From positions 1 through 56,894 of the IMG/VR virus record IMGVR_UViG_3300033144_008156: 56,894 nucleotides of DNA; one strand, 5' to 3'. The DNA is from a virus. Lineage: Duplodnaviria > Caudoviricetes. Positions 1 to 56,894 of this stretch are shown in pieces. The position numbers were made by a program, and so were the translations under genes. Position 1 is the stretch's first letter, and every line of letters begins with the position of its first letter. Under the pieces are notes generated by a model, which searched no databases, had not been told where the DNA came from, and saw nothing but the letters and a program-made list of their open reading frames with translations.

Positions 1-1
1 A

Positions 2-286
2 GGTTCTTACATTATTCACGGAAGCGTAAACATAGATAATGACCTTAATAAAGATAACAATGCTTTAGAGTTAGTATATGGGATAGATACAGGATCTGGA
101 GCAACAATAGCAACTGTGCCTTATCAACAAAATATGCAAGGCAAGAAAAATAAAAGAAATGGTATTCAGGGGACCTGGATAAATGTATCATTAACGGCGG
201 GAGATAAGGTACACATGTTTATGAGTACCTGTGATGACAGCTGTACTTGGATAGATGGAAGAATATTTATAGCAACATGGAAATAG
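2..286 (+). CDS. 5'-truncated ORF; C-terminal beta-rich C1q/TNF-like domain, probable tail fibre or decoration protein
   Basis: Frame 2 is open from the window edge to TAG at 284-286 (GSYIIHGSVNI...WINVSLTAGDKVHMFM...IFIATWK). The GxYxI and LxAGDxV patterns are typical of C1q-like heads. Not in the ORF track. Confidence 0.6.
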   Translation, partial: GSYIIHGSVNIDNDLNKDNNALELVYGIDTGSGATIATVPYQQNMQGKKNKRNGIQGTWINVSLTAGDKVHMFMSTCDDSCTWIDGRIFIATWK

Positions 287-673
287 CGAATCCATGTATA
301 AAATGTATTGGAAGCTGCTGTGCTTTAGAGGTAGATATAAGTAAGGATGAATATAATAAATTAGCAATAATGAACTTGAGAGATAAAATCACAAAAAATA
401 TCTCTAAGTTTATAATAGAGAATCCTGAATTTAAGGGAAGAGAAGGTGTGTTAGATGATAGAGAATCCTGAATTTAAGGGAAGAGAAGGTGTGTTAGATG
501 AAATGTATGGAGATAAATATGCTGTAATAAACTTAGGAGAGGATGGGTATTGTGCCTTTTTGAATAGGAAAACAAGAATGTGTGAGATTTATAATGAAAG
601 ACCTGGTACTTGTAGAAAATTTAGTAATGAATCAGAAGAATGTAAAAGAATAAGACAATGTATAGCTTCATAA
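277..673 (+). pseudogene. YkgJ-family Cys-cluster (Fe-S/Zn) protein, frameshifted by a 43-bp tandem duplication
   Basis: The N-half has PCIKCIGSCC and the C-half has CAFL...CEIYNERPGTCRKF. Removing one copy of 415-457/458-500 restores a single 117-aa ORF from ATG 277. Confidence 0.85.
415..500 (+). repeat. Perfect 43-bp direct tandem repeat (2 copies)
   Basis: atagagaatcctgaatttaagggaagagaaggtgtgttagatg occurs at 415-457 and 458-500. Confidence 0.97.
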
Positions 674-1185
674 TTTCTCCCTTAAATGCTGACGCAGATA
701 CTGCCTACTTTAGTAAGTGGCTAAAAGATAACTATGCCTCCACCTATAGAGGACTATCTATAGGAGGAGAAGTTCTTATTCAATTTAGTACCGAACCTTC
801 ATCTGGAGATAAAACTACTATAACTAATAAGTATGAGTCTCTAACTGCTGAAGATGTTTTGGTTTTAGAAAATATAATTATAACTTACGAAGGAAGAACA
901 GAAGATGGTCAGAACTATTATGATGAAGTAAGGGGAAATTTAGCATTGCAATATAACGCAGGAACTTTAAGTATAGAAGATGCTAATTACATAGAAGTAA
1001 CAAAACTTTCTGTAGTTAAAAGTTTATTAATAACCGGAGATTGGGCAACTGCTCAATATGAGATGGATAATAATGTGGTTGAAAATGAAACAGTTTCTCA
1101 AACAGATATAGACAATGGATTTACACAAGCAAGATATGATGATATTAAATCCGGAATTGATGACTATGTAGCTACTCACTATTAA
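658..1185 (+). CDS. Hypothetical acidic protein in the tail gene region
   Basis: 175-aa ORF overlapping the upstream stop, in the same operon; no motif recognised. Confidence 0.75.
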   Translation: MYSFIISPLNADADTAYFSKWLKDNYASTYRGLSIGGEVLIQFSTEPSSGDKTTITNKYESLTAEDVLVLENIIITYEGRTEDGQNYYDEVRGNLALQYNAGTLSIEDANYIEVTKLSVVKSLLITGDWATAQYEMDNNVVENETVSQTDIDNGFTQARYDDIKSGIDDYVATHY

Positions 1186-1195
1186 AAATTAAACA

Positions 1196-2026
1196 ATGGC
1201 ACTAACAGGAAAATACATAAGCATAGATAGAGTAATGGAAGGTATATTCCGTGATTATGGCTGGACCCATGAAGTAGACTGGGTAGATGCCTTAGAATGG
1301 ACTGGAGAGGTAATGGATATGATAGCAGTCCCTCAGCAATACCTAGATAAAGTAACAGATGGAAATGTAGATCTAAATCATCCCTGTGCTGTAGGAATAA
1401 AGAAATATAGAGGAACTCTTCCTTGTGATATGTTATATCCTGTCCAGATAAGAGATGCAGGAACTAAAATTCCTCTAAGGTACAGCTCTGATAGCTTTCA
1501 TACAGGATTAGAAAAAATGGAAGAAAATGCACCTTCGCCTCCCTTAACTCTTTCTTCATTTGGAAATATAACATTTTCATCTCCTTTTATAACAACTCAA
1601 AATCAATTGAAAGATTCTTGTACTACAGATTTGACTTATACTATTAATGGCTGTTATATCTTCACAAACTTTGAAGAGGGGGCATTAGAAATAGTCTATA
1701 AAGCATTCCCAATGACTGCAGATGGACAGCCCCTTATTCCAGACAATGTTAAGTATATTCAAGCTATAAAAGCATACATAGCAGAGAAAATAGGACAAAA
1801 AATGTTTATACAAGGAAAATTAGATGGTCAGAAGTTTAACTACCTTCAGAGAGAGCGGGACTGGTACTTAGGGGCAGCAACTACTGCTGGCTTAATGCCT
1901 ACAGTAGACCAGATGGAAACTTGGAAAAATCAATTTGTAAGACTTATTCCCCAAATGAACGCACATGGTACTAGCTTTAAGTATTATGGAGATATGCAAA
2001 AAGAAAGAACTATTAATTCTTATTAA
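1196..2026 (+). CDS. crAss-like tail tubular / ring protein (P22 gp4-like role)
   Basis: 276 aa. Matches the crAss-type pattern YISIDRV...ALEW...LPCD...YTING.YIFTNF...LIPDN..YIQAI..YI and lies immediately upstream of the stabilisation protein. Confidence 0.8.
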   Translation: MALTGKYISIDRVMEGIFRDYGWTHEVDWVDALEWTGEVMDMIAVPQQYLDKVTDGNVDLNHPCAVGIKKYRGTLPCDMLYPVQIRDAGTKIPLRYSSDSFHTGLEKMEENAPSPPLTLSSFGNITFSSPFITTQNQLKDSCTTDLTYTINGCYIFTNFEEGALEIVYKAFPMTADGQPLIPDNVKYIQAIKAYIAEKIGQKMFIQGKLDGQKFNYLQRERDWYLGAATTAGLMPTVDQMETWKNQFVRLIPQMNAHGTSFKYYGDMQKERTINSY

Positions 2027-2028
2027 AG

Positions 2029-5000
2029 ATGCCTACGCACGGAAATACCTTCATGGGGGGAATGGATAAGGATACTTCTAAACCAAAGTATCCTAATAAT
2101 AAATACCCGCATTCTGAAAATGTCAGACCTGTTACTGATAAAGGATTATCAACTCAGGCCTTAGAAAACATTAAAGGAACTGAAGAAGTTTTTGAAATGT
2201 TAGATATAAAGGGAATGTTAGTATTAGAAGCTACTAGTAATGTAGTTACTACTCTTACCCAGGCTTTTCAGTTAGAAACATTAGTACCTAATTTAAATAT
2301 AATAGAAACCATAGTTACCCCTGTTGGAAGTCTCACAGACAGTTTATTCGATCAAATAGAAGAACTTTTAAAAGATAAGCAATTTACTTATCATAGATTA
2401 TTTGATGAAAATAGAATGGTAATTTATTATGAGACCAATAACCCAAGGCAAATAGTTAAATTTAACAACTCCCAGCAAGGAACTTACGGAGATTTAAAAT
2501 GGGAAATATATCCAGAAATTTCCAAATTTAGAATTATAGGACACACTCCTTTAAGAGATACTACAATATTATTTACAGTAAATGATGATGGGGAACATGG
2601 TTGGAATTTAACAGAAACTTTTAGTCAGATCTGGAAAATGTCCTATGATCCTAAAGATCCTAAAGGAACTGCAAAAGTGAATTTACTTTATAATGGAAGA
2701 CTTAATTTCAGCAGAGAACATCCTATAGAAGCTATAGCTAGATATGAAAATACCAAAATTCAAAGAGTATATTTCACCGATAATTTTAATGTACCTAGAA
2801 CTTTTAATGCAGTAAGATCAGATACTTGGGCATTAAGAGTAAAAGATTTCTCTCTTATCACTGAGAATGCACTTTCAATGCCTTTAGCTACCACAGAAGA
2901 GCAAGATGGAGGCAATCTTCCTACCGGAAGATTATATGTAACTTACAGATTGAAAAAATTTAGCGGGGCTACAAGTGCAATAGCTCCTTTTAGTACAGGA
3001 GTTTCTATAACTACAAGTACAATAAATACAGGAGCATTAGATCCAGAATATTGGGATTATGCATATGCAACAACTTCTGTATTTAGTACTAAAATGTTAA
3101 ACTACATTGTTCCATTTATTCCCATAGGATTTGATGAAATATCTATATATGTAGTACATGAAGCAAATCCAGGAGCTTTTACATCATACCTGCTTAAAAC
3201 AGACACTTTAACCAGTGAATCTTCTTATGAATTTACTATTTCCACTCTAGTTGATTTAGAAATAGTTCCTATACAGGATCTCAAACAGTATGATATAGAC
3301 TTTGAAAGAGTAAAAACATTGACTGCAAAGCACAATAGATTATTATTTGGCAATATAAAAGAAGCTATTTTCTTAGTAGATTTTGACGCTAGGGCATATA
3401 GATTTAGATCCTGGGATAGTATAGAATCATCAAGTAATGCTACTGTTACCTATATGCATTCTATTTATGGAAACCCTGATCTAGATTTTACTACTAAAAA
3501 AACATGGGATGTATCAGAAGAAGCTGATGCTATAGATATAATGAATAAAGACAGCACTGCTTCTGTTCATGATCCTTATACCTATAAGGTAAATTATGAT
3601 AGTCAAGGAGTCCTTCCAGGAGATGCAGGAACTGCTCCTGCTATTCCTAATATTGCTAATTCATTTTATACTAATACTTTAGGAGGGTCAGGACCTAACA
3701 TACAATATGAATTTACATTTAAAGAAATAACTATAGATGATTCTTCTCATGTAGCTCCTAGCAATACAGATGCAGCAAGTCCTAAAGAAATAGGAAATCC
3801 TTTATGGCCAGAAATTCCTCCCTTTGTTAATGTTCCTGCTAGTGATGGGATTGATGTGGAAATAAACAATGAAGAAACAATAGATATAGGACCTGGCTTT
3901 GCCAATTTCAAGAATGGAAGAATAGAAGCCTATTTCAAAGGATACATGAGAGATGAGGTTTATAGATTTGGAATTGTATTCTATTCAAAAACAGGAAGAA
4001 CCTCAGATGTAAAGTGGATTGCAGATATAAGGATGCCGTGTGCTGGAGACTTTAGTCCCGATAGTGATGGAGTATGGAAAGGAGCATTAGCACAATGGTA
4101 TTCTTCAACTATGCCTAAAATAACTACAGATGCTTATATTCCTCAAGGTGACGGAGAAACAAAAGGATGGATGCTAGGATTAAAATTTCATGTAGATTTA
4201 CGAAACTATGCAGACTTAAAAGGAGATATATCTGGATTTTCTATAGTCAGAGCTCCCAGAAGGCAGAAAGATAAGACTATAATTGCAGAAGGAGCTTTAG
4301 GAGAAGTAGCATATAAGGCAATATCAGGAGGAACTCCTGCGGCAGATGTCAGGTATCCAGAACTTTTAAATCCCTCTCAGTTTAAAGCACAAAAAACTCG
4401 TTATTGGGACTATAATCTTTCTACTCCTACACTTAAGGCATTACCAAATGAATGGAGAAGAAGTTATGGTTGGCATTATTCTACTAATTCAACTAAACAA
4501 TGGTTTGAAACTTTAGATCATAGAAATCCTGAATTTGGAAATAGGATAATAAGATGTCAAGAATTAAAGCATGGGGGAAATTATAATACTGGAGGAGGTA
4601 CTTCACATAGTGGTGCAAGTCCCTACTACACTCCAGAAGGAAATCCTGCCTCTAATCCCGGATGGTTCTTTGAGGCTCCCAAAGCAGGAATATACAGATT
4701 TGCAGGGAGCGTCAGGCCTAGAGCACAAATTATATTTGATGTAAAAAACTGGAGTAAGAATGAGCACAAGTGGGGAGATGATTGGGCCAATTCTGCTATT
4801 AATAATACATTGGGAATAACAATTACAATGACTTGTGTAATGGGGTTTAGAATAATAAGGAATAATAATTCCCCTGTTCAAGAAACTTACTTTGAAAATA
4901 ACATTTACTGGGACCATACTTCTCCTGATCAATCTATTTATGATTTAGGATTTGGAAATTTTGTAGCAGAATTTACAACTCAAGGTTCAGAAAATTATGA

Positions 5001-8000
5001 TACAGGAGTAGATGTATTTAGCAATTTAGATAGTAATTTCAGGCGTGTAGCTACAGATTCATTTGGAAATGCTCAAAAATCAGGAGCTGCCTTCACTCTT
5101 GGAATAGGAGATAGAGTTCAATTTATGGGTTGGATGGTAACAGAATATACAGGAGGAACTATTTATAATATAACTAACCTCGAGGGTCAAGGAATAGATA
5201 TGCAGTATAGAATAGAGGGAGGTACTGAAAGTGCTGCTACTGAATTTAGATGCCTTGGAACAGGATCTGCAGATGTTACTAGAAGACTATTTAACTACAC
5301 ACGAGTTATAGATGGTAATCAATACTTAAAGTCCAATGGAGAAACTGTGGGTTATGGGGGACACCAGCATAGTGTATGGGATGATTGGACAAAATCTACT
5401 ACTGACTTTGGAGCTACAGATACTGATCATATAGCATCTGATGATGAAGAATCTGTAGGTCAATTTTGTCCTCAATACCTTACTTTGGACTGTCCTGATT
5501 TAAAGTTTATAACAGGGACTAAAATACAAAATCACCTATTAGAATCTGGAGATGAAGTTAAATACACTTTAAAACCTGTAGCGGGTTATGTACATATATC
5601 AGAAAACAACCCACATACTAACACTCCTCCTGATGGAAGTTTATACTATGAGTATGATGAAGAATCTGCAGCAGGTTCTGCAGCTTCATTTCATGATGGT
5701 AATAGTGGATATAGTGAAATCGGATATTTATATAGTAATGATCCTACTACTGTTAATGGGGTTTCTGATAATGAACAGACTTTTATAAAATGGTTTTCAA
5801 GATATACTAAAGCATTAGCACTCGTACATAATGTAAATTTCACGGATAGAATGAATTTTGCAGATTACGGTTCCCATGATGGATGGGGTACTGTAGGAGA
5901 ATTGACCAAAGTAGAGAGCGGAGCTTATATTGATGTAGATAGTGGAAAAAGTAATATATCAGGGATGGATGAAGAAGATGAACTTAGATTCCTAAATTCA
6001 GGCTTCTGCACTAATTGTCATGAATATATAAACCTTGATAATACAGGATCTGCTATTGTATCTCCAGGAGTATTTACTGCATTCATAGCTGGAAAATTTT
6101 CTAGAATTACCAAATATCTAATAAATTTTTCTTTTGGCTATGGGGATGGTGGAGTTAGAGATAATGATCCCTATATAGGAAATGGAAATTTAATATGGGA
6201 TAATAACAGACATGTAGAACAACATAATGAATATCATAATCCACAAACAAGTTATCCCGGAAATAGAGTAGGATTTTACGATTCTAGTGGAAATAATAAA
6301 AAAATACCTAGAAGAGGACAAGTAACTATTGTAGATATATGTAGAGAATTAGAAAGCCAATATGGAGGAAATACTTTTAAAGAAAGGAAAGATTCTGAAT
6401 ATATGAGTGTTGGGCATTTTACCCGAGTTAATGATAAAAGTGATGATGTCATAACAGTATCAATATTTGGGGGAGATATATTTCAAAGTGCTTTTGCTGA
6501 GAAAAAATTATATTCAGAAAATTTCAATTTTAGAAGATATAATTCAAGTAATGTATTAATAGATCCTCAAATAGCATTTAGTCCAATAGTAGGTAAAATA
6601 TATCCCATACAAAGTGTTGTAAATACTGATATGAGAGTAGGGTATAACTTTAACAATTTTCATAGTTATCCCGACATTCTACTTCCTCCCGATGATACTG
6701 CTGTAGAGTTGGTATATGAAATAGAACCAGATGACTATACCTGCCCAATACTGTATATAACAGAGAAAAAATTACAAACATATCTAGTTACAGGCCAAAA
6801 TATCCTAACAGGAGAGTTTGATAATAGGGTATATATGTCTCAAACAAAAATCAATGGAGAACTGTTTGATTCTTGGACTATATTCAAACCTCTTGATTAT
6901 ATGGATGTAGATGGACATTATGGTCCCATTAATAAGCTTGAAGTATTTAATGATCAGGTATTATTTTATCAAGATAAATCATTCGGCATAATATCTCTCA
7001 ACCCTCAAAGTTTAATTACAGATAATTCAGGGGGAAGTGTCCAATTAGGAACAGGGAAAGGATTAGTCGCTTTTAGGTATATATCTAATTCTGTAGGAGC
7101 ATTTCATCAATGGGGAATAGTAAAAGCTAAGGGAGCTGTATATTTCTTTGATGCTTATCATAGAAAGTTCTTTAGATATTCTCCAAAAGGACCAGAACCT
7201 CTTTCAGATTTAAAAGGAATGTCATCTTGGATACATAAGAACATTACAGGAAGTGTACTTACCTCAGATAACCCTATTTTATTTTCAGGAATAACATCAG
7301 TGTATGACCAGAGATTTAATGAAGTAATATTTACTTTCCATGTAGAAGAAGAAAAAGAAGATATTTTACTTCCTTCTGGAGCTGCAAGTACAACTACAGC
7401 AGAAGAGGCCACACAGGTAGGGCTAGGAGGACTTACTGCAGATACTCCTTGTGCAACTTTTGGAGGACATTTAGAAGCAGGAGGAGTCTTTTTTCTAGAT
7501 AATCCTGGCCTTGATACAACATTAATGATAGAACTTTTATCAACTCCAGGTATACATGTGCAACTTGATTTTAGTTGTGGGGATGATCCTGCAGCTACTT
7601 TGGGAATAGTTGATGCAACAGTTACTTCGGACCTTCAAAATCTTCCAGTAATTTTTTCTTTTATTATACCTCCTGGATCAGAATATCCTTTAAGTTTTAC
7701 TTTTGCCAATGTAATAACAAGTTGTGTACAACTTCTTATTTGGTGCCCTGCAGTTCCTGTACATCCTGGTTTACCTGAAGAAGAATCTACTATATTAGTA
7801 AAACCAAAAACATCATATACTTTGGTTTATAATGAAATGATAGATGCTTTTAGTTCTTTTTATTCTCATTTTCCAAGGCATTATGTATCTGATTCTAAAA
7901 GAATATTTAGTCAACCTCCATTAGGATATCCTGTTCATCTCCATGATGCAGGAGTACGGGGGGAGTTTTATAAAGAAACTTTTGATTCCATAATAGAATT

Positions 8001-8334
8001 ATTAGTTAATCCTAAAGGAACCTGGACCAAAGTATTTAACAACATAGAATACTTAACACAAGCCTCTACCTCAGGAGGAACTGATCTGGTAGATATTACA
8101 TTTGATACCCTTAGAGTATTGAACGAATATCAAGATACTGGAGATATCACCTTAGTAGTAGACGACAATGTTAAGAGAAGAATGAGAACTTGGAGAACAC
8201 AAGTACCAAGAGATGGAAAAGCAAGAATTAGAAACCCATATGTAACCATGAAATTTACATATGAGAATACTCCTAATAATAGGAGATTAATCATACATGA
8301 CATTTTAACTCATTATATGGATGCACCAATGTAA
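2029..8334 (+). CDS. crAss-like tail stabilisation / muzzle protein (P22 gp10-like) with large insertions
   Basis: 2101 aa. Shows NTFMGGMDKD, RVYFTDNFN, GYMRDEVYRFGIVFY...VKWIADIRMP, FGGDIF, SQTKINGELFDSW, DVDGHYGPIN, KVFNNIEY and KRRMRTWR. Confidence 0.85.
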   Translation: MPTHGNTFMGGMDKDTSKPKYPNNKYPHSENVRPVTDKGLSTQALENIKGTEEVFEMLDIKGMLVLEATSNVVTTLTQAFQLETLVPNLNIIETIVTPVGSLTDSLFDQIEELLKDKQFTYHRLFDENRMVIYYETNNPRQIVKFNNSQQGTYGDLKWEIYPEISKFRIIGHTPLRDTTILFTVNDDGEHGWNLTETFSQIWKMSYDPKDPKGTAKVNLLYNGRLNFSREHPIEAIARYENTKIQRVYFTDNFNVPRTFNAVRSDTWALRVKDFSLITENALSMPLATTEEQDGGNLPTGRLYVTYRLKKFSGATSAIAPFSTGVSITTSTINTGALDPEYWDYAYATTSVFSTKMLNYIVPFIPIGFDEISIYVVHEANPGAFTSYLLKTDTLTSESSYEFTISTLVDLEIVPIQDLKQYDIDFERVKTLTAKHNRLLFGNIKEAIFLVDFDARAYRFRSWDSIESSSNATVTYMHSIYGNPDLDFTTKKTWDVSEEADAIDIMNKDSTASVHDPYTYKVNYDSQGVLPGDAGTAPAIPNIANSFYTNTLGGSGPNIQYEFTFKEITIDDSSHVAPSNTDAASPKEIGNPLWPEIPPFVNVPASDGIDVEINNEETIDIGPGFANFKNGRIEAYFKGYMRDEVYRFGIVFYSKTGRTSDVKWIADIRMPCAGDFSPDSDGVWKGALAQWYSSTMPKITTDAYIPQGDGETKGWMLGLKFHVDLRNYADLKGDISGFSIVRAPRRQKDKTIIAEGALGEVAYKAISGGTPAADVRYPELLNPSQFKAQKTRYWDYNLSTPTLKALPNEWRRSYGWHYSTNSTKQWFETLDHRNPEFGNRIIRCQELKHGGNYNTGGGTSHSGASPYYTPEGNPASNPGWFFEAPKAGIYRFAGSVRPRAQIIFDVKNWSKNEHKWGDDWANSAINNTLGITITMTCVMGFRIIRNNNSPVQETYFENNIYWDHTSPDQSIYDLGFGNFVAEFTTQGSENYDTGVDVFSNLDSNFRRVATDSFGNAQKSGAAFTLGIGDRVQFMGWMVTEYTGGTIYNITNLEGQGIDMQYRIEGGTESAATEFRCLGTGSADVTRRLFNYTRVIDGNQYLKSNGETVGYGGHQHSVWDDWTKSTTDFGATDTDHIASDDEESVGQFCPQYLTLDCPDLKFITGTKIQNHLLESGDEVKYTLKPVAGYVHISENNPHTNTPPDGSLYYEYDEESAAGSAASFHDGNSGYSEIGYLYSNDPTTVNGVSDNEQTFIKWFSRYTKALALVHNVNFTDRMNFADYGSHDGWGTVGELTKVESGAYIDVDSGKSNISGMDEEDELRFLNSGFCTNCHEYINLDNTGSAIVSPGVFTAFIAGKFSRITKYLINFSFGYGDGGVRDNDPYIGNGNLIWDNNRHVEQHNEYHNPQTSYPGNRVGFYDSSGNNKKIPRRGQVTIVDICRELESQYGGNTFKERKDSEYMSVGHFTRVNDKSDDVITVSIFGGDIFQSAFAEKKLYSENFNFRRYNSSNVLIDPQIAFSPIVGKIYPIQSVVNTDMRVGYNFNNFHSYPDILLPPDDTAVELVYEIEPDDYTCPILYITEKKLQTYLVTGQNILTGEFDNRVYMSQTKINGELFDSWTIFKPLDYMDVDGHYGPINKLEVFNDQVLFYQDKSFGIISLNPQSLITDNSGGSVQLGTGKGLVAFRYISNSVGAFHQWGIVKAKGAVYFFDAYHRKFFRYSPKGPEPLSDLKGMSSWIHKNITGSVLTSDNPILFSGITSVYDQRFNEVIFTFHVEEEKEDILLPSGAASTTTAEEATQVGLGGLTADTPCATFGGHLEAGGVFFLDNPGLDTTLMIELLSTPGIHVQLDFSCGDDPAATLGIVDATVTSDLQNLPVIFSFIIPPGSEYPLSFTFANVITSCVQLLIWCPAVPVHPGLPEEESTILVKPKTSYTLVYNEMIDAFSSFYSHFPRHYVSDSKRIFSQPPLGYPVHLHDAGVRGEFYKETFDSIIELLVNPKGTWTKVFNNIEYLTQASTSGGTDLVDITFDTLRVLNEYQDTGDITLVVDDNVKRRMRTWRTQVPRDGKARIRNPYVTMKFTYENTPNNRRLIIHDILTHYMDAPM

Positions 8335-8413
8335 AATAGTTAAAAAGAATAATATTTAATATTATAAAATAGAAAGTATAATACACGACATTAGATAATT
8401 CATTATATAATTA

Positions 8414-8444
8414 TTGGATTTAAGATGTCTTCCTATTATTTTTG
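8414..8444 (+). promoter_or_regulatory. Candidate Bacteroidota sigma-A promoter (TTG-N20-TAnnTTTG) upstream of the cargo/vRNAP genes
   Basis: TTG at 8414-8416 and TATTTTTG at 8437-8444, in the only sizeable + strand intergenic gap, 18 nt before ATG 8463. Confidence 0.5.
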
Positions 8445-8456
8445 TAATACAAAAAT
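8438..8456. repeat. Perfect inverted repeat with 9-bp arms and a 1-nt centre (operator-like)
   Basis: ATTTTTGTA-A-TACAAAAAT overlaps the -7 box and the predicted transcription start. Confidence 0.6.
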
Positions 8457-8462
8457 TAAGAT

Positions 8463-11400
8463 ATGGCAAATAAATCTAAATATGGATATAAGGCAAATAG
8501 CCCTGATAGATTTGACCCATATAATATCATTCCAGGAACAGCTCAAGGCACAGATATTACCATGAATGGGGTTCCTCCTGGTACAGACATCTTAGGAATA
8601 GATAATTTAGGAAATAAACAAATCATGACTGAAGGTAATTATACCTTCCCAGGAAGTTCAGTATATGAAGTTCCTTTACCAAAACATCAATCCCCAAATA
8701 CTGGAATAGATTACGGTAATGCTTACATGCAAGCTACCCAAAATTATAATGATGAATTAGCAAGAGTTCAAGGAGTAAATACTAAAACCTTAGATCTGGC
8801 TAGATCAGCAGTTGCAAATGAAAGAGACTTTACTAGGGGGTTAACAGAAAGCCCAAGAGATATAGCAGGAAAAGAATCTGTTGATACATATGGAGATGTA
8901 AAAGACGGTACTCATTATGGGATTCCCGGGTATTTTAAAACTGCAGAAGGAAAGTATGGATGCTATGGAGATAGTTGTATAACTGCAGCTACTACCATAA
9001 AAAAAGAAGCAGGTGCCACTTCTCTTAAAGGAAAACCCTCTAGAATTACTACAGGAAATGAAACTTTTGCTGGTAGGGCCGTAAATGAAGGATATGAAAA
9101 AGTATCCAAAGCTCAGCCAGGAGACATCGTTCAATTTGGAATTCCTGGAAGACATGCTGTAATTAAAGGAGAAGGGGACGATGTTTATTATGATCCAGGA
9201 TTATATACATCAGAGGCCCCCTATACAAAAGATAGCTATTCAAACTATATGAAATCTTATGGAAATGAAGCAAGTTTCTATAGATATGTCGGAAAATTAA
9301 AAGAACTAGAGGCAGCTCAACTTGCTGCTAGTCGTGCAATGTCTACTAACACACAACCAATGCCTACTATGCCTATTAAATCAAATATGCCCCAATCTTC
9401 AGATTACTCTCCTATAAGTCCTACTGCATCTATTCCTGAACTTTCAGCATATAGGTCGAGAAAAGGACCTTTTAAAAGACTACAAAAAGGAGGAGATTTA
9501 CCTATGTATCAATCTTCTGGTATATCTATTCCTATTGGAAAAGGAGCAAATAAAGGAACTCTTCGACAGAAAGAATCCTCCTTAATGGAAAGTATAGGAG
9601 ACTATTTTGGAGTAAATAAACCCCAAAGATATGATGTTCCCAGACTTAACTTAGAAACTGGAAAGTGGGAAGACCAGCCTTATTTCACATCTCGTAAAAA
9701 AGAATTTCAAAGAACAGGACTAGAACCTACATTTACATTTACATCTGCAGGAGGACCAGGTGTGGGAAGTAGATGGTATTTTCCATATTCTGATCCTATA
9801 GGACTAGGATGGGAGACTGATATAGACCCTACGGGACCTGGATTTGGGCCTTTAGTAGCCAATAGTCTAATGAAAAGAGGGACAGACTATATAGGTAGAA
9901 AATTCGGAGGAGATAATTGGTATAATGCTCCAGGAAATTTCTTTAAAGACATGAACTGGCCTCCTGGATATACATATGGGGGAATAGAATGGGCAGGAAA
10001 CTTACCTGCTCCCTTTATAGGAGCTACAGTTACAATGGATGATACTGAGAGATTGCAGCATTGGTTAGATCTTCCAGAACATGAAACAAAGAAAAAAGGG
10101 GCTTCTGCTTTTATGCATGGATTGGGACCTGGATTATATGGATGGAATAAAGGACCTACAATAGGAGGAAGATTTCAAGTAACTAATCCTTTTAACCCTG
10201 TGGGAAAACCTTTATGGCAATCTCCTGATTTCTTCGGAGGAAGAAGACTCCATAATCCTATTAGTGGTACAGGAGAAGGTATAGGAGGAAGAATGGGATT
10301 AAGAGGAGGGAATATAATCCCAAAATGGGAAATGCCTGGATTCACAAGATATCTAAATCCCTTTAGCAAATTTAAGGAACCTATTGAAGCGTCAGTTAGA
10401 GGGGGATTTGCAGATATTCTAAGCGAAACTAAAGAAGGGGCAAAAGAGCTAATGAAAGAGAATAAAAATCTTTCAAAAGCAAATGCAATGAAAAAGGCAT
10501 ATACAGATATAACTGGAAAATTTGATTTTAGTCCAGAATCAAAAAGTAAAATGTTTAGAAATAGAATATCTCAGACAGGTGTTCCAAAAGTATTGGATAA
10601 AGCAGGAGAGGCTTTATATGGCACAGAAGGAGCAGCAGCATATCAGAAAGGAAGTAAGAATACATTAGCTAATTGGATGAGAAATGCTAAATTAAATTAC
10701 GGTAAAGTAATTAATCATCCTTGGGTATGGAAAGGATTAGCAAGAGGTTTAATGCTTCCTGATGCCGCTAATCTTGTAGAAGGAGCAATGCATAAAGAGG
10801 GAGAACCTGTAAAAGACTGGTGGAGATACTTTAATGAAGATCAATTTGGATTAAATGATCCTGACTTACAATCCTCTGCCCATTTAGGAGCATATAGCGG
10901 AGTTCAAGAATGGTTTAATAGAAAAGACCCTGTTACAGGAGCAAAAACTAGAGAAACTCCTGAAGAAAGAATACACAAAACTGCTTCTTCTGTATATGAT
11001 AAAGAATTTAAAAAGAAACATGGAAGTACAGAAAAACAAATAGCAGATAAGTATAAAGGAAAAGGAGATGTATATTACGACAAAGATGGAAAAATTTATA
11101 AAATACCAAAAGACACAAAATTAGAATTCCCTGGCCAGTGGGAGAGAGATAAGAGACAAAGGGATAAAAAAGAGTTTCAATGGCAAGCAGCTCTTAAATT
11201 AGATAGTGGCAAATATGTTGACTTATGGACTTACGACCCTAGATTACTAGAAGAGGCAGGAGAAAAAGCTCCAGAGATAACTGGAAAGAAAATAGCAAAA
11301 GATAAGGCAGCATATGATAAAGAACAATATATAAAGAAACAAATGTGGAAAGCTAAAAATCCACTTGTTGGATCTAAACTTAAAAAAGGAGGAAATCTTC

Positions 11401-13619
11401 CTACAAATTCAAATACTATGGCACGAAAAAAGAAATTACCTAGGTATCAAAGTACAAACAATGATCTTGCTCCTTGGATGACACAAGGACTAGGAGAAAA
11501 TGCCATGTATGATACAAGTCTTCAAGGATCAGATTATAATTTTGAAGCTACCCCCTATGCAGATGCCTTAGGTAGTGCAGAAGGAGGAGGAGGGGGAGGT
11601 GGAATGCCTTGGATGAGCTTGATTAATTCTGCCATAGGAGCAGGAACTTCAATGTACGCAGCTAACCAGTTATCAAAAAATGTTGAACAACCTAAGCCAC
11701 AAATTCCTTATATGGATTTATGGAGAGACCAACAAAAGATGTTAGAAGGTAGAAGATCTAAGAGTGCTTATAATACAGACTATCCTACAGCAAGTGCCTT
11801 AGGATTTCTTCCCTCTTCTTCAACTTCTCCATTATATGCTGAAAAAGGAGGTAAATTGCCTATGTATCAAAGTCCTTCAAATTATCTTCCTGATCCTTTT
11901 ATTAATGCTGAAATAGAATTAACACCCGGAAAGTGGGATGTTCCCTCAAGTGGATTTTTAAATGACCCCTCCCTACATATAGGAAAACAATCAGGAGGTG
12001 TAGGTGCCCCTTCTAATTCTGAAGAGGATAGATTGAATGCAATACAAAATGCTTTAAGAACAGCAAACGCATTAAGAAGTATACAACACCCAGATCAAGT
12101 TAAATTTAATAGACTAAAAGAAGAACAGAGCAGGAATAGGAAAGGGTATAAAAGAGGAGGGAATCTGCCTAGATATCAATCTTCTATGGAGCCAACATCT
12201 TCAGGAGGACCTGTTGCTCGTCCAAACTTTACTTCTGCAGGAGGGCCGGGGATTGGGGCCACAATAGAAAGAATGAATAAAGAACTTAACCTTTATAACT
12301 CTGATGATGCATATAAATTGGTAAAGCCTAGATTCTCAAATATGCATCCTGTGCAAAAAGCAATGATGCTTAAAACAGCTGCAGATAAGGGATGGAATAA
12401 GGTAAAAAAAGCAGCAGAAAATACCCTAAGTCTGGACCCTATGAATAGGATTCTGTTTGAACAACATAATGCATTAGAAAGAGGAGGTAATTTACCTAGA
12501 TATCAATCTTCTAATAGAGGAATTTCAACAAAGATAGATGCTACTGGAACTAACATACATGTGCCTGAAACTATTAATTTATCTCCATATGATGAAGAAT
12601 CTAATTCAAAAATAGATGCAAGAGCAAAAGATAAGGCAGCAGGTCTTGGACCGTTGACAGATTGGGCTGAAGATTATTTTAGAGATCAGATATTCAAATA
12701 TGCAACAGATAGTGTTGTTCCTTCAGGATGGGACAGAAATAAGTATTTTCATGATAATAGAGAGGGAAATTGGAGAAAATGGAAAGGTCCAAGAGATGTC
12801 ACCCATAATGTTGACCGTTCTTGGTTCACCAAGAAGGACAGAGATGAAGCTTCTTTAAAAAGACGAGAGCCACCATACAATCCCCAATCAATAAAAATGA
12901 AACAACAAGGGGGTAATTTGCCTAAATACCAAAGTACAGGGCAGGAATTTCAAACAGCACCTCAAACCTTATATCAAGCAAATACAGCATATGATCCTTT
13001 TAATCAAGGAAAGCCCCAATCTGTACAGGTAGGTCCTCGCACACAAAATGCATTTTGGGATAACTATGCAACCCATGATTGGGGAAAAGATTCTGATATA
13101 GCTCATCAACAATATGGAAATAGAATTGCTCCGGGATCTTTTGGAAGAGATATGAGATTTGCATATGAAGATGACACACAAGAGCCTCAACCAGGGGAAA
13201 GATCATATGGTATGGATGCTAGTAGATTTGATTGGGGCAACCTTCCTACATATGAGCCTTCTAATACTGATGGAGACCCTAATCAAAATGACTATACTAT
13301 TCCAAGTGCTTTTGGGCCTATGGCACAAAGAGGAGGTTATTTACCTCGATATCAAAATTCAAATACTGCAATGAGTGGTCCAAATGCTGAAATAGAAAAT
13401 TTGGAAGTAGTAGAATCACCTGGAAGACCTGCAGTACCTACAAATGGAGGATCATTGGTAGACCTTGCAGATGGTTATCAATTAGCTGTAGGAAATACCC
13501 ACGAAGAAGGTGGGATAGATGTAAATGCTAAGGGAGGATTTGTATACTCAGATACTCTTAAAATAGAAGATACTTCTGATGGAAAAGATCTTTTAGAATC
13601 ACTTAAAATTTTAACATAA
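8463..13619 (+). CDS. Large virion cargo/ejection protein; modular, with an NlpC/P60-like domain and repeated GGxLPxYQS motifs
   Basis: 1718 aa, directly downstream of the muzzle gene. Rich in Gly/Pro/Gln; C-terminal NAEIE...GNTHEEGG...VYSDTLK module; only two Cys, both in the NlpC/P60-like part. Confidence 0.7.
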   Translation: MANKSKYGYKANSPDRFDPYNIIPGTAQGTDITMNGVPPGTDILGIDNLGNKQIMTEGNYTFPGSSVYEVPLPKHQSPNTGIDYGNAYMQATQNYNDELARVQGVNTKTLDLARSAVANERDFTRGLTESPRDIAGKESVDTYGDVKDGTHYGIPGYFKTAEGKYGCYGDSCITAATTIKKEAGATSLKGKPSRITTGNETFAGRAVNEGYEKVSKAQPGDIVQFGIPGRHAVIKGEGDDVYYDPGLYTSEAPYTKDSYSNYMKSYGNEASFYRYVGKLKELEAAQLAASRAMSTNTQPMPTMPIKSNMPQSSDYSPISPTASIPELSAYRSRKGPFKRLQKGGDLPMYQSSGISIPIGKGANKGTLRQKESSLMESIGDYFGVNKPQRYDVPRLNLETGKWEDQPYFTSRKKEFQRTGLEPTFTFTSAGGPGVGSRWYFPYSDPIGLGWETDIDPTGPGFGPLVANSLMKRGTDYIGRKFGGDNWYNAPGNFFKDMNWPPGYTYGGIEWAGNLPAPFIGATVTMDDTERLQHWLDLPEHETKKKGASAFMHGLGPGLYGWNKGPTIGGRFQVTNPFNPVGKPLWQSPDFFGGRRLHNPISGTGEGIGGRMGLRGGNIIPKWEMPGFTRYLNPFSKFKEPIEASVRGGFADILSETKEGAKELMKENKNLSKANAMKKAYTDITGKFDFSPESKSKMFRNRISQTGVPKVLDKAGEALYGTEGAAAYQKGSKNTLANWMRNAKLNYGKVINHPWVWKGLARGLMLPDAANLVEGAMHKEGEPVKDWWRYFNEDQFGLNDPDLQSSAHLGAYSGVQEWFNRKDPVTGAKTRETPEERIHKTASSVYDKEFKKKHGSTEKQIADKYKGKGDVYYDKDGKIYKIPKDTKLEFPGQWERDKRQRDKKEFQWQAALKLDSGKYVDLWTYDPRLLEEAGEKAPEITGKKIAKDKAAYDKEQYIKKQMWKAKNPLVGSKLKKGGNLPTNSNTMARKKKLPRYQSTNNDLAPWMTQGLGENAMYDTSLQGSDYNFEATPYADALGSAEGGGGGGGMPWMSLINSAIGAGTSMYAANQLSKNVEQPKPQIPYMDLWRDQQKMLEGRRSKSAYNTDYPTASALGFLPSSSTSPLYAEKGGKLPMYQSPSNYLPDPFINAEIELTPGKWDVPSSGFLNDPSLHIGKQSGGVGAPSNSEEDRLNAIQNALRTANALRSIQHPDQVKFNRLKEEQSRNRKGYKRGGNLPRYQSSMEPTSSGGPVARPNFTSAGGPGIGATIERMNKELNLYNSDDAYKLVKPRFSNMHPVQKAMMLKTAADKGWNKVKKAAENTLSLDPMNRILFEQHNALERGGNLPRYQSSNRGISTKIDATGTNIHVPETINLSPYDEESNSKIDARAKDKAAGLGPLTDWAEDYFRDQIFKYATDSVVPSGWDRNKYFHDNREGNWRKWKGPRDVTHNVDRSWFTKKDRDEASLKRREPPYNPQSIKMKQQGGNLPKYQSTGQEFQTAPQTLYQANTAYDPFNQGKPQSVQVGPRTQNAFWDNYATHDWGKDSDIAHQQYGNRIAPGSFGRDMRFAYEDDTQEPQPGERSYGMDASRFDWGNLPTYEPSNTDGDPNQNDYTIPSAFGPMAQRGGYLPRYQNSNTAMSGPNAEIENLEVVESPGRPAVPTNGGSLVDLADGYQLAVGNTHEEGGIDVNAKGGFVYSDTLKIEDTSDGKDLLESLKILT

Positions 13620-15670
13620 TGGCAACAACATACGCAGAAATAGCACAAAAACTAGCTACAAAAAAAGGACAGGCAGAAGAGGAGTTAAAAACAACTAACG
13701 AGCCTACAAAAAAAGCTAGCTTAAAATTGTTGATACAGAAAATAACAGCAGCTCTTCAAAAGCTAAAAGATTCTCAAAAGATGCATCCTGAAGCTGAAGA
13801 TCCTACAGCTCAAATGCAGGGGGGACAACAGCAAATGCCTCAGCAAATGCCTATGCCTCAGCAACAAATGGCACAACAACAAGTTCCTCAGCAACAGATG
13901 CCTATGCCTCAACCAGGAATGCAACAACAGATGCAACAACCAATGGGGTATGCTAAAACTGGAGGACACTTACCTCAATATCAAAGTACTAGGCATGGAT
14001 TACCATATGACCACCTATCTCCCTATGAGAACATATCTATGGATTTCCATGCTCAGAACTATGGGGACTATGGTAAGAATATTCATGAAGTATCTGAAGG
14101 AAAAAGCAAATCTTCTCTCTTAAGAAGGAAAGAACCTAATACTAAAAGAAAAACAGCAAAATTCTATTGGGATTTGAATAATGACTTTTATGATGATGCA
14201 TTAACATCTGAGGATTATAGTATTTATGAGAAAGTAAAATATGATAAAGACGGTAATCCAAAAAAAATAAAACAAAGGAAATGGGACTATACTGGTGATA
14301 ATATCCCATGGGATGTAAAAAAAGGAAAGACTATTGCAAAATGGAAGAAAAAAAGAAGTGGGAGAGAAAAATATACAGTATATGACGACACTGAAGGTTA
14401 TACAGAAAAAATTACAGGAAGTTTACCTAAGTATTTTAGTGGAGGAGATGTAGATTGGGGAGAATTTGCTACAGAAACAGGACAAGGAGCATTACAAGGA
14501 GCACCCGGAGGTATATGGGGAGCATTGGGAATGGCAGCAATCAAAGGAGGTTCAAATCTATATTCACAGTATACAATAGGGGGAGCAAAAGAAGAACAAG
14601 AAAAACTTAATGAAACAGCAGCAAAAGAGGAAGAAGCACAAAAAGATAAATATAAAGCTTTAACTCAGTTTATAAAACCTGCAGAACCCACAGATCCTTT
14701 TTATACAGCTAGCTTACCTAAAGGAAAGAGCTGGCAATCTATAGAGAGTGGTAATTTTGCTCCTGCATTAGGTTCTTCCAGTTTTAAAACACCTTTTTAT
14801 CAATCTTCAAGTGGAAATCTTCCTGATCCTGATCCTGACATGACCATTTATGACTATAAGGCAGCAGAAAAAGAAGCACAAAAAGGAGGTAAAAAGAAAA
14901 ATAAGAATAAAAAGCCACCATTAACTCCGGCAGAAAAAGCAGAAAGAGATGCTAAAAGAACAGGGCAATTAGAGGAATTTCTTTATATGATGCAAAAATA
15001 TGGTCCTGTATTTGGAAATTTGGCAATGGCTCAAGATAAAGATAAATATCCCGGATTCTATACTCCTACAGCTCCTTTGAACTATGATACTACTAGAGAA
15101 TATATGGGAGAAGCAGCAGATGCCTTCAGGGAAGGAAGTATGTATAATCCAAGAAATGCTCTGACAGCAGCAGCTCATGCTAAAGATGCAGGTATATACA
15201 ATGCTCAAAATGCAGCATCTCCTTCAGTAGCTCTTGCTTTACAAAATAAAGTAACAGGAGATCATGCAGATAGGCTAGGAGGTATATATGCAGATGCTGA
15301 TAATATAAATGCATCTAGGGCAATGAATAAAGGGCAAGGATTAGCTCAAATAGGCCAACTAGAAGCAGGGCTTGCAGGTCAAGAATATGAGAGACTACAG
15401 AATGCTTATGGTCTAGGAACTAAAGAACAGGCAAATGTATGGAATCAAGGAGCACTATTAGATGCTACTCAACGACAGTTTTATCAGCAAGCATTAATGG
15501 ATCAATCAAAAGGTGCTCAAACAGATAAATTAATGGCAGGAAAAGAATATAATGATCTAATAAGAGCAGGATTATTAGGATCTATGTTCCCTAATTATAG
15601 TTATGATGCAAATAATCCTTTGGGAGGAATTTCATTTACTGACTATGCATCAGGAGTATCTGATACTTAA
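13619..15670 (+). CDS. Virion cargo/ejection protein
   Basis: 683 aa, TAATG-coupled to the upstream gene. Has a Q/M/P tract, GGHLPQYQS, a Gly-rich hydrophobic segment and an Ala/Gln-rich C-terminus; no Cys. Confidence 0.7.
   Translation: MATTYAEIAQKLATKKGQAEEELKTTNEPTKKASLKLLIQKITAALQKLKDSQKMHPEAEDPTAQMQGGQQQMPQQMPMPQQQMAQQQVPQQQMPMPQPGMQQQMQQPMGYAKTGGHLPQYQSTRHGLPYDHLSPYENISMDFHAQNYGDYGKNIHEVSEGKSKSSLLRRKEPNTKRKTAKFYWDLNNDFYDDALTSEDYSIYEKVKYDKDGNPKKIKQRKWDYTGDNIPWDVKKGKTIAKWKKKRSGREKYTVYDDTEGYTEKITGSLPKYFSGGDVDWGEFATETGQGALQGAPGGIWGALGMAAIKGGSNLYSQYTIGGAKEEQEKLNETAAKEEEAQKDKYKALTQFIKPAEPTDPFYTASLPKGKSWQSIESGNFAPALGSSSFKTPFYQSSSGNLPDPDPDMTIYDYKAAEKEAQKGGKKKNKNKKPPLTPAEKAERDAKRTGQLEEFLYMMQKYGPVFGNLAMAQDKDKYPGFYTPTAPLNYDTTREYMGEAADAFREGSMYNPRNALTAAAHAKDAGIYNAQNAASPSVALALQNKVTGDHADRLGGIYADADNINASRAMNKGQGLAQIGQLEAGLAGQEYERLQNAYGLGTKEQANVWNQGALLDATQRQFYQQALMDQSKGAQTDKLMAGKEYNDLIRAGLLGSMFPNYSYDANNPLGGISFTDYASGVSDT
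13810..13947 (+). repeat. Low-complexity Gln/Met/Pro coding repeat
   Basis: QMQGGQQQMPQQMPMPQQQMAQQQVPQQQMPMPQPGMQQQMQQPMG, encoded by degenerate cagcaaatgcct repeats. Confidence 0.9.
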
Positions 15671-15681
15671 AATATAAAGAC

Positions 15682-18132
15682 ATGGCGATAAATATATATG
15701 ATAGGCCTATGCAGGCTGAATTTATGGACACTTATACTCCTATGCCTTATCAAGAGATATTGCAGGCAATGAATATGCGGCAACAGCAGCATGACAAAGG
15801 AGTAGCATTAGAAGAAGACCTACAAGATACATTATTTAAAGTCCAAGCTCTTCAACAAGATAAAGCTAAAAGAAATTTAAAGCAGGACGAGTATGAAAAT
15901 GCCATAAGTGATAAAGTAGCAAGCTATGGAGGAGAATATGCAAGATTAATTCCTTTTATTAATGAACAGCGAAAGAAATTGCATAAAGATATGACAAGAG
16001 GAGATTTTGCAGCCATGGAAAAAAGTCATGATAAAGGAATGAAGTATCTGGAGAGAATGGAAAAACTTTATGATAAAGGAAAAATAGATAAAGATTTAAA
16101 ACAATTTCTCGAAGCACAGTCTTTTTCAGAATATTCAGGAATAGGGGAAATGCAGGCAGATGGTAGTTATAATATTTTTAGTGGGCAAGACCCTGCTATG
16201 TTAAAGGAAAGTCTAGCAGACCAAGCAATGAAGGCCATAAAGGGATGGGGAGTAGATGAGCGTAGAATGGACTATGACAAAGTTTATAAGAGAGGTCCCA
16301 AAACTAAAGAACATCCAGAAGGTCAATTAATTCTAGACGCTAATGGTCAGCCCCAGCCAGTTTTTTACAATTTTAGGCAGAAAAGATATGTATCTGACCA
16401 AGAAGTATATGATTCATTATTCCAGAGCCTAGCTTCTGAACCAGGAAATAGGTTATACACTCAACAAAGAGCAGAGATGCAAAGTTATGGCTTAGAACCT
16501 GAAGATTTAAAGATGACTACAATGGAAGAAGGGCCTGACGGTAAAATGGTACCTACAGTGTCATTAGCAGACAGCCCTGAGGAATGGGAAAATTGGAAAA
16601 TAAATAAAATGTTCCACGATGCTATTGCCCCAGCAGCTAATAAAGCAGGATTTGTACAATATAAAAATAAATACCAAAAAGATTGGGAAGCTGCAGCTGC
16701 ATATAAAGATCAACTAAAAATACCTATTTCTCCCGACATTACTACACTATTAGATGCACTTCAATTTGAAGGAGTTGCAGGAGGAAGTCAGAAAAAACTA
16801 GATGAAAATATAGATGCTTATCAAACAGCTGCAGATAACATAATAGGAGATTTAGATTCATATAGTCTTCTAAAGGGTATTCCAGCTCGTGCAAATTCTA
16901 CTAGTGATGCTGAGTATTTCAAAGCTTTAAAAGAATCTCCTAACATAGATATAGATTTAGTTAATCAGAAGGAACAGGCCTACTATGGAAATCTCAGAAA
17001 GATTTCAATAGCCGAGAAGAAAAGAGAAGAAGCAATAGGATGGGTAGAAAAAAACAATCCTGGGCAGAAAGCTATAAAAGATATGTACGGGCATTGGAAT
17101 CCTTATGCTCTCACAGGATTAGTAGTAGATGAGGAAGCAGCACAATTAGGTACTGCACATTCTGTTGAATATGGACTTCAACAAACAAATAAAGAACCTT
17201 CACAAGGAACAGAAGACCCTAATCATTTCTTACACTCAGATCCTAAAGTAGCAGCATTTGTGGAGACCTTAGATGGTCGTATCCCTACTTTAAAAGAAGT
17301 TATAATGGGAATAAATCCAAATGCCACTGAGGAGAATTGGATGGAAGAAGCTCGAAAAATAAAAGAGGCGTATGACTTTAGAAATACTGGAATAGATGAC
17401 TATATGGATGCTACAGATTTTGTAGCTGTAGATGCTACAACAGGGTATGATTTACCAGGAGGAGATGATAGTCCAGAAGCCCAAAAAATGAGAGCTCAAA
17501 CTAGAGAAATAGTGGAGGGAATGGCAGCAAATCCGGCTAACTGGGCTACTTATCCTATATTAGCAGCAGGAGAAGATGCAGAATTCCAAGGAACAACTCT
17601 TAAGCAAATGAATGAGGGATGGGGAGCTTTCTCCAAAAATGATGTCAGATGGGAAAAAGTAGGAGACAAAGCTCAAAACTTATTTATTGATGGGCCCAAT
17701 GTACAACTTACTAGGGATCAAATGCCTGATGGACTCCGATACTGGATGATTCCTGGTACATTAGATGGTAAACCTATAAAATTCATGGTTGATGAGAAAG
17801 CTTTTCATACTCCAGGAATGAAACAATTACAACAAACAGGACTCTATAGAGCAAATGAAATATATCAAGCAGCCCATAGAGAAGGATTAGATAATTGGAA
17901 AGTAGAACATGTTCCAGAATTAGAAGGATTTAGTGTTTACTTTAGATATACAGAACCTATGTCTGCATATAGTCCAGATTATACAAAAGGAGAAGTTAAA
18001 AAAGAAGTAATAATAGACGGTAAAGTTTATGGAGGAAATAAAGGACTTAGCGTAGTAGGGAGCATGATAGATCTGCATAAACAAGGATACAGTGCTGCTG
18101 ATATAAAAACTTTCATGAAAGATTTAAAATAA
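15682..18132 (+). CDS. Virion cargo/ejection protein (helical N-terminus)
   Basis: 816 aa, Cys-free. N-terminal YTPMPYQEIL.A...QQQHD resembles crAss-type cargo proteins preceding the giant genes. Confidence 0.65.
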   Translation: MAINIYDRPMQAEFMDTYTPMPYQEILQAMNMRQQQHDKGVALEEDLQDTLFKVQALQQDKAKRNLKQDEYENAISDKVASYGGEYARLIPFINEQRKKLHKDMTRGDFAAMEKSHDKGMKYLERMEKLYDKGKIDKDLKQFLEAQSFSEYSGIGEMQADGSYNIFSGQDPAMLKESLADQAMKAIKGWGVDERRMDYDKVYKRGPKTKEHPEGQLILDANGQPQPVFYNFRQKRYVSDQEVYDSLFQSLASEPGNRLYTQQRAEMQSYGLEPEDLKMTTMEEGPDGKMVPTVSLADSPEEWENWKINKMFHDAIAPAANKAGFVQYKNKYQKDWEAAAAYKDQLKIPISPDITTLLDALQFEGVAGGSQKKLDENIDAYQTAADNIIGDLDSYSLLKGIPARANSTSDAEYFKALKESPNIDIDLVNQKEQAYYGNLRKISIAEKKREEAIGWVEKNNPGQKAIKDMYGHWNPYALTGLVVDEEAAQLGTAHSVEYGLQQTNKEPSQGTEDPNHFLHSDPKVAAFVETLDGRIPTLKEVIMGINPNATEENWMEEARKIKEAYDFRNTGIDDYMDATDFVAVDATTGYDLPGGDDSPEAQKMRAQTREIVEGMAANPANWATYPILAAGEDAEFQGTTLKQMNEGWGAFSKNDVRWEKVGDKAQNLFIDGPNVQLTRDQMPDGLRYWMIPGTLDGKPIKFMVDEKAFHTPGMKQLQQTGLYRANEIYQAAHREGLDNWKVEHVPELEGFSVYFRYTEPMSAYSPDYTKGEVKKEVIIDGKVYGGNKGLSVVGSMIDLHKQGYSAADIKTFMKDLK

Positions 18133-21100
18133 TGCCAACACTTCCTGAAGATACAATAAATCCTTTAACAGGTAAACCTGTAGGACAGAAAGCTTCCTTA
18201 AAGAATACTGCAGTAATAGGACAAGAAGACATTAATCCATTAACAGGATTAACTGTAGGAAAAAAAGGTAGTTTTACATATAATCCCAGTGTGGGGGATT
18301 TTGCGGTGCCTGCTACTGCTGCCCATGACTTTAATTTTAAAGCAACTGATGATCTCTATCAGTTTACTAAATATGGGGCAGATGTTAATATCCTAACTGA
18401 CTATACCAAACATAGAGCTATAATGCAACCAGGATGGGAGCAAACTTTGGCTTTTCTAAATCAAGCTATCATAGGAGAAATAGGAGGAGGAATGATAGAA
18501 TCTGTAGGATATCTATTAGATGCTGTTATGATGGGAGACCTTGCTAAGGGGCAAGAACAGGAATTTGGAAATATGATGTCAAGAACAGGAAAACACATAA
18601 AAGAATGGACAAAAGAAGTAACTCCTGCTTACGAGGTAGCTCCTGGTACATTTAATCCAGGAGATTCTGGATGGTGGGCTTCAAATGGACCTTCTGTTTT
18701 TTCTACTTTATCTTTGATGATTCCTGCCATGGGATTTACTAAAGCTGCAGGAATGGCAGCAAGAGGACTAGGACTAGCTCGTGCTGCGAAAAAAGGAACA
18801 GGTGTATACCAAAAAGCTGTAGGATTAAAGCCTCTTACAGTAGCTCAAGAAGCAAAAATAGGATGGGTAGGAGGAGCTGTAAGTCAGGCTGTAATGTCGA
18901 GACATGCAGAAAGCTTAATGGAAAGTTCTCAGATATTTGATCAGAATTATAAAAAATACAGACAGGAAGGACTAGGAGATAAAGAGGCCAGAGAATTAGC
19001 AGGAAAAGGAGCTTCTAAAGTATATAAAGATAACTGGTGGATGCTATTGACAGATCTTCCTCAATATCTAATGTTAGGAGCTAAATTCACTCCCGGAGGA
19101 GGTAAAGTAGCTAAAGCAGTTAATGATGCTGCTAATAAAAAGATTGTATCTGTTCCTTATACTGGAATGAATACAGGAGCAAGATTTACACTAGGTATGG
19201 CCTCTGAAGGCTTTGAGGAAGGTTACCAGCATGTCATAGGAGAAGAAGGTACTTATTTATCTGATCTACAGGGAGGATTTACAGAAGAAAGTGCATTTGC
19301 AGATAGATATGATCAATATATAAGAGATGGTAGATTATGGACCTCTGTTTTCTATGGAGCATTTGGAGGTGGAATATTTCAAGCTGCAATGCCTAAAGTA
19401 CAAGACTTCATAAATAAAAAACAGGGCATTCCTACCCAAGATGAGATAATAGATCAGAAAATAAAGATTATAAATGAAATGATGCCTGCTTTATCTGCTG
19501 CTACTAAAAGAGTGAAAGAAGCAGATGCTTCCGGGATAGTGGGGATGATGTATCAGGCAAGGACAAACTTAAATCTTTATAAAGCATTACAGCATATAGC
19601 AACAGGTACTTTTGATCAGCATTTAGCCTTTCTAGACCATTTAGAAAATATGTCAGAGGAAGAGGTAGCGGAATGGAATGAGGCTAATCCAGATGTTCAG
19701 TTTGATAAAGCAGTTTTAGATGAACTAATGCCTGAATTAAGAGAGGCAAGTCACGAAATAAATAATATTTATCAAGAAGAATCTAAAAGGCAAAAACCAG
19801 AATTAGCCATACGAACTACTGAAGAGCTGTATAAAATCTCAAAATTTAAGAAGGATGCTGCAAAATATGAATTAGCAGTTTCTGAATTAGAAGAACAATA
19901 TCTCCAAAAGGAAAAACTATCTCCCGTGGGACAGGAGCTTTATGATGTAAAATTACAGAAAGCAGCATATCTACAAGCTAAGAAACAAATAGAATATCTT
20001 CTTAAAAATGACAGTGTTGCTCCAGATGCAAGAGACATCTATAATGAAAGAATGGATAACTTTGCAGCAGCTGTGATGATATTAGAAAAGCAAGAAAAAG
20101 AACTAGAAAGCAAAGAAAGAACTGCCGCAGAGAAAAAAGAAGATGCAAGAGTCTTTGATACTATGAAGAACCTTGATCCTTTAAATGAAAAAAAGGCTCA
20201 ACTAGACATGTTAAACTTAGCAATAGACACTGCTAATCAGAGACTAAAAAGATTAAGAGATCCTAGAACTTCAGCAACAGGAGACCAGAGAGTAGCAGAA
20301 AGAGCCTGGACTACTACTCAAGTTGAAGAAAAATTAAAAGCTCATTCTCCAAATTCTCTACAAAAGGCCAGATTGGGGAAAAGAGTAGGAGAGGGAAATG
20401 AGGTAACTATGAAAATAGCAGGCAAGACAATATCAGGTATTGTAACCTATCCTGTTAAAAAGAAAGATATAGAGGCTGCCAGAATACATTTAGGATTAGG
20501 GATAGAAAAAGAAACTGCTGAAAAAATGAAACCTGCTCCCCTAGGTTATATTTTCATCTCTCACGATAATAAAATAATTAGAATCATTCACGGGGACAAT
20601 ATTGATAGTTTAAATATTCTGGACAGAGAAGCTCAAGCAGCAGAGGCTAATAGGCAAGAACAGGCAGAAATAATGGCAAAAAGGAGGGAATCCTTAATAA
20701 GGGTCCATAATGCCTTAAAAACTGATATAGAAGGCCTACAGAACAAGATAAATGAAAATAAAGAGAAAATAGAATTTAGTTTATTAGAATTAGAAGAATT
20801 AGCATCTGATCTTCAAGCAATAGATAAAACTACTCCAGGGTATAAAAAGAAAGAAAGGGATTATTATAGGAAAAAATACGGAAAAACTCCTCAACAGTGG
20901 AAGAAAGAATATAGGGAAAAAGATATACGAGAAAAGAGAGATGTTCTACAGAGCGAGCTTAATACCTTATTAAATTATTATAAGGAAATAAATTTAGAAG
21001 GGGCTCAAAACGCAGAAACAGCTATTAGAAAAGCAAACCTTCATTCTCCATATTCTCCTTTAGCCTTAACAGAAATTGAAAAACTCTTAGAAACTGCTGA

Positions 21101-24100
21101 TTACCATGTTGCAGAAACAGAAAAAGAGATTCAAAGATTATCTGCACAATTAGAAGGTATTAACAAATTGTATGATCCTGTCAAAGCTGCTGAGCTTGTA
21201 ATGACCAGAAAGACATACACTAAATGGTTTGAAGAAAAATACCCTAATAATCCCGGTAGTAGGGGATATATGGAACAAATCCTTAAAAGTTCTGAGCCTC
21301 CCTGGTCAATATACAAAAAATACATTGAAGAACATCCTGAATATATAGAAGATCTAGAAAAGTTAGAGAAAATAAAAGCCAGAGTAAAAGATCATAATGA
21401 GATAAAAAATAATATGATTACTACTAGAAGAGCACTAGTAATGGCAAGAAGAACCTTAAGAAGACAAACACAGGAGGCAAATATGTTAAGAGGCTCTAGG
21501 AATAGTTGGATGCATTCGCAAGATATCCTAAGCTTGTATAAAAAAGTAGGGCAAGAATACTTGAACTTGTTAAAAGAAGATAAGCAAGCGGCAATAGATG
21601 CAGAAACATTAACTGCAAACCAGAGAGCAAGTGGAAATTTACAGCCTCCACCTATTAATCCTACTCTGAAAAATTTAGAACCTTTTCTTACAGAGGCAGA
21701 GTTCGCCAAAGAAAGCTTAAGCACAACTGCAGGATTTCATATAGATAGAAACACAGGAGGAGTTAATACTAAAAGGCAATTTCAAGTCAGGTGGTATGCT
21801 GCTCTTGCTAAGATGCCTACAATAACTGATGAGGAAGGATATCATCTACAACTTTTAACTCTTAAATACGCAAAAGAAAATGGATTAGAAGAGGCATATG
21901 ATGAAGAAGATGAAAGAACAGATAGCGCAACTGCTTTAAAAGCAATTTTAGTAGATGAGGCAGGTAATCCAGTAAGGGCAACTGATGAAGGAGAATTAGA
22001 TCCTAAAGGGAATATTCTTACCACTTATATCCATAAACCAGATTTTGTATATGATTTAAGTAAAAAAAGAATAGCCAGAAAATACATGTATGAGGTAATG
22101 GGGGCCGATGAAAGTGAAACAAGGTCTCTTATAAAAAATGACGAAGCAAGAATAGGGAAGGACACTTATACTTTTGATGAAATAGTAGAAAATGCCAGGT
22201 CATATTATTCCAAAAAGCATGAAACTTTCAGAGAGAATGCTTTAGCAGAAATAGAAAAGGGAAATCCAGTATTTGTACCAATACTTGAAAAGTCTGCGGG
22301 AATTGAAAGAAACCTTCCAGAAGTAGATGGAAAAAGGCAAAGAAATAACTTAGATACATTTGCCAAATTAGACGAGATAGTATCATTCCATGTTCCTACA
22401 TCTAATATGATGGCTCTTACTTCTAATAGCCATGTCCAAAGAGAAGTTTATCCAGGAATGGTATATGTAGAAAATGAAAGAGGAAATACAACAGGAGCAT
22501 TGAATAGGCTTTTAAATGAGCAGGAAGTAGACATGATAGTAAACATGATGAGCTATGCTGCCCTTAATGGAAATGAAGTTCATAGAGAATTAACGGCTGC
22601 AGAGAAAAAGAAGAAGGGGAAAAAAGCATTAAAAACTACTTACTATTTATTTCCTAAGAAAGGAGTATCTTCAAATGATATTATTCTACCTAACTTGATA
22701 TATTATGGTAAGATAAATGAAGAAGGAATTAGAAAGTCATTATCAAAAGAAGGAGCTACAGAAGCCCAAATAAAGAATGAAATAGCTAGAAGACAAAAGC
22801 ACCAGCTATATATTAATTATCAGACAAAAACTGTTAGTTATGGCTATGAAGAAAAATCTCAAATTCCAAATTCTGTAGGGTTTACCAATATTAAAACTGA
22901 TCCTCAATTTAGAGAATGGTTACTAGGGAAATATCACCAGATCAATAGATTGAACCTTACCTCTTCAGAAAAAGGAAAGACTAACATATATCTTCACCCC
23001 ATAAAATTTAATGAAGATACTGGAGGAGTGAAAATGCAATTCTATAACCATAGTAAAAATATGGCAGGATATGAAACTTTCCTACATTCTTTATTAAAAA
23101 CAGATATTGTCCCTGCATCTGAAGTTCAATTTGCATCTACCTATTTTACATATAGTAATAAAATTTATAACAAACTAGAAGGAGAAGTATCTTCCGAAAA
23201 GGAGGAAAAGAAGGAAAAAGAAGGTGAAATCTTAGAAACAGAGCCTACAACTATAACTAACTCTAGGGATTTAATAAAAATAAAAGAAGGATATACTTTT
23301 GAAATTAATTTACATTTTCAACAACCTACAAAAGAAGATCCTAAAATTTATAAAACTTTTAATTTAAAATATCAGGGTATTTTTAAAGATGGTGAGTTTG
23401 TGTTAGAAAAACTTGAAGTAGATGAAGTAGAAAAAACAGGAGAAGTTCTTAAGAAAAATCAAGAATATCTAACTAATAGCATTATTGCGGATATAAAAGA
23501 AGTCCATCAAAAAAAGAGCAAAGGAAAAGGAGTAAAGTTAGAAGACTTCTTTAGAGATATAGGAGTAACTTCTTTTGTAATAACTCCTCCTGGGGTAACA
23601 AAAAAAACTACTACTCCGGAAATAGGAGAAGAAGAAGCAGTATCAATCGTATTAGAGGAGAGTCCTAAGTTAGCTGCTGCTATTTATAAAGAATTAGGAA
23701 TGCAGGGAGAGCAGGGGGAGATAAAAATTGCAGACATAAAAAATATAGATTTCTCCTCCGTAAATCCAGGACTAGCTAAAATTTTACAAGAAAAATTAAA
23801 GGCTAAATTTCCTAAGATTAAATTGGAATTCACAGATCTTCCTATACCTGAGTCTACAGATCCAAATATTATGAATCAAGAGATGAAGAGTTCTTTATCT
23901 GCATTTAATGAAGATCCTAAGCTAAAAAGAGAATTATTAGGACCTTTATTAAGAGCAGAAAACGCCCTCAAGTCTCTCAAAGAGAAAGATAAAATAGCTA
24001 TTAATGCTACTATGAATAAGCTTATCGCCCAAAATCCTTTGAAATACTTAGAATTAATCAGGACTACAGGAGAAAAGGGGGCCGTAATTAGAATACTTCT

Positions 24101-25946
24101 TGATCCTCTATCATCAGATATAACAAAAGAAATAGGAGATGAGATTATTCCTAAATCTATAAGGAAAAAAGCACAGGATTTTGCAGACAATATAAATAAC
24201 AAGGAAAACTATCTACAGGCCTTTAATGAGTTTATTGCTAAAAATAGAGAAAGATTATCTGAATTAGAAGATATGGAAGAGGCCATAAGGAAAAGTATGG
24301 AAAATATTTCTCTAAAAGATTATAAAAAAGGGCTTTGGAATATTTTAGTAAATACAGATATACGATTTGTTCATTATGAAATGCCTTCCATTGATGTAAC
24401 AAACCCACTTAATGTTGTAAATTTTAGATTAGAAAATAATGCAGGAGTTAAGTTTAATTTCCGTTATGAAAATGGAATTTTAAAACAAATATATAAAGTT
24501 GAAGAAAAACAAATAAAAGATTATGAAAAAATAAGAGGAGGATTTGTGGGTGATGCAGCTACTATGACTGAAATTCAAAATATACCCATAACAGAAGAGG
24601 ACCAAAATGACTGGATAGATGCTAATGTTCTATTAGAACAATTGAAAAAAGACCCTTTTAGAATAAGAGAAGCTATAAAAATCATTCATTTGGATGCTGT
24701 AAATCTTAAAATAACGCAATTAAAAAATAATCTAGAAGATCCTACCTTAAAAGAAGACTTTATAAGAGATAGAATTGATGAGACATGGGATAACATGCAA
24801 TTTAGTCACTATGATATGTTAGATGTAGATTTTCAATTATTTTTGAGAGATAATTTAATGGCAAATAATATAATTGATAATAATGATATATTAACTGCCC
24901 AGTTTGGAGTAAAACCCGATGCTCTCCTAAAATTATCTAATAATGAAGAGTATAAAGAATTAGAGCAAAAAAAGAAGAAGATTACCTACATTTTAGATAA
25001 TCAAGAAGAATTTAATAATACATATGATAGCTATGAAGCATCATTTGAAGAAGGAAACATTTTAGCTCCTGTGCCTGGATGGTTTGTAAATGCACACTCA
25101 GTAGAGAGCACTGGTAAATTTTTCCGTGATCTTAATGGTATTTTTGATGCAAGAGTTAGAACTATGGTACAAATAGGAGCTACACGAGAATATGATGCTC
25201 TCCATGATCAAGGAGTTACCCCTGGATTTCAAAAATTACTAGATGCTAAAGATATAAACTCTTTAATGCCCCAGCGATTATCTTATGCTCCCGCATTAAA
25301 TTTATCAGATGATCTTGCTATACTAAATCAAAAAGAAAAAAATCAAATAATAGGACAGGCTAATTTTGAAGCCATGTCTGTTTTAATTCACAATGCTCAT
25401 CAGCGTCAAGATACTTTACCCCATGAATATGCTCATCATTATGTGAGATGGTTTAAAGACACTGCCATAGTTCAGGAAGGTATCAAGAGATTTGGGTCAG
25501 AAGAAAATCTAGTACAGAAAATTGGAGAACAAGCAACTCTTCAAAAAGGAGAAGCTTGGAATATTTGGAAAAAACTTGTTAATTGGATATTAGAACAGTT
25601 ATCAGATAAACAATTGTTACAGGTGCTTACTGATAGTTTCTTAGAAGCTGTTGATCTTAATGATCATTTTACATATGGAGATCCTACTGCTGCTCAGAAA
25701 AAGGAGGCCCAGAATCTATACAGTGACTATAGGAGTACTACTAAAGTAGAAGCAGGGTCTAAAAAAGATATAGAAGGATTTGGAGAATTTGTAGGAAAAT
25801 CGAAAGTAAGCTCTTCTGAATCTGTAGGATTTGAAGGTTTAGGAACTGGAATGACTGCTGCAGAGACAGAATCAGTTAATAAAATGAATGAAGATGGAGA
25901 AAATGAAAGTGCAGGCAATAATAATTCTACTAAAGAATGCAATTAA
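18132..25946 (+). CDS. Giant virion protein 1 with hydrophobic N-terminal segments, coiled coils and a C-terminal zincin-like metallopeptidase motif
   Basis: 2604 aa. Has Gly/Ala-rich hydrophobic helices, SEGFEEGYQ, and TLPHEYAHHY...EENLVQ (HExxH...E) near 25420; lies upstream of the RNAP gene. Confidence 0.75.
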   Translation: MPTLPEDTINPLTGKPVGQKASLKNTAVIGQEDINPLTGLTVGKKGSFTYNPSVGDFAVPATAAHDFNFKATDDLYQFTKYGADVNILTDYTKHRAIMQPGWEQTLAFLNQAIIGEIGGGMIESVGYLLDAVMMGDLAKGQEQEFGNMMSRTGKHIKEWTKEVTPAYEVAPGTFNPGDSGWWASNGPSVFSTLSLMIPAMGFTKAAGMAARGLGLARAAKKGTGVYQKAVGLKPLTVAQEAKIGWVGGAVSQAVMSRHAESLMESSQIFDQNYKKYRQEGLGDKEARELAGKGASKVYKDNWWMLLTDLPQYLMLGAKFTPGGGKVAKAVNDAANKKIVSVPYTGMNTGARFTLGMASEGFEEGYQHVIGEEGTYLSDLQGGFTEESAFADRYDQYIRDGRLWTSVFYGAFGGGIFQAAMPKVQDFINKKQGIPTQDEIIDQKIKIINEMMPALSAATKRVKEADASGIVGMMYQARTNLNLYKALQHIATGTFDQHLAFLDHLENMSEEEVAEWNEANPDVQFDKAVLDELMPELREASHEINNIYQEESKRQKPELAIRTTEELYKISKFKKDAAKYELAVSELEEQYLQKEKLSPVGQELYDVKLQKAAYLQAKKQIEYLLKNDSVAPDARDIYNERMDNFAAAVMILEKQEKELESKERTAAEKKEDARVFDTMKNLDPLNEKKAQLDMLNLAIDTANQRLKRLRDPRTSATGDQRVAERAWTTTQVEEKLKAHSPNSLQKARLGKRVGEGNEVTMKIAGKTISGIVTYPVKKKDIEAARIHLGLGIEKETAEKMKPAPLGYIFISHDNKIIRIIHGDNIDSLNILDREAQAAEANRQEQAEIMAKRRESLIRVHNALKTDIEGLQNKINENKEKIEFSLLELEELASDLQAIDKTTPGYKKKERDYYRKKYGKTPQQWKKEYREKDIREKRDVLQSELNTLLNYYKEINLEGAQNAETAIRKANLHSPYSPLALTEIEKLLETADYHVAETEKEIQRLSAQLEGINKLYDPVKAAELVMTRKTYTKWFEEKYPNNPGSRGYMEQILKSSEPPWSIYKKYIEEHPEYIEDLEKLEKIKARVKDHNEIKNNMITTRRALVMARRTLRRQTQEANMLRGSRNSWMHSQDILSLYKKVGQEYLNLLKEDKQAAIDAETLTANQRASGNLQPPPINPTLKNLEPFLTEAEFAKESLSTTAGFHIDRNTGGVNTKRQFQVRWYAALAKMPTITDEEGYHLQLLTLKYAKENGLEEAYDEEDERTDSATALKAILVDEAGNPVRATDEGELDPKGNILTTYIHKPDFVYDLSKKRIARKYMYEVMGADESETRSLIKNDEARIGKDTYTFDEIVENARSYYSKKHETFRENALAEIEKGNPVFVPILEKSAGIERNLPEVDGKRQRNNLDTFAKLDEIVSFHVPTSNMMALTSNSHVQREVYPGMVYVENERGNTTGALNRLLNEQEVDMIVNMMSYAALNGNEVHRELTAAEKKKKGKKALKTTYYLFPKKGVSSNDIILPNLIYYGKINEEGIRKSLSKEGATEAQIKNEIARRQKHQLYINYQTKTVSYGYEEKSQIPNSVGFTNIKTDPQFREWLLGKYHQINRLNLTSSEKGKTNIYLHPIKFNEDTGGVKMQFYNHSKNMAGYETFLHSLLKTDIVPASEVQFASTYFTYSNKIYNKLEGEVSSEKEEKKEKEGEILETEPTTITNSRDLIKIKEGYTFEINLHFQQPTKEDPKIYKTFNLKYQGIFKDGEFVLEKLEVDEVEKTGEVLKKNQEYLTNSIIADIKEVHQKKSKGKGVKLEDFFRDIGVTSFVITPPGVTKKTTTPEIGEEEAVSIVLEESPKLAAAIYKELGMQGEQGEIKIADIKNIDFSSVNPGLAKILQEKLKAKFPKIKLEFTDLPIPESTDPNIMNQEMKSSLSAFNEDPKLKRELLGPLLRAENALKSLKEKDKIAINATMNKLIAQNPLKYLELIRTTGEKGAVIRILLDPLSSDITKEIGDEIIPKSIRKKAQDFADNINNKENYLQAFNEFIAKNRERLSELEDMEEAIRKSMENISLKDYKKGLWNILVNTDIRFVHYEMPSIDVTNPLNVVNFRLENNAGVKFNFRYENGILKQIYKVEEKQIKDYEKIRGGFVGDAATMTEIQNIPITEEDQNDWIDANVLLEQLKKDPFRIREAIKIIHLDAVNLKITQLKNNLEDPTLKEDFIRDRIDETWDNMQFSHYDMLDVDFQLFLRDNLMANNIIDNNDILTAQFGVKPDALLKLSNNEEYKELEQKKKKITYILDNQEEFNNTYDSYEASFEEGNILAPVPGWFVNAHSVESTGKFFRDLNGIFDARVRTMVQIGATREYDALHDQGVTPGFQKLLDAKDINSLMPQRLSYAPALNLSDDLAILNQKEKNQIIGQANFEAMSVLIHNAHQRQDTLPHEYAHHYVRWFKDTAIVQEGIKRFGSEENLVQKIGEQATLQKGEAWNIWKKLVNWILEQLSDKQLLQVLTDSFLEAVDLNDHFTYGDPTAAQKKEAQNLYSDYRSTTKVEAGSKKDIEGFGEFVGKSKVSSSESVGFEGLGTGMTAAETESVNKMNEDGENESAGNNNSTKECN

Positions 25947-25952
25947 TGTAAT

Positions 25953-28900
25953 ATGGGATGTATAAGATACATAATTCCAAAAGTAGGTCCCAAAAGAGGA
26001 CAGAGTGTAGAGTCTCAATTATTTAACAACTTAGTTAAGATGTATGATGAGACTACTGCAGATGAGCTTTACGGAAATATATTTACAGAAAAATTTAAAA
26101 GAGTTTTTGGAGATTGGGAAACACATAAAGAGGAATGGAAAGACCAGTTAGATCAGAATGGAGAGCCCCTTACTAGGTTTATAACTCCCGTGGGGGAAGA
26201 AAATTTTGAGGCTACAATAAATCCAGAAGCTTATTATGTACCAAAAGTAGCAGAAACTCCACAAATCACTGCTGCGAAAGAATGGTTAACAAAGCATTTA
26301 GGAAATACTCCAGGAGTAGTAGCTGTATCTAGAATTATAGAAGGACAATTAATAGGAAGATTTCATCAGGGATCTATCTATTTAATGAATAATGCAGAAA
26401 TGGGAGTAGTATTCCATGAAGCATTCCATGCCGTTACTCAAATGTTCCTAACAAGCGGAGAAAGAAGGTCTATTTATGATGAAATTAGAAGAAGATCCCC
26501 TGAAAATGAAAAACTTTCTGAAGAAGAGGTAGAAGAAATCCTAGCAGATGAATTTAGTGAATACATAATGTCTGGAGGAAAATACATAGTACCAGAAGCT
26601 AAGAAAAAACAAAAGTCACTTTTTAAAGAATTATGGGATACCATAATAGGTATATTCTATAATAATGAAATCTCAATAGCAGAGTTATACGAAAAAGCAA
26701 GAACTGGTAAATATGCCAAAGGAATTGGTCTATCTCGAAGAGCAGAAAACTTCTTCAATAAATATGAAATGAAGTCTTATGGGAAGAAAGTGAGCATAGA
26801 TAGAACATTAAAGGACGGTTCCAGAACTCCATTAACATCCACAGAGATAAGAATGTTAATGGAAAGTATGAATTATTATTTCTTGGATACACTATTTAGA
26901 CAAGGTAGCCCAGATGCACTATTCAATAAAACTGCAAGTGAAATATCTGATATTTATTCCAGTAAGTCTGATGGAGTATTTGGAAGAATGAAAGGCCAAT
27001 TAATGCAGGATCTAAGGCAAAAAGATTTTGTAAAAAACTTAGCAAAACAGTCTGGAGAGACAGTAGAAGATTTAACATTTAAGTTACAAAGTATTTATCA
27101 GTCTGTAGGTCTTTATAGTGGAGAACCCACTCAGGAATGGAATAGACTAGCTGCTGCTCATAAAAGCTATTTAAGGCAGTATGGGCTGGATTTAAAGTTA
27201 GAGTATGTAAAAGAAGATGATCGTACAAAAGAAGAATTAATACAAGAAGGACTTGCAGAAGTAGATGCGGGAAATTTCTTTGTAGAATCTATCTATTTCA
27301 ATACTAAAGACAGTACTCCTAACGCTGTAAAAATGTTAATAGCAGGGTTAGCAAAAAAAATATCCTCTCAGGACTATGTTGTAAATGACCTAGGATTAAG
27401 AATAGCAGTCAATTATGATGAAACTTATAATACAGTAGCAAATAAACTAGCTTTAACTCCTGCCAGATGGGAAGCTTTTGAAAGAAAATTAAACGAATTA
27501 AAACACGATATTCCAGGAATGGGATGGTTAGCCCAGAGATTAAGAGTGGGAGAATCTTCTGCAGAAGTCAGCAAAGACATATTTGACCTAAGGATTAAAT
27601 TCATACAAAACTTTGCAAAAAACAAATACTCTTATCTGATAGGATTAATACAAAGAGATACAGTAGATGACCAACGAAACCTAGTTCCTGGGGATATTAT
27701 ATTTCAAGATAGTAATTCTAGTGGTACTAAAGACAGAATAAGACAAGAATGGAGAGGAAATCTCATTAGGAATTTTGCAGAAATAAGTGGAACAGGAAAA
27801 ATTGCAAAAGAATTAACTGCACAAAACTGGAAGACTCTACTAGGAGAAATAAAGACAATTTTAGCAAAGTATCATAATGAAAAATCAGTCCGAAAGAAAA
27901 AAGAACTCTTAAATTCAGCATATGCAAGGTTAGGAATAGAATTAAATCCAGTTACCGCAGATCTGATGCTAACTGATGTGAATAAAGGAGGAGGAATAAC
28001 TAGTGAAGAAGGAACTGTTAGTAGTGCATTTGATGTGCTGAACAATAGTATATTAAAGTATTTAGAAGAAGAAGTAGACCTGTTCTCTCCAAAATCTGGA
28101 GTAGCAGGGTGGATAAGCGGCCTAATCAGTATGGAAGCAGAACACAATAAAGATAGAATCTCTTCCCAGCACATAAGTCCAGATGGCAAAACGATGTATG
28201 GAATAACATTAAATACCAATACTTCTATTGTAGTATCAGAATTAAACAGCATAGCCGCTCTTCCTACTGAAAGTGACAGATTAGATGCTCTTGAAGAACA
28301 TTTACCACATATATTTCACTCAGAATATGCTACCCATAGTATAATAAAAGATAAAATATTGGAAGGAATTCCAATTACATTAGGAATATTCGATGGATAC
28401 AAATATAATTTACCTGGAAACCAGGGAATCCCCACTAAAGAACTAAAAGAGCCTGATAAGTACTCTCAATTTGTAAATGGCACTCTCAAAGAATTTTATT
28501 CTTTTTTAAGAACTGCAGATAGAGGAATAGAAAACTTTATATCTTTTTCAGATAAAAGTGCATTTATAAAAAACCAAGAAGAGGCTTTAATCAATTTTAA
28601 GTACTACTTATTAGATGAGATTATTACAGCAAAAGATTTAAAAGAAGGCGGGGCTGGTAAATATATTTCTTCTTATAGAGATATGTTTAAAAATAATGAA
28701 ACTGGATTAAGAATTTTCAATGGAATAATTAAAGATTCCAGAGTAAGAAATGATATAAAAGCATATATCAATAAAGAAGATATTACAAGAGAAGATATAG
28801 AAGAGGCTCTTTTTGAAGAAGGGTCTGTTTTTTCAACTAGAGTTACCGATGATATTTTAGATTATTTTAAAAGAAGGGTAAAAATAGAAGGAGATAAATT

Positions 28901-31900
28901 ACGGGCTTTGGGAATTTATGATATCACAACTAATTATGATGATTCTGTTACAGTAAAGATACCTGGGCTATCTGCAGATGCTTTAGAAGGTATAACTACA
29001 GGAAATAGAGAATCACAACTTTTAGTAATTGAAGAGGCCCTTAATAAATATGTATGGAATTCTACAGCTGCTTATATAGAGCAGACAAAAATATTCTTTG
29101 GAGACCTTCAATACTTTGGATCAGCAGACAATGTATTTAAAAGAGCTGCTATGTTTAATTCTACAAAAAAGATATCTGTAACAGGAAAAGACTTTGAGGC
29201 AGGAATGAATGTTCATTATCCCAGAAAGGATGGTAAAAAAACTAATAGAAGATATATTACAACAGTAATATTTGAAGATGTAGAGGTAGAATCCTCTTAT
29301 TTGGAATATTTGGAGCAGATATTTACAGACGAGCTGCTGCAAAGAGCAAATTCAGAAGGGACCAAAGTATTTACTACTGATGGGAAAACTCTTAATGGAA
29401 AAGGTAAGATAATATTAAATAGTAAACTACTTCCTTACAGAGAAATGACAGAAGCAGATGGAATGGGATACATTTCTATGGATGAGTATAGAGAACTCAG
29501 GGTGATTGCAGGAGAATGGCTACCAGAGCACGAAAAGGTCTATCAAAAAATAATGGCGGGAGAAACCTTAAAAGTAAATGATGTCTATTACTTACAGCCT
29601 CTAAAAACTCAATATACAGGGCCTTTAATAGAAAGTTCCTTAACCGGAAATTTAGCTAAAGCAGGATTAAATGTACCTACAGGTTATAAGCATGCATTAA
29701 TTCCTTTAATTCCTAGCATGTTTAAAAAAGGACATGTTATGAATAAATTAGCAGAGGAAATGCAAAAACCAGAAAATCAATGGGGAATAGCCCAGTTTAG
29801 AAGTGGAAATAAATTTGGAACTGCAGTAGATTCCAGCACAGGGGAAGCTAATTCCTTTTATAAGGAAACAGTAGTGGGCGGGAAGTCTTTATGGGAAATA
29901 AATACTAAAAATTTAACTACACAAACTATAGATTATAAATATTTTGGAGTCCAGCAAGAAATCTCTTCTAAGGTTAAAAGAGATGGGACCGTAGGTACTC
30001 AACAAAGAGTACTTATACAGTCTAATCTTTATGTAAATGGTAAAATAGCTCCCGGAGTTTCCCTGGAATTAGAGGAAGCAACAAAAAGATATGACAAAGT
30101 TCAGAGTATGATAATTGACAAAGAACTAAAGAATTTTATGGATAAAATGTCCATAACAAAAGTGCAAACTCCTTTTGGTGATGAGCTTAAAATAACTGAC
30201 GGCACTAAATTTGTAGATTTCCTAATTAGAGAGGCAGAGAGTAGGAATTCCTCTGATAATGTTCTTGATTCTATTGTTGCCCTTAATATATTTGGACTTG
30301 ATGGACAATCTCAAGGGGTAGATAAATTAGATACTATAATAGCACAGAATAAAATAGAAAATCTTTTAATGGCCCTGGTTAATAACAATATAATTAGGGA
30401 AATGAGAATAGGAGGATCGAAAGTTCAAGTAGCTTCTACAGGATTTGAATATACAGCCCGTAGTAAAAGTGGAAAATACTATGGGTCTAATGAGCTTGAA
30501 TTTTACAGCGAAAAAGATGGGACTTTTCGTGCAATGGAGATAATGATACCAGCTCCTCATAGTTTACTTAAGCATTATGGGTCAGTAGATAATCTTAATA
30601 AAGCTTTAGAAGCTGGAGAATTAGATAACATTAAGCGTTTATTAGGGTACCGTATTCCTACTCAATTAATGAGTTCTATTGATTACTTAACAATTAAGAA
30701 ATTTTTACCTACCGAAGCTGGAGATATAATAGTACTACCTACAGAAGTAGTAGCAAAATCAGGATCTGATTATGATATTGATAAGATGAGTATTTTTATG
30801 CTAGACTTCCATATTGTAAAAGGAAAAGTTGTTCCGATAACAGGAGAAGGATTAAGAGGATTGAAAAATGAAATGTTAGATCTCTCTTTGCAAATTATAG
30901 CTGATAGATATAATAGAAGTCAGCTCCTTTCTCCCATAAGTGATGCATTACTAATAGGACAATCTATTTCTCTTGTAAATGATGTTAGAGAATTAAAAGG
31001 TAAAGGAAAACAAGTTATTAGTTGGACTGAAGTAGCAGAGGGATTAACCAACATGGAAAGATATAAATATTTCATGGCTGGTAAAGGAGGAGTAGGCCAG
31101 GTAGCAGTTCACGAAGTAAATCATGTTACTACTCAAAAAGCTGGAGTATACATAAAAGACAATAAACTTACTTTATTTTTTGATCATAACGAAATTGAAA
31201 TAAATGAGGCTAAATATCCTTCTCTAGCAGGTATAACTGATGTTACAGGGAATTGGGAAATATTGGATACATTATCTGCCTTTATGAATGCCTATGTAGA
31301 TATAGCCAAAGATCCCTACATATTTGATTTAAATGCAGGAACTGAAGTAGCTAATACTATCTTTTATATGCTGAGATTAGGAGCAGATCCTCAATGGTTA
31401 GCTAGATTTGCTACCCAACCCTCTATCGAGAACTATATTACAGAAAGAGCTGTTCAAACTTCTGAGTTTAATAAAAGAACAGGGTCAGTAGAGAGTAGGT
31501 CAGATACATTTGAAAGAGTTATTGCCGAATTAAGAATTGGAAGTGGGGCTAGTCTTAGAACAGGATTTTCAGATACCATAGTATCTTCTCAAGAGAAAAT
31601 AGAAAGTATATTAGTTGCTAATACTGATACTGTAACTTCTGGACAACAAGAAAATGAAATAGAAAGGTTAGAGAGTGATATAAGAAAGAGAAAAGAAATG
31701 TATAAAACTCCTTCCTTTGAGGAATTAGGAAAAATGGTAGGAAAAACTACTTTTAGTAGTACTGCAGAGAAAGATATGCAAATTCAAGTACTAGATAATT
31801 TCTTGGAATATAAAAGACAGTCCAAATACTTGCAAAAATTAATAAGGGCCACTTCTCCTTCTACAAGAGGAGTACGAAAAAATCTAAATGAATTGTCCTA

Positions 31901-32948
31901 TTCTTTAAAAGAAAAAGAAGAGAGTTTAGAAACAGATAACTTCTTTGGTAATGTAGAGAAAATATTTGAAGAGGGCTTTAATGGGGCTTTTCAACGAGTA
32001 TTAGATACCACCTATGAAACCTATTCTCCCCTAACCATTTCTCACTTAGAACATATCAGGCCTCACCTGGATAGAATGAAAACAGATATAGGGAAAGCCT
32101 GGGTAGGAAATCCTAGCCAGCAACAAAAGGTGAGAGAAGCCATAGACAGTGAATTTCAAAGATATGTTATACTAACAGCACATCTTAATGGGAAATCATT
32201 AGGAATAAATATAGCAAATAATTATAATAGACTATTTGAAAAAGAGAATTTAAAAAATACCATAAAACAACTACAATCTCTAAGAAAGACAGGTAATTTA
32301 AAGGACAATTTAGTTATAAAAAATCTTCTTCCTATTCTTGAGAATGAAAAGCAGGATAATATAAAGATGTTCAATAGTAGGTTAAGAACGGAAGAGGAAA
32401 ATCAATATATTGAAGCTTTTGAAGAAATAGTGGAACAGGACCCTGCACTAGCAAGAGATTTGGCAATGATATCAATAATACAATCTGGTAAAGTAGCTTC
32501 TCCTATTTCTTTCACTAAAATAATTCCCAATCACTTATATAGATCGCTGACAAAAGAGGCCATTGATAGTATAGCAAAACAAGAATATATGCCTAATATG
32601 GGCCAGTTTGAAGATCAATTCTATAGAAATAATCCTCAATTAGTACCTTTAGCTACTAAAATGGGAGCAGGTTGGAAAATGTCTTATTCTCCCTACGATA
32701 TAAGAGCTAAACTACTATATTTGAGGACTATAAATTATCAATCTGAGGACCCTTCTAATATGTTCACCCTAGTTAGAAGACAAGATAGTCTAACAGAAAG
32801 TGGAGAAGTAACTTTTGGAGAAGATATAACAAGAGACATTTTAGGAGATGGAAGATGGCTTCATGATTACAGGTCAGGAGATAATCTAACTCCGACAGGA
32901 ATTACAAAAAAAGAAAAAGACGAGAATAAGAGAAAATGTCCTGAATAA
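25953..32948 (+). CDS. Virion-packaged single-chain double-psi-beta-barrel RNA polymerase (phi14:2 gp66-like) with an N-terminal zincin domain
   Basis: 2331 aa. Catalytic GSDYDIDK (DYDID at 30768-30782), GYRIPTQ, EADGMGY and YVDIAKDP; N-terminal VFHEAFH...EEILADEF. Confidence 0.9.
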   Translation: MGCIRYIIPKVGPKRGQSVESQLFNNLVKMYDETTADELYGNIFTEKFKRVFGDWETHKEEWKDQLDQNGEPLTRFITPVGEENFEATINPEAYYVPKVAETPQITAAKEWLTKHLGNTPGVVAVSRIIEGQLIGRFHQGSIYLMNNAEMGVVFHEAFHAVTQMFLTSGERRSIYDEIRRRSPENEKLSEEEVEEILADEFSEYIMSGGKYIVPEAKKKQKSLFKELWDTIIGIFYNNEISIAELYEKARTGKYAKGIGLSRRAENFFNKYEMKSYGKKVSIDRTLKDGSRTPLTSTEIRMLMESMNYYFLDTLFRQGSPDALFNKTASEISDIYSSKSDGVFGRMKGQLMQDLRQKDFVKNLAKQSGETVEDLTFKLQSIYQSVGLYSGEPTQEWNRLAAAHKSYLRQYGLDLKLEYVKEDDRTKEELIQEGLAEVDAGNFFVESIYFNTKDSTPNAVKMLIAGLAKKISSQDYVVNDLGLRIAVNYDETYNTVANKLALTPARWEAFERKLNELKHDIPGMGWLAQRLRVGESSAEVSKDIFDLRIKFIQNFAKNKYSYLIGLIQRDTVDDQRNLVPGDIIFQDSNSSGTKDRIRQEWRGNLIRNFAEISGTGKIAKELTAQNWKTLLGEIKTILAKYHNEKSVRKKKELLNSAYARLGIELNPVTADLMLTDVNKGGGITSEEGTVSSAFDVLNNSILKYLEEEVDLFSPKSGVAGWISGLISMEAEHNKDRISSQHISPDGKTMYGITLNTNTSIVVSELNSIAALPTESDRLDALEEHLPHIFHSEYATHSIIKDKILEGIPITLGIFDGYKYNLPGNQGIPTKELKEPDKYSQFVNGTLKEFYSFLRTADRGIENFISFSDKSAFIKNQEEALINFKYYLLDEIITAKDLKEGGAGKYISSYRDMFKNNETGLRIFNGIIKDSRVRNDIKAYINKEDITREDIEEALFEEGSVFSTRVTDDILDYFKRRVKIEGDKLRALGIYDITTNYDDSVTVKIPGLSADALEGITTGNRESQLLVIEEALNKYVWNSTAAYIEQTKIFFGDLQYFGSADNVFKRAAMFNSTKKISVTGKDFEAGMNVHYPRKDGKKTNRRYITTVIFEDVEVESSYLEYLEQIFTDELLQRANSEGTKVFTTDGKTLNGKGKIILNSKLLPYREMTEADGMGYISMDEYRELRVIAGEWLPEHEKVYQKIMAGETLKVNDVYYLQPLKTQYTGPLIESSLTGNLAKAGLNVPTGYKHALIPLIPSMFKKGHVMNKLAEEMQKPENQWGIAQFRSGNKFGTAVDSSTGEANSFYKETVVGGKSLWEINTKNLTTQTIDYKYFGVQQEISSKVKRDGTVGTQQRVLIQSNLYVNGKIAPGVSLELEEATKRYDKVQSMIIDKELKNFMDKMSITKVQTPFGDELKITDGTKFVDFLIREAESRNSSDNVLDSIVALNIFGLDGQSQGVDKLDTIIAQNKIENLLMALVNNNIIREMRIGGSKVQVASTGFEYTARSKSGKYYGSNELEFYSEKDGTFRAMEIMIPAPHSLLKHYGSVDNLNKALEAGELDNIKRLLGYRIPTQLMSSIDYLTIKKFLPTEAGDIIVLPTEVVAKSGSDYDIDKMSIFMLDFHIVKGKVVPITGEGLRGLKNEMLDLSLQIIADRYNRSQLLSPISDALLIGQSISLVNDVRELKGKGKQVISWTEVAEGLTNMERYKYFMAGKGGVGQVAVHEVNHVTTQKAGVYIKDNKLTLFFDHNEIEINEAKYPSLAGITDVTGNWEILDTLSAFMNAYVDIAKDPYIFDLNAGTEVANTIFYMLRLGADPQWLARFATQPSIENYITERAVQTSEFNKRTGSVESRSDTFERVIAELRIGSGASLRTGFSDTIVSSQEKIESILVANTDTVTSGQQENEIERLESDIRKRKEMYKTPSFEELGKMVGKTTFSSTAEKDMQIQVLDNFLEYKRQSKYLQKLIRATSPSTRGVRKNLNELSYSLKEKEESLETDNFFGNVEKIFEEGFNGAFQRVLDTTYETYSPLTISHLEHIRPHLDRMKTDIGKAWVGNPSQQQKVREAIDSEFQRYVILTAHLNGKSLGINIANNYNRLFEKENLKNTIKQLQSLRKTGNLKDNLVIKNLLPILENEKQDNIKMFNSRLRTEEENQYIEAFEEIVEQDPALARDLAMISIIQSGKVASPISFTKIIPNHLYRSLTKEAIDSIAKQEYMPNMGQFEDQFYRNNPQLVPLATKMGAGWKMSYSPYDIRAKLLYLRTINYQSEDPSNMFTLVRRQDSLTESGEVTFGEDITRDILGDGRWLHDYRSGDNLTPTGITKKEKDENKRKCPE

Positions 32949-32959
32949 ACTAAGATAAT

Positions 32960-35900
32960 ATGGCAATTTGTCCCAATAAAAATTTAAAAGAGTGGAAGAT
33001 CCTTGTTAAGAATCACGGAAGTGATCAAGCATTAGAGATCTGGATGAAGCTTAATAAAGATAAAAAAGAGAGTGAACCTGAGATATTTCCAGAAATACCT
33101 TTAGCAGAAAGAGATTCCTTTGTAGAAAATAAAGGAAGTACTCAAGAAGAGGTACTCAATAAACTAAACGAGACTAAAAAGGAAATATTAGAAGAAAAAG
33201 AACTAAAATGGGAAGTTCCTAAGAAAGGACATTCTCTTAGTAAAGTAAGAAAAGGATCAAAACTTGAAGTAGAAAGATATATAAGAGTAGTGCCTGAAAC
33301 AGGAGAACGGAAAATAGTAACAGGGAGAGTTACTGATGTTCAAGATATATTATTTAGAAATAACAGGAGTAGACAAGAAGCAGATGAGATTAATAATAGG
33401 CCTAAAAATAAGATACTTGCCAGAAGAGGAACAGACCTGCATGCAGTGTCTCAGGATATAACAGAATCTCTAAAGAAAAAGGAGAAGCCTGTCAAACCTG
33501 ATTGGCTAACCAATAGGGCATTTGAAACTCTAGAATATGGAGTTACAAAGGTAGCGAGAGATATAAAAGCTGTTCAAAATACCATAGATAGAGATGGTAA
33601 TACTACTGTATTAACCGAAGTTTCTGTGTATGATCCTTATAAAGACAAGGCAGGATCCATAGATGTAGTTGCTATTTTTAGTGATGGAAGTGTAGCTATC
33701 TATGATTATAAATTTGTAAATTTTTATCAAGCAAATGGAAAGGTAATAGACTATGAAGATAAGTTGGACATGAAAGAAGAGTCCTGGGATATGCAGATAG
33801 GGGAATATAAAAGGATCTTAAGAGATGTATATGGAGTAGATTTAGTAAGAAGATCTAGAGTAATTCCTGCTAATGTACAATATAAATATGAACAGAGGGG
33901 AACAGGAGTTGAAATGACAGATACAGTTCATAAATTAGAAATGGGAAATGAGGAGTATACTGCCCCTGTTCCTTTAGCTGATGAACTCTCAGATGATAGA
34001 AAGCTTAATCGACTTTTAGAAAAGCTTTTTGTTCTTTCCAAAAATTTAAAAACTGCCACTAAAGGATCTAGAAATAGAATGGCAGCAATAGCCAGTAAAA
34101 GAAGGGTACAAGAAGCTATTAAAGCAATACAGCTAAAAAAAGATTTTACCTTTCTAGTTAATGAAATAAATGCAATAAATACTGAAATACAAACAGGAGT
34201 ATCTATAAATGATATGAATGATCCTCTTTATTTAAGTGCTCCTCAATTAAAATTCTACAAAGATTCTTTATCAGTATACAAAACTCTTTCTGAAACTTCT
34301 AAAAATGCTATATTAAATAACAAAGAATTAACAGATAAAGAAAAAGAAGAATTAATTAATGCTGCAAATAATGCGGCAGGAGTAGCTACTCTGGCCATTG
34401 AGCTTTTATACGACAAGCAAAAAGAAAGAGTATCTGCGGAGGCAGAGAAAAAAGGCATCAAAAATATATTTTCCCTACAAAAAGAAACCAGTGGAGGATT
34501 TTTAGTTACTGGAAATAAAGGAAAATATTTTAGTGACTGGACTCATCCTATATTTAGATTGGCTAAGAAAGAAATTGATACTGAGGTAATTGATTTTACT
34601 CGGCATAAAGTTCAAGAAGTAGAGGAGAATTTAGGGAGGCTGACTAATAATTTAATGAAATGGGGAAAAGCAAATGGATATAAAGGATTAGATGTATACA
34701 ATCCATTAATAAATCCTAAAACTAGTAATCTAGTAACAGAATTTACACCTGAACTTTGGGAGAAAAGAAACGAAGCCATAGAGCAGAAAGACATTACCTG
34801 GTTAAAAAATAACTTCCATCAATCTAAAGAAAATAAAGAAGAATACGATAAGGCTAAAAAAAATCAAGTAAGATGGATAAATCAAGCTCATAGGAATAAA
34901 AGTGAAGATTGGAGAAAAAAAGCTCTTAAATGGTGGGAAATAAAAAATAACCCTGAGCACGAAGAAGCGTGGTATAATCCATATACAAGATTGACACTTA
35001 CAAATCCTGATAAGTGGAGATCTTCTGAATATAATTTCATAGTAAAAAATAAACCATTAAAAGAGTACTATGATTATTATTCTACTTTAATGAAAGAACT
35101 TAGTGCCATTTTTCCTGATAAAAACTTAAAAAAGAATTTTGTACCCTGGATTCATAAAAATATGGTTGATACTCTTGCAGAAAATGGAATGAATGCAGGC
35201 CTATTTAAAGGAGGGGCAATTGGAGCTACTATAGGGACACTTGCTCTCCCAGGGGCCGGAACATTATTAGGAGGAGCAATAGGGTCATTTTTAGGCAGTA
35301 AAGGAAATGTAGAAAGTTTTTTACAATCACTAGAAGTAAGAGAGGATGACATGACTTTTGGGATGACTAATACTCTTACTGGAGAAAAAGAACCTAGTAT
35401 TCCTATCTTATACACAAACCCATTAACTGATAAAACAGGAGCAGTAAATAAAAATTTAAAGTCTAAAGATCTCTCTAAAAGCCTCGCAGTATTCGCTAAT
35501 ATGGCGTATAACTACCAAGGAGTATCTAAAATAGAAGATATAATGCTGACTTTAAAAGAGGTACTTTCTAAGCAAGATCAGATCCTAGTAAACGACTATG
35601 GTAAAGTAATAGAGTTTGAGGGTCAAATTAAGAGAGGGAAACCGAAAGTAGATAAAACACTGGAAAGTTTTGACATGTACTTAAAAGATTACATCTATGG
35701 GGTTAATATACAGAGTAATGATTTTGTGCGTAAAATAGGAAGTAAAAATTATAGCGGAACTAAGATAGTAAAAGAAACCATGAGATTCTTTGGGCTAAAA
35801 ACTTTAGGATTAAGTATAGCATCAGGATTTGGGGCTTTTGTAGGAGCAACTGCAAATATGTACATGGCAGCAGAAAAGAAATTTTGGTTTGATAGAAAAC

Positions 35901-37189
35901 AAATTAATGCTGCTAAGAGAGCTTTTCTTCACGGAGATGGTAAAGCTCACGCCTTTTTTGAGCTTTTAGAGTCTACTCATGAGGATGTTAGAGCACGAAA
36001 AGCAGATTATCTTTCTGTAAGTAGAATGTCAAAAACATTTAGTAATCATCACGCTTACATACTTCTAACAAAAGCGGATAGAAACATAGATGCAAATGTG
36101 ACTGTAGGAATGATGATGAATTATGGATTAGATCCTAATTATCAAGGAAAACCCAGAATAAGAAGACTAAAATTAATACATAAAAAAAATAAAAAAGCAA
36201 AGTCTTTATGGGAAATGGGGAAAATGGATAAAAATAAAAATGCAGTAATGCCTAAAGAAATTACTACAGAATTATTAGATCAATTTAGAAGAGAAGTAAT
36301 GTATGCTGCCTCCACAATTAAAGGGCAATATTCTACAGAAGATAAAATGCTAGCCAATTTAACTCTTGAAGGGCAAGCTATTATGCAATTTAAAAACTGG
36401 ATGCCCAGGCTTATATCAGAAAGATTTAGGACAGCAAGATATTTAGAAGATTTTGAAGCAATAGAATTAGGTAGATTCAGAGTAATAATGGGAGAACTCC
36501 TTAAAAAAGGAACTTTACCTGCCCTAAAAGCCTTTATGGGTATGTTTTCAGAAATAGCAAGTATGGGACTATTTAAGCATACTTTATCTGGAGAAGCCAG
36601 TAAAAGATATTTTGAAGAATTTCTTGCTAATAATCCTGACATACAACAACAAATAAGTAGAAAAGAACTAGACTATAATGAATTTTTCGAGCAATATAAA
36701 GAACAAAGAGTAGGGCAGATGAGAGCATTTGCAATGGAATTAAGAATGTACTTAATGATAGTTTCTGCAATGGCTATTGCAGGAGGAGATTGGGATGATG
36801 ATGGAAAAGCTCTTTACAAAGATATACCAGGAGGAGAACAGGCTTTAAAACTTATGAAAAAAGCATCCATGGAATTAGGGTTTCTATTCAGACCTTCAGA
36901 AGCAAAATATCTGATATCTAACCCTATCCCTGTTATAAAAATATTATTTGAGTTAGAAAACCTAATAGAAAATAGTTTAGATGAAACCAGGGACTGGATA
37001 ATGCAAGATGATTATAAAGGATTTATTTTCATGGAAAAAGATTCCTATGATAGAAGCCCTCCTTTTAAATACACTTCTAAATTTATACCAGTATGGAAAC
37101 CTGCTGCAGAGTTCTTTGATTTCTTTGAACCTTCTGGGGAAGTAAAAGGAAAAACAAAACTAGAAGCAGTATTCGGAAAAGAACAATAA
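32960..37189 (+). CDS. Giant virion protein 3 with a PD-(D/E)xK nuclease-like domain and a glycine zipper
   Basis: 1409 aa. Shows RGTDLH...E...AGSIDVV...IYDYKF...QIGEYKRIL, GGAIGATIGTLALPGAGTLLGGAIGSFLG and MQFKNWMP. Confidence 0.75.
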   Translation: MAICPNKNLKEWKILVKNHGSDQALEIWMKLNKDKKESEPEIFPEIPLAERDSFVENKGSTQEEVLNKLNETKKEILEEKELKWEVPKKGHSLSKVRKGSKLEVERYIRVVPETGERKIVTGRVTDVQDILFRNNRSRQEADEINNRPKNKILARRGTDLHAVSQDITESLKKKEKPVKPDWLTNRAFETLEYGVTKVARDIKAVQNTIDRDGNTTVLTEVSVYDPYKDKAGSIDVVAIFSDGSVAIYDYKFVNFYQANGKVIDYEDKLDMKEESWDMQIGEYKRILRDVYGVDLVRRSRVIPANVQYKYEQRGTGVEMTDTVHKLEMGNEEYTAPVPLADELSDDRKLNRLLEKLFVLSKNLKTATKGSRNRMAAIASKRRVQEAIKAIQLKKDFTFLVNEINAINTEIQTGVSINDMNDPLYLSAPQLKFYKDSLSVYKTLSETSKNAILNNKELTDKEKEELINAANNAAGVATLAIELLYDKQKERVSAEAEKKGIKNIFSLQKETSGGFLVTGNKGKYFSDWTHPIFRLAKKEIDTEVIDFTRHKVQEVEENLGRLTNNLMKWGKANGYKGLDVYNPLINPKTSNLVTEFTPELWEKRNEAIEQKDITWLKNNFHQSKENKEEYDKAKKNQVRWINQAHRNKSEDWRKKALKWWEIKNNPEHEEAWYNPYTRLTLTNPDKWRSSEYNFIVKNKPLKEYYDYYSTLMKELSAIFPDKNLKKNFVPWIHKNMVDTLAENGMNAGLFKGGAIGATIGTLALPGAGTLLGGAIGSFLGSKGNVESFLQSLEVREDDMTFGMTNTLTGEKEPSIPILYTNPLTDKTGAVNKNLKSKDLSKSLAVFANMAYNYQGVSKIEDIMLTLKEVLSKQDQILVNDYGKVIEFEGQIKRGKPKVDKTLESFDMYLKDYIYGVNIQSNDFVRKIGSKNYSGTKIVKETMRFFGLKTLGLSIASGFGAFVGATANMYMAAEKKFWFDRKQINAAKRAFLHGDGKAHAFFELLESTHEDVRARKADYLSVSRMSKTFSNHHAYILLTKADRNIDANVTVGMMMNYGLDPNYQGKPRIRRLKLIHKKNKKAKSLWEMGKMDKNKNAVMPKEITTELLDQFRREVMYAASTIKGQYSTEDKMLANLTLEGQAIMQFKNWMPRLISERFRTARYLEDFEAIELGRFRVIMGELLKKGTLPALKAFMGMFSEIASMGLFKHTLSGEASKRYFEEFLANNPDIQQQISRKELDYNEFFEQYKEQRVGQMRAFAMELRMYLMIVSAMAIAGGDWDDDGKALYKDIPGGEQALKLMKKASMELGFLFRPSEAKYLISNPIPVIKILFELENLIENSLDETRDWIMQDDYKGFIFMEKDSYDRSPPFKYTSKFIPVWKPAAEFFDFFEPSGEVKGKTKLEAVFGKEQ

Positions 37190-37208
37190 ATTGATAAAAA
37201 TCTACGGC

Positions 37209-37240
37209 AAAAGGGGGGACTACAAATAGTCCACCCTTTT
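37209..37240. terminator. Bidirectional hairpin terminator between the convergent modules
   Basis: AAAAGGGGGGACTA-CAAA-TAGTCCACCCTTTT (14-bp arms, 1 mismatch), ending in T4 on both strands. Confidence 0.75.
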
Positions 37241-37946
37241 ACCACTTTATTTCATACATAGATTCATCCTTTGCTATCCCTACTTCTTTTAACACTAAAT
37301 TACATTTGCTAAAATGCTTATTGCCAAAAAATCCCCGACCTGCGGAAAGGGGGGAGGGGTGAGGGGAAACCAGAATAAAATTTGTCTCTCTGCTGATACA
37401 CTCTAAGTAACCCTTAGCATGACTGCCCCACAAAAGGTAAACTATAGCTGGAATTTCATCAGATATCCTTTTTAGGACTTCTTTAGTAAATCCATCCCAT
37501 AATTTAGAATGACTACCTGGATTACTCTTTTCTACAGTTAATGCAGTATTAAGTAATAACACTCCTTGCTGGGCCCATCTGTCTAAATTAGGACTCTGGT
37601 CCAATTTAAGGCCATCATAGACATCATTCTCTACTTCCTTGAAGATATTCCTCAAAGACGGAGAAAAGGTCGTAGAATCGCTCCTATTGCTAAATGCAAG
37701 GCCTGTAGCACTTCCATCATGGTAAGGATCCTGTCCCAGAATAACAACTTTTAGTTCTTCTAAAGGACATAACTCAAATGCTCTAAATATATCTTCCTTG
37801 TCTGGATAATACTTCTTCTTACTACCAATAAGGGCTCTCCCTATATCCTTAAAGCGATCAGAGATAAGAATATCTTCTAACAAAGTATACCATCCATTAC
37901 CGAATTTTCTTTTTAAATTTTCATTAGTACTTATTTTCATCTGCAT
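37239..37946 (-). CDS. ung: Uracil-DNA glycosylase, family 1
   Basis: VVILGQDPYH, GLAFS, GVLLLNTALTV and HPSPLSA motifs. Confidence 0.97.
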   Translation of the reverse strand: MQMKISTNENLKRKFGNGWYTLLEDILISDRFKDIGRALIGSKKKYYPDKEDIFRAFELCPLEELKVVILGQDPYHDGSATGLAFSNRSDSTTFSPSLRNIFKEVENDVYDGLKLDQSPNLDRWAQQGVLLLNTALTVEKSNPGSHSKLWDGFTKEVLKRISDEIPAIVYLLWGSHAKGYLECISRETNFILVSPHPSPLSAGRGFFGNKHFSKCNLVLKEVGIAKDESMYEIKW

Positions 37947-38181
37947 TTATTGCCTTTATAACATCAGGGGCATCATCAACAGTGCAGTTTCTTACAGTGT
38001 TTAAGATATTATTAATCTTAGTTCTACAAAAAATAGCACAGTTTTTAGCTTGTACTTTCTGTACCCTAGAGCACATAGTTGCATTAAATGCCCCAGAACT
38101 AGGTTCATTACTAATATCATCTATTGCACCCTCATATGATTCCTGCAATAATGATAGAAATTGTTCTTCAAGTGTCTTCAT
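37924..38181 (-). CDS. Hypothetical protein
   Basis: 85 aa, overlapping both neighbours in operon fashion. Confidence 0.65.
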   Translation of the reverse strand: MKTLEEQFLSLLQESYEGAIDDISNEPSSGAFNATMCSRVQKVQAKNCAIFCRTKINNILNTVRNCTVDDAPDVIKAINADENKY

Positions 38182-38369
38182 TGTGAATTATATAAATTTA
38201 AGGGTAATGCCTGTGTATTTATTCCTATAATTTTACATACAGGCTTATATCCTTCTATTAAAAATTGATTCCACTTCCTTCCTCCTCCACTTTGGGGAGT
38301 ACTAGAAGTTAAAGCCACCTCTCCTGTGTCTTGATTATACATTAAAATTTTGCCTGACTTTCCAAACAT
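38178..38369 (-). CDS. Hypothetical protein
   Basis: 63 aa, A-rich leader, ATGA overlap with the next gene. Confidence 0.65.
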   Translation of the reverse strand: MFGKSGKILMYNQDTGEVALTSSTPQSGGGRKWNQFLIEGYKPVCKIIGINTQALPLNLYNSQ

Positions 38370-38383
38370 ATTTATTATATTTG
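38349..38383 (+). promoter_or_regulatory. Candidate antisense-oriented Bacteroidota promoter (TTTG-N23-TATATTTG)
   Basis: Exact TAnnTTTG at 38376-38383 and TTTG at 38349-38352. The spacer is longer than optimal. Confidence 0.35.
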
Positions 38384-38404
38384 TTAGTTTATCCCTTATT
38401 TGGT

Positions 38405-38438
38405 GCCCTTATCTCTTCGGAGATGAGGGCTCTTTTAT
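38405..38438 (+). terminator. Intrinsic terminator-like hairpin with a C(UUCG)G loop, oriented opposite to the local genes
   Basis: GCCCTTATCTC-TTCG-GAGATGAGGGC followed by TCTTTTAT. The G-U pair and the UUCG loop exist only on the + strand. Confidence 0.7.
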
Positions 38439-38443
38439 TAAAA

Positions 38444-38525
38444 AACAAGAGGGAAAACTAAGCTTTATCCTCGTAAGATCAGCTATGCGTCCATAGCAAC
38501 TGTTCGTTTTCCTCTCCTGCTTGTT
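38444..38525 (-). ncRNA. Candidate structured RNA (unit B, multi-stem junction)
   Basis: Closing stem AGAGGAAAAC/GUUUUCC(C)UCU encloses GCUAUG-GACG-CAUAGC and AUCUU-ACG-AGGAU. A U-G pair favours the - strand. Confidence 0.45.
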
Positions 38526-38529
38526 AATA

Positions 38530-38606
38530 TGTAGCTCAGGGATCCACAGAGCACCTGTCTAGAATCCATGTATCCATGGTAGTTTTACTGTCTGCATTCA
38601 GCTACA
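38530..38606 (-). ncRNA. Candidate structured RNA (unit A, multi-stem junction)
   Basis: Closing stem UGUAGCU/AGCUACA encloses CCAUG-GAUA-CAUGG and AUUC(UAG)ACAG-GUGCU-CUGU-GGAU. Confidence 0.4.
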
Positions 38607-38612
38607 ATTTTT

Positions 38613-39179
38613 TTAAACCTTAAGATCCCAACTCATTTTCATGGCATCTTTTACTCTCATATCATTCCTATAACATTCCTCGTCCATATTTAATACAGAT
38701 GAAGCCTCTTGATCCCTAGGAATTTTTACATTTAAATTTTCTTCCAAGTTTTCATAAGCCTTTTCTCTCCGATGAAGAACATCCATAATAGGATGATTAT
38801 CGTGAAGAGCATGAAATGTTTTTAATTGTTGTTTATATTCAAGGCTCATTTTTGAAAATTTAGATTCTTTATATAATTTAAAGTCTTCTAAATGTTCTTT
38901 AGGGACCTTAAATACCATCATAACATGAAGTTTATCCTTATCTTCTGTTAATTCGTGATGTGGAATAGTCTGAATCATATCTTCAAATTCTAAAAACCAC
39001 CTTTCTCCTGTAAATCCATATAACAGGAAAAGATGTTTATCTAAATAAGGATAATCTTCATCTCCAATAAATACATTTTTCAATTGTCGCTGACTACCCT
39101 TTAATCCTGGAACTACATCCATTAGCATAGGTAATACATAAGAATAACTTTTTGTCTTCTTAATTTTCTCTGATGTCAT
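38613..39179 (-). CDS. Hypothetical protein (crAss-like replication-module type)
   Basis: 188 aa. TKSYSYVLPML...VFKVP...KFSKMS; overlaps the nuclease gene. Confidence 0.8.
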   Translation of the reverse strand: MTSEKIKKTKSYSYVLPMLMDVVPGLKGSQRQLKNVFIGDEDYPYLDKHLFLLYGFTGERWFLEFEDMIQTIPHHELTEDKDKLHVMMVFKVPKEHLEDFKLYKESKFSKMSLEYKQQLKTFHALHDNHPIMDVLHRREKAYENLEENLNVKIPRDQEASSVLNMDEECYRNDMRVKDAMKMSWDLKV

Positions 39180-40155
39180 TTTTCATAGTATCTAAAATTA
39201 CTATTCCGTTATTTTCATGGACTTCTCTAGGAAAATCCCAATTTCCAGTTTTCTCGTGATAATTAAGATCTTCAATCAAATTTCTATATCCTTTTATTTG
39301 ATTACCAAATTGATCTACTCCTCCATTCTCTCCAATCTCAAGATCCTTATCACTACATTTAAATAACATAGGGGGATTCATTCCTATTGTTTCTACTACT
39401 AGGAATTTAAAATTTTCTACCGTATAGTCAATTAAATCAGATTCATTATTTTTCCAAAAAGTTACAGCATCTGTATAGAAAGAAGCTTGAAGATAATATT
39501 TCCATTTCATAAAAGCACTTCTAAAATTTAAAACACTTTTTCCAGTTGTTTTTAAATCTATGGGAAATATATTTTTATTCTTATGGTCAATAACAATAAT
39601 ATCTAGAAGAGATTTACATGCTTGTCCTTTAGTTTCCCAATAGATAGGATATTGATATAAAATATCCATACCTTCTATTGGTTTTTCAAAATACTGTTTA
39701 GTGAATTCTCCGTCTTTTACAGCATTAACAGCTCTTTGAATTTGTTCATACTCTTCATAAGATAAAATAGTCTTTCCTCTAGCATCTTTAAGACCTTCAT
39801 AATATTCTCTCCCCTCTGCTTCATACTTTTCTTTGACCTTTTCTGGCTTTAATTTATACCCTGATTCCAGGTAAGCTTTTCCATGATCTTCAGTTTCAAA
39901 TAATTTCTCTACATATTTTACCATCATATCAGATGGGGCCTTTTTGAGAGACATTACATAAAATTCAATATGAAAATCATCCGGAGTAGTTAATAAACAA
40001 TCTACAGCAGATCCTTTTCTAAATGCAGGAATATTCCCAATGTCATCTCTTGCAATATAATTTTGAGGACTTACTGCTAAAGCAGATAATGAAGAATAGT
40101 TAATTGCTTCTTTCTTTCTGTATTCTTTTACAATATTTATAGTATTAGTTGTCAT
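39160..40155 (-). CDS. PD-(D/E)xK exonuclease (RecE/exonuclease VIII-like)
   Basis: NYSSLS...GSAVDCLLT...KSLLDII...PIDLKTTG...YYLQASFY. Confidence 0.85.
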   Translation of the reverse strand: MTTNTINIVKEYRKKEAINYSSLSALAVSPQNYIARDDIGNIPAFRKGSAVDCLLTTPDDFHIEFYVMSLKKAPSDMMVKYVEKLFETEDHGKAYLESGYKLKPEKVKEKYEAEGREYYEGLKDARGKTILSYEEYEQIQRAVNAVKDGEFTKQYFEKPIEGMDILYQYPIYWETKGQACKSLLDIIVIDHKNKNIFPIDLKTTGKSVLNFRSAFMKWKYYLQASFYTDAVTFWKNNESDLIDYTVENFKFLVVETIGMNPPMLFKCSDKDLEIGENGGVDQFGNQIKGYRNLIEDLNYHEKTGNWDFPREVHENNGIVILDTMKNDIREN

Positions 40156-40187
40156 TTTTTTAAATTAAAAGATTAATAATTTATAAA

Positions 40188-40245
40188 GAGGAAAAAGAGC
40201 CTTTATCAGCAGTTCAAGGCCTCACTGATATTAGCTCTTTTCCTC
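40188..40245 (-). terminator. Long interrupted hairpin (terminator or processing/regulatory RNA)
   Basis: GAGGAAAAGAGCU-AA-UAUCAGU...GCUGAUA-AA-GGCUCUUUUUCCUC followed by UUUAU; two U-G pairs on the - strand. Confidence 0.6.
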
Positions 40246-40254
40246 ATCTCCTGA

Positions 40255-40695
40255 CTATAACCAAGAATTATCTTGACCATTAGTCTCAACTGGATCCGCT
40301 TCTACTTCTTCAGTTTTCACTTCCTCAGCTGCATTGTCATTAATGTCTTTTAATGTCTCTGTATCAGGAGTGGATACTTCTTCAGTATTTTCATCTTCCT
40401 GAGATGTTTCTTGTTCTAAATTATCAACAACAGTAAATTCTTTATCTTCTGTATCAATAATAGTATCATCTAATACTACAAAAGCCGGAGCTTTCTTTAC
40501 TATTGTCTTTCTGCCTTTTAGTTTTTCATGTTTAAATAATTCAAATATTTGAGATTTATTAAGATCATACTTTTCTTGTATACTTCCTATACTAGCGTCA
40601 TAATTTTTCTCACCTTTAGTTCTTGTATATCCCTCTTTTAGATATTGAAGAATGTCACTAATTTTAATTTCGATTGTTTCAGATTTTTTACTCAT
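40255..40695 (-). CDS. Hypothetical protein with an HTH-like N-terminus and a long acidic tail
   Basis: 146 aa. ISDILQYLKEGYTR...IQEKYDLNKSQIFELFKH, then an E/D/T-rich tail ending NSWL. Confidence 0.8.
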   Translation of the reverse strand: MSKKSETIEIKISDILQYLKEGYTRTKGEKNYDASIGSIQEKYDLNKSQIFELFKHEKLKGRKTIVKKAPAFVVLDDTIIDTEDKEFTVVDNLEQETSQEDENTEEVSTPDTETLKDINDNAAEEVKTEEVEADPVETNGQDNSWL

Positions 40696-41738
40696 TTTAA
40701 ATTTGATTTTATATTATTAATAGATTCTATTGAACAATCCATAAGCCACTTTCTATAGTCTCTTATGTTATTTAATTTTGGAGGAGTATAATTTTTAAAT
40801 AGTTCCTTAAAACTCTCCTTTTCTATTACAGGAACTCCAGCATCATACATAGGAATTAGAAATTGCTTTCTCATATAAGGTCTCAGGCCTCTCCACCTGC
40901 TCCTTGGAATATCAAATTCAGGATGTATCCAAATTTGTACTACTCTACGGTCTATTTCCTTACCTAATGCTATAGCCCATCTTATATATTCCATGTATTT
41001 AGGCTTAGTTACTAAACAAATTAAAGGATTTATATCTGCATTTCCAGATGGTGTATATGAAACATCTGCTAAGAAATAAGAACCTACTAAATACTTTATA
41101 ACATTACCATTAATCCATGTTCTAGTATGATGAAGTGCCCAACCACTTCCTCCTATAAAATGTCCTACTAGCTCTTTATATCTCCAATATTGAGGCCACC
41201 CATAACCATTGGTCAAATGACTTTCAGGTAATCCATAATCCATAGAAGACTCTATACTATCTTTAAATTCTTTTTTTACATCTTCTATTGCATTAATAAC
41301 TAACATTCCCAGATCTTCGTCAGGTACTGTAGAAACATCTACTCTGTAATGATGACTTCTAGGTTTGTTTTTACTAAAATAGTCACTCATTTGAGAATGT
41401 AAAGAATACCTTAATAGAGTTCCAAGAAGTCCGTCAAGTCTTTTATCAACTCCTTCTTCTCCTTCTATAGGTCCATATCTTCTGACAACAAAGTTTTTAT
41501 CCCCTAAAATATCTATTCTATCTTCTAGGCCCCTATAATGAGTATGCCACGAATTTGAAGGCCTCCAGGGAGTCATTCTATTAGCTGCAAATACAGGAAT
41601 AATTTCTTTACTATCATCTCCTATATAAGAAGAAGATTCTATAAATTTATTATCTCTCCATTCAGATCTTCCCCCATATAGTCCATCACTATGCCTGTGT
41701 GTAGCCCATTCCTCACGTGCTATATCTACATTTATCAT
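40692..41738 (-). CDS. Hypothetical protein coupled to the E1/ThiF gene
   Basis: 348 aa with ATGA overlaps on both sides; no family recognised. Confidence 0.8.
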   Translation of the reverse strand: MINVDIAREEWATHRHSDGLYGGRSEWRDNKFIESSSYIGDDSKEIIPVFAANRMTPWRPSNSWHTHYRGLEDRIDILGDKNFVVRRYGPIEGEEGVDKRLDGLLGTLLRYSLHSQMSDYFSKNKPRSHHYRVDVSTVPDEDLGMLVINAIEDVKKEFKDSIESSMDYGLPESHLTNGYGWPQYWRYKELVGHFIGGSGWALHHTRTWINGNVIKYLVGSYFLADVSYTPSGNADINPLICLVTKPKYMEYIRWAIALGKEIDRRVVQIWIHPEFDIPRSRWRGLRPYMRKQFLIPMYDAGVPVIEKESFKELFKNYTPPKLNNIRDYRKWLMDCSIESINNIKSNLK

Positions 41739-42412
41739 AATTTAATAGTATTAGTTAAAGTTGGAAGATCATAATACATTTTAAATGGAACTTCTCTAAA
41801 GTCTCCCTTATCTTTAAAGTTAGCTACATAATTATTAAACACAGATACCATATATCCTGCAATCATAGCTCCACAATGAGAAGTAGCTTTCATGGAACAT
41901 CTCTCTTCTTCCACTTCGCCATCCTCAAATAACTGCTCAGTTCTATATCTCTCTATGTTTTTAGGAACTACTGCAATTACTTGAAAATTTTCAGCAAGCA
42001 TTCTACCATCTATAAATATCTGTTTGTTAGGCACTTCACACCACCTATCAAACATTAATTTTCTAGATGCCATATTATCAAAGCAAGCAAAAACAGCAGG
42101 ACCTGATAAAGATCCTTCTTCGTACTTTCCCATTGATTCTATGGTATTTCCTGTAAAATCATAGACATGAGATGAAGTGGCTTCTGCTTTTTGCTGCCCT
42201 ATATTTCCTGAACTATACAATTGCCCTCCTAAATTAGTTTCATCTATAACATCATTATCATATAAGAAAATATTACATTCTTGTCTTCCTAGAAAGAAGC
42301 ATAGCCAGGATCCTATTCCTCCGGCTCCTCCTACTATTACATCTATCCCAGGATGATACCAAGAAGCATCAGAAAATCTGACACTTCTTGGATTTATTAC
42401 TGTTTTTTTCAT
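41735..42412 (-). CDS. ThiF/MoeB/E1-family ubiquitin-like activating enzyme
   Basis: VGGAGGIGSW, YDNDVIDETNLGGQ, CFDNMASR, IDGRM; candidate catalytic Cys in EEERCSMK. Confidence 0.9.
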   Translation of the reverse strand: MKKTVINPRSVRFSDASWYHPGIDVIVGGAGGIGSWLCFFLGRQECNIFLYDNDVIDETNLGGQLYSSGNIGQQKAEATSSHVYDFTGNTIESMGKYEEGSLSGPAVFACFDNMASRKLMFDRWCEVPNKQIFIDGRMLAENFQVIAVVPKNIERYRTEQLFEDGEVEEERCSMKATSHCGAMIAGYMVSVFNNYVANFKDKGDFREVPFKMYYDLPTLTNTIKL

Positions 42413-42423
42413 AATTACTTATT

Positions 42424-43647
42424 TTACCATTTATTTGACTCTTTATACCAGCTTTTATTTCCATCATTTCCAGCTAATGGATCTCCAGCTATTTGATATT
42501 CACACAACATATTACAAATTTCATCTATAAAATGACATCTCTGATAAGAATTAGGCCCATAAGTACTTGAAGTCCATTCTTCCAGTACTGAAATAGAATC
42601 ATCCACTATTTCATCACGAGAGCTCATTGGAACTACCATAGCTGATAATATAGTATCAACATTATCTTCCATATAAGTCATATACAAATCTTTATCAGTC
42701 ATTGTCATATTCTCATACTTCTTTGTATATTCTTTAACTGTCTCCTCCAAAAGAGCGTGAGAAGCATAAGATGGATGCTCAGGTTCTATACGAAGTAATT
42801 TTATTAAAAATCCTCTTACCGTAATAGTATAATCAGCTTTTTTATCATACCCATTCTCCCATAAATCTAATTGTTTAGTAGATCTTCTTGCAGAAGGATT
42901 TACTGAATACCCATTATTATAGCCAGAATTTCCATTAGATTTAGACCAGCCATAACTAGAATAAGAACTTTTTTCCTTTGCTTGTCGTTTCTTTAGTTTT
43001 AACAATTCATTAATAAATGAAGGATCTGGTTCAACCTCAGGAATTTTAATATCTAATGCTACAGTATATACTATGGTCTCCTCTCTCTGCTGCTTATGTT
43101 CTTGAACAGTTTTTTTAGAAGATTTTAATCCTGTATATTCTAAAACACTATTTTCTTTAACACTTCTAAGTCCTCTTATACACATTTTAGCACAATACTT
43201 TCCCTCAAAATTGACTATTAGAGATAAATAATAAGCGTGATTGTCTATATTATCTCTTAATTCTTGTAAATCTGTTCCTGAAAAGTAAGCTTTCATATTA
43301 TGATGAGTATGAATATGTCCCAATCTCCACTCTTCTTTTAGTGCATCAGGATAAAAATCATACATATCTAAAGTATTTTCATCATAGTCATATTCTGTAT
43401 AACCAGGACTACCTATATCCATAGGAAACATTCCTTTAGCTGTAATTTGTAATTTAGTAGGATCAGAAATGTCTCCTTTATCTATTGTATATAACAATAC
43501 TCCAGACCATTCTGTACTACCTGCAAATGAATGAAATGTATCTATTTGCGTTTTTAATTCCGGACTTAAGTGCAAAACACCCTCCTTTTTACTCTCTATT
43601 ATAGGGTAATCAATTACCGCTCTTGTTTCTTTCTTATTATAATTCAT
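42424..43647 (-). CDS. JAB/MPN+ (JAMM) metallo-isopeptidase with a C-terminal extension
   Basis: EWSG...HTHHNMKAYFSGTD fits E-xn-HxH-x7-S-x2-D exactly. Confidence 0.9.
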   Translation of the reverse strand: MNYNKKETRAVIDYPIIESKKEGVLHLSPELKTQIDTFHSFAGSTEWSGVLLYTIDKGDISDPTKLQITAKGMFPMDIGSPGYTEYDYDENTLDMYDFYPDALKEEWRLGHIHTHHNMKAYFSGTDLQELRDNIDNHAYYLSLIVNFEGKYCAKMCIRGLRSVKENSVLEYTGLKSSKKTVQEHKQQREETIVYTVALDIKIPEVEPDPSFINELLKLKKRQAKEKSSYSSYGWSKSNGNSGYNNGYSVNPSARRSTKQLDLWENGYDKKADYTITVRGFLIKLLRIEPEHPSYASHALLEETVKEYTKKYENMTMTDKDLYMTYMEDNVDTILSAMVVPMSSRDEIVDDSISVLEEWTSSTYGPNSYQRCHFIDEICNMLCEYQIAGDPLAGNDGNKSWYKESNKW

Positions 43648-44846
43648 ACTCCGTATTTTTTAATAAAATAATGATTAGTTTTTTTAATTAATTTGCCAGC
43701 TACATACTTAGTTAAATCAGGATGAGCTACTTCTAATAATTGAGACTCTGAATAATCCTCATTCAGTGCTATTACTTTAAAGAATATCTCTTCTCCTTTA
43801 AAAGTAAGAATGGATTTTTTACTTCCTTTTTCATTTCCCTCTTCAATCCATTCTAAAATAGAACTTCTAGAAACATCTCCGTGAAGATATTCTCCCGCTG
43901 ATGTTTTCTTTATTTTAGTAATCCCCTTTATTTCACTAATAATAGGCTCTAGAAGAAAATTTTCAACTTTAAACCGTTTATTAATATTATCAAATTTCAA
44001 AGGAAACTTTTCAAGAGCTTCAACTATTATCTTGTATTCTTTATGCTTTTGGCTCCTCTGCAGATACACATGTAAATCTCCAATAGCAATATTCTCTATT
44101 CTCATATAAGGACCTCCCTGTAAGGACTCCCATCTTACATAAGCATCTAATTGATATAATAGTAATTCAAATGCTTCTTGAGTAAACTCGTGCCCTTTCA
44201 TTGCCCATTCAGTATTTGCCTGGGCAAACTCTCCACTCCCTAAACAAAAAGGATTCCAGAGAGGACCTGAAGTATAAGATGATGAAGGTAAATGAGAGTG
44301 AGCATAGCCGCATTTATATTCTACATAACTTAAAAGACCTCTTATTCCTTTTAAGTTATCTTTTATAGTAAATCCTTTATTAAAAGTCCATTTAACATAC
44401 AAATCATTAATTTCATGTCTTGCCTCTTTACCATTAGTAATTTCAATTTTAGGAAATTTAATAATTAATGTATAGACAGTTGCACCTTTAGATGGGAGTA
44501 TTAAATCCCATTTATACGGAAATATAGCTTGTAAAGATTCTTCAACTTTCTTTAATATAACTCTATCTTGCTTTTGATCCTCTTCTCGTGATAGTTTTAC
44601 CTTCTGTTCATACTGAGCAATTTCCTCTTTAGGCAATAATTGAAAGTTATGTCGAGCTTCACTATCATTAATTGTAAGAGATTTTCCATTTTCTATACTA
44701 TACACTTCTATATTATTAAAAGTATTACCAGGTCTATATGTCCAATCTTTTTCTACTATATAGACTCCAGCATATTCTCCTTCTTTTAAGTGTATGTATT
44801 CATCCTTGGAAAATGTCTTTTTTTGTTTTATTTCCAGTATTGTCAT
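43644..44846 (-). CDS. Prokaryotic E2-like (UBC-fold) conjugating enzyme
   Basis: LIIKFP...GYAHSHLP...PFCLGSG...LDAYVRWES..GGPY mirrors the E2 HPN...C-L layout; lies between the Ubl and JAB genes. Confidence 0.65.
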   Translation of the reverse strand: MTILEIKQKKTFSKDEYIHLKEGEYAGVYIVEKDWTYRPGNTFNNIEVYSIENGKSLTINDSEARHNFQLLPKEEIAQYEQKVKLSREEDQKQDRVILKKVEESLQAIFPYKWDLILPSKGATVYTLIIKFPKIEITNGKEARHEINDLYVKWTFNKGFTIKDNLKGIRGLLSYVEYKCGYAHSHLPSSSYTSGPLWNPFCLGSGEFAQANTEWAMKGHEFTQEAFELLLYQLDAYVRWESLQGGPYMRIENIAIGDLHVYLQRSQKHKEYKIIVEALEKFPLKFDNINKRFKVENFLLEPIISEIKGITKIKKTSAGEYLHGDVSRSSILEWIEEGNEKGSKKSILTFKGEEIFFKVIALNEDYSESQLLEVAHPDLTKYVAGKLIKKTNHYFIKKYGV

Positions 44847-44860
44847 TTTTTCTATTTAAT

Positions 44861-44892
44861 AAAAAAAGAGGAGCCCTTAAGAACTCCTCTTT
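44861..44892 (-). terminator. Intrinsic terminator after the Ubl gene
   Basis: GAGGAGUUC-UUAA-GGGCUCCUC followed by U7 on the - strand; two U-G pairs. Confidence 0.85.
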
Positions 44893-44906
44893 CTATAATT
44901 ATACAA

Positions 44907-45386
44907 TTACATACTTAACTCTTCTGCTAATTCAGCAGCTTCTAATGCAAGTTTTTGATCTGCTTTAGACAATTCCTTAGCTTTGCTAGGACGAAGACTA
45001 TCCATTAATTCAGAAAATTCTTGTTTATATCCTTCAACTTGTGCTATTACTGGATCATTTACTGTAGTATCCCATTCAGCTTCTTTTACTTTTCTTACTT
45101 TTACAGTTCTTCCAGATCTAACTTTTTCTGGATATAAAAACAAAGTGAAATCCTGATCAGGAAGTTTAGCTCCACCACTTTCAAGAGTATTCCTAGTTTC
45201 TCTAATAACAGCTCTTGTATTACCTACATTAGATAATTCCTTCTTTAACTCTCCCCAGGTCTTTGCAGAAGTCTCTATAGTCTGAGTTGCTCTCTCTTGC
45301 GTAGACCATATAGTTACCTTTCGTGTTTCCGTATTAGTTTCAGTTGTCTTTTTATTTACTGCTACTTTTTTAGTTTTTGTAGTCAT
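44907..45386 (-). CDS. Ubiquitin-like (beta-grasp) protein precursor with a C-terminal extension
   Basis: RKVTIWS-TQTIETSAKTWGELKKEL-RAVI-L...LPDQDFTLFLYPEKVRSG follows the beta-beta-alpha-beta-beta pattern, ending in Gly92 and followed by 67 further residues. Context is E2/JAB/E1. Confidence 0.65.
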   Translation of the reverse strand: MTTKTKKVAVNKKTTETNTETRKVTIWSTQERATQTIETSAKTWGELKKELSNVGNTRAVIRETRNTLESGGAKLPDQDFTLFLYPEKVRSGRTVKVRKVKEAEWDTTVNDPVIAQVEGYKQEFSELMDSLRPSKAKELSKADQKLALEAAELAEELSM

Positions 45387-45397
45387 CTTAATTTAAA

Positions 45398-45673
45398 TTA
45401 ATAAATGTTAATAATTGATTGATTATCTAGATATTCTTGATATGTTTCCATAAATAAACTATAAGCGTATTCAACCTTGTTAAGATACCCCAACTCTCCT
45501 CGGGTTATGATAACATCTTCTTTTAGTCCATTTATACTTATTTCAAGAACATTGTATTTAGCTTCATCTAATTTATCTTCTAATAGTCCTCTCATTCCAT
45601 CAGGGTCCCCTACAATTGCAGGGACGATAGATATATCAAGTAAAGCGTCTGTTAATTTTTGATTATATTCCAT
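45398..45673 (-). CDS. Hypothetical acidic protein
   Basis: 91 aa between the resolvase and Ubl genes. Confidence 0.7.
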   Translation of the reverse strand: MEYNQKLTDALLDISIVPAIVGDPDGMRGLLEDKLDEAKYNVLEISINGLKEDVIITRGELGYLNKVEYAYSLFMETYQEYLDNQSIINIY

Positions 45674-45698
45674 ATTATCAGATTATAAGTTACGAATT

Positions 45699-46082
45699 TT
45701 ACTTTAAAATTCCTATAACTACACCTGGTTTTTCCTTAGAATAATCATAAGGTTCAAATACTGGAATAATCTCATCGGCATTGTCATCATCTAACCACCC
45801 ATAAGTGACCATTAAATCCAATACTGTCTGTAATGGATTAGGATAATCAAACTTATGTTTAGATCCTCTAATAAACTTAAATGATATTCTGTAGGGTTTT
45901 TCTATGCCTTTTAAATGTTCTTTAAAAATGTCTGTATAGCTTGTATATGTCTTCTTAGAATGGCGAACATACCTCTGTGCAGCTTTGGACCACACAAAGA
46001 AAGTTCTACCATTATTTATTATCATCTGTTTACTATTCTTAGATGATGGCATATTGCCTGGTATGAAAATTGTCTTAGCCAT
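45699..46082 (-). CDS. RusA-like Holliday junction resolvase
   Basis: PSSKNS...FDYPNPLQTVLDLMV..GWLDDDN. Confidence 0.75.
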   Translation of the reverse strand: MAKTIFIPGNMPSSKNSKQMIINNGRTFFVWSKAAQRYVRHSKKTYTSYTDIFKEHLKGIEKPYRISFKFIRGSKHKFDYPNPLQTVLDLMVTYGWLDDDNADEIIPVFEPYDYSKEKPGVVIGILK

Positions 46083-47064
46083 ATTCTTCTACTAATTTCA
46101 AAATCATATTCTTCAAATTCTCCCCTCCATACTTCAAATAGTAATCTGAAGCATCTTTAGGGCAATCTAAAGCATTATGAATGTACCTTATCTTGTATAA
46201 TTCAGAATGTAATTTAGCAGCAGTTATTCCTGGAGGATCATTATCATAGTAAAGTATGATCTTATCCCACAATTGCTGCAGTTTTGCAATAGTATCTAAA
46301 GATATTACAGTATTCTCTGATTGAGGAGCTATGGCATTAAATCCTAAAGAAGTTAATACCATAACATCTTTCAATGACTTTGTCATAAACAAAGTATTCC
46401 CATAATCAGGTAATTGTTCATATCCTTGTATTGTAGATGCATTTGCATTTGTAATCCATTTCCATTCTTCACTAAATGGCCTCAGTATTTTATACTTATA
46501 ATTTCCAAAGGCATAACTAAATGCTACTTCTCTCTTTGGAATAGTTATAAGAGAGATATTAATATAATAATGCGAAATTTGTTTTACTTTGTAAAGATCT
46601 AGAATGTCCTTATCTATTCCATAAGAGTCCCAATAGGACTTTCCAGCAATATTAAAAGGAATTGATACTATTCTTATTTTAGTATCTGTATATTTAGGTT
46701 GAGCCCTGAGGTGCTCTCCCATCATTCTCATTGTCTTATCTTTCTCTACTTCTCCAGAGTGTAGTCCCAGATTAAAATCATTTGAAATCACTTTTAAACA
46801 TTCATATAATGTAAGACCATATTTTTGTTGTAAATACTTAAAACAATCATAATTTTCTCCAGTGGCCCAGTCCCTATAGACTGCTTTCCCACTGCTTAAT
46901 ACCTTTATACTACATGATGGATGTTTATCTACTCTTATTTCCGAACAAAACTTCTTACCTGGTACTTCAAATTTCTCTATATAATATTTAAAGATGTCAT
47001 ATTCAGTTACCTTTTTTAGAACATTTTCAATATTTAATATTTCGTATCCTTTGGTATTATACAT
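46075..47064 (-). CDS. DNA primase (crAss-type, TOPRIM)
   Basis: SEIRVDKHPSC...YRDWATG, TKSLKDVM, APQSE, YYDND..G and KDASD. Confidence 0.88.
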   Translation of the reverse strand: MYNTKGYEILNIENVLKKVTEYDIFKYYIEKFEVPGKKFCSEIRVDKHPSCSIKVLSSGKAVYRDWATGENYDCFKYLQQKYGLTLYECLKVISNDFNLGLHSGEVEKDKTMRMMGEHLRAQPKYTDTKIRIVSIPFNIAGKSYWDSYGIDKDILDLYKVKQISHYYINISLITIPKREVAFSYAFGNYKYKILRPFSEEWKWITNANASTIQGYEQLPDYGNTLFMTKSLKDVMVLTSLGFNAIAPQSENTVISLDTIAKLQQLWDKIILYYDNDPPGITAAKLHSELYKIRYIHNALDCPKDASDYYLKYGGENLKNMILKLVEEYG

Positions 47065-47087
47065 ATTAATATCGTATGTTAAAGAGA

Positions 47088-47111
47088 CAAAAAAGGGAGA
47101 TTACTCTCCCT
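47088..47111 (-). terminator. Intrinsic terminator after the SSB gene
   Basis: AGGGAGA-GUAA-UCUCCCU plus a U-tract on the - strand (GNRA loop). Confidence 0.85.
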
Positions 47112-47142
47112 AATTCGTCCTTTCACCATTTGCCTCAGTTGA

Positions 47143-47751
47143 CTAACTCCAAGGATCGTCACTGCTGCTAGATACTGCTGCAGTAGCAGTACCATTACTT
47201 GAAGGGACCTCAGAGTCCGCAACAGGTAATTTCTTCATATCATACTTATTAGTAGGATCAAACTTCAATTTAGAAGGATTTGTATCTAAAGCTTCCACAA
47301 ATCCATATCCTGCAAGACCTGCTTTTGTCCAATTTGGCTTTTTATTTCCTTCATCATCATTTTTGCCCAGAATCTCTTCCCCTGCAAATTTCCATCTAGC
47401 TACTTTACCAGAAAATATAGGAGCTAATGTCTTAATATATTCTTCTGCATTTTTAGCAGTAATATTATCTAGACCATCTCTTACTCCTAATTTATCTGCC
47501 ATAATAACTAGCCTATCTTTAGTGAAAGTCCAAGCTTTATCGCTTAACCACCAAGTAGTTTCTGCAATTTGACCTACTCCTCCAAGATCCTCAGATGGGC
47601 GACCTTCATGGGTAATTTTCATTCCAGGAGTTCCTGAAGCTGCTTCAAAATACTCTATTTTCTGGATTTTTGCCTCATGAATGCCAGGAGACAGATAATT
47701 GGATACCATGCTTTTCTCTTCCACGGTATGCCCTGCTGTTGTAAAACTCAT
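47143..47751 (-). CDS. Single-stranded DNA-binding protein (OB-fold, DUF669-like)
   Basis: YLSPGIHEAKI..., flexible tail ending DDPWS; lies between the AAA ATPase and primase genes. Confidence 0.7.
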   Translation of the reverse strand: MSFTTAGHTVEEKSMVSNYLSPGIHEAKIQKIEYFEAASGTPGMKITHEGRPSEDLGGVGQIAETTWWLSDKAWTFTKDRLVIMADKLGVRDGLDNITAKNAEEYIKTLAPIFSGKVARWKFAGEEILGKNDDEGNKKPNWTKAGLAGYGFVEALDTNPSKLKFDPTNKYDMKKLPVADSEVPSSNGTATAAVSSSSDDPWS

Positions 47752-47783
47752 AATTATTTAGTTTTAAATTGATTATTAATTAA

Positions 47784-48464
47784 TTAGCTATAATATTTAT
47801 CCATTGTTTTGGATATAAATCCTAAATCATTAGGGATATATAAGTCCTTAAACATATCCATTGGGGATTTAGAAGGGTAATGCCCATTGTTATTAGTAAT
47901 AAGTCTATACTCCATAGTACCATTCTCTTTTTTATTTACATCTGTATATAACAGAATAGAGAATAAGCCCGCAGGATTAATCTTATCATCTAACAATTTT
48001 CCTATCGTCTTTATCTTGATGACAGGAGCTGCCCCAAACTCTCCAGGTTGGGTATCACTATGAGTAAGTATAAATACTTTAATATCCTCTCTCAGGGATT
48101 TACTCTTATTTAAAATAGACCAAGCATTCTTACCTATTTCCGTGAATTTTTCAAAGCCCTTTTCTGATGACCTTCTCATGAACTCATTACTCATGGTATA
48201 TTGCCAATCATCTAAGACTATATTTTTAAGATCAGGCCTGTTATCTGACACATGCATCATACATTTTATGATTTCATTAGCTATATCTGATACAAAGAAA
48301 TTACCCTTATCTCCTTTAAATGGGGTATAATTCTTTTTCCAGCCTTTAATAGGCAATGGTTTACCTATGCAACTTACGATAAGAGTTTCTTTAGGATCTA
48401 ATGTCCTAATAGATGTGGACTTACCTGTTCCACTTTCTCCTACAATTCCTATTAATTCACTCAT
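47784..48464 (-). CDS. AAA-family P-loop ATPase (AAA_24/Sak4-like)
   Basis: GESGTGKSTS, IVLDDWQY, ILTH, KTIGKLLD and KSPMDMF. Confidence 0.88.
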   Translation of the reverse strand: MSELIGIVGESGTGKSTSIRTLDPKETLIVSCIGKPLPIKGWKKNYTPFKGDKGNFFVSDIANEIIKCMMHVSDNRPDLKNIVLDDWQYTMSNEFMRRSSEKGFEKFTEIGKNAWSILNKSKSLREDIKVFILTHSDTQPGEFGAAPVIKIKTIGKLLDDKINPAGLFSILLYTDVNKKENGTMEYRLITNNNGHYPSKSPMDMFKDLYIPNDLGFISKTMDKYYS

Positions 48465-48467
48465 TTT

Positions 48468-49547
48468 TTATGATTTTTTATTATTAACTTCAATTACTTT
48501 ATTATACAAAGAAGGATCTTCTTTGAATTGTTTTGCAAGAGGAATTTCTTGAAAATGTCCTACTTCTCCTATAAACTGTAGTCCTATTCTCATATCAGCA
48601 GCTCCATCTCTATTCTTTAATATGGACAAACTCCTGAATCTATCTTTTAATTTAATAATGTCATATCCTCTAAAATTCTCTATCTCATACTTTCGTGGAG
48701 AGAATAGAGATATGACTACATTAGCATCTTGCTGGGTATTACCGCTATCTTTAAAATCTGATAATTGAGGTTCTACCCTGTCAAGTTTAAATCTATCAGT
48801 TTGGCTCAATCCTCTTCCTAATTGTTGAACCACTACTGGGATAAAATTGAAGTTATTTCTCATAGGAATAAGATACTCACTCATTTTATCTATATTGTCT
48901 TTTTGATGAAATCCTCTTTCTCTTTTCATCAATGCAATATGATCTATAATTACTATTACATATTCATCGGGGTTATAAGGAATATATTTATCAAATACTC
49001 TGATCATCTTCCCTCCCCCGGAGTCTACTGAACCATAAATAACATCACCATTTTCTCTAGCATAATTATTCATGAATTTATGTACACCTGTTGGATTTTC
49101 TGCAGCATCTATTATAGTAAGACAATCTTCTAATCCACAAAAATAATCCCTTGTAGAAGTAACTGCCTTATAGACTTCATCACTAATTCTATTTTTACCT
49201 CTAGACAAAACAAAATTAATATCTGTTAATATATTATAATCCAAATATAATTTTCTACAAATAGCTTTTGTAATCTTGATAGTCTTATCAATCTCTAAAG
49301 ACCAATAGAATACTTTAAGCTTTAACCCACAATCTGGATGCCCTTTTACCCAATCATAAGGATTGTATAAAAAACACGAATCTGTAAAAGCTGTCTTACC
49401 ACTTCCAGTCTCTCCCCCTATCAAATAGTAAGTTCCCTGTTGAATTCCGGGAATATATTCCACAAGCCTCTCAAAGCCCATGGGTAATCCTTTATTGAGG
49501 CCTTTTTGACCTCTTTCTATTTTCTCTATTACATCACTAAATATCAT
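48468..49547 (-). CDS. dnaB: Replicative DnaB-family helicase
   Basis: GGETGSGKT, SLEI, IIDHIAL, VVQQLGR, DFKDSG..QQDA and ILKNRDG. Confidence 0.9.
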   Translation of the reverse strand: MIFSDVIEKIERGQKGLNKGLPMGFERLVEYIPGIQQGTYYLIGGETGSGKTAFTDSCFLYNPYDWVKGHPDCGLKLKVFYWSLEIDKTIKITKAICRKLYLDYNILTDINFVLSRGKNRISDEVYKAVTSTRDYFCGLEDCLTIIDAAENPTGVHKFMNNYARENGDVIYGSVDSGGGKMIRVFDKYIPYNPDEYVIVIIDHIALMKRERGFHQKDNIDKMSEYLIPMRNNFNFIPVVVQQLGRGLSQTDRFKLDRVEPQLSDFKDSGNTQQDANVVISLFSPRKYEIENFRGYDIIKLKDRFRSLSILKNRDGAADMRIGLQFIGEVGHFQEIPLAKQFKEDPSLYNKVIEVNNKKS

Positions 49548-50097
49548 CTGTCAAAGTATTTACTCTTTGATCAGACACTGTCTCAGTACTATCTAACTGT
49601 TCAATGTAATTTTCTAATAAAGATCCTCCATCTTTCTCAATAAAATAATCTGCAATTCTCATATACGCATACCTAACTCTCTTTTTTTCCTCTATATAGA
49701 GTTCTGTAGCTTTAAATATTTGATCTTTAGTTACTTTCTTGTTATTCTTAATGAATTTCTTCATCTTCTTTATACATCCTCCTCTTGTACCCCGGACAGA
49801 ATATCCTGCAGTCTTTACACCTTTAGGGAATAAGTTTCTCCAGTCATCTACCCAATCAAGTATTATATCAGTAGTAGGGGGTTTAATGGTAACAGATCTT
49901 TTGTTATTAACAATATCTGAACCTTTTTTTCTTATATAGATTTTCTCTCCAATCTTTATAAACCCCGCTTTTTCCATTTTCTTGTAATCTGTTACTAGAT
50001 CCACACTATAAATTTGGCCTTTATCCAAATAATAGAGGAATACATACTCGTCTGGCGTGAGATTATTATCCACCAGCAGATTAATATCTACTTCCAT
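49537..50097 (-). CDS. Putative replication initiator / helicase loader
   Basis: 186 aa with a wHTH-like N-terminus (LTPDEYVFLY) and a WRNLFP...KKMKKF...ATELYI domain; overlaps the dnaB start. Confidence 0.55.
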   Translation of the reverse strand: MEVDINLLVDNNLTPDEYVFLYYLDKGQIYSVDLVTDYKKMEKAGFIKIGEKIYIRKKGSDIVNNKRSVTIKPPTTDIILDWVDDWRNLFPKGVKTAGYSVRGTRGGCIKKMKKFIKNNKKVTKDQIFKATELYIEEKKRVRYAYMRIADYFIEKDGGSLLENYIEQLDSTETVSDQRVNTLTDDI

Positions 50098-50182
50098 TTG
50101 TCATGATTTTTATGATTACTAACTAAATTTGCCTCGGGAACAAGACTACTAAATTACAAAAATTATTTCCTAATTCATAGTA

Positions 50183-50347
50183 TTATTCCCATGTATCTCT
50201 CCCATACATTTGTTGGAGTAAATAAATTTCATCATTTCCTTTCTTCAATTCATCATATTCCTTTATCATTCTTTCAATAATAATGTCGTTTCTGCCTTTT
50301 ATGGTTATTTTAATCTGGGCTTTCTGTATATTTTTTTTCTTCCCCAT
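50183..50347 (-). CDS. Small hypothetical protein (54 aa), not in the ORF track
   Basis: MGKKKNIQKAQIKITIKGRNDIIIERMIKEYDELKKGNDEIYLLQQMYGRDTWE; fills the apparent gap and overlaps the upstream stop. Confidence 0.55.
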   Translation of the reverse strand: MGKKKNIQKAQIKITIKGRNDIIIERMIKEYDELKKGNDEIYLLQQMYGRDTWE

Positions 50348-50816
50348 TAGAATGTATTCTTAAATATCTGTTAATAATTGCTATTTCTTGCTCTAATTCC
50401 CCCCTTTTATCTTCTAAAAATTTTCTAAAAGGGAGTTCCTCATTAATACTTATTTCTACCTTTAATTTTGAATAACATTTTCGCAATTTTTTATCCCGAT
50501 TTATGTATTCATTTAAACTTATATTACCTTTATTGGAGTCTACTAAATGCAGACTAACAGAAGAATGGCTACTATAGTTTAAATACCTTGCAAGATTAAC
50601 CAAAGTTACCTTATTAGGTGATCTTAATTTTCTCTGCAGGGTATTATAAACATAGAGAACGAGAGCTATAAATACCTTTCTGGTATCTACATACTCTCGT
50701 AATCTACTTTTACTTATTACAGGGAGTCCTAATTCCCTTTCCACTTTTCTTCTGATAACTGTCAAATCTCTCCTTATTGGAGCTGATATTTTAACTCCTT
50801 TACTGTGGAATTTCAT
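50310..50816 (-). CDS. DnaA domain IV-like helix-turn-helix protein
   Basis: SKSRLREYVDTRKVFI...TLVNLARYLNYSSHSSV resembles the DnaA C-terminal S..R.R.....R...SL..IG.....DHSTV pattern. Confidence 0.6.
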   Translation of the reverse strand: MKFHSKGVKISAPIRRDLTVIRRKVERELGLPVISKSRLREYVDTRKVFIALVLYVYNTLQRKLRSPNKVTLVNLARYLNYSSHSSVSLHLVDSNKGNISLNEYINRDKKLRKCYSKLKVEISINEELPFRKFLEDKRGELEQEIAIINRYLRIHSNGEEKKYTESPD

Positions 50817-50817
50817 A

Positions 50818-51996
50818 TTACATAATTTTAGTCAAACAATCCTTTACATCTTTACATCTAATAATATTAAGACTATCCTCATTAAGAGTTTCAGTCATTC
50901 TTTTATACCAAACCTCTTCTTGAGTACTGGCAGTGACTAAAATAAATATTCTTCCTATTTCCCCATTATTTCTTAATCTTCCGATTCTTTGAATTAAATC
51001 TTTTTCTTTAGAATAATAAGACATAATCACACAATTGTCTAAATCCTTCAAGTTAGCTCCTTGCTTTAATTTCTTAAACGCAGCTATGAGATCTAATTCA
51101 CCATTATCAAAGTCTTCTCTAATCTTTTTATTCTCTTTATCTGTATGATGAGAACTTATAACATTAGGAGTTACTTTTTCTAACGCCTCTAAAGAATTAC
51201 CAAATAATATAGTTCTTCCTGAAATACCATCAAGTAATTCTTTAATGGCATCTACTTTACTAGAAAGATTGTATAATAATTTAGCCCTAGCAGCAGAAGC
51301 TACATGTATCCTTCTCTCCCTGACATCTAATGGAGCATTTGTTGCTTTTCTAAACATCATATCTTTATAAGCATATGCTCCAAATTCAGTTTGATACCAC
51401 TTCTTTTTATCATTTCCTGCTACTACATTTTTAACATAGATATCTAATTCATGGTTAATTACATAGATATCTAAGGGCCTAGCAGTTCCATCTGCTTGCC
51501 CCTCATTAATATCATAAGTATAACATACAGGAGCAATTTTTTTTAATAATTCTCCTTTAGTTACCTTGATATCGTTTACTTCTTCAACTATAGCTCTCTC
51601 ATCTATAGTTGCGGATAATCCCATAATACTATCGTACTTATTATTACGATAAAATCTAGAATATACTGGAGTTAAAGAATCATGAATTTCATCAGCTATT
51701 ACCAGGTCCCATTTGGTCCCTTTCCATTTATAAGCCGATTGATAACAAGAAAATGTTATCTCCCATTCTTCTACTCCCCATTTTTCCTGTTCTCTCTCTA
51801 ATTCTAATTCTCTGTCTTTAACCTCTGCTAAAAACAGAATCTTAGAGTCTTTAGGTAATAATTTAATAGCTGCCATAGCTATTTTGGTCTTACCTAAACC
51901 TGTAATTACTTCAATAGTACCTTTTTGACCAGACTTGATCCAGGCATTTAAAGCGGTTGACTGTATTCTGCCCCTAGCAGTTGTTAAAGTTTCCAT
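50818..51996 (-). CDS. Superfamily 2 (DExH) helicase
   Basis: TGLGKT, ADEIH, GLSAT, LKQGANL and IQRIGR. Confidence 0.92.
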   Translation of the reverse strand: METLTTARGRIQSTALNAWIKSGQKGTIEVITGLGKTKIAMAAIKLLPKDSKILFLAEVKDRELELEREQEKWGVEEWEITFSCYQSAYKWKGTKWDLVIADEIHDSLTPVYSRFYRNNKYDSIMGLSATIDERAIVEEVNDIKVTKGELLKKIAPVCYTYDINEGQADGTARPLDIYVINHELDIYVKNVVAGNDKKKWYQTEFGAYAYKDMMFRKATNAPLDVRERRIHVASAARAKLLYNLSSKVDAIKELLDGISGRTILFGNSLEALEKVTPNVISSHHTDKENKKIREDFDNGELDLIAAFKKLKQGANLKDLDNCVIMSYYSKEKDLIQRIGRLRNNGEIGRIFILVTASTQEEVWYKRMTETLNEDSLNIIRCKDVKDCLTKIM

Positions 51997-52017
51997 AATT
52001 ATATTTTAAATAATTAA

Positions 52018-52314
52018 TTATCCCTCACAGAAAGGAATCTTTTTGACCCTTCCGCTAATCTTTTGATAAACTAATTGAGTTTTAGCAGCATCTATAGCTT
52101 GCTTGTAACCTGCTAACGCAGCTGCAGCATGCCCAACATCTTCAGTTGCCTGATACTTACCAAATTGACTATCACCAATTTTAAGACAATTCTTTCTTAC
52201 ATCTCCTAAGGTTTTGCTATTACCCAAAGCCCTTGCGGATACAAGACTAGTTGCTTTTCTTCTAGCTACAGCTTTAATCGGTTTTTTTGCTGTACTCTTC
52301 TTTGCATTTGCCAT
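52018..52314 (-). CDS. Small basic protein
   Basis: 98 aa with a Lys/Ala-rich N-terminus and a helical AIDAAKTQLVY segment; follows the zinc-finger array. Confidence 0.8.
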   Translation of the reverse strand: MANAKKSTAKKPIKAVARRKATSLVSARALGNSKTLGDVRKNCLKIGDSQFGKYQATEDVGHAAAALAGYKQAIDAAKTQLVYQKISGRVKKIPFCEG

Positions 52315-52369
52315 TTTAATTTAATTTAGTTGTTAATGGTTAATTGTTAATTTAATTATTCTCTCGTTT

Positions 52370-52858
52370 TTAATTCTTATCACTTAAATACTGATACACA
52401 TTAATGTTATTTCTAGGATGATCAAAGACTCTTTTATCACTTCCTGTATGTAAAGACTGTTTAATTTTTAATTCTTTCCTCTTTATGTCTAACATTTCCT
52501 GAGTAACCTCTTTCCTTTTAATAATATCTGGCTTAGGTACTATTAAAGTTCTGATATAAGCGTCATTATCTATATTACACCACTTCTTCATATAGGCCTT
52601 ATTTTTCTTTTTAATTTCTGGCCTATTTCTATATTCTTTCTCATAGAGTAATACATGAGGATTCTTCTGTCTATTTATATTATAGCATTTTCTACATCTG
52701 GCATCATACCCATACTTGCCTATTATATGCTTAGGAAAATGCTTGAAATCTTTATTCTTTTTACAGTCTTTACATCTTTTTGATGTAACTCCTGGAGGAA
52801 CTAAAGATTTTTTTTTCCTTTCTCTATACTCTTTCTTATAGTCCCTATGTTTTTTCAT
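52370..52858 (-). CDS. Zinc-finger basic protein, paralog 4
   Basis: CKDC...RCRKC and C-terminal DAYIRTLI...VTQEMLDIKRKELKIK. Confidence 0.8.
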   Translation of the reverse strand: MKKHRDYKKEYRERKKKSLVPPGVTSKRCKDCKKNKDFKHFPKHIIGKYGYDARCRKCYNINRQKNPHVLLYEKEYRNRPEIKKKNKAYMKKWCNIDNDAYIRTLIVPKPDIIKRKEVTQEMLDIKRKELKIKQSLHTGSDKRVFDHPRNNINVYQYLSDKN

Positions 52859-52864
52859 AACTTT

Positions 52865-53236
52865 TTAGTTTTTAGCTCTTAATATTCTTTTTAAGAGAAC
52901 CACCTTGCGTTTCATTTCAATTAATTCAGGAGTTATCTGATCCTTCTCTAAAATAATTTCATTCCTTTTACTCCTTAATAATTTTAGAATATACTGATCT
53001 GCTAATTCCTTTGTCATTTTTACTCTAGATTTCTCTCTCAATTTTTTATATCTCTCTTTATTCCTCTGATAATAAGCTTTTTGATACTCATTATTCTTCT
53101 CTTTACACTTTTTTGAAGCCTTATAAGCTGCAAGTCTTGCCAATCTATCTTTAGATTGACAAGTCTCACATCTAACAGCGTTAGTATGCCTATTTGCTAT
53201 ACTAATATTACAATCCATACATTCTCTATTTTTCAT
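52865..53236 (-). CDS. Zinc-finger basic protein, paralog 3
   Basis: NRECMDC...RCETCQ and LADQYILKLL...ITPELIEMKRKVVLLKR. Confidence 0.82.
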   Translation of the reverse strand: MKNRECMDCNISIANRHTNAVRCETCQSKDRLARLAAYKASKKCKEKNNEYQKAYYQRNKERYKKLREKSRVKMTKELADQYILKLLRSKRNEIILEKDQITPELIEMKRKVVLLKRILRAKN

Positions 53237-53693
53237 GTTGTTTTGTTTTTAAAGGATACCCATAAAGCCCTATAGCTCTTTTTAGTATTACTTCTTTACG
53301 CTTTATTTTAATTAATTCAAGACTGATATCCGCAACTTTTAAAGGACATTTTGTTGTATGCCTATTACATACTAATAATCTTCTTATATAGTCATCTGTT
53401 AGATTTTCTCTCCCTTTCGTCTCCTGTACTAATATGGATTCTTTGTCCATGAGATACCGCTTTCTTCTATAACTAGAGGTATATGTTGCTCTTGCATATT
53501 CTCTCCTCTTGTCCTTATTTTTTCTACGATATTCTTTAGCTGCAGCCTTTATCTGTGCCCTTCTTGCTGGCTTTTTTCTAGCCTTCCTTTTTAATTTGTT
53601 AGCATTCTTTCTTTGACAATTTCTACATCTAAGAGTACTGTGATGTCTCTCTGTAATACTTACACTACAATCCATGCATTCTCTATTATTCAT
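53226..53693 (-). CDS. Zinc-finger basic protein, paralog 2
   Basis: NRECMDC...RCRNCQ and LTDDYIRRLL...ISLELIKIKRKEVILKR. Confidence 0.82.
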   Translation of the reverse strand: MNNRECMDCSVSITERHHSTLRCRNCQRKNANKLKRKARKKPARRAQIKAAAKEYRRKNKDKRREYARATYTSSYRRKRYLMDKESILVQETKGRENLTDDYIRRLLVCNRHTTKCPLKVADISLELIKIKRKEVILKRAIGLYGYPLKTKQHEK

Positions 53694-54565
53694 GATTTCT
53701 TGTTTTTAAGTGTTTTTAATGCTCTCTTTAATGTTATCTGTTTCCTTTTAATTTCAATCATTTCAGGTGTTATATCTGAAGCCTTTAAAGGAGAACCAAT
53801 AACAGAATTTTTATGTACATATACTCTATCATTAGTACATATAAGCTGCTTCAAATATTCATCGGATAATTCCTCTCTCTTTTTCTTCCACAATTTACTA
53901 TGTACTTCCTTATTTTTCTTCATATATGCATTATGAAATTCTTTTGAAGCAATCTCTTGGCATTTCTTACATCTAATACAAGTAGGATATCGCTTACCTA
54001 TGTGAATATCACAGTCAAGGCATCTTCTATTCTTATTTCTTTTTGCCTTCCTTTCAGTAGCAAGCTTCCTTGATTTTTTTAATACTTTATCCCTATGCTT
54101 ATGTTTGTTTTTATGATAGGAATCTCTACTAGTTTTCCTTTTCTTCTCTAGATTATTCTTTACATAGTTTTTCTGCATCTCTCTTATAGAAGCCTTTTGA
54201 CATTTCTCACACCTATATCTTGTACTAATTAATACTATACTGGTCCCACAATCCTTACAATTGCCTGTCCTATTTCCTTTCCTTTGTCTCTTATTATGTC
54301 TTATTCTTTGGCATTCTTTACATCTAAGAGCTGTCCCTCCACGATTACTAATATCAGTTTTACAATCTTTACATATTCCAGGAGTTTCATTCTTACGAAC
54401 ATAATTTTTTGCAAACCACTTCTTAAATCCCTTTTTACGAACCTTTTTCATAGCAGTTTCCTGACATTCTGTACATCTATAAGAAACACTACAAAGGTGA
54501 CTTATATTCACATTGCATTCTTTACAATTCCTATTTAGATCCCTATTTAGGTTGAATTTATTCAT
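53690..54565 (-). CDS. Zinc-finger basic protein with four C4 fingers, paralog 1
   Basis: Four CxxC...RCxxCQ units and LSDEYLKQLI...ITPEMIEIKRKQITLKR. Confidence 0.85.
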   Translation of the reverse strand: MNKFNLNRDLNRNCKECNVNISHLCSVSYRCTECQETAMKKVRKKGFKKWFAKNYVRKNETPGICKDCKTDISNRGGTALRCKECQRIRHNKRQRKGNRTGNCKDCGTSIVLISTRYRCEKCQKASIREMQKNYVKNNLEKKRKTSRDSYHKNKHKHRDKVLKKSRKLATERKAKRNKNRRCLDCDIHIGKRYPTCIRCKKCQEIASKEFHNAYMKKNKEVHSKLWKKKREELSDEYLKQLICTNDRVYVHKNSVIGSPLKASDITPEMIEIKRKQITLKRALKTLKNKKS

Positions 54566-54837
54566 AAATCTCCCAACTTTTCTCCTAGTGTGGGGAATCT
54601 TTCTAAAATCTCTTCTGTCTTTTTGTTCATAAATGCAGGAACTTCTTTCATTTCCATCTTAGTAAGATCCATGCCAATTAGCATGGAATCCCATATTGCT
54701 TTATGTAATTCAGATTTAGTAGTAGTTACTACTCCTTTTGTTTGACTTTCTAATTCTTCAATAGACATTCCTAATGCCTCTTCTAAGTCTCTATCTCTGT
54801 TAGCTAACTCAATAGCCAAATCTTTCATTTTACTCAT
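54562..54837 (-). CDS. Hypothetical protein
   Basis: 91 aa, operonic with its neighbours. Confidence 0.75.
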   Translation of the reverse strand: MSKMKDLAIELANRDRDLEEALGMSIEELESQTKGVVTTTKSELHKAIWDSMLIGMDLTKMEMKEVPAFMNKKTEEILERFPTLGEKLGDL

Positions 54838-54847
54838 AATTATTTAT

Positions 54848-56857
54848 TTAATGATTCCAAAATTCAGTTATACAAGGCTCTGCTTTAAGAGGAATAGTTG
54901 GACAGAAAGATTTTCCTGCCTTTTCCATACACTCCTTTAGCTTAGCTGCCATCTTCTCTGCAATATCCTTCTTACATTCCACGACTATTTCATCGTGAAT
55001 GATATTACATATTCTTACGGTTTTGAATAAGAGATTGTTCTTCTCCAAATAGTTAAAGAATAGAATTCCAGCAAATTTTGTTATTTCTGCTGAACTCCCT
55101 TGAACAGGATAATTAAGAGATTTCCTCTCAATCATCCCCTTTTTCTTAAAGTATTCTTTAATAGTTGGCTTATAATGCAATATAAATTGAGAAGTATTTC
55201 CTCTTTTATGCATTTTATATTCATCCCAAAACCCAGGAGCATCCATTTGCTCTTTCAATTTCACATACTCATCATAATACTCAATAAATGACTTTCTATG
55301 AGATATCGTATTTAAGAGAATATATCCCTTAGCAAGGGCATCTGCCTTACAAGTTACAAAGTAGCTCTTAACACCAGGAAAAGCCTTAAAATAGGCATCA
55401 TATATCTTATCACCTTCCTCTATAGGTAATCCCAGGTTATTTGCTATTGTAGCTCCTACACCACCATACTGAATTGCAAATCCAGCAGCTTTAGCATTCT
55501 GTCTTTCTCTTTTAAACTCCTTTTTAATTCTATCTAACTCCAATCCTTCTAACTCAGGATATATTTTAGAAGCTACAAATGAATGCATATCTCCTAATCC
55601 TTCCTGATAGAATTTAAGTATATCATTGTCCCTACACTTATTAGCAAATACAACAGACTCCTGGCCGGTATAATCTGCTACAATAAGAGTACATCCCTGC
55701 TCAGCTATAAAACATTCCCTATGCCTCGCATCTCTAGGTATTTGCTGAAGATTAACATACTCTGTAGGAGGTTTAGATTTAGTATTCTTACCACCACAAG
55801 ACATCCTTCCAGTATCTAGTATTTGTCTGTATGTGGTATGAATTCTTTGAGTGACAATATGGATTTGCTTTAACACACTCTCGCCAAAAGAAGATACTAA
55901 TTTGCTGGCCTTCTTATACTCAATGTATAATGGTACCATCTCATGCTTATCTACTTCTGTTTGCAATACTCTTGCATCCACGCTGTCCTTCATTTTTCCA
56001 GTGTCCCTATCTTTCGTCTTGGTATTAACACCAAGTTCCTTAAACAATGGAATAACTTGCTTTTCACTATTCCAATTTATATTACACTTTATCTTATCGC
56101 TAAATAAGCTTAATTGTGTATTTATATATTTGCTTTTGTTATTATCAAGCACCCAATTGTTTAACTTCTCTTCACATTTAAGGACAATTCCTTTATCTTC
56201 TATTAATTTATTTGTCCATTTCTCTCTGTCTAATTTAAATCCACAGTATTCTACATATGCCAGAATTCTTACAAACTTGTTGTCAAGAGCAAGGGCAGTC
56301 ATCAGGTTTAGTTTCTCCAGTTTAACTATCTGAAGCTCTTTAATTCTACCTAAATACTTGACATCCCCTGCAGCATATCTAATTACCTGCACACTTAAAC
56401 CTTCTTTATGAATAAGTCCTCTCACTTCCTTACTCATGGTTACTTTACAATACCTGTCTACCAGGATATCTAAAGATTTTCTTACTTGTTTCCTTCCCAT
56501 ATTTAAGACACTCTCTGCTAAGAATGTGTCATAAATACGGGTTGGAATTATTCTCTTATGATATAAGAATTTCAAATCAAACTTTGCATTTTGCATAAGT
56601 ATTAGCTTACTCTCAAGTAGCTCTTTGAACTCTCTTACATCTACACTTGCAGAATCAACTACAAATTGATTCTCTGCATCTCCAAACTGTGCAGATATTA
56701 ACTTACATACCCAAGGGTCAAATCCATTGGTTTCTGTATCAAATTCAACTTCATCTTTATTCTTGAAGTAATCTTTTAACTCCTGACAACTTGCAAATGA
56801 TATATCTGCCGTTATATGACTAAACAGATTCTTTTGATTTGTTACTAAGTATATCAT
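54848..56857 (-). CDS. polA: Family A DNA polymerase with a 3'-5' exonuclease domain
   Basis: Exonuclease motifs FDTET, NAKFDL and YAAGDV; polymerase motifs DTGRMS, NLQQIP, ADYTGQE, RQNAKAAGFAIQYGG, NYPVQG and IHDEI. Confidence 0.96.
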   Translation of the reverse strand: MIYLVTNQKNLFSHITADISFASCQELKDYFKNKDEVEFDTETNGFDPWVCKLISAQFGDAENQFVVDSASVDVREFKELLESKLILMQNAKFDLKFLYHKRIIPTRIYDTFLAESVLNMGRKQVRKSLDILVDRYCKVTMSKEVRGLIHKEGLSVQVIRYAAGDVKYLGRIKELQIVKLEKLNLMTALALDNKFVRILAYVEYCGFKLDREKWTNKLIEDKGIVLKCEEKLNNWVLDNNKSKYINTQLSLFSDKIKCNINWNSEKQVIPLFKELGVNTKTKDRDTGKMKDSVDARVLQTEVDKHEMVPLYIEYKKASKLVSSFGESVLKQIHIVTQRIHTTYRQILDTGRMSCGGKNTKSKPPTEYVNLQQIPRDARHRECFIAEQGCTLIVADYTGQESVVFANKCRDNDILKFYQEGLGDMHSFVASKIYPELEGLELDRIKKEFKRERQNAKAAGFAIQYGGVGATIANNLGLPIEEGDKIYDAYFKAFPGVKSYFVTCKADALAKGYILLNTISHRKSFIEYYDEYVKLKEQMDAPGFWDEYKMHKRGNTSQFILHYKPTIKEYFKKKGMIERKSLNYPVQGSSAEITKFAGILFFNYLEKNNLLFKTVRICNIIHDEIVVECKKDIAEKMAAKLKECMEKAGKSFCPTIPLKAEPCITEFWNH

Positions 56858-56894
56858 TTTAAATATATTATCTACCTCTACTTACATCACTATC

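Follow-up and report, generated by a model that had tools for sequence, protein, structure and literature searches.

Why should the only cysteines of three giant, consecutively encoded phage proteins all stand where the end of one product faces the start of the next? This question is raised by a 56,894-nucleotide stretch of viral DNA (IMG/VR record IMGVR_UViG_3300033144_008156; hereafter the window, meaning the whole stretch that was analysed), in which three giant open reading frames (ORFs) follow one another on the plus strand. The first-pass annotation of this DNA had suggested that the three products are ejected from the virion as a chain held together, in order, by disulfides or metal bridges between the C terminus of one protein and the N terminus of the next. 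The suggestion bears on a wider problem, as the window belongs to the crassviruses, which are more abundant in the human gut than any other phages. How the ~700 kDa of RNA-polymerase proteins of these phages pass through the tail, and in which order, is described as an open question (PMC13434306; PMC10172136, in part).

Four cysteines at the inner ends of three giant proteins

Chain member 1 (2604 aa; 18132..25946, plus strand) has one cysteine, the penultimate residue 2603 of a sequence ending in KECN (codon TGC, 25938..25940). Member 2, which is identified below by homology as a virion RNA polymerase (RNAP; 2331 aa; 25953..32948, plus strand), has two, at residue 3 (MGC; codon TGT, 25959..25961) and at residue 2329, third from the end (KCPE; codon TGT, 32937..32939), and both are conserved in homologues. 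Member 3 (1409 aa; 32960..37189, plus strand) has one, at residue 4 (MAIC; codon TGT, 32969..32971), which is conserved in its family. The span 25938-32971 given in the first-pass annotation begins with the first of these four codons and closes with the fourth.

Translation of the window bore out the cysteine positions on which that annotation was built. There are four cysteines in 6344 residues, all at the head-to-tail junctions and none internal; the outer ends of the trio (the N terminus of member 1 and the C terminus of member 3) have none; and two upstream ORFs on the plus strand, of 683 aa (13619..15670) and 816 aa (15682..18132), are cysteine-free. Across the window's 19 minus-strand ORFs the cysteine frequency is 1.60%, from which about 102 cysteines would be expected per 6344 residues, compared to the 4 observed. 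If cysteines were placed uniformly, these four would all land at precisely the inner ends, within the first 8 or last 10 residues, with a probability of 6e-10. The genes are separated by 6 and 11 nt at the two junctions, and short repeats lie beside both.

Identity of the module and its neighbourhood

The window is placed in Crassvirales by a gene for the crassvirus muzzle protein (2029..8334, plus strand), which matched Pfam family PF25731 (crAss_MUZ) with an E value of 2e-137. The cysteine-free 683-aa and 816-aa ORFs stand at the position of crassvirus cargo proteins, the former comparable to PhiCrAss001 gp45/gp46 (PMC10172136, in part), and the three giant ORFs come after the genes for the muzzle and the cargo, in the late-module gene order.

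Member 2 was found to be homologous to the family of phi14:2 gp66 and PhiCrAss001 gp50: blastp gave E values of 8e-26 with phi14:2 g066 and 2e-25 with PhiCrAss001 gp50, comparison with the solved gp66 structure (PDB 6VR4) gave 6.7e-27, and tblastn found matches in 111 phage records, all of them crAss-like by name. The catalytic motif DYDID (residues 1606-1610, with D1606/D1608/D1610; 30768..30782, plus strand) occupies columns that are invariant in 38 sequences. This DxDxD motif (DFDID-type), the homology and the late-module location together point to membership in the crassvirus virion RNAP family. The N-terminal part of member 1 (residues 5-430) is homologous to QAU03812 of CrAssphage ZA (blastp, 1e-26), a Carjivirus protein described as 'RNAP-associated protein fused to zincin protease', and member 1 has the same position as PhiCrAss001 gp47 and phi14:2 g067. 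A PD-(D/E)XK-like region lies around residues 149-270 of member 3, which has the same position as PhiCrAss001 gp49 and phi14:2 g065. Searches of Pfam gave no family for the three giant proteins or the upstream cargo ORFs, and PHROGs likewise gave none for these proteins except for two weak matches on member 3. By homology and gene order, we identify the three ORFs as the RNA-polymerase module of a crassvirus. Among the other products of the window are ThiF-like and JAB-like proteins.

In an AF2 model of member 3, Cys4 lies in coil before a confident two-helix module (residues 1-30, pLDDT 85-96), and residues 38-131 form a low-confidence stretch. The AF2 model of the RNAP tail was poor (mean pLDDT 52.7), and co-folding of RNAP residues 2132-2331, supplied with an alignment, and residues 1-320 of member 3 gave no answer (score 0.20, mark 0.32).

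Conservation and pairing of the terminal cysteines in relatives

A cysteine 0-6 residues from the C terminus was found in all 38 RNAP homologues compared (22-86% identity), and 25 of the 38 have a cysteine at residue 3-5; the total number of cysteines is three or fewer in 32. All 16 members of the member 3 family (the window's own counted) have exactly one cysteine, at residue 3-6. When 66 C-terminal tails of 150 aa and the 66 N termini that follow them (250 aa) were aligned, the mean column identity was 10% in both alignments and the sole invariant column in each was the cysteine. Neither a conserved His nor a second conserved Cys was found near the terminal cysteine in these 66-sequence alignments. 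Lys is enriched beside the C-terminal cysteine, with 41% at the +1 position versus a background of 9.3%.

Relatives were found by an alignment-based scan of IMG/VR, and 80 of the 481 confirmed relatives, representing 44 clusters at 50% RNAP-core identity, were surveyed. A search of IMG/VR for close relatives with a single protein found none. Among 172 adjacent pairs of ORFs of at least 500 aa, a count that spans related loci and not independent events, 115 had cysteines on both sides of the junction and 53 had none on either; a cysteine confined to the downstream side was found in 4 pairs, and one confined to the upstream side in 0. The first-pass annotation had named a lack of pairwise conservation in relatives as one result that would refute its proposal, and the proposal survived this check. 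Three of the four downstream-only cases involve Cys-rich proteins located past the end of the chain, and in the fourth (locus L051) the upstream cysteine is present, 17 residues from the end. A locus with two giant ORFs and no junction cysteines (L029) was considered as an exception and rejected, as it holds one fused gene with a frameshift. The coupling of the two sides of the junction is established by these counts.

In the 188 chain members of the survey, 230 of the 263 cysteines are terminal, and the internal cysteine frequency is 0.0072%, as opposed to 1.29% in 110 neighbouring control ORFs, 15-17% of which have a cysteine in the same end windows. The cysteine of an upstream product stands 0-7 residues before the C terminus, in rare cases 17 or 49, and that of a downstream product at residue 3-6. 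The outer ends are nearly always free of cysteine: of 59 first members with a complete 5′ end, 55 have no N-terminal cysteine, and the other 4 start no more than 666 nt from a contig edge, so that an upstream partner may have been cut off; similarly, 57 of 59 complete last members have no C-terminal cysteine, and after the remaining 2 either a small link ORF or the locus end comes next. The intergenic gap exceeds 100 nt in 10 of 109 pairs, with a maximum of 1837 nt. As relatives with as little as about 20% identity share the arrangement, it is neither a chance event nor a quirk of this record.

Fusion, fission and link proteins

The junction cysteine pair is absent when member 1 and the RNAP are encoded in one ORF, where the catalytic motif lies 2888-3865 residues in, and present when they are split, where the motif lies 1336-2521 residues in. 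In a Carjivirus it is the RNAP/member 3 junction that is fused and without cysteine, and the remaining junction retains its pair. Loss of the pair upon fusion is, then, an observed property of the module. There were at least 7 changes between the split and fused states on a tree of the RNAP core on which the labels were set by presence of the N-terminal cysteine; an independent criterion, how far into the ORF the catalytic motif lies, gave the same two classes in the 37 complete chains.

Further splitting adds cysteine pairs, and four-member chains exist. In the gap between the RNAP and member 3, we found seven small ORFs of 165-396 aa with exactly two cysteines each, the first at residue 3-4 and the second 0-2 residues before the C terminus. 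This two-cysteine layout occurs in 7 of 50 plus-strand small ORFs versus 0 of 123 minus-strand ones; one of the link ORFs (in L067) lies at the end of its locus, and no member 3 was seen there. Judged by these gene structures, the module evolves like a single unit of about 4,700-8,200 residues, divided into 2-5 products at lineage-specific sites.

The module in named and cultured phages

The same layout is present in PhiCrAss001 (gp47/gp50/gp49), phi14:2 (g067/g066/g065) and a Carjivirus. In PhiCrAss001, the sole cysteine of gp47 is residue 2339 of 2341, gp50 has cysteines at 5, 1334 and 2404 of 2412, and the sole cysteine of gp49 is residue 5; gp47 is encoded on the strand opposite to gp50-gp49. 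The three PhiCrAss001 proteins have masses of 262.5, 276.9 and 154.5 kDa, together about 694 kDa (PMC10172136, in part). In phi14:2, the sole cysteine of g067 is its last residue, 1797, g066 has cysteines at 3 and 2179 of 2180, and the sole cysteine of g065 is residue 3. One chain member of IAS virus is also on the other strand. The RNAP of IAS virus has 10 cysteines, and the cr272_1 members of 6386 aa and 2281 aa have 39 and 21 in all, of which only one in each is terminal. The C-terminal cysteine of cr273_1 is 49 residues from the end; this distance, and that of 17 residues in L051, would make longer stubs at the joints. CrAssphage was represented in the comparison by CrAssphage ZA, whose cargo-like protein QAU03814 has a sole, penultimate cysteine and is followed by a protein that lacks an N-terminal cysteine.

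The proteins of the module have been detected in virions of PhiCrAss001 (PMC10172136, in part) and phi14:2, the only two phages for which packaging and delivery to the host are known, and phi14:2 gp66 transcribes the early genes (bioRxiv 10.1101/2020.03.07.982082, in part). Recombinant phi14:2 gp66 was purified and assayed in DTT and was active (same preprint, in part); therefore, its cysteines are dispensable for catalysis. PhiCrAss001 virions were reported to have disulfides in the tail and at the portal vertex, and both reduced and non-reduced virions were analysed by mass spectrometry (PMC10172136, in part). The available text of that paper, extended-data tables aside, reports no reduction-sensitive species of gp47, gp49 or gp50, and the words cysteine and disulfide do not occur in the phi14:2 preprint, which proposes protease cleavage for fused RNAP forms (bioRxiv 10.1101/2020.03.07.982082). 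Terminal cysteines or a link among the three proteins are not mentioned in the available text of either report, and a literature search for terminal cysteines of crassvirus RNAP-module proteins, which covered material other than the supplementary and extended-data tables of PMC10172136 (disulfide list, MS table), found no mention. Crassvirus virion RNAPs and Cys-poor ejection proteins are known; we found no paper on the pairing of terminal cysteines.

Discussion

The results, all of them comparative, support head-to-tail pairing in the order that the first-pass annotation had proposed. We infer the covalent bond (a disulfide, as opposed to a metal bridge), its timing, the order of threading and release by reduction. 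In the reading towards which we lean, a redox-cleavable head-to-tail disulfide chain would replace a polyprotein of about 5-8 thousand residues, to be threaded through the tail and released by reduction. Each C-terminal cysteine would be bonded in the virion to the N-terminal cysteine of the next product (the bonds predicted for the window are C2603-C3 and C2329-C4), giving one unbranched, co-linear N-to-C chain with very short stubs at the joints. Such a chain would be pulled through the tail as if it were one unfolded polypeptide, in fixed order and at a ratio of 1:1:1, and the host cytoplasm would reduce the joints to give free subunits. We propose that the purge of internal cysteines keeps the pairing specific. 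If a peptide bond and a terminal cysteine pair are interchangeable in evolution, this would account for the varied split sites and the 2-5 pieces per lineage. We put at about even the chance that the module acts in full as a disulfide-stitched polyprotein, threaded N-to-C through the tail as one polymer, with the host cytoplasm instead of a protease cutting the joints.

What counts against a disulfide is that virions are assembled in a reducing cytoplasm and that most of the hosts live in the anoxic gut; the many internal cysteines of cr272_1 and IAS virus also count against it because they would blur specific pairing, as do the longer stubs of cr273_1 and L051, the lone cysteine of QAU03814 and the lack, in the text covered, of a reported reduction-sensitive species in PhiCrAss001 virions. 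In an anoxic habitat oxidation would be unnecessary if the proteins were paired through a bridging metal ion or some other thiol-dependent contact, and the junction-coupling data fit such a contact equally well. We consider it improbable because there is one conserved cysteine per end, with no His, Asp or second Cys conserved within 150-250 residues, and because, by established coordination chemistry, two thiolates alone would not bind the metals common in structural sites with good specificity. A disulfide chain might instead serve co-packaging, fixed stoichiometry or capsid stability, with the joints opening before or without passage through the tail. The pairing evidence would be identical, a capsid-targeting signal would then be needed on one member alone, and the order of ejection is not addressed by these data. 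However, the cysteines are nearly always at the extreme ends (N-terminal residue 3-6; 0-7 residues from the C-terminal end), as a threadable unbranched joint demands and mere tethering does not, and disulfides are unlikely to form in the cytoplasm prior to assembly, so that a role restricted to co-packaging seems rather unlikely to us.

If the terminal cysteines bound another target (the portal, the capsid interior, another copy of the same protein or a host factor), the pairing would be indirect. The lone penultimate cysteine of QAU03814, which has no partner on the next protein, would fit this explanation, as would the structural disulfides elsewhere in the crAss001 virion, which make other cysteines available (PMC10172136, in part). 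It leaves unexplained the lack of cysteine at the outer ends, the joint loss of both cysteines upon fusion and the layout of one cysteine per end in all inserted link proteins, and we regard it as quite improbable. That the cysteines are used for protein ligation, by intein-like trans-splicing or enzymatic joining into a true polyprotein, we think very unlikely. Cysteines are splicing nucleophiles, relatives have fused polyprotein forms, and the ThiF-like and JAB-like proteins of the window would suit such a scheme; intein-like splicing was rejected because no flank is conserved besides the cysteine and the three proteins have no Pfam match, and with the N-terminal cysteine at residue 3-6 rather than 1, an S-to-N shift would require prior trimming. 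The pattern might also be a by-product: termini free of constraint may simply tolerate cysteine, or nucleotide signals at the gene junctions may impose it, and in the window the genes are 6 and 11 nt apart, with short repeats beside the junctions. An origin in nucleotide signals was rejected, as the pattern holds in pairs up to 1837 nt apart and in those encoded on opposite strands. Inner ends have a cysteine in nearly 100% of cases and outer ends, edge cases aside, in 0%, relative to 15-17% of control ORFs. This contrast and the status of the cysteine as the sole invariant column of the terminal alignments make any by-product explanation extremely improbable.

A disulfide chain, if true, would give phages their first example of a covalently concatenated ejection cargo, with the order and ratio of delivery fixed, and it would explain why fused and split versions of the genes exist side by side. 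Avoidance of cysteine, the known rule for ejection proteins, would be refined to avoidance except where a link is wanted. Such a chain would also be a natural design for ordered, stoichiometric and self-releasing protein delivery, and it would provide a rule for annotating cargo-chain members, their order and their true starts in metagenomic crassvirus genomes.

Comparison with known systems

The modules of PhiCrAss001 and phi14:2 have a homologous RNAP, the same module position and the same terminal-cysteine layout as the window, although the identity is only about 24-26%. Further afield, in the AB toxins (diphtheria toxin and the clostridial neurotoxins), an unfolded enzyme chain crosses a membrane by way of a narrow channel while disulfide-linked to its partner, and reduction in the cytosol frees the enzyme. 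The two chains come from one cleaved precursor and are joined by one bond; we know of no head-to-tail concatenation of separate gene products in these toxins and of no homology to the crassvirus module. The capsid disulfides of polyoma- and papillomaviruses are likewise formed in the virion and undone on entry, during uncoating, but these are eukaryotic viruses and the bonds join capsid subunits, not delivered cargo.

The ejection proteins of the Schitoviridae (N4 gp50, DEV gp71-73), giant virion RNAPs together with their partners, are envelope-crossing and almost cysteine-free, which has been attributed to passage via a periplasm that catalyses disulfide formation (PMC11445570, in part). The statement in the first-pass annotation that N4-type virion RNAPs lack cysteine is in print (PMC11445570, in part). 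Near-absence of cysteine is common to the Schitoviridae and the crassvirus module, but in the former the suppression is total and includes the termini (0.00075% cysteine in gp71 homologues; PMC11445570, in part), whereas crassviruses retain one cysteine per inner end. In addition, the Schitoviridae RNAP is one polypeptide, as opposed to the multi-protein module of crassviruses, and the two differ in polymerase fold family (PMC13434306).

The fused crassvirus module has the same domains in the same order as the split forms, and fusion unites exactly those ends that are Cys-paired when split. Its joint is a peptide bond without cysteine, and its release would need a protease, whereas that of the split forms would need reduction.

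Gene content of the window and identity of the RNA polymerase

The 56.9-kb window record was judged to be 58% complete. Along the plus strand lie, in order, the gene for a crassvirus muzzle protein (PF25731, E = 2e-137), a 1718-aa ORF (8463-13619) that has only two cysteines, at residues 167 and 172, and for which no Pfam or PHROG family was found, two cysteine-free "cargo" ORFs of 683 and 816 aa (13619-15670 and 15682-18132), and three giant ORFs of 2604, 2331 and 1409 aa (18132-25946, 25953-32948 and 32960-37189), referred to here as members 1 to 3 of a chain. The replication genes (UDG, ThiF, DnaB, SNF2-type helicase and family A DNA polymerase) are on the minus strand. Also on the minus strand, at 41735-43647, a ThiF-family protein (E = 1.2e-14) adjoins a weak Prok-JAB match (E = 3e-4), an E1-like/JAB pair of the kind seen in other crassviruses, and a 291-aa protein at 53690-54565 with 19 cysteines, mostly as CxxC pairs (Pfam C1_1, E = 4e-8), is probably a multi-zinc-ribbon protein.

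Homology identifies the 2331-aa protein as the virion RNA polymerase (RNAP) of crassviruses. It matched the solved structure of phi14:2 gp66 (6VR4) with an E value of 6.7e-27, 111 crAss-like phage records match it at less than 60% identity, and its DYDID catalytic motif occupies residues 1606-1610. The RNAP shares the reading frame of member 1, with only TAA TGT AAT preceding its ATG (25944-25955), and the frame of member 3 differs from this common frame. Member 3 contains a PD-(D/E)XK-like region (33404-33769, residues ~149-270) in which G157, H161, E220, D225, D235, D242, D249 and K251 are invariant in 15 family members; the PHROG exonuclease match to this region was weak (phrog_298, E = 3.7e-5). 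Such a nuclease-like domain, if delivered, would be of interest in its own right.

Cysteine positions in the window and in homologues

The first-pass annotation had placed all four cysteines of the three giant proteins at the inner junctions, and re-counting gave the same layout: 4 cysteines in 6344 residues, at residue 2603 of 2604 in member 1, residues 3 and 2329 of 2331 in the RNAP, and residue 4 in member 3, with none at the outer ends. At the 1.60% cysteine frequency of the window's other genes about 102 would be expected, and the probability of the observed layout of four, assuming uniform placement, is p = 6e-10.

It was found that a cysteine lying 0-6 residues from the C-terminus is shared by all 38 RNAP homologues (22-86% identity); 25 of them also carry a cysteine at residue 3-5, and the total is no more than three in 32. 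The member 3 family has its sole cysteine at residue 3-6 in 16/16 proteins, including that of the window. Homologues of member 1 are modular and fewer (n = 11), with cysteine at the C-terminus only in four, at both ends in two, at the N-terminus only in three, and at neither in two.

In phi14:2, the only cysteine of g067 is its last residue, g066 has Cys 3 and 2179 of 2180, and the only cysteine of g065 is residue 3. In PhiCrAss001, gp47 has its only cysteine at the third position from the end and gp49 at residue 5, and gp50 combines Cys 5 and Cys 2404 of 2412 with one internal cysteine; gp50 and gp49 are on one strand and gp47 on the opposite strand. The pattern also fits the Suoliviridae cr118_1, cr115_1 and cr272_1, the Intestiviridae Carjivirus (CrAssphage ZA), and IAS virus. 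It is weaker in cr272_1 and IAS virus, which have more internal cysteines, and in cr273_1, where the C-terminal cysteine is 49 residues from the end. The terminal-cysteine observation is real and strongly non-random, and its conservation extends across the order.

Two side observations were made in these genomes. A CrAssphage ZA protein at the cargo position (QAU03814; L088, 5270-7657) has a lone penultimate cysteine with no obvious partner, the next protein being cysteine-free. The giant late genes of cr115_1, cr272_1 and cr273_1 (L087, L090, L091) contain 36-80 in-frame TAG and zero in-frame TAA or TGA codons, in keeping with a recoded TAG in these lineages.

Survey of junctions in IMG/VR loci

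We retrieved 80 IMG/VR loci with an RNAP-homologue alignment; they were the best of 481 confirmed relatives and formed 44 clusters at 50% core identity. ORFs were called from the first ATG, the analysis covered plus-strand ORFs ≥500 aa long, and junction cysteines were scored in the last 10 aa upstream and the first 8 aa downstream. Among 172 adjacent pairs in these best 80 loci, 115 had both cysteines, none had only the upstream one, four had only the downstream one, and 53 had neither; the loci are mutually related, so these are not counts of independent events. Three of the downstream-only pairs involve cysteine-rich proteins past the chain end, and in the fourth (locus L051) the upstream cysteine is 17 residues from the end. 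The 53 cysteine-free pairs are mostly cargo-type ORFs preceding the chain.

In the 188 chain members of these best 80 of 481 loci (461,467 residues), 230 of 263 cysteines are terminal, and the internal cysteine frequency is 0.0072% versus 1.29% in 110 control ORFs of the same loci, where the same end windows hold cysteine in 17/110 (N-terminal) and 19/110 (C-terminal). At the outer ends, an N-terminal cysteine was found in 4/59 first members, all starting at contig edges, and a C-terminal one in 2/59 last members, after which comes a small link ORF or the locus end. When 66 RNAP tails and the 66 following N-termini were aligned, the cysteine was the sole invariant column (mean identity 10%).

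Fusion, fission and putative additional links

Complete chains total 4685-8185 residues, and the spacing between their breaks and the catalytic motif varies. ORFs that combine member 1 with the RNAP lack cysteine at the former junction, whereas the pair is present when each has an ORF of its own; in Carjivirus the other junction is fused instead and the first pair is kept. Split and fused states switch at least 7 times on the RNAP-core FastTree, the deep branches of which are uncertain. Additional breaks come with additional cysteine pairs, and four-member chains were found.

Seven small ORFs of 165-396 aa occupy the gap downstream of the RNAP gene. Each encodes exactly two cysteines, one at residue 3-4 and the other 0-2 residues before the end. 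Six of these ORFs lie between the RNAP gene and member 3 (L006, 7703-8275; L011, 8673-9368; L060, 14436-14954; L068, 17905-19095; L069, 21893-22390; L070, 14440-14949), and the locus of the seventh (L067, 14446-14955) ends before any member 3. The two-ended pattern occurred in 0/123 minus-strand small ORFs. The small two-cysteine proteins resemble further links in the chain.

Other interruptions were also seen. Inserted ORFs of 197-229 aa between chain genes (L015, 12361-13050; L068, 19147-19740) lack the terminal pattern and, from N-termini judged by eye, resemble GIY-YIG homing endonucleases. In CrAssphage cr108_1 (L004, NC_055878), a group I intron (22345-22663; Rfam RF00028, 80 bits, E = 9.6e-21) lies inside the RNAP gene, with the annotated CDS gp54 on one side of it and gp53 on the other; because the intron splits this gene, the two are probably one fused member 1/RNAP protein. 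A reading-frame shift at ~10560-10600 of L029 breaks a fused member 1/RNAP gene and reflects either an error in sequencing or programmed frameshifting.

Interpretation of the terminal cysteines

A cause at the nucleotide level is excluded by the location of one member on the opposite strand in crAss001 and IAS virus, by a spacing of paired genes that reaches 1837 nt, and by conservation of the residue and not its surroundings. Mere tolerance of cysteine at termini is excluded by the presence of the residue at nearly all inner ends and its absence from outer ones. As for intein-like chemistry, no conserved flank adjoins the terminal cysteine. A catalytic role is unlikely because phi14:2 gp66 is active in DTT, according to the text of bioRxiv 10.1101/2020.03.07.982082.

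The claim of the first-pass annotation that the ends pair head to tail is well supported by this comparative evidence, namely the junction counts and the tracking of fusion and fission. In the proposed arrangement, every C-terminal cysteine would pair with the N-terminal cysteine of the following product, a disulfide being the simplest link requiring one residue per side. As the cysteines are only a few residues away from the extreme ends, the result would be an unbranched N-to-C chain, threadable like one polypeptide, and cytoplasmic reduction would free the subunits. Lysine is enriched adjoining the C-terminal cysteine, which may favour a reactive thiolate. The purge of other cysteines fits a need for specific pairing, and also the idea, put forward in the text of PMC11445570, that ejection proteins avoid cysteine because they cross the periplasm; disulfides elsewhere in the crAss001 virion are documented in the text of PMC10172136. 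That the link is a disulfide and that it serves ejection is a well-motivated hypothesis, the main weakness of which is the timing of oxidation, as these phages assemble in a reducing cytoplasm and their habitat is often the anoxic gut. Structure predictions contribute little: Cys4 of member 3 lies in an initial coil followed by a confident two-helix module and a low-confidence stretch, and the RNAP tail was poorly modeled.

Comparison with known systems

The crassvirus RNAP module, to which the chain proteins belong, is known, and so is cysteine suppression in Schitoviridae ejected proteins (PMC11445570). Fused polyprotein forms and their presumed protease cleavage are discussed in bioRxiv 10.1101/2020.03.07.982082. 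Conserved terminal cysteine pairs or a disulfide-linked cargo chain were not found in full-text searches of the literature or in passages of the key papers. Interchain disulfides occur in translocated AB toxins, and redox-sensitive disulfides occur in the capsids of some animal viruses; these are the nearest functional analogues of the proposed chain.
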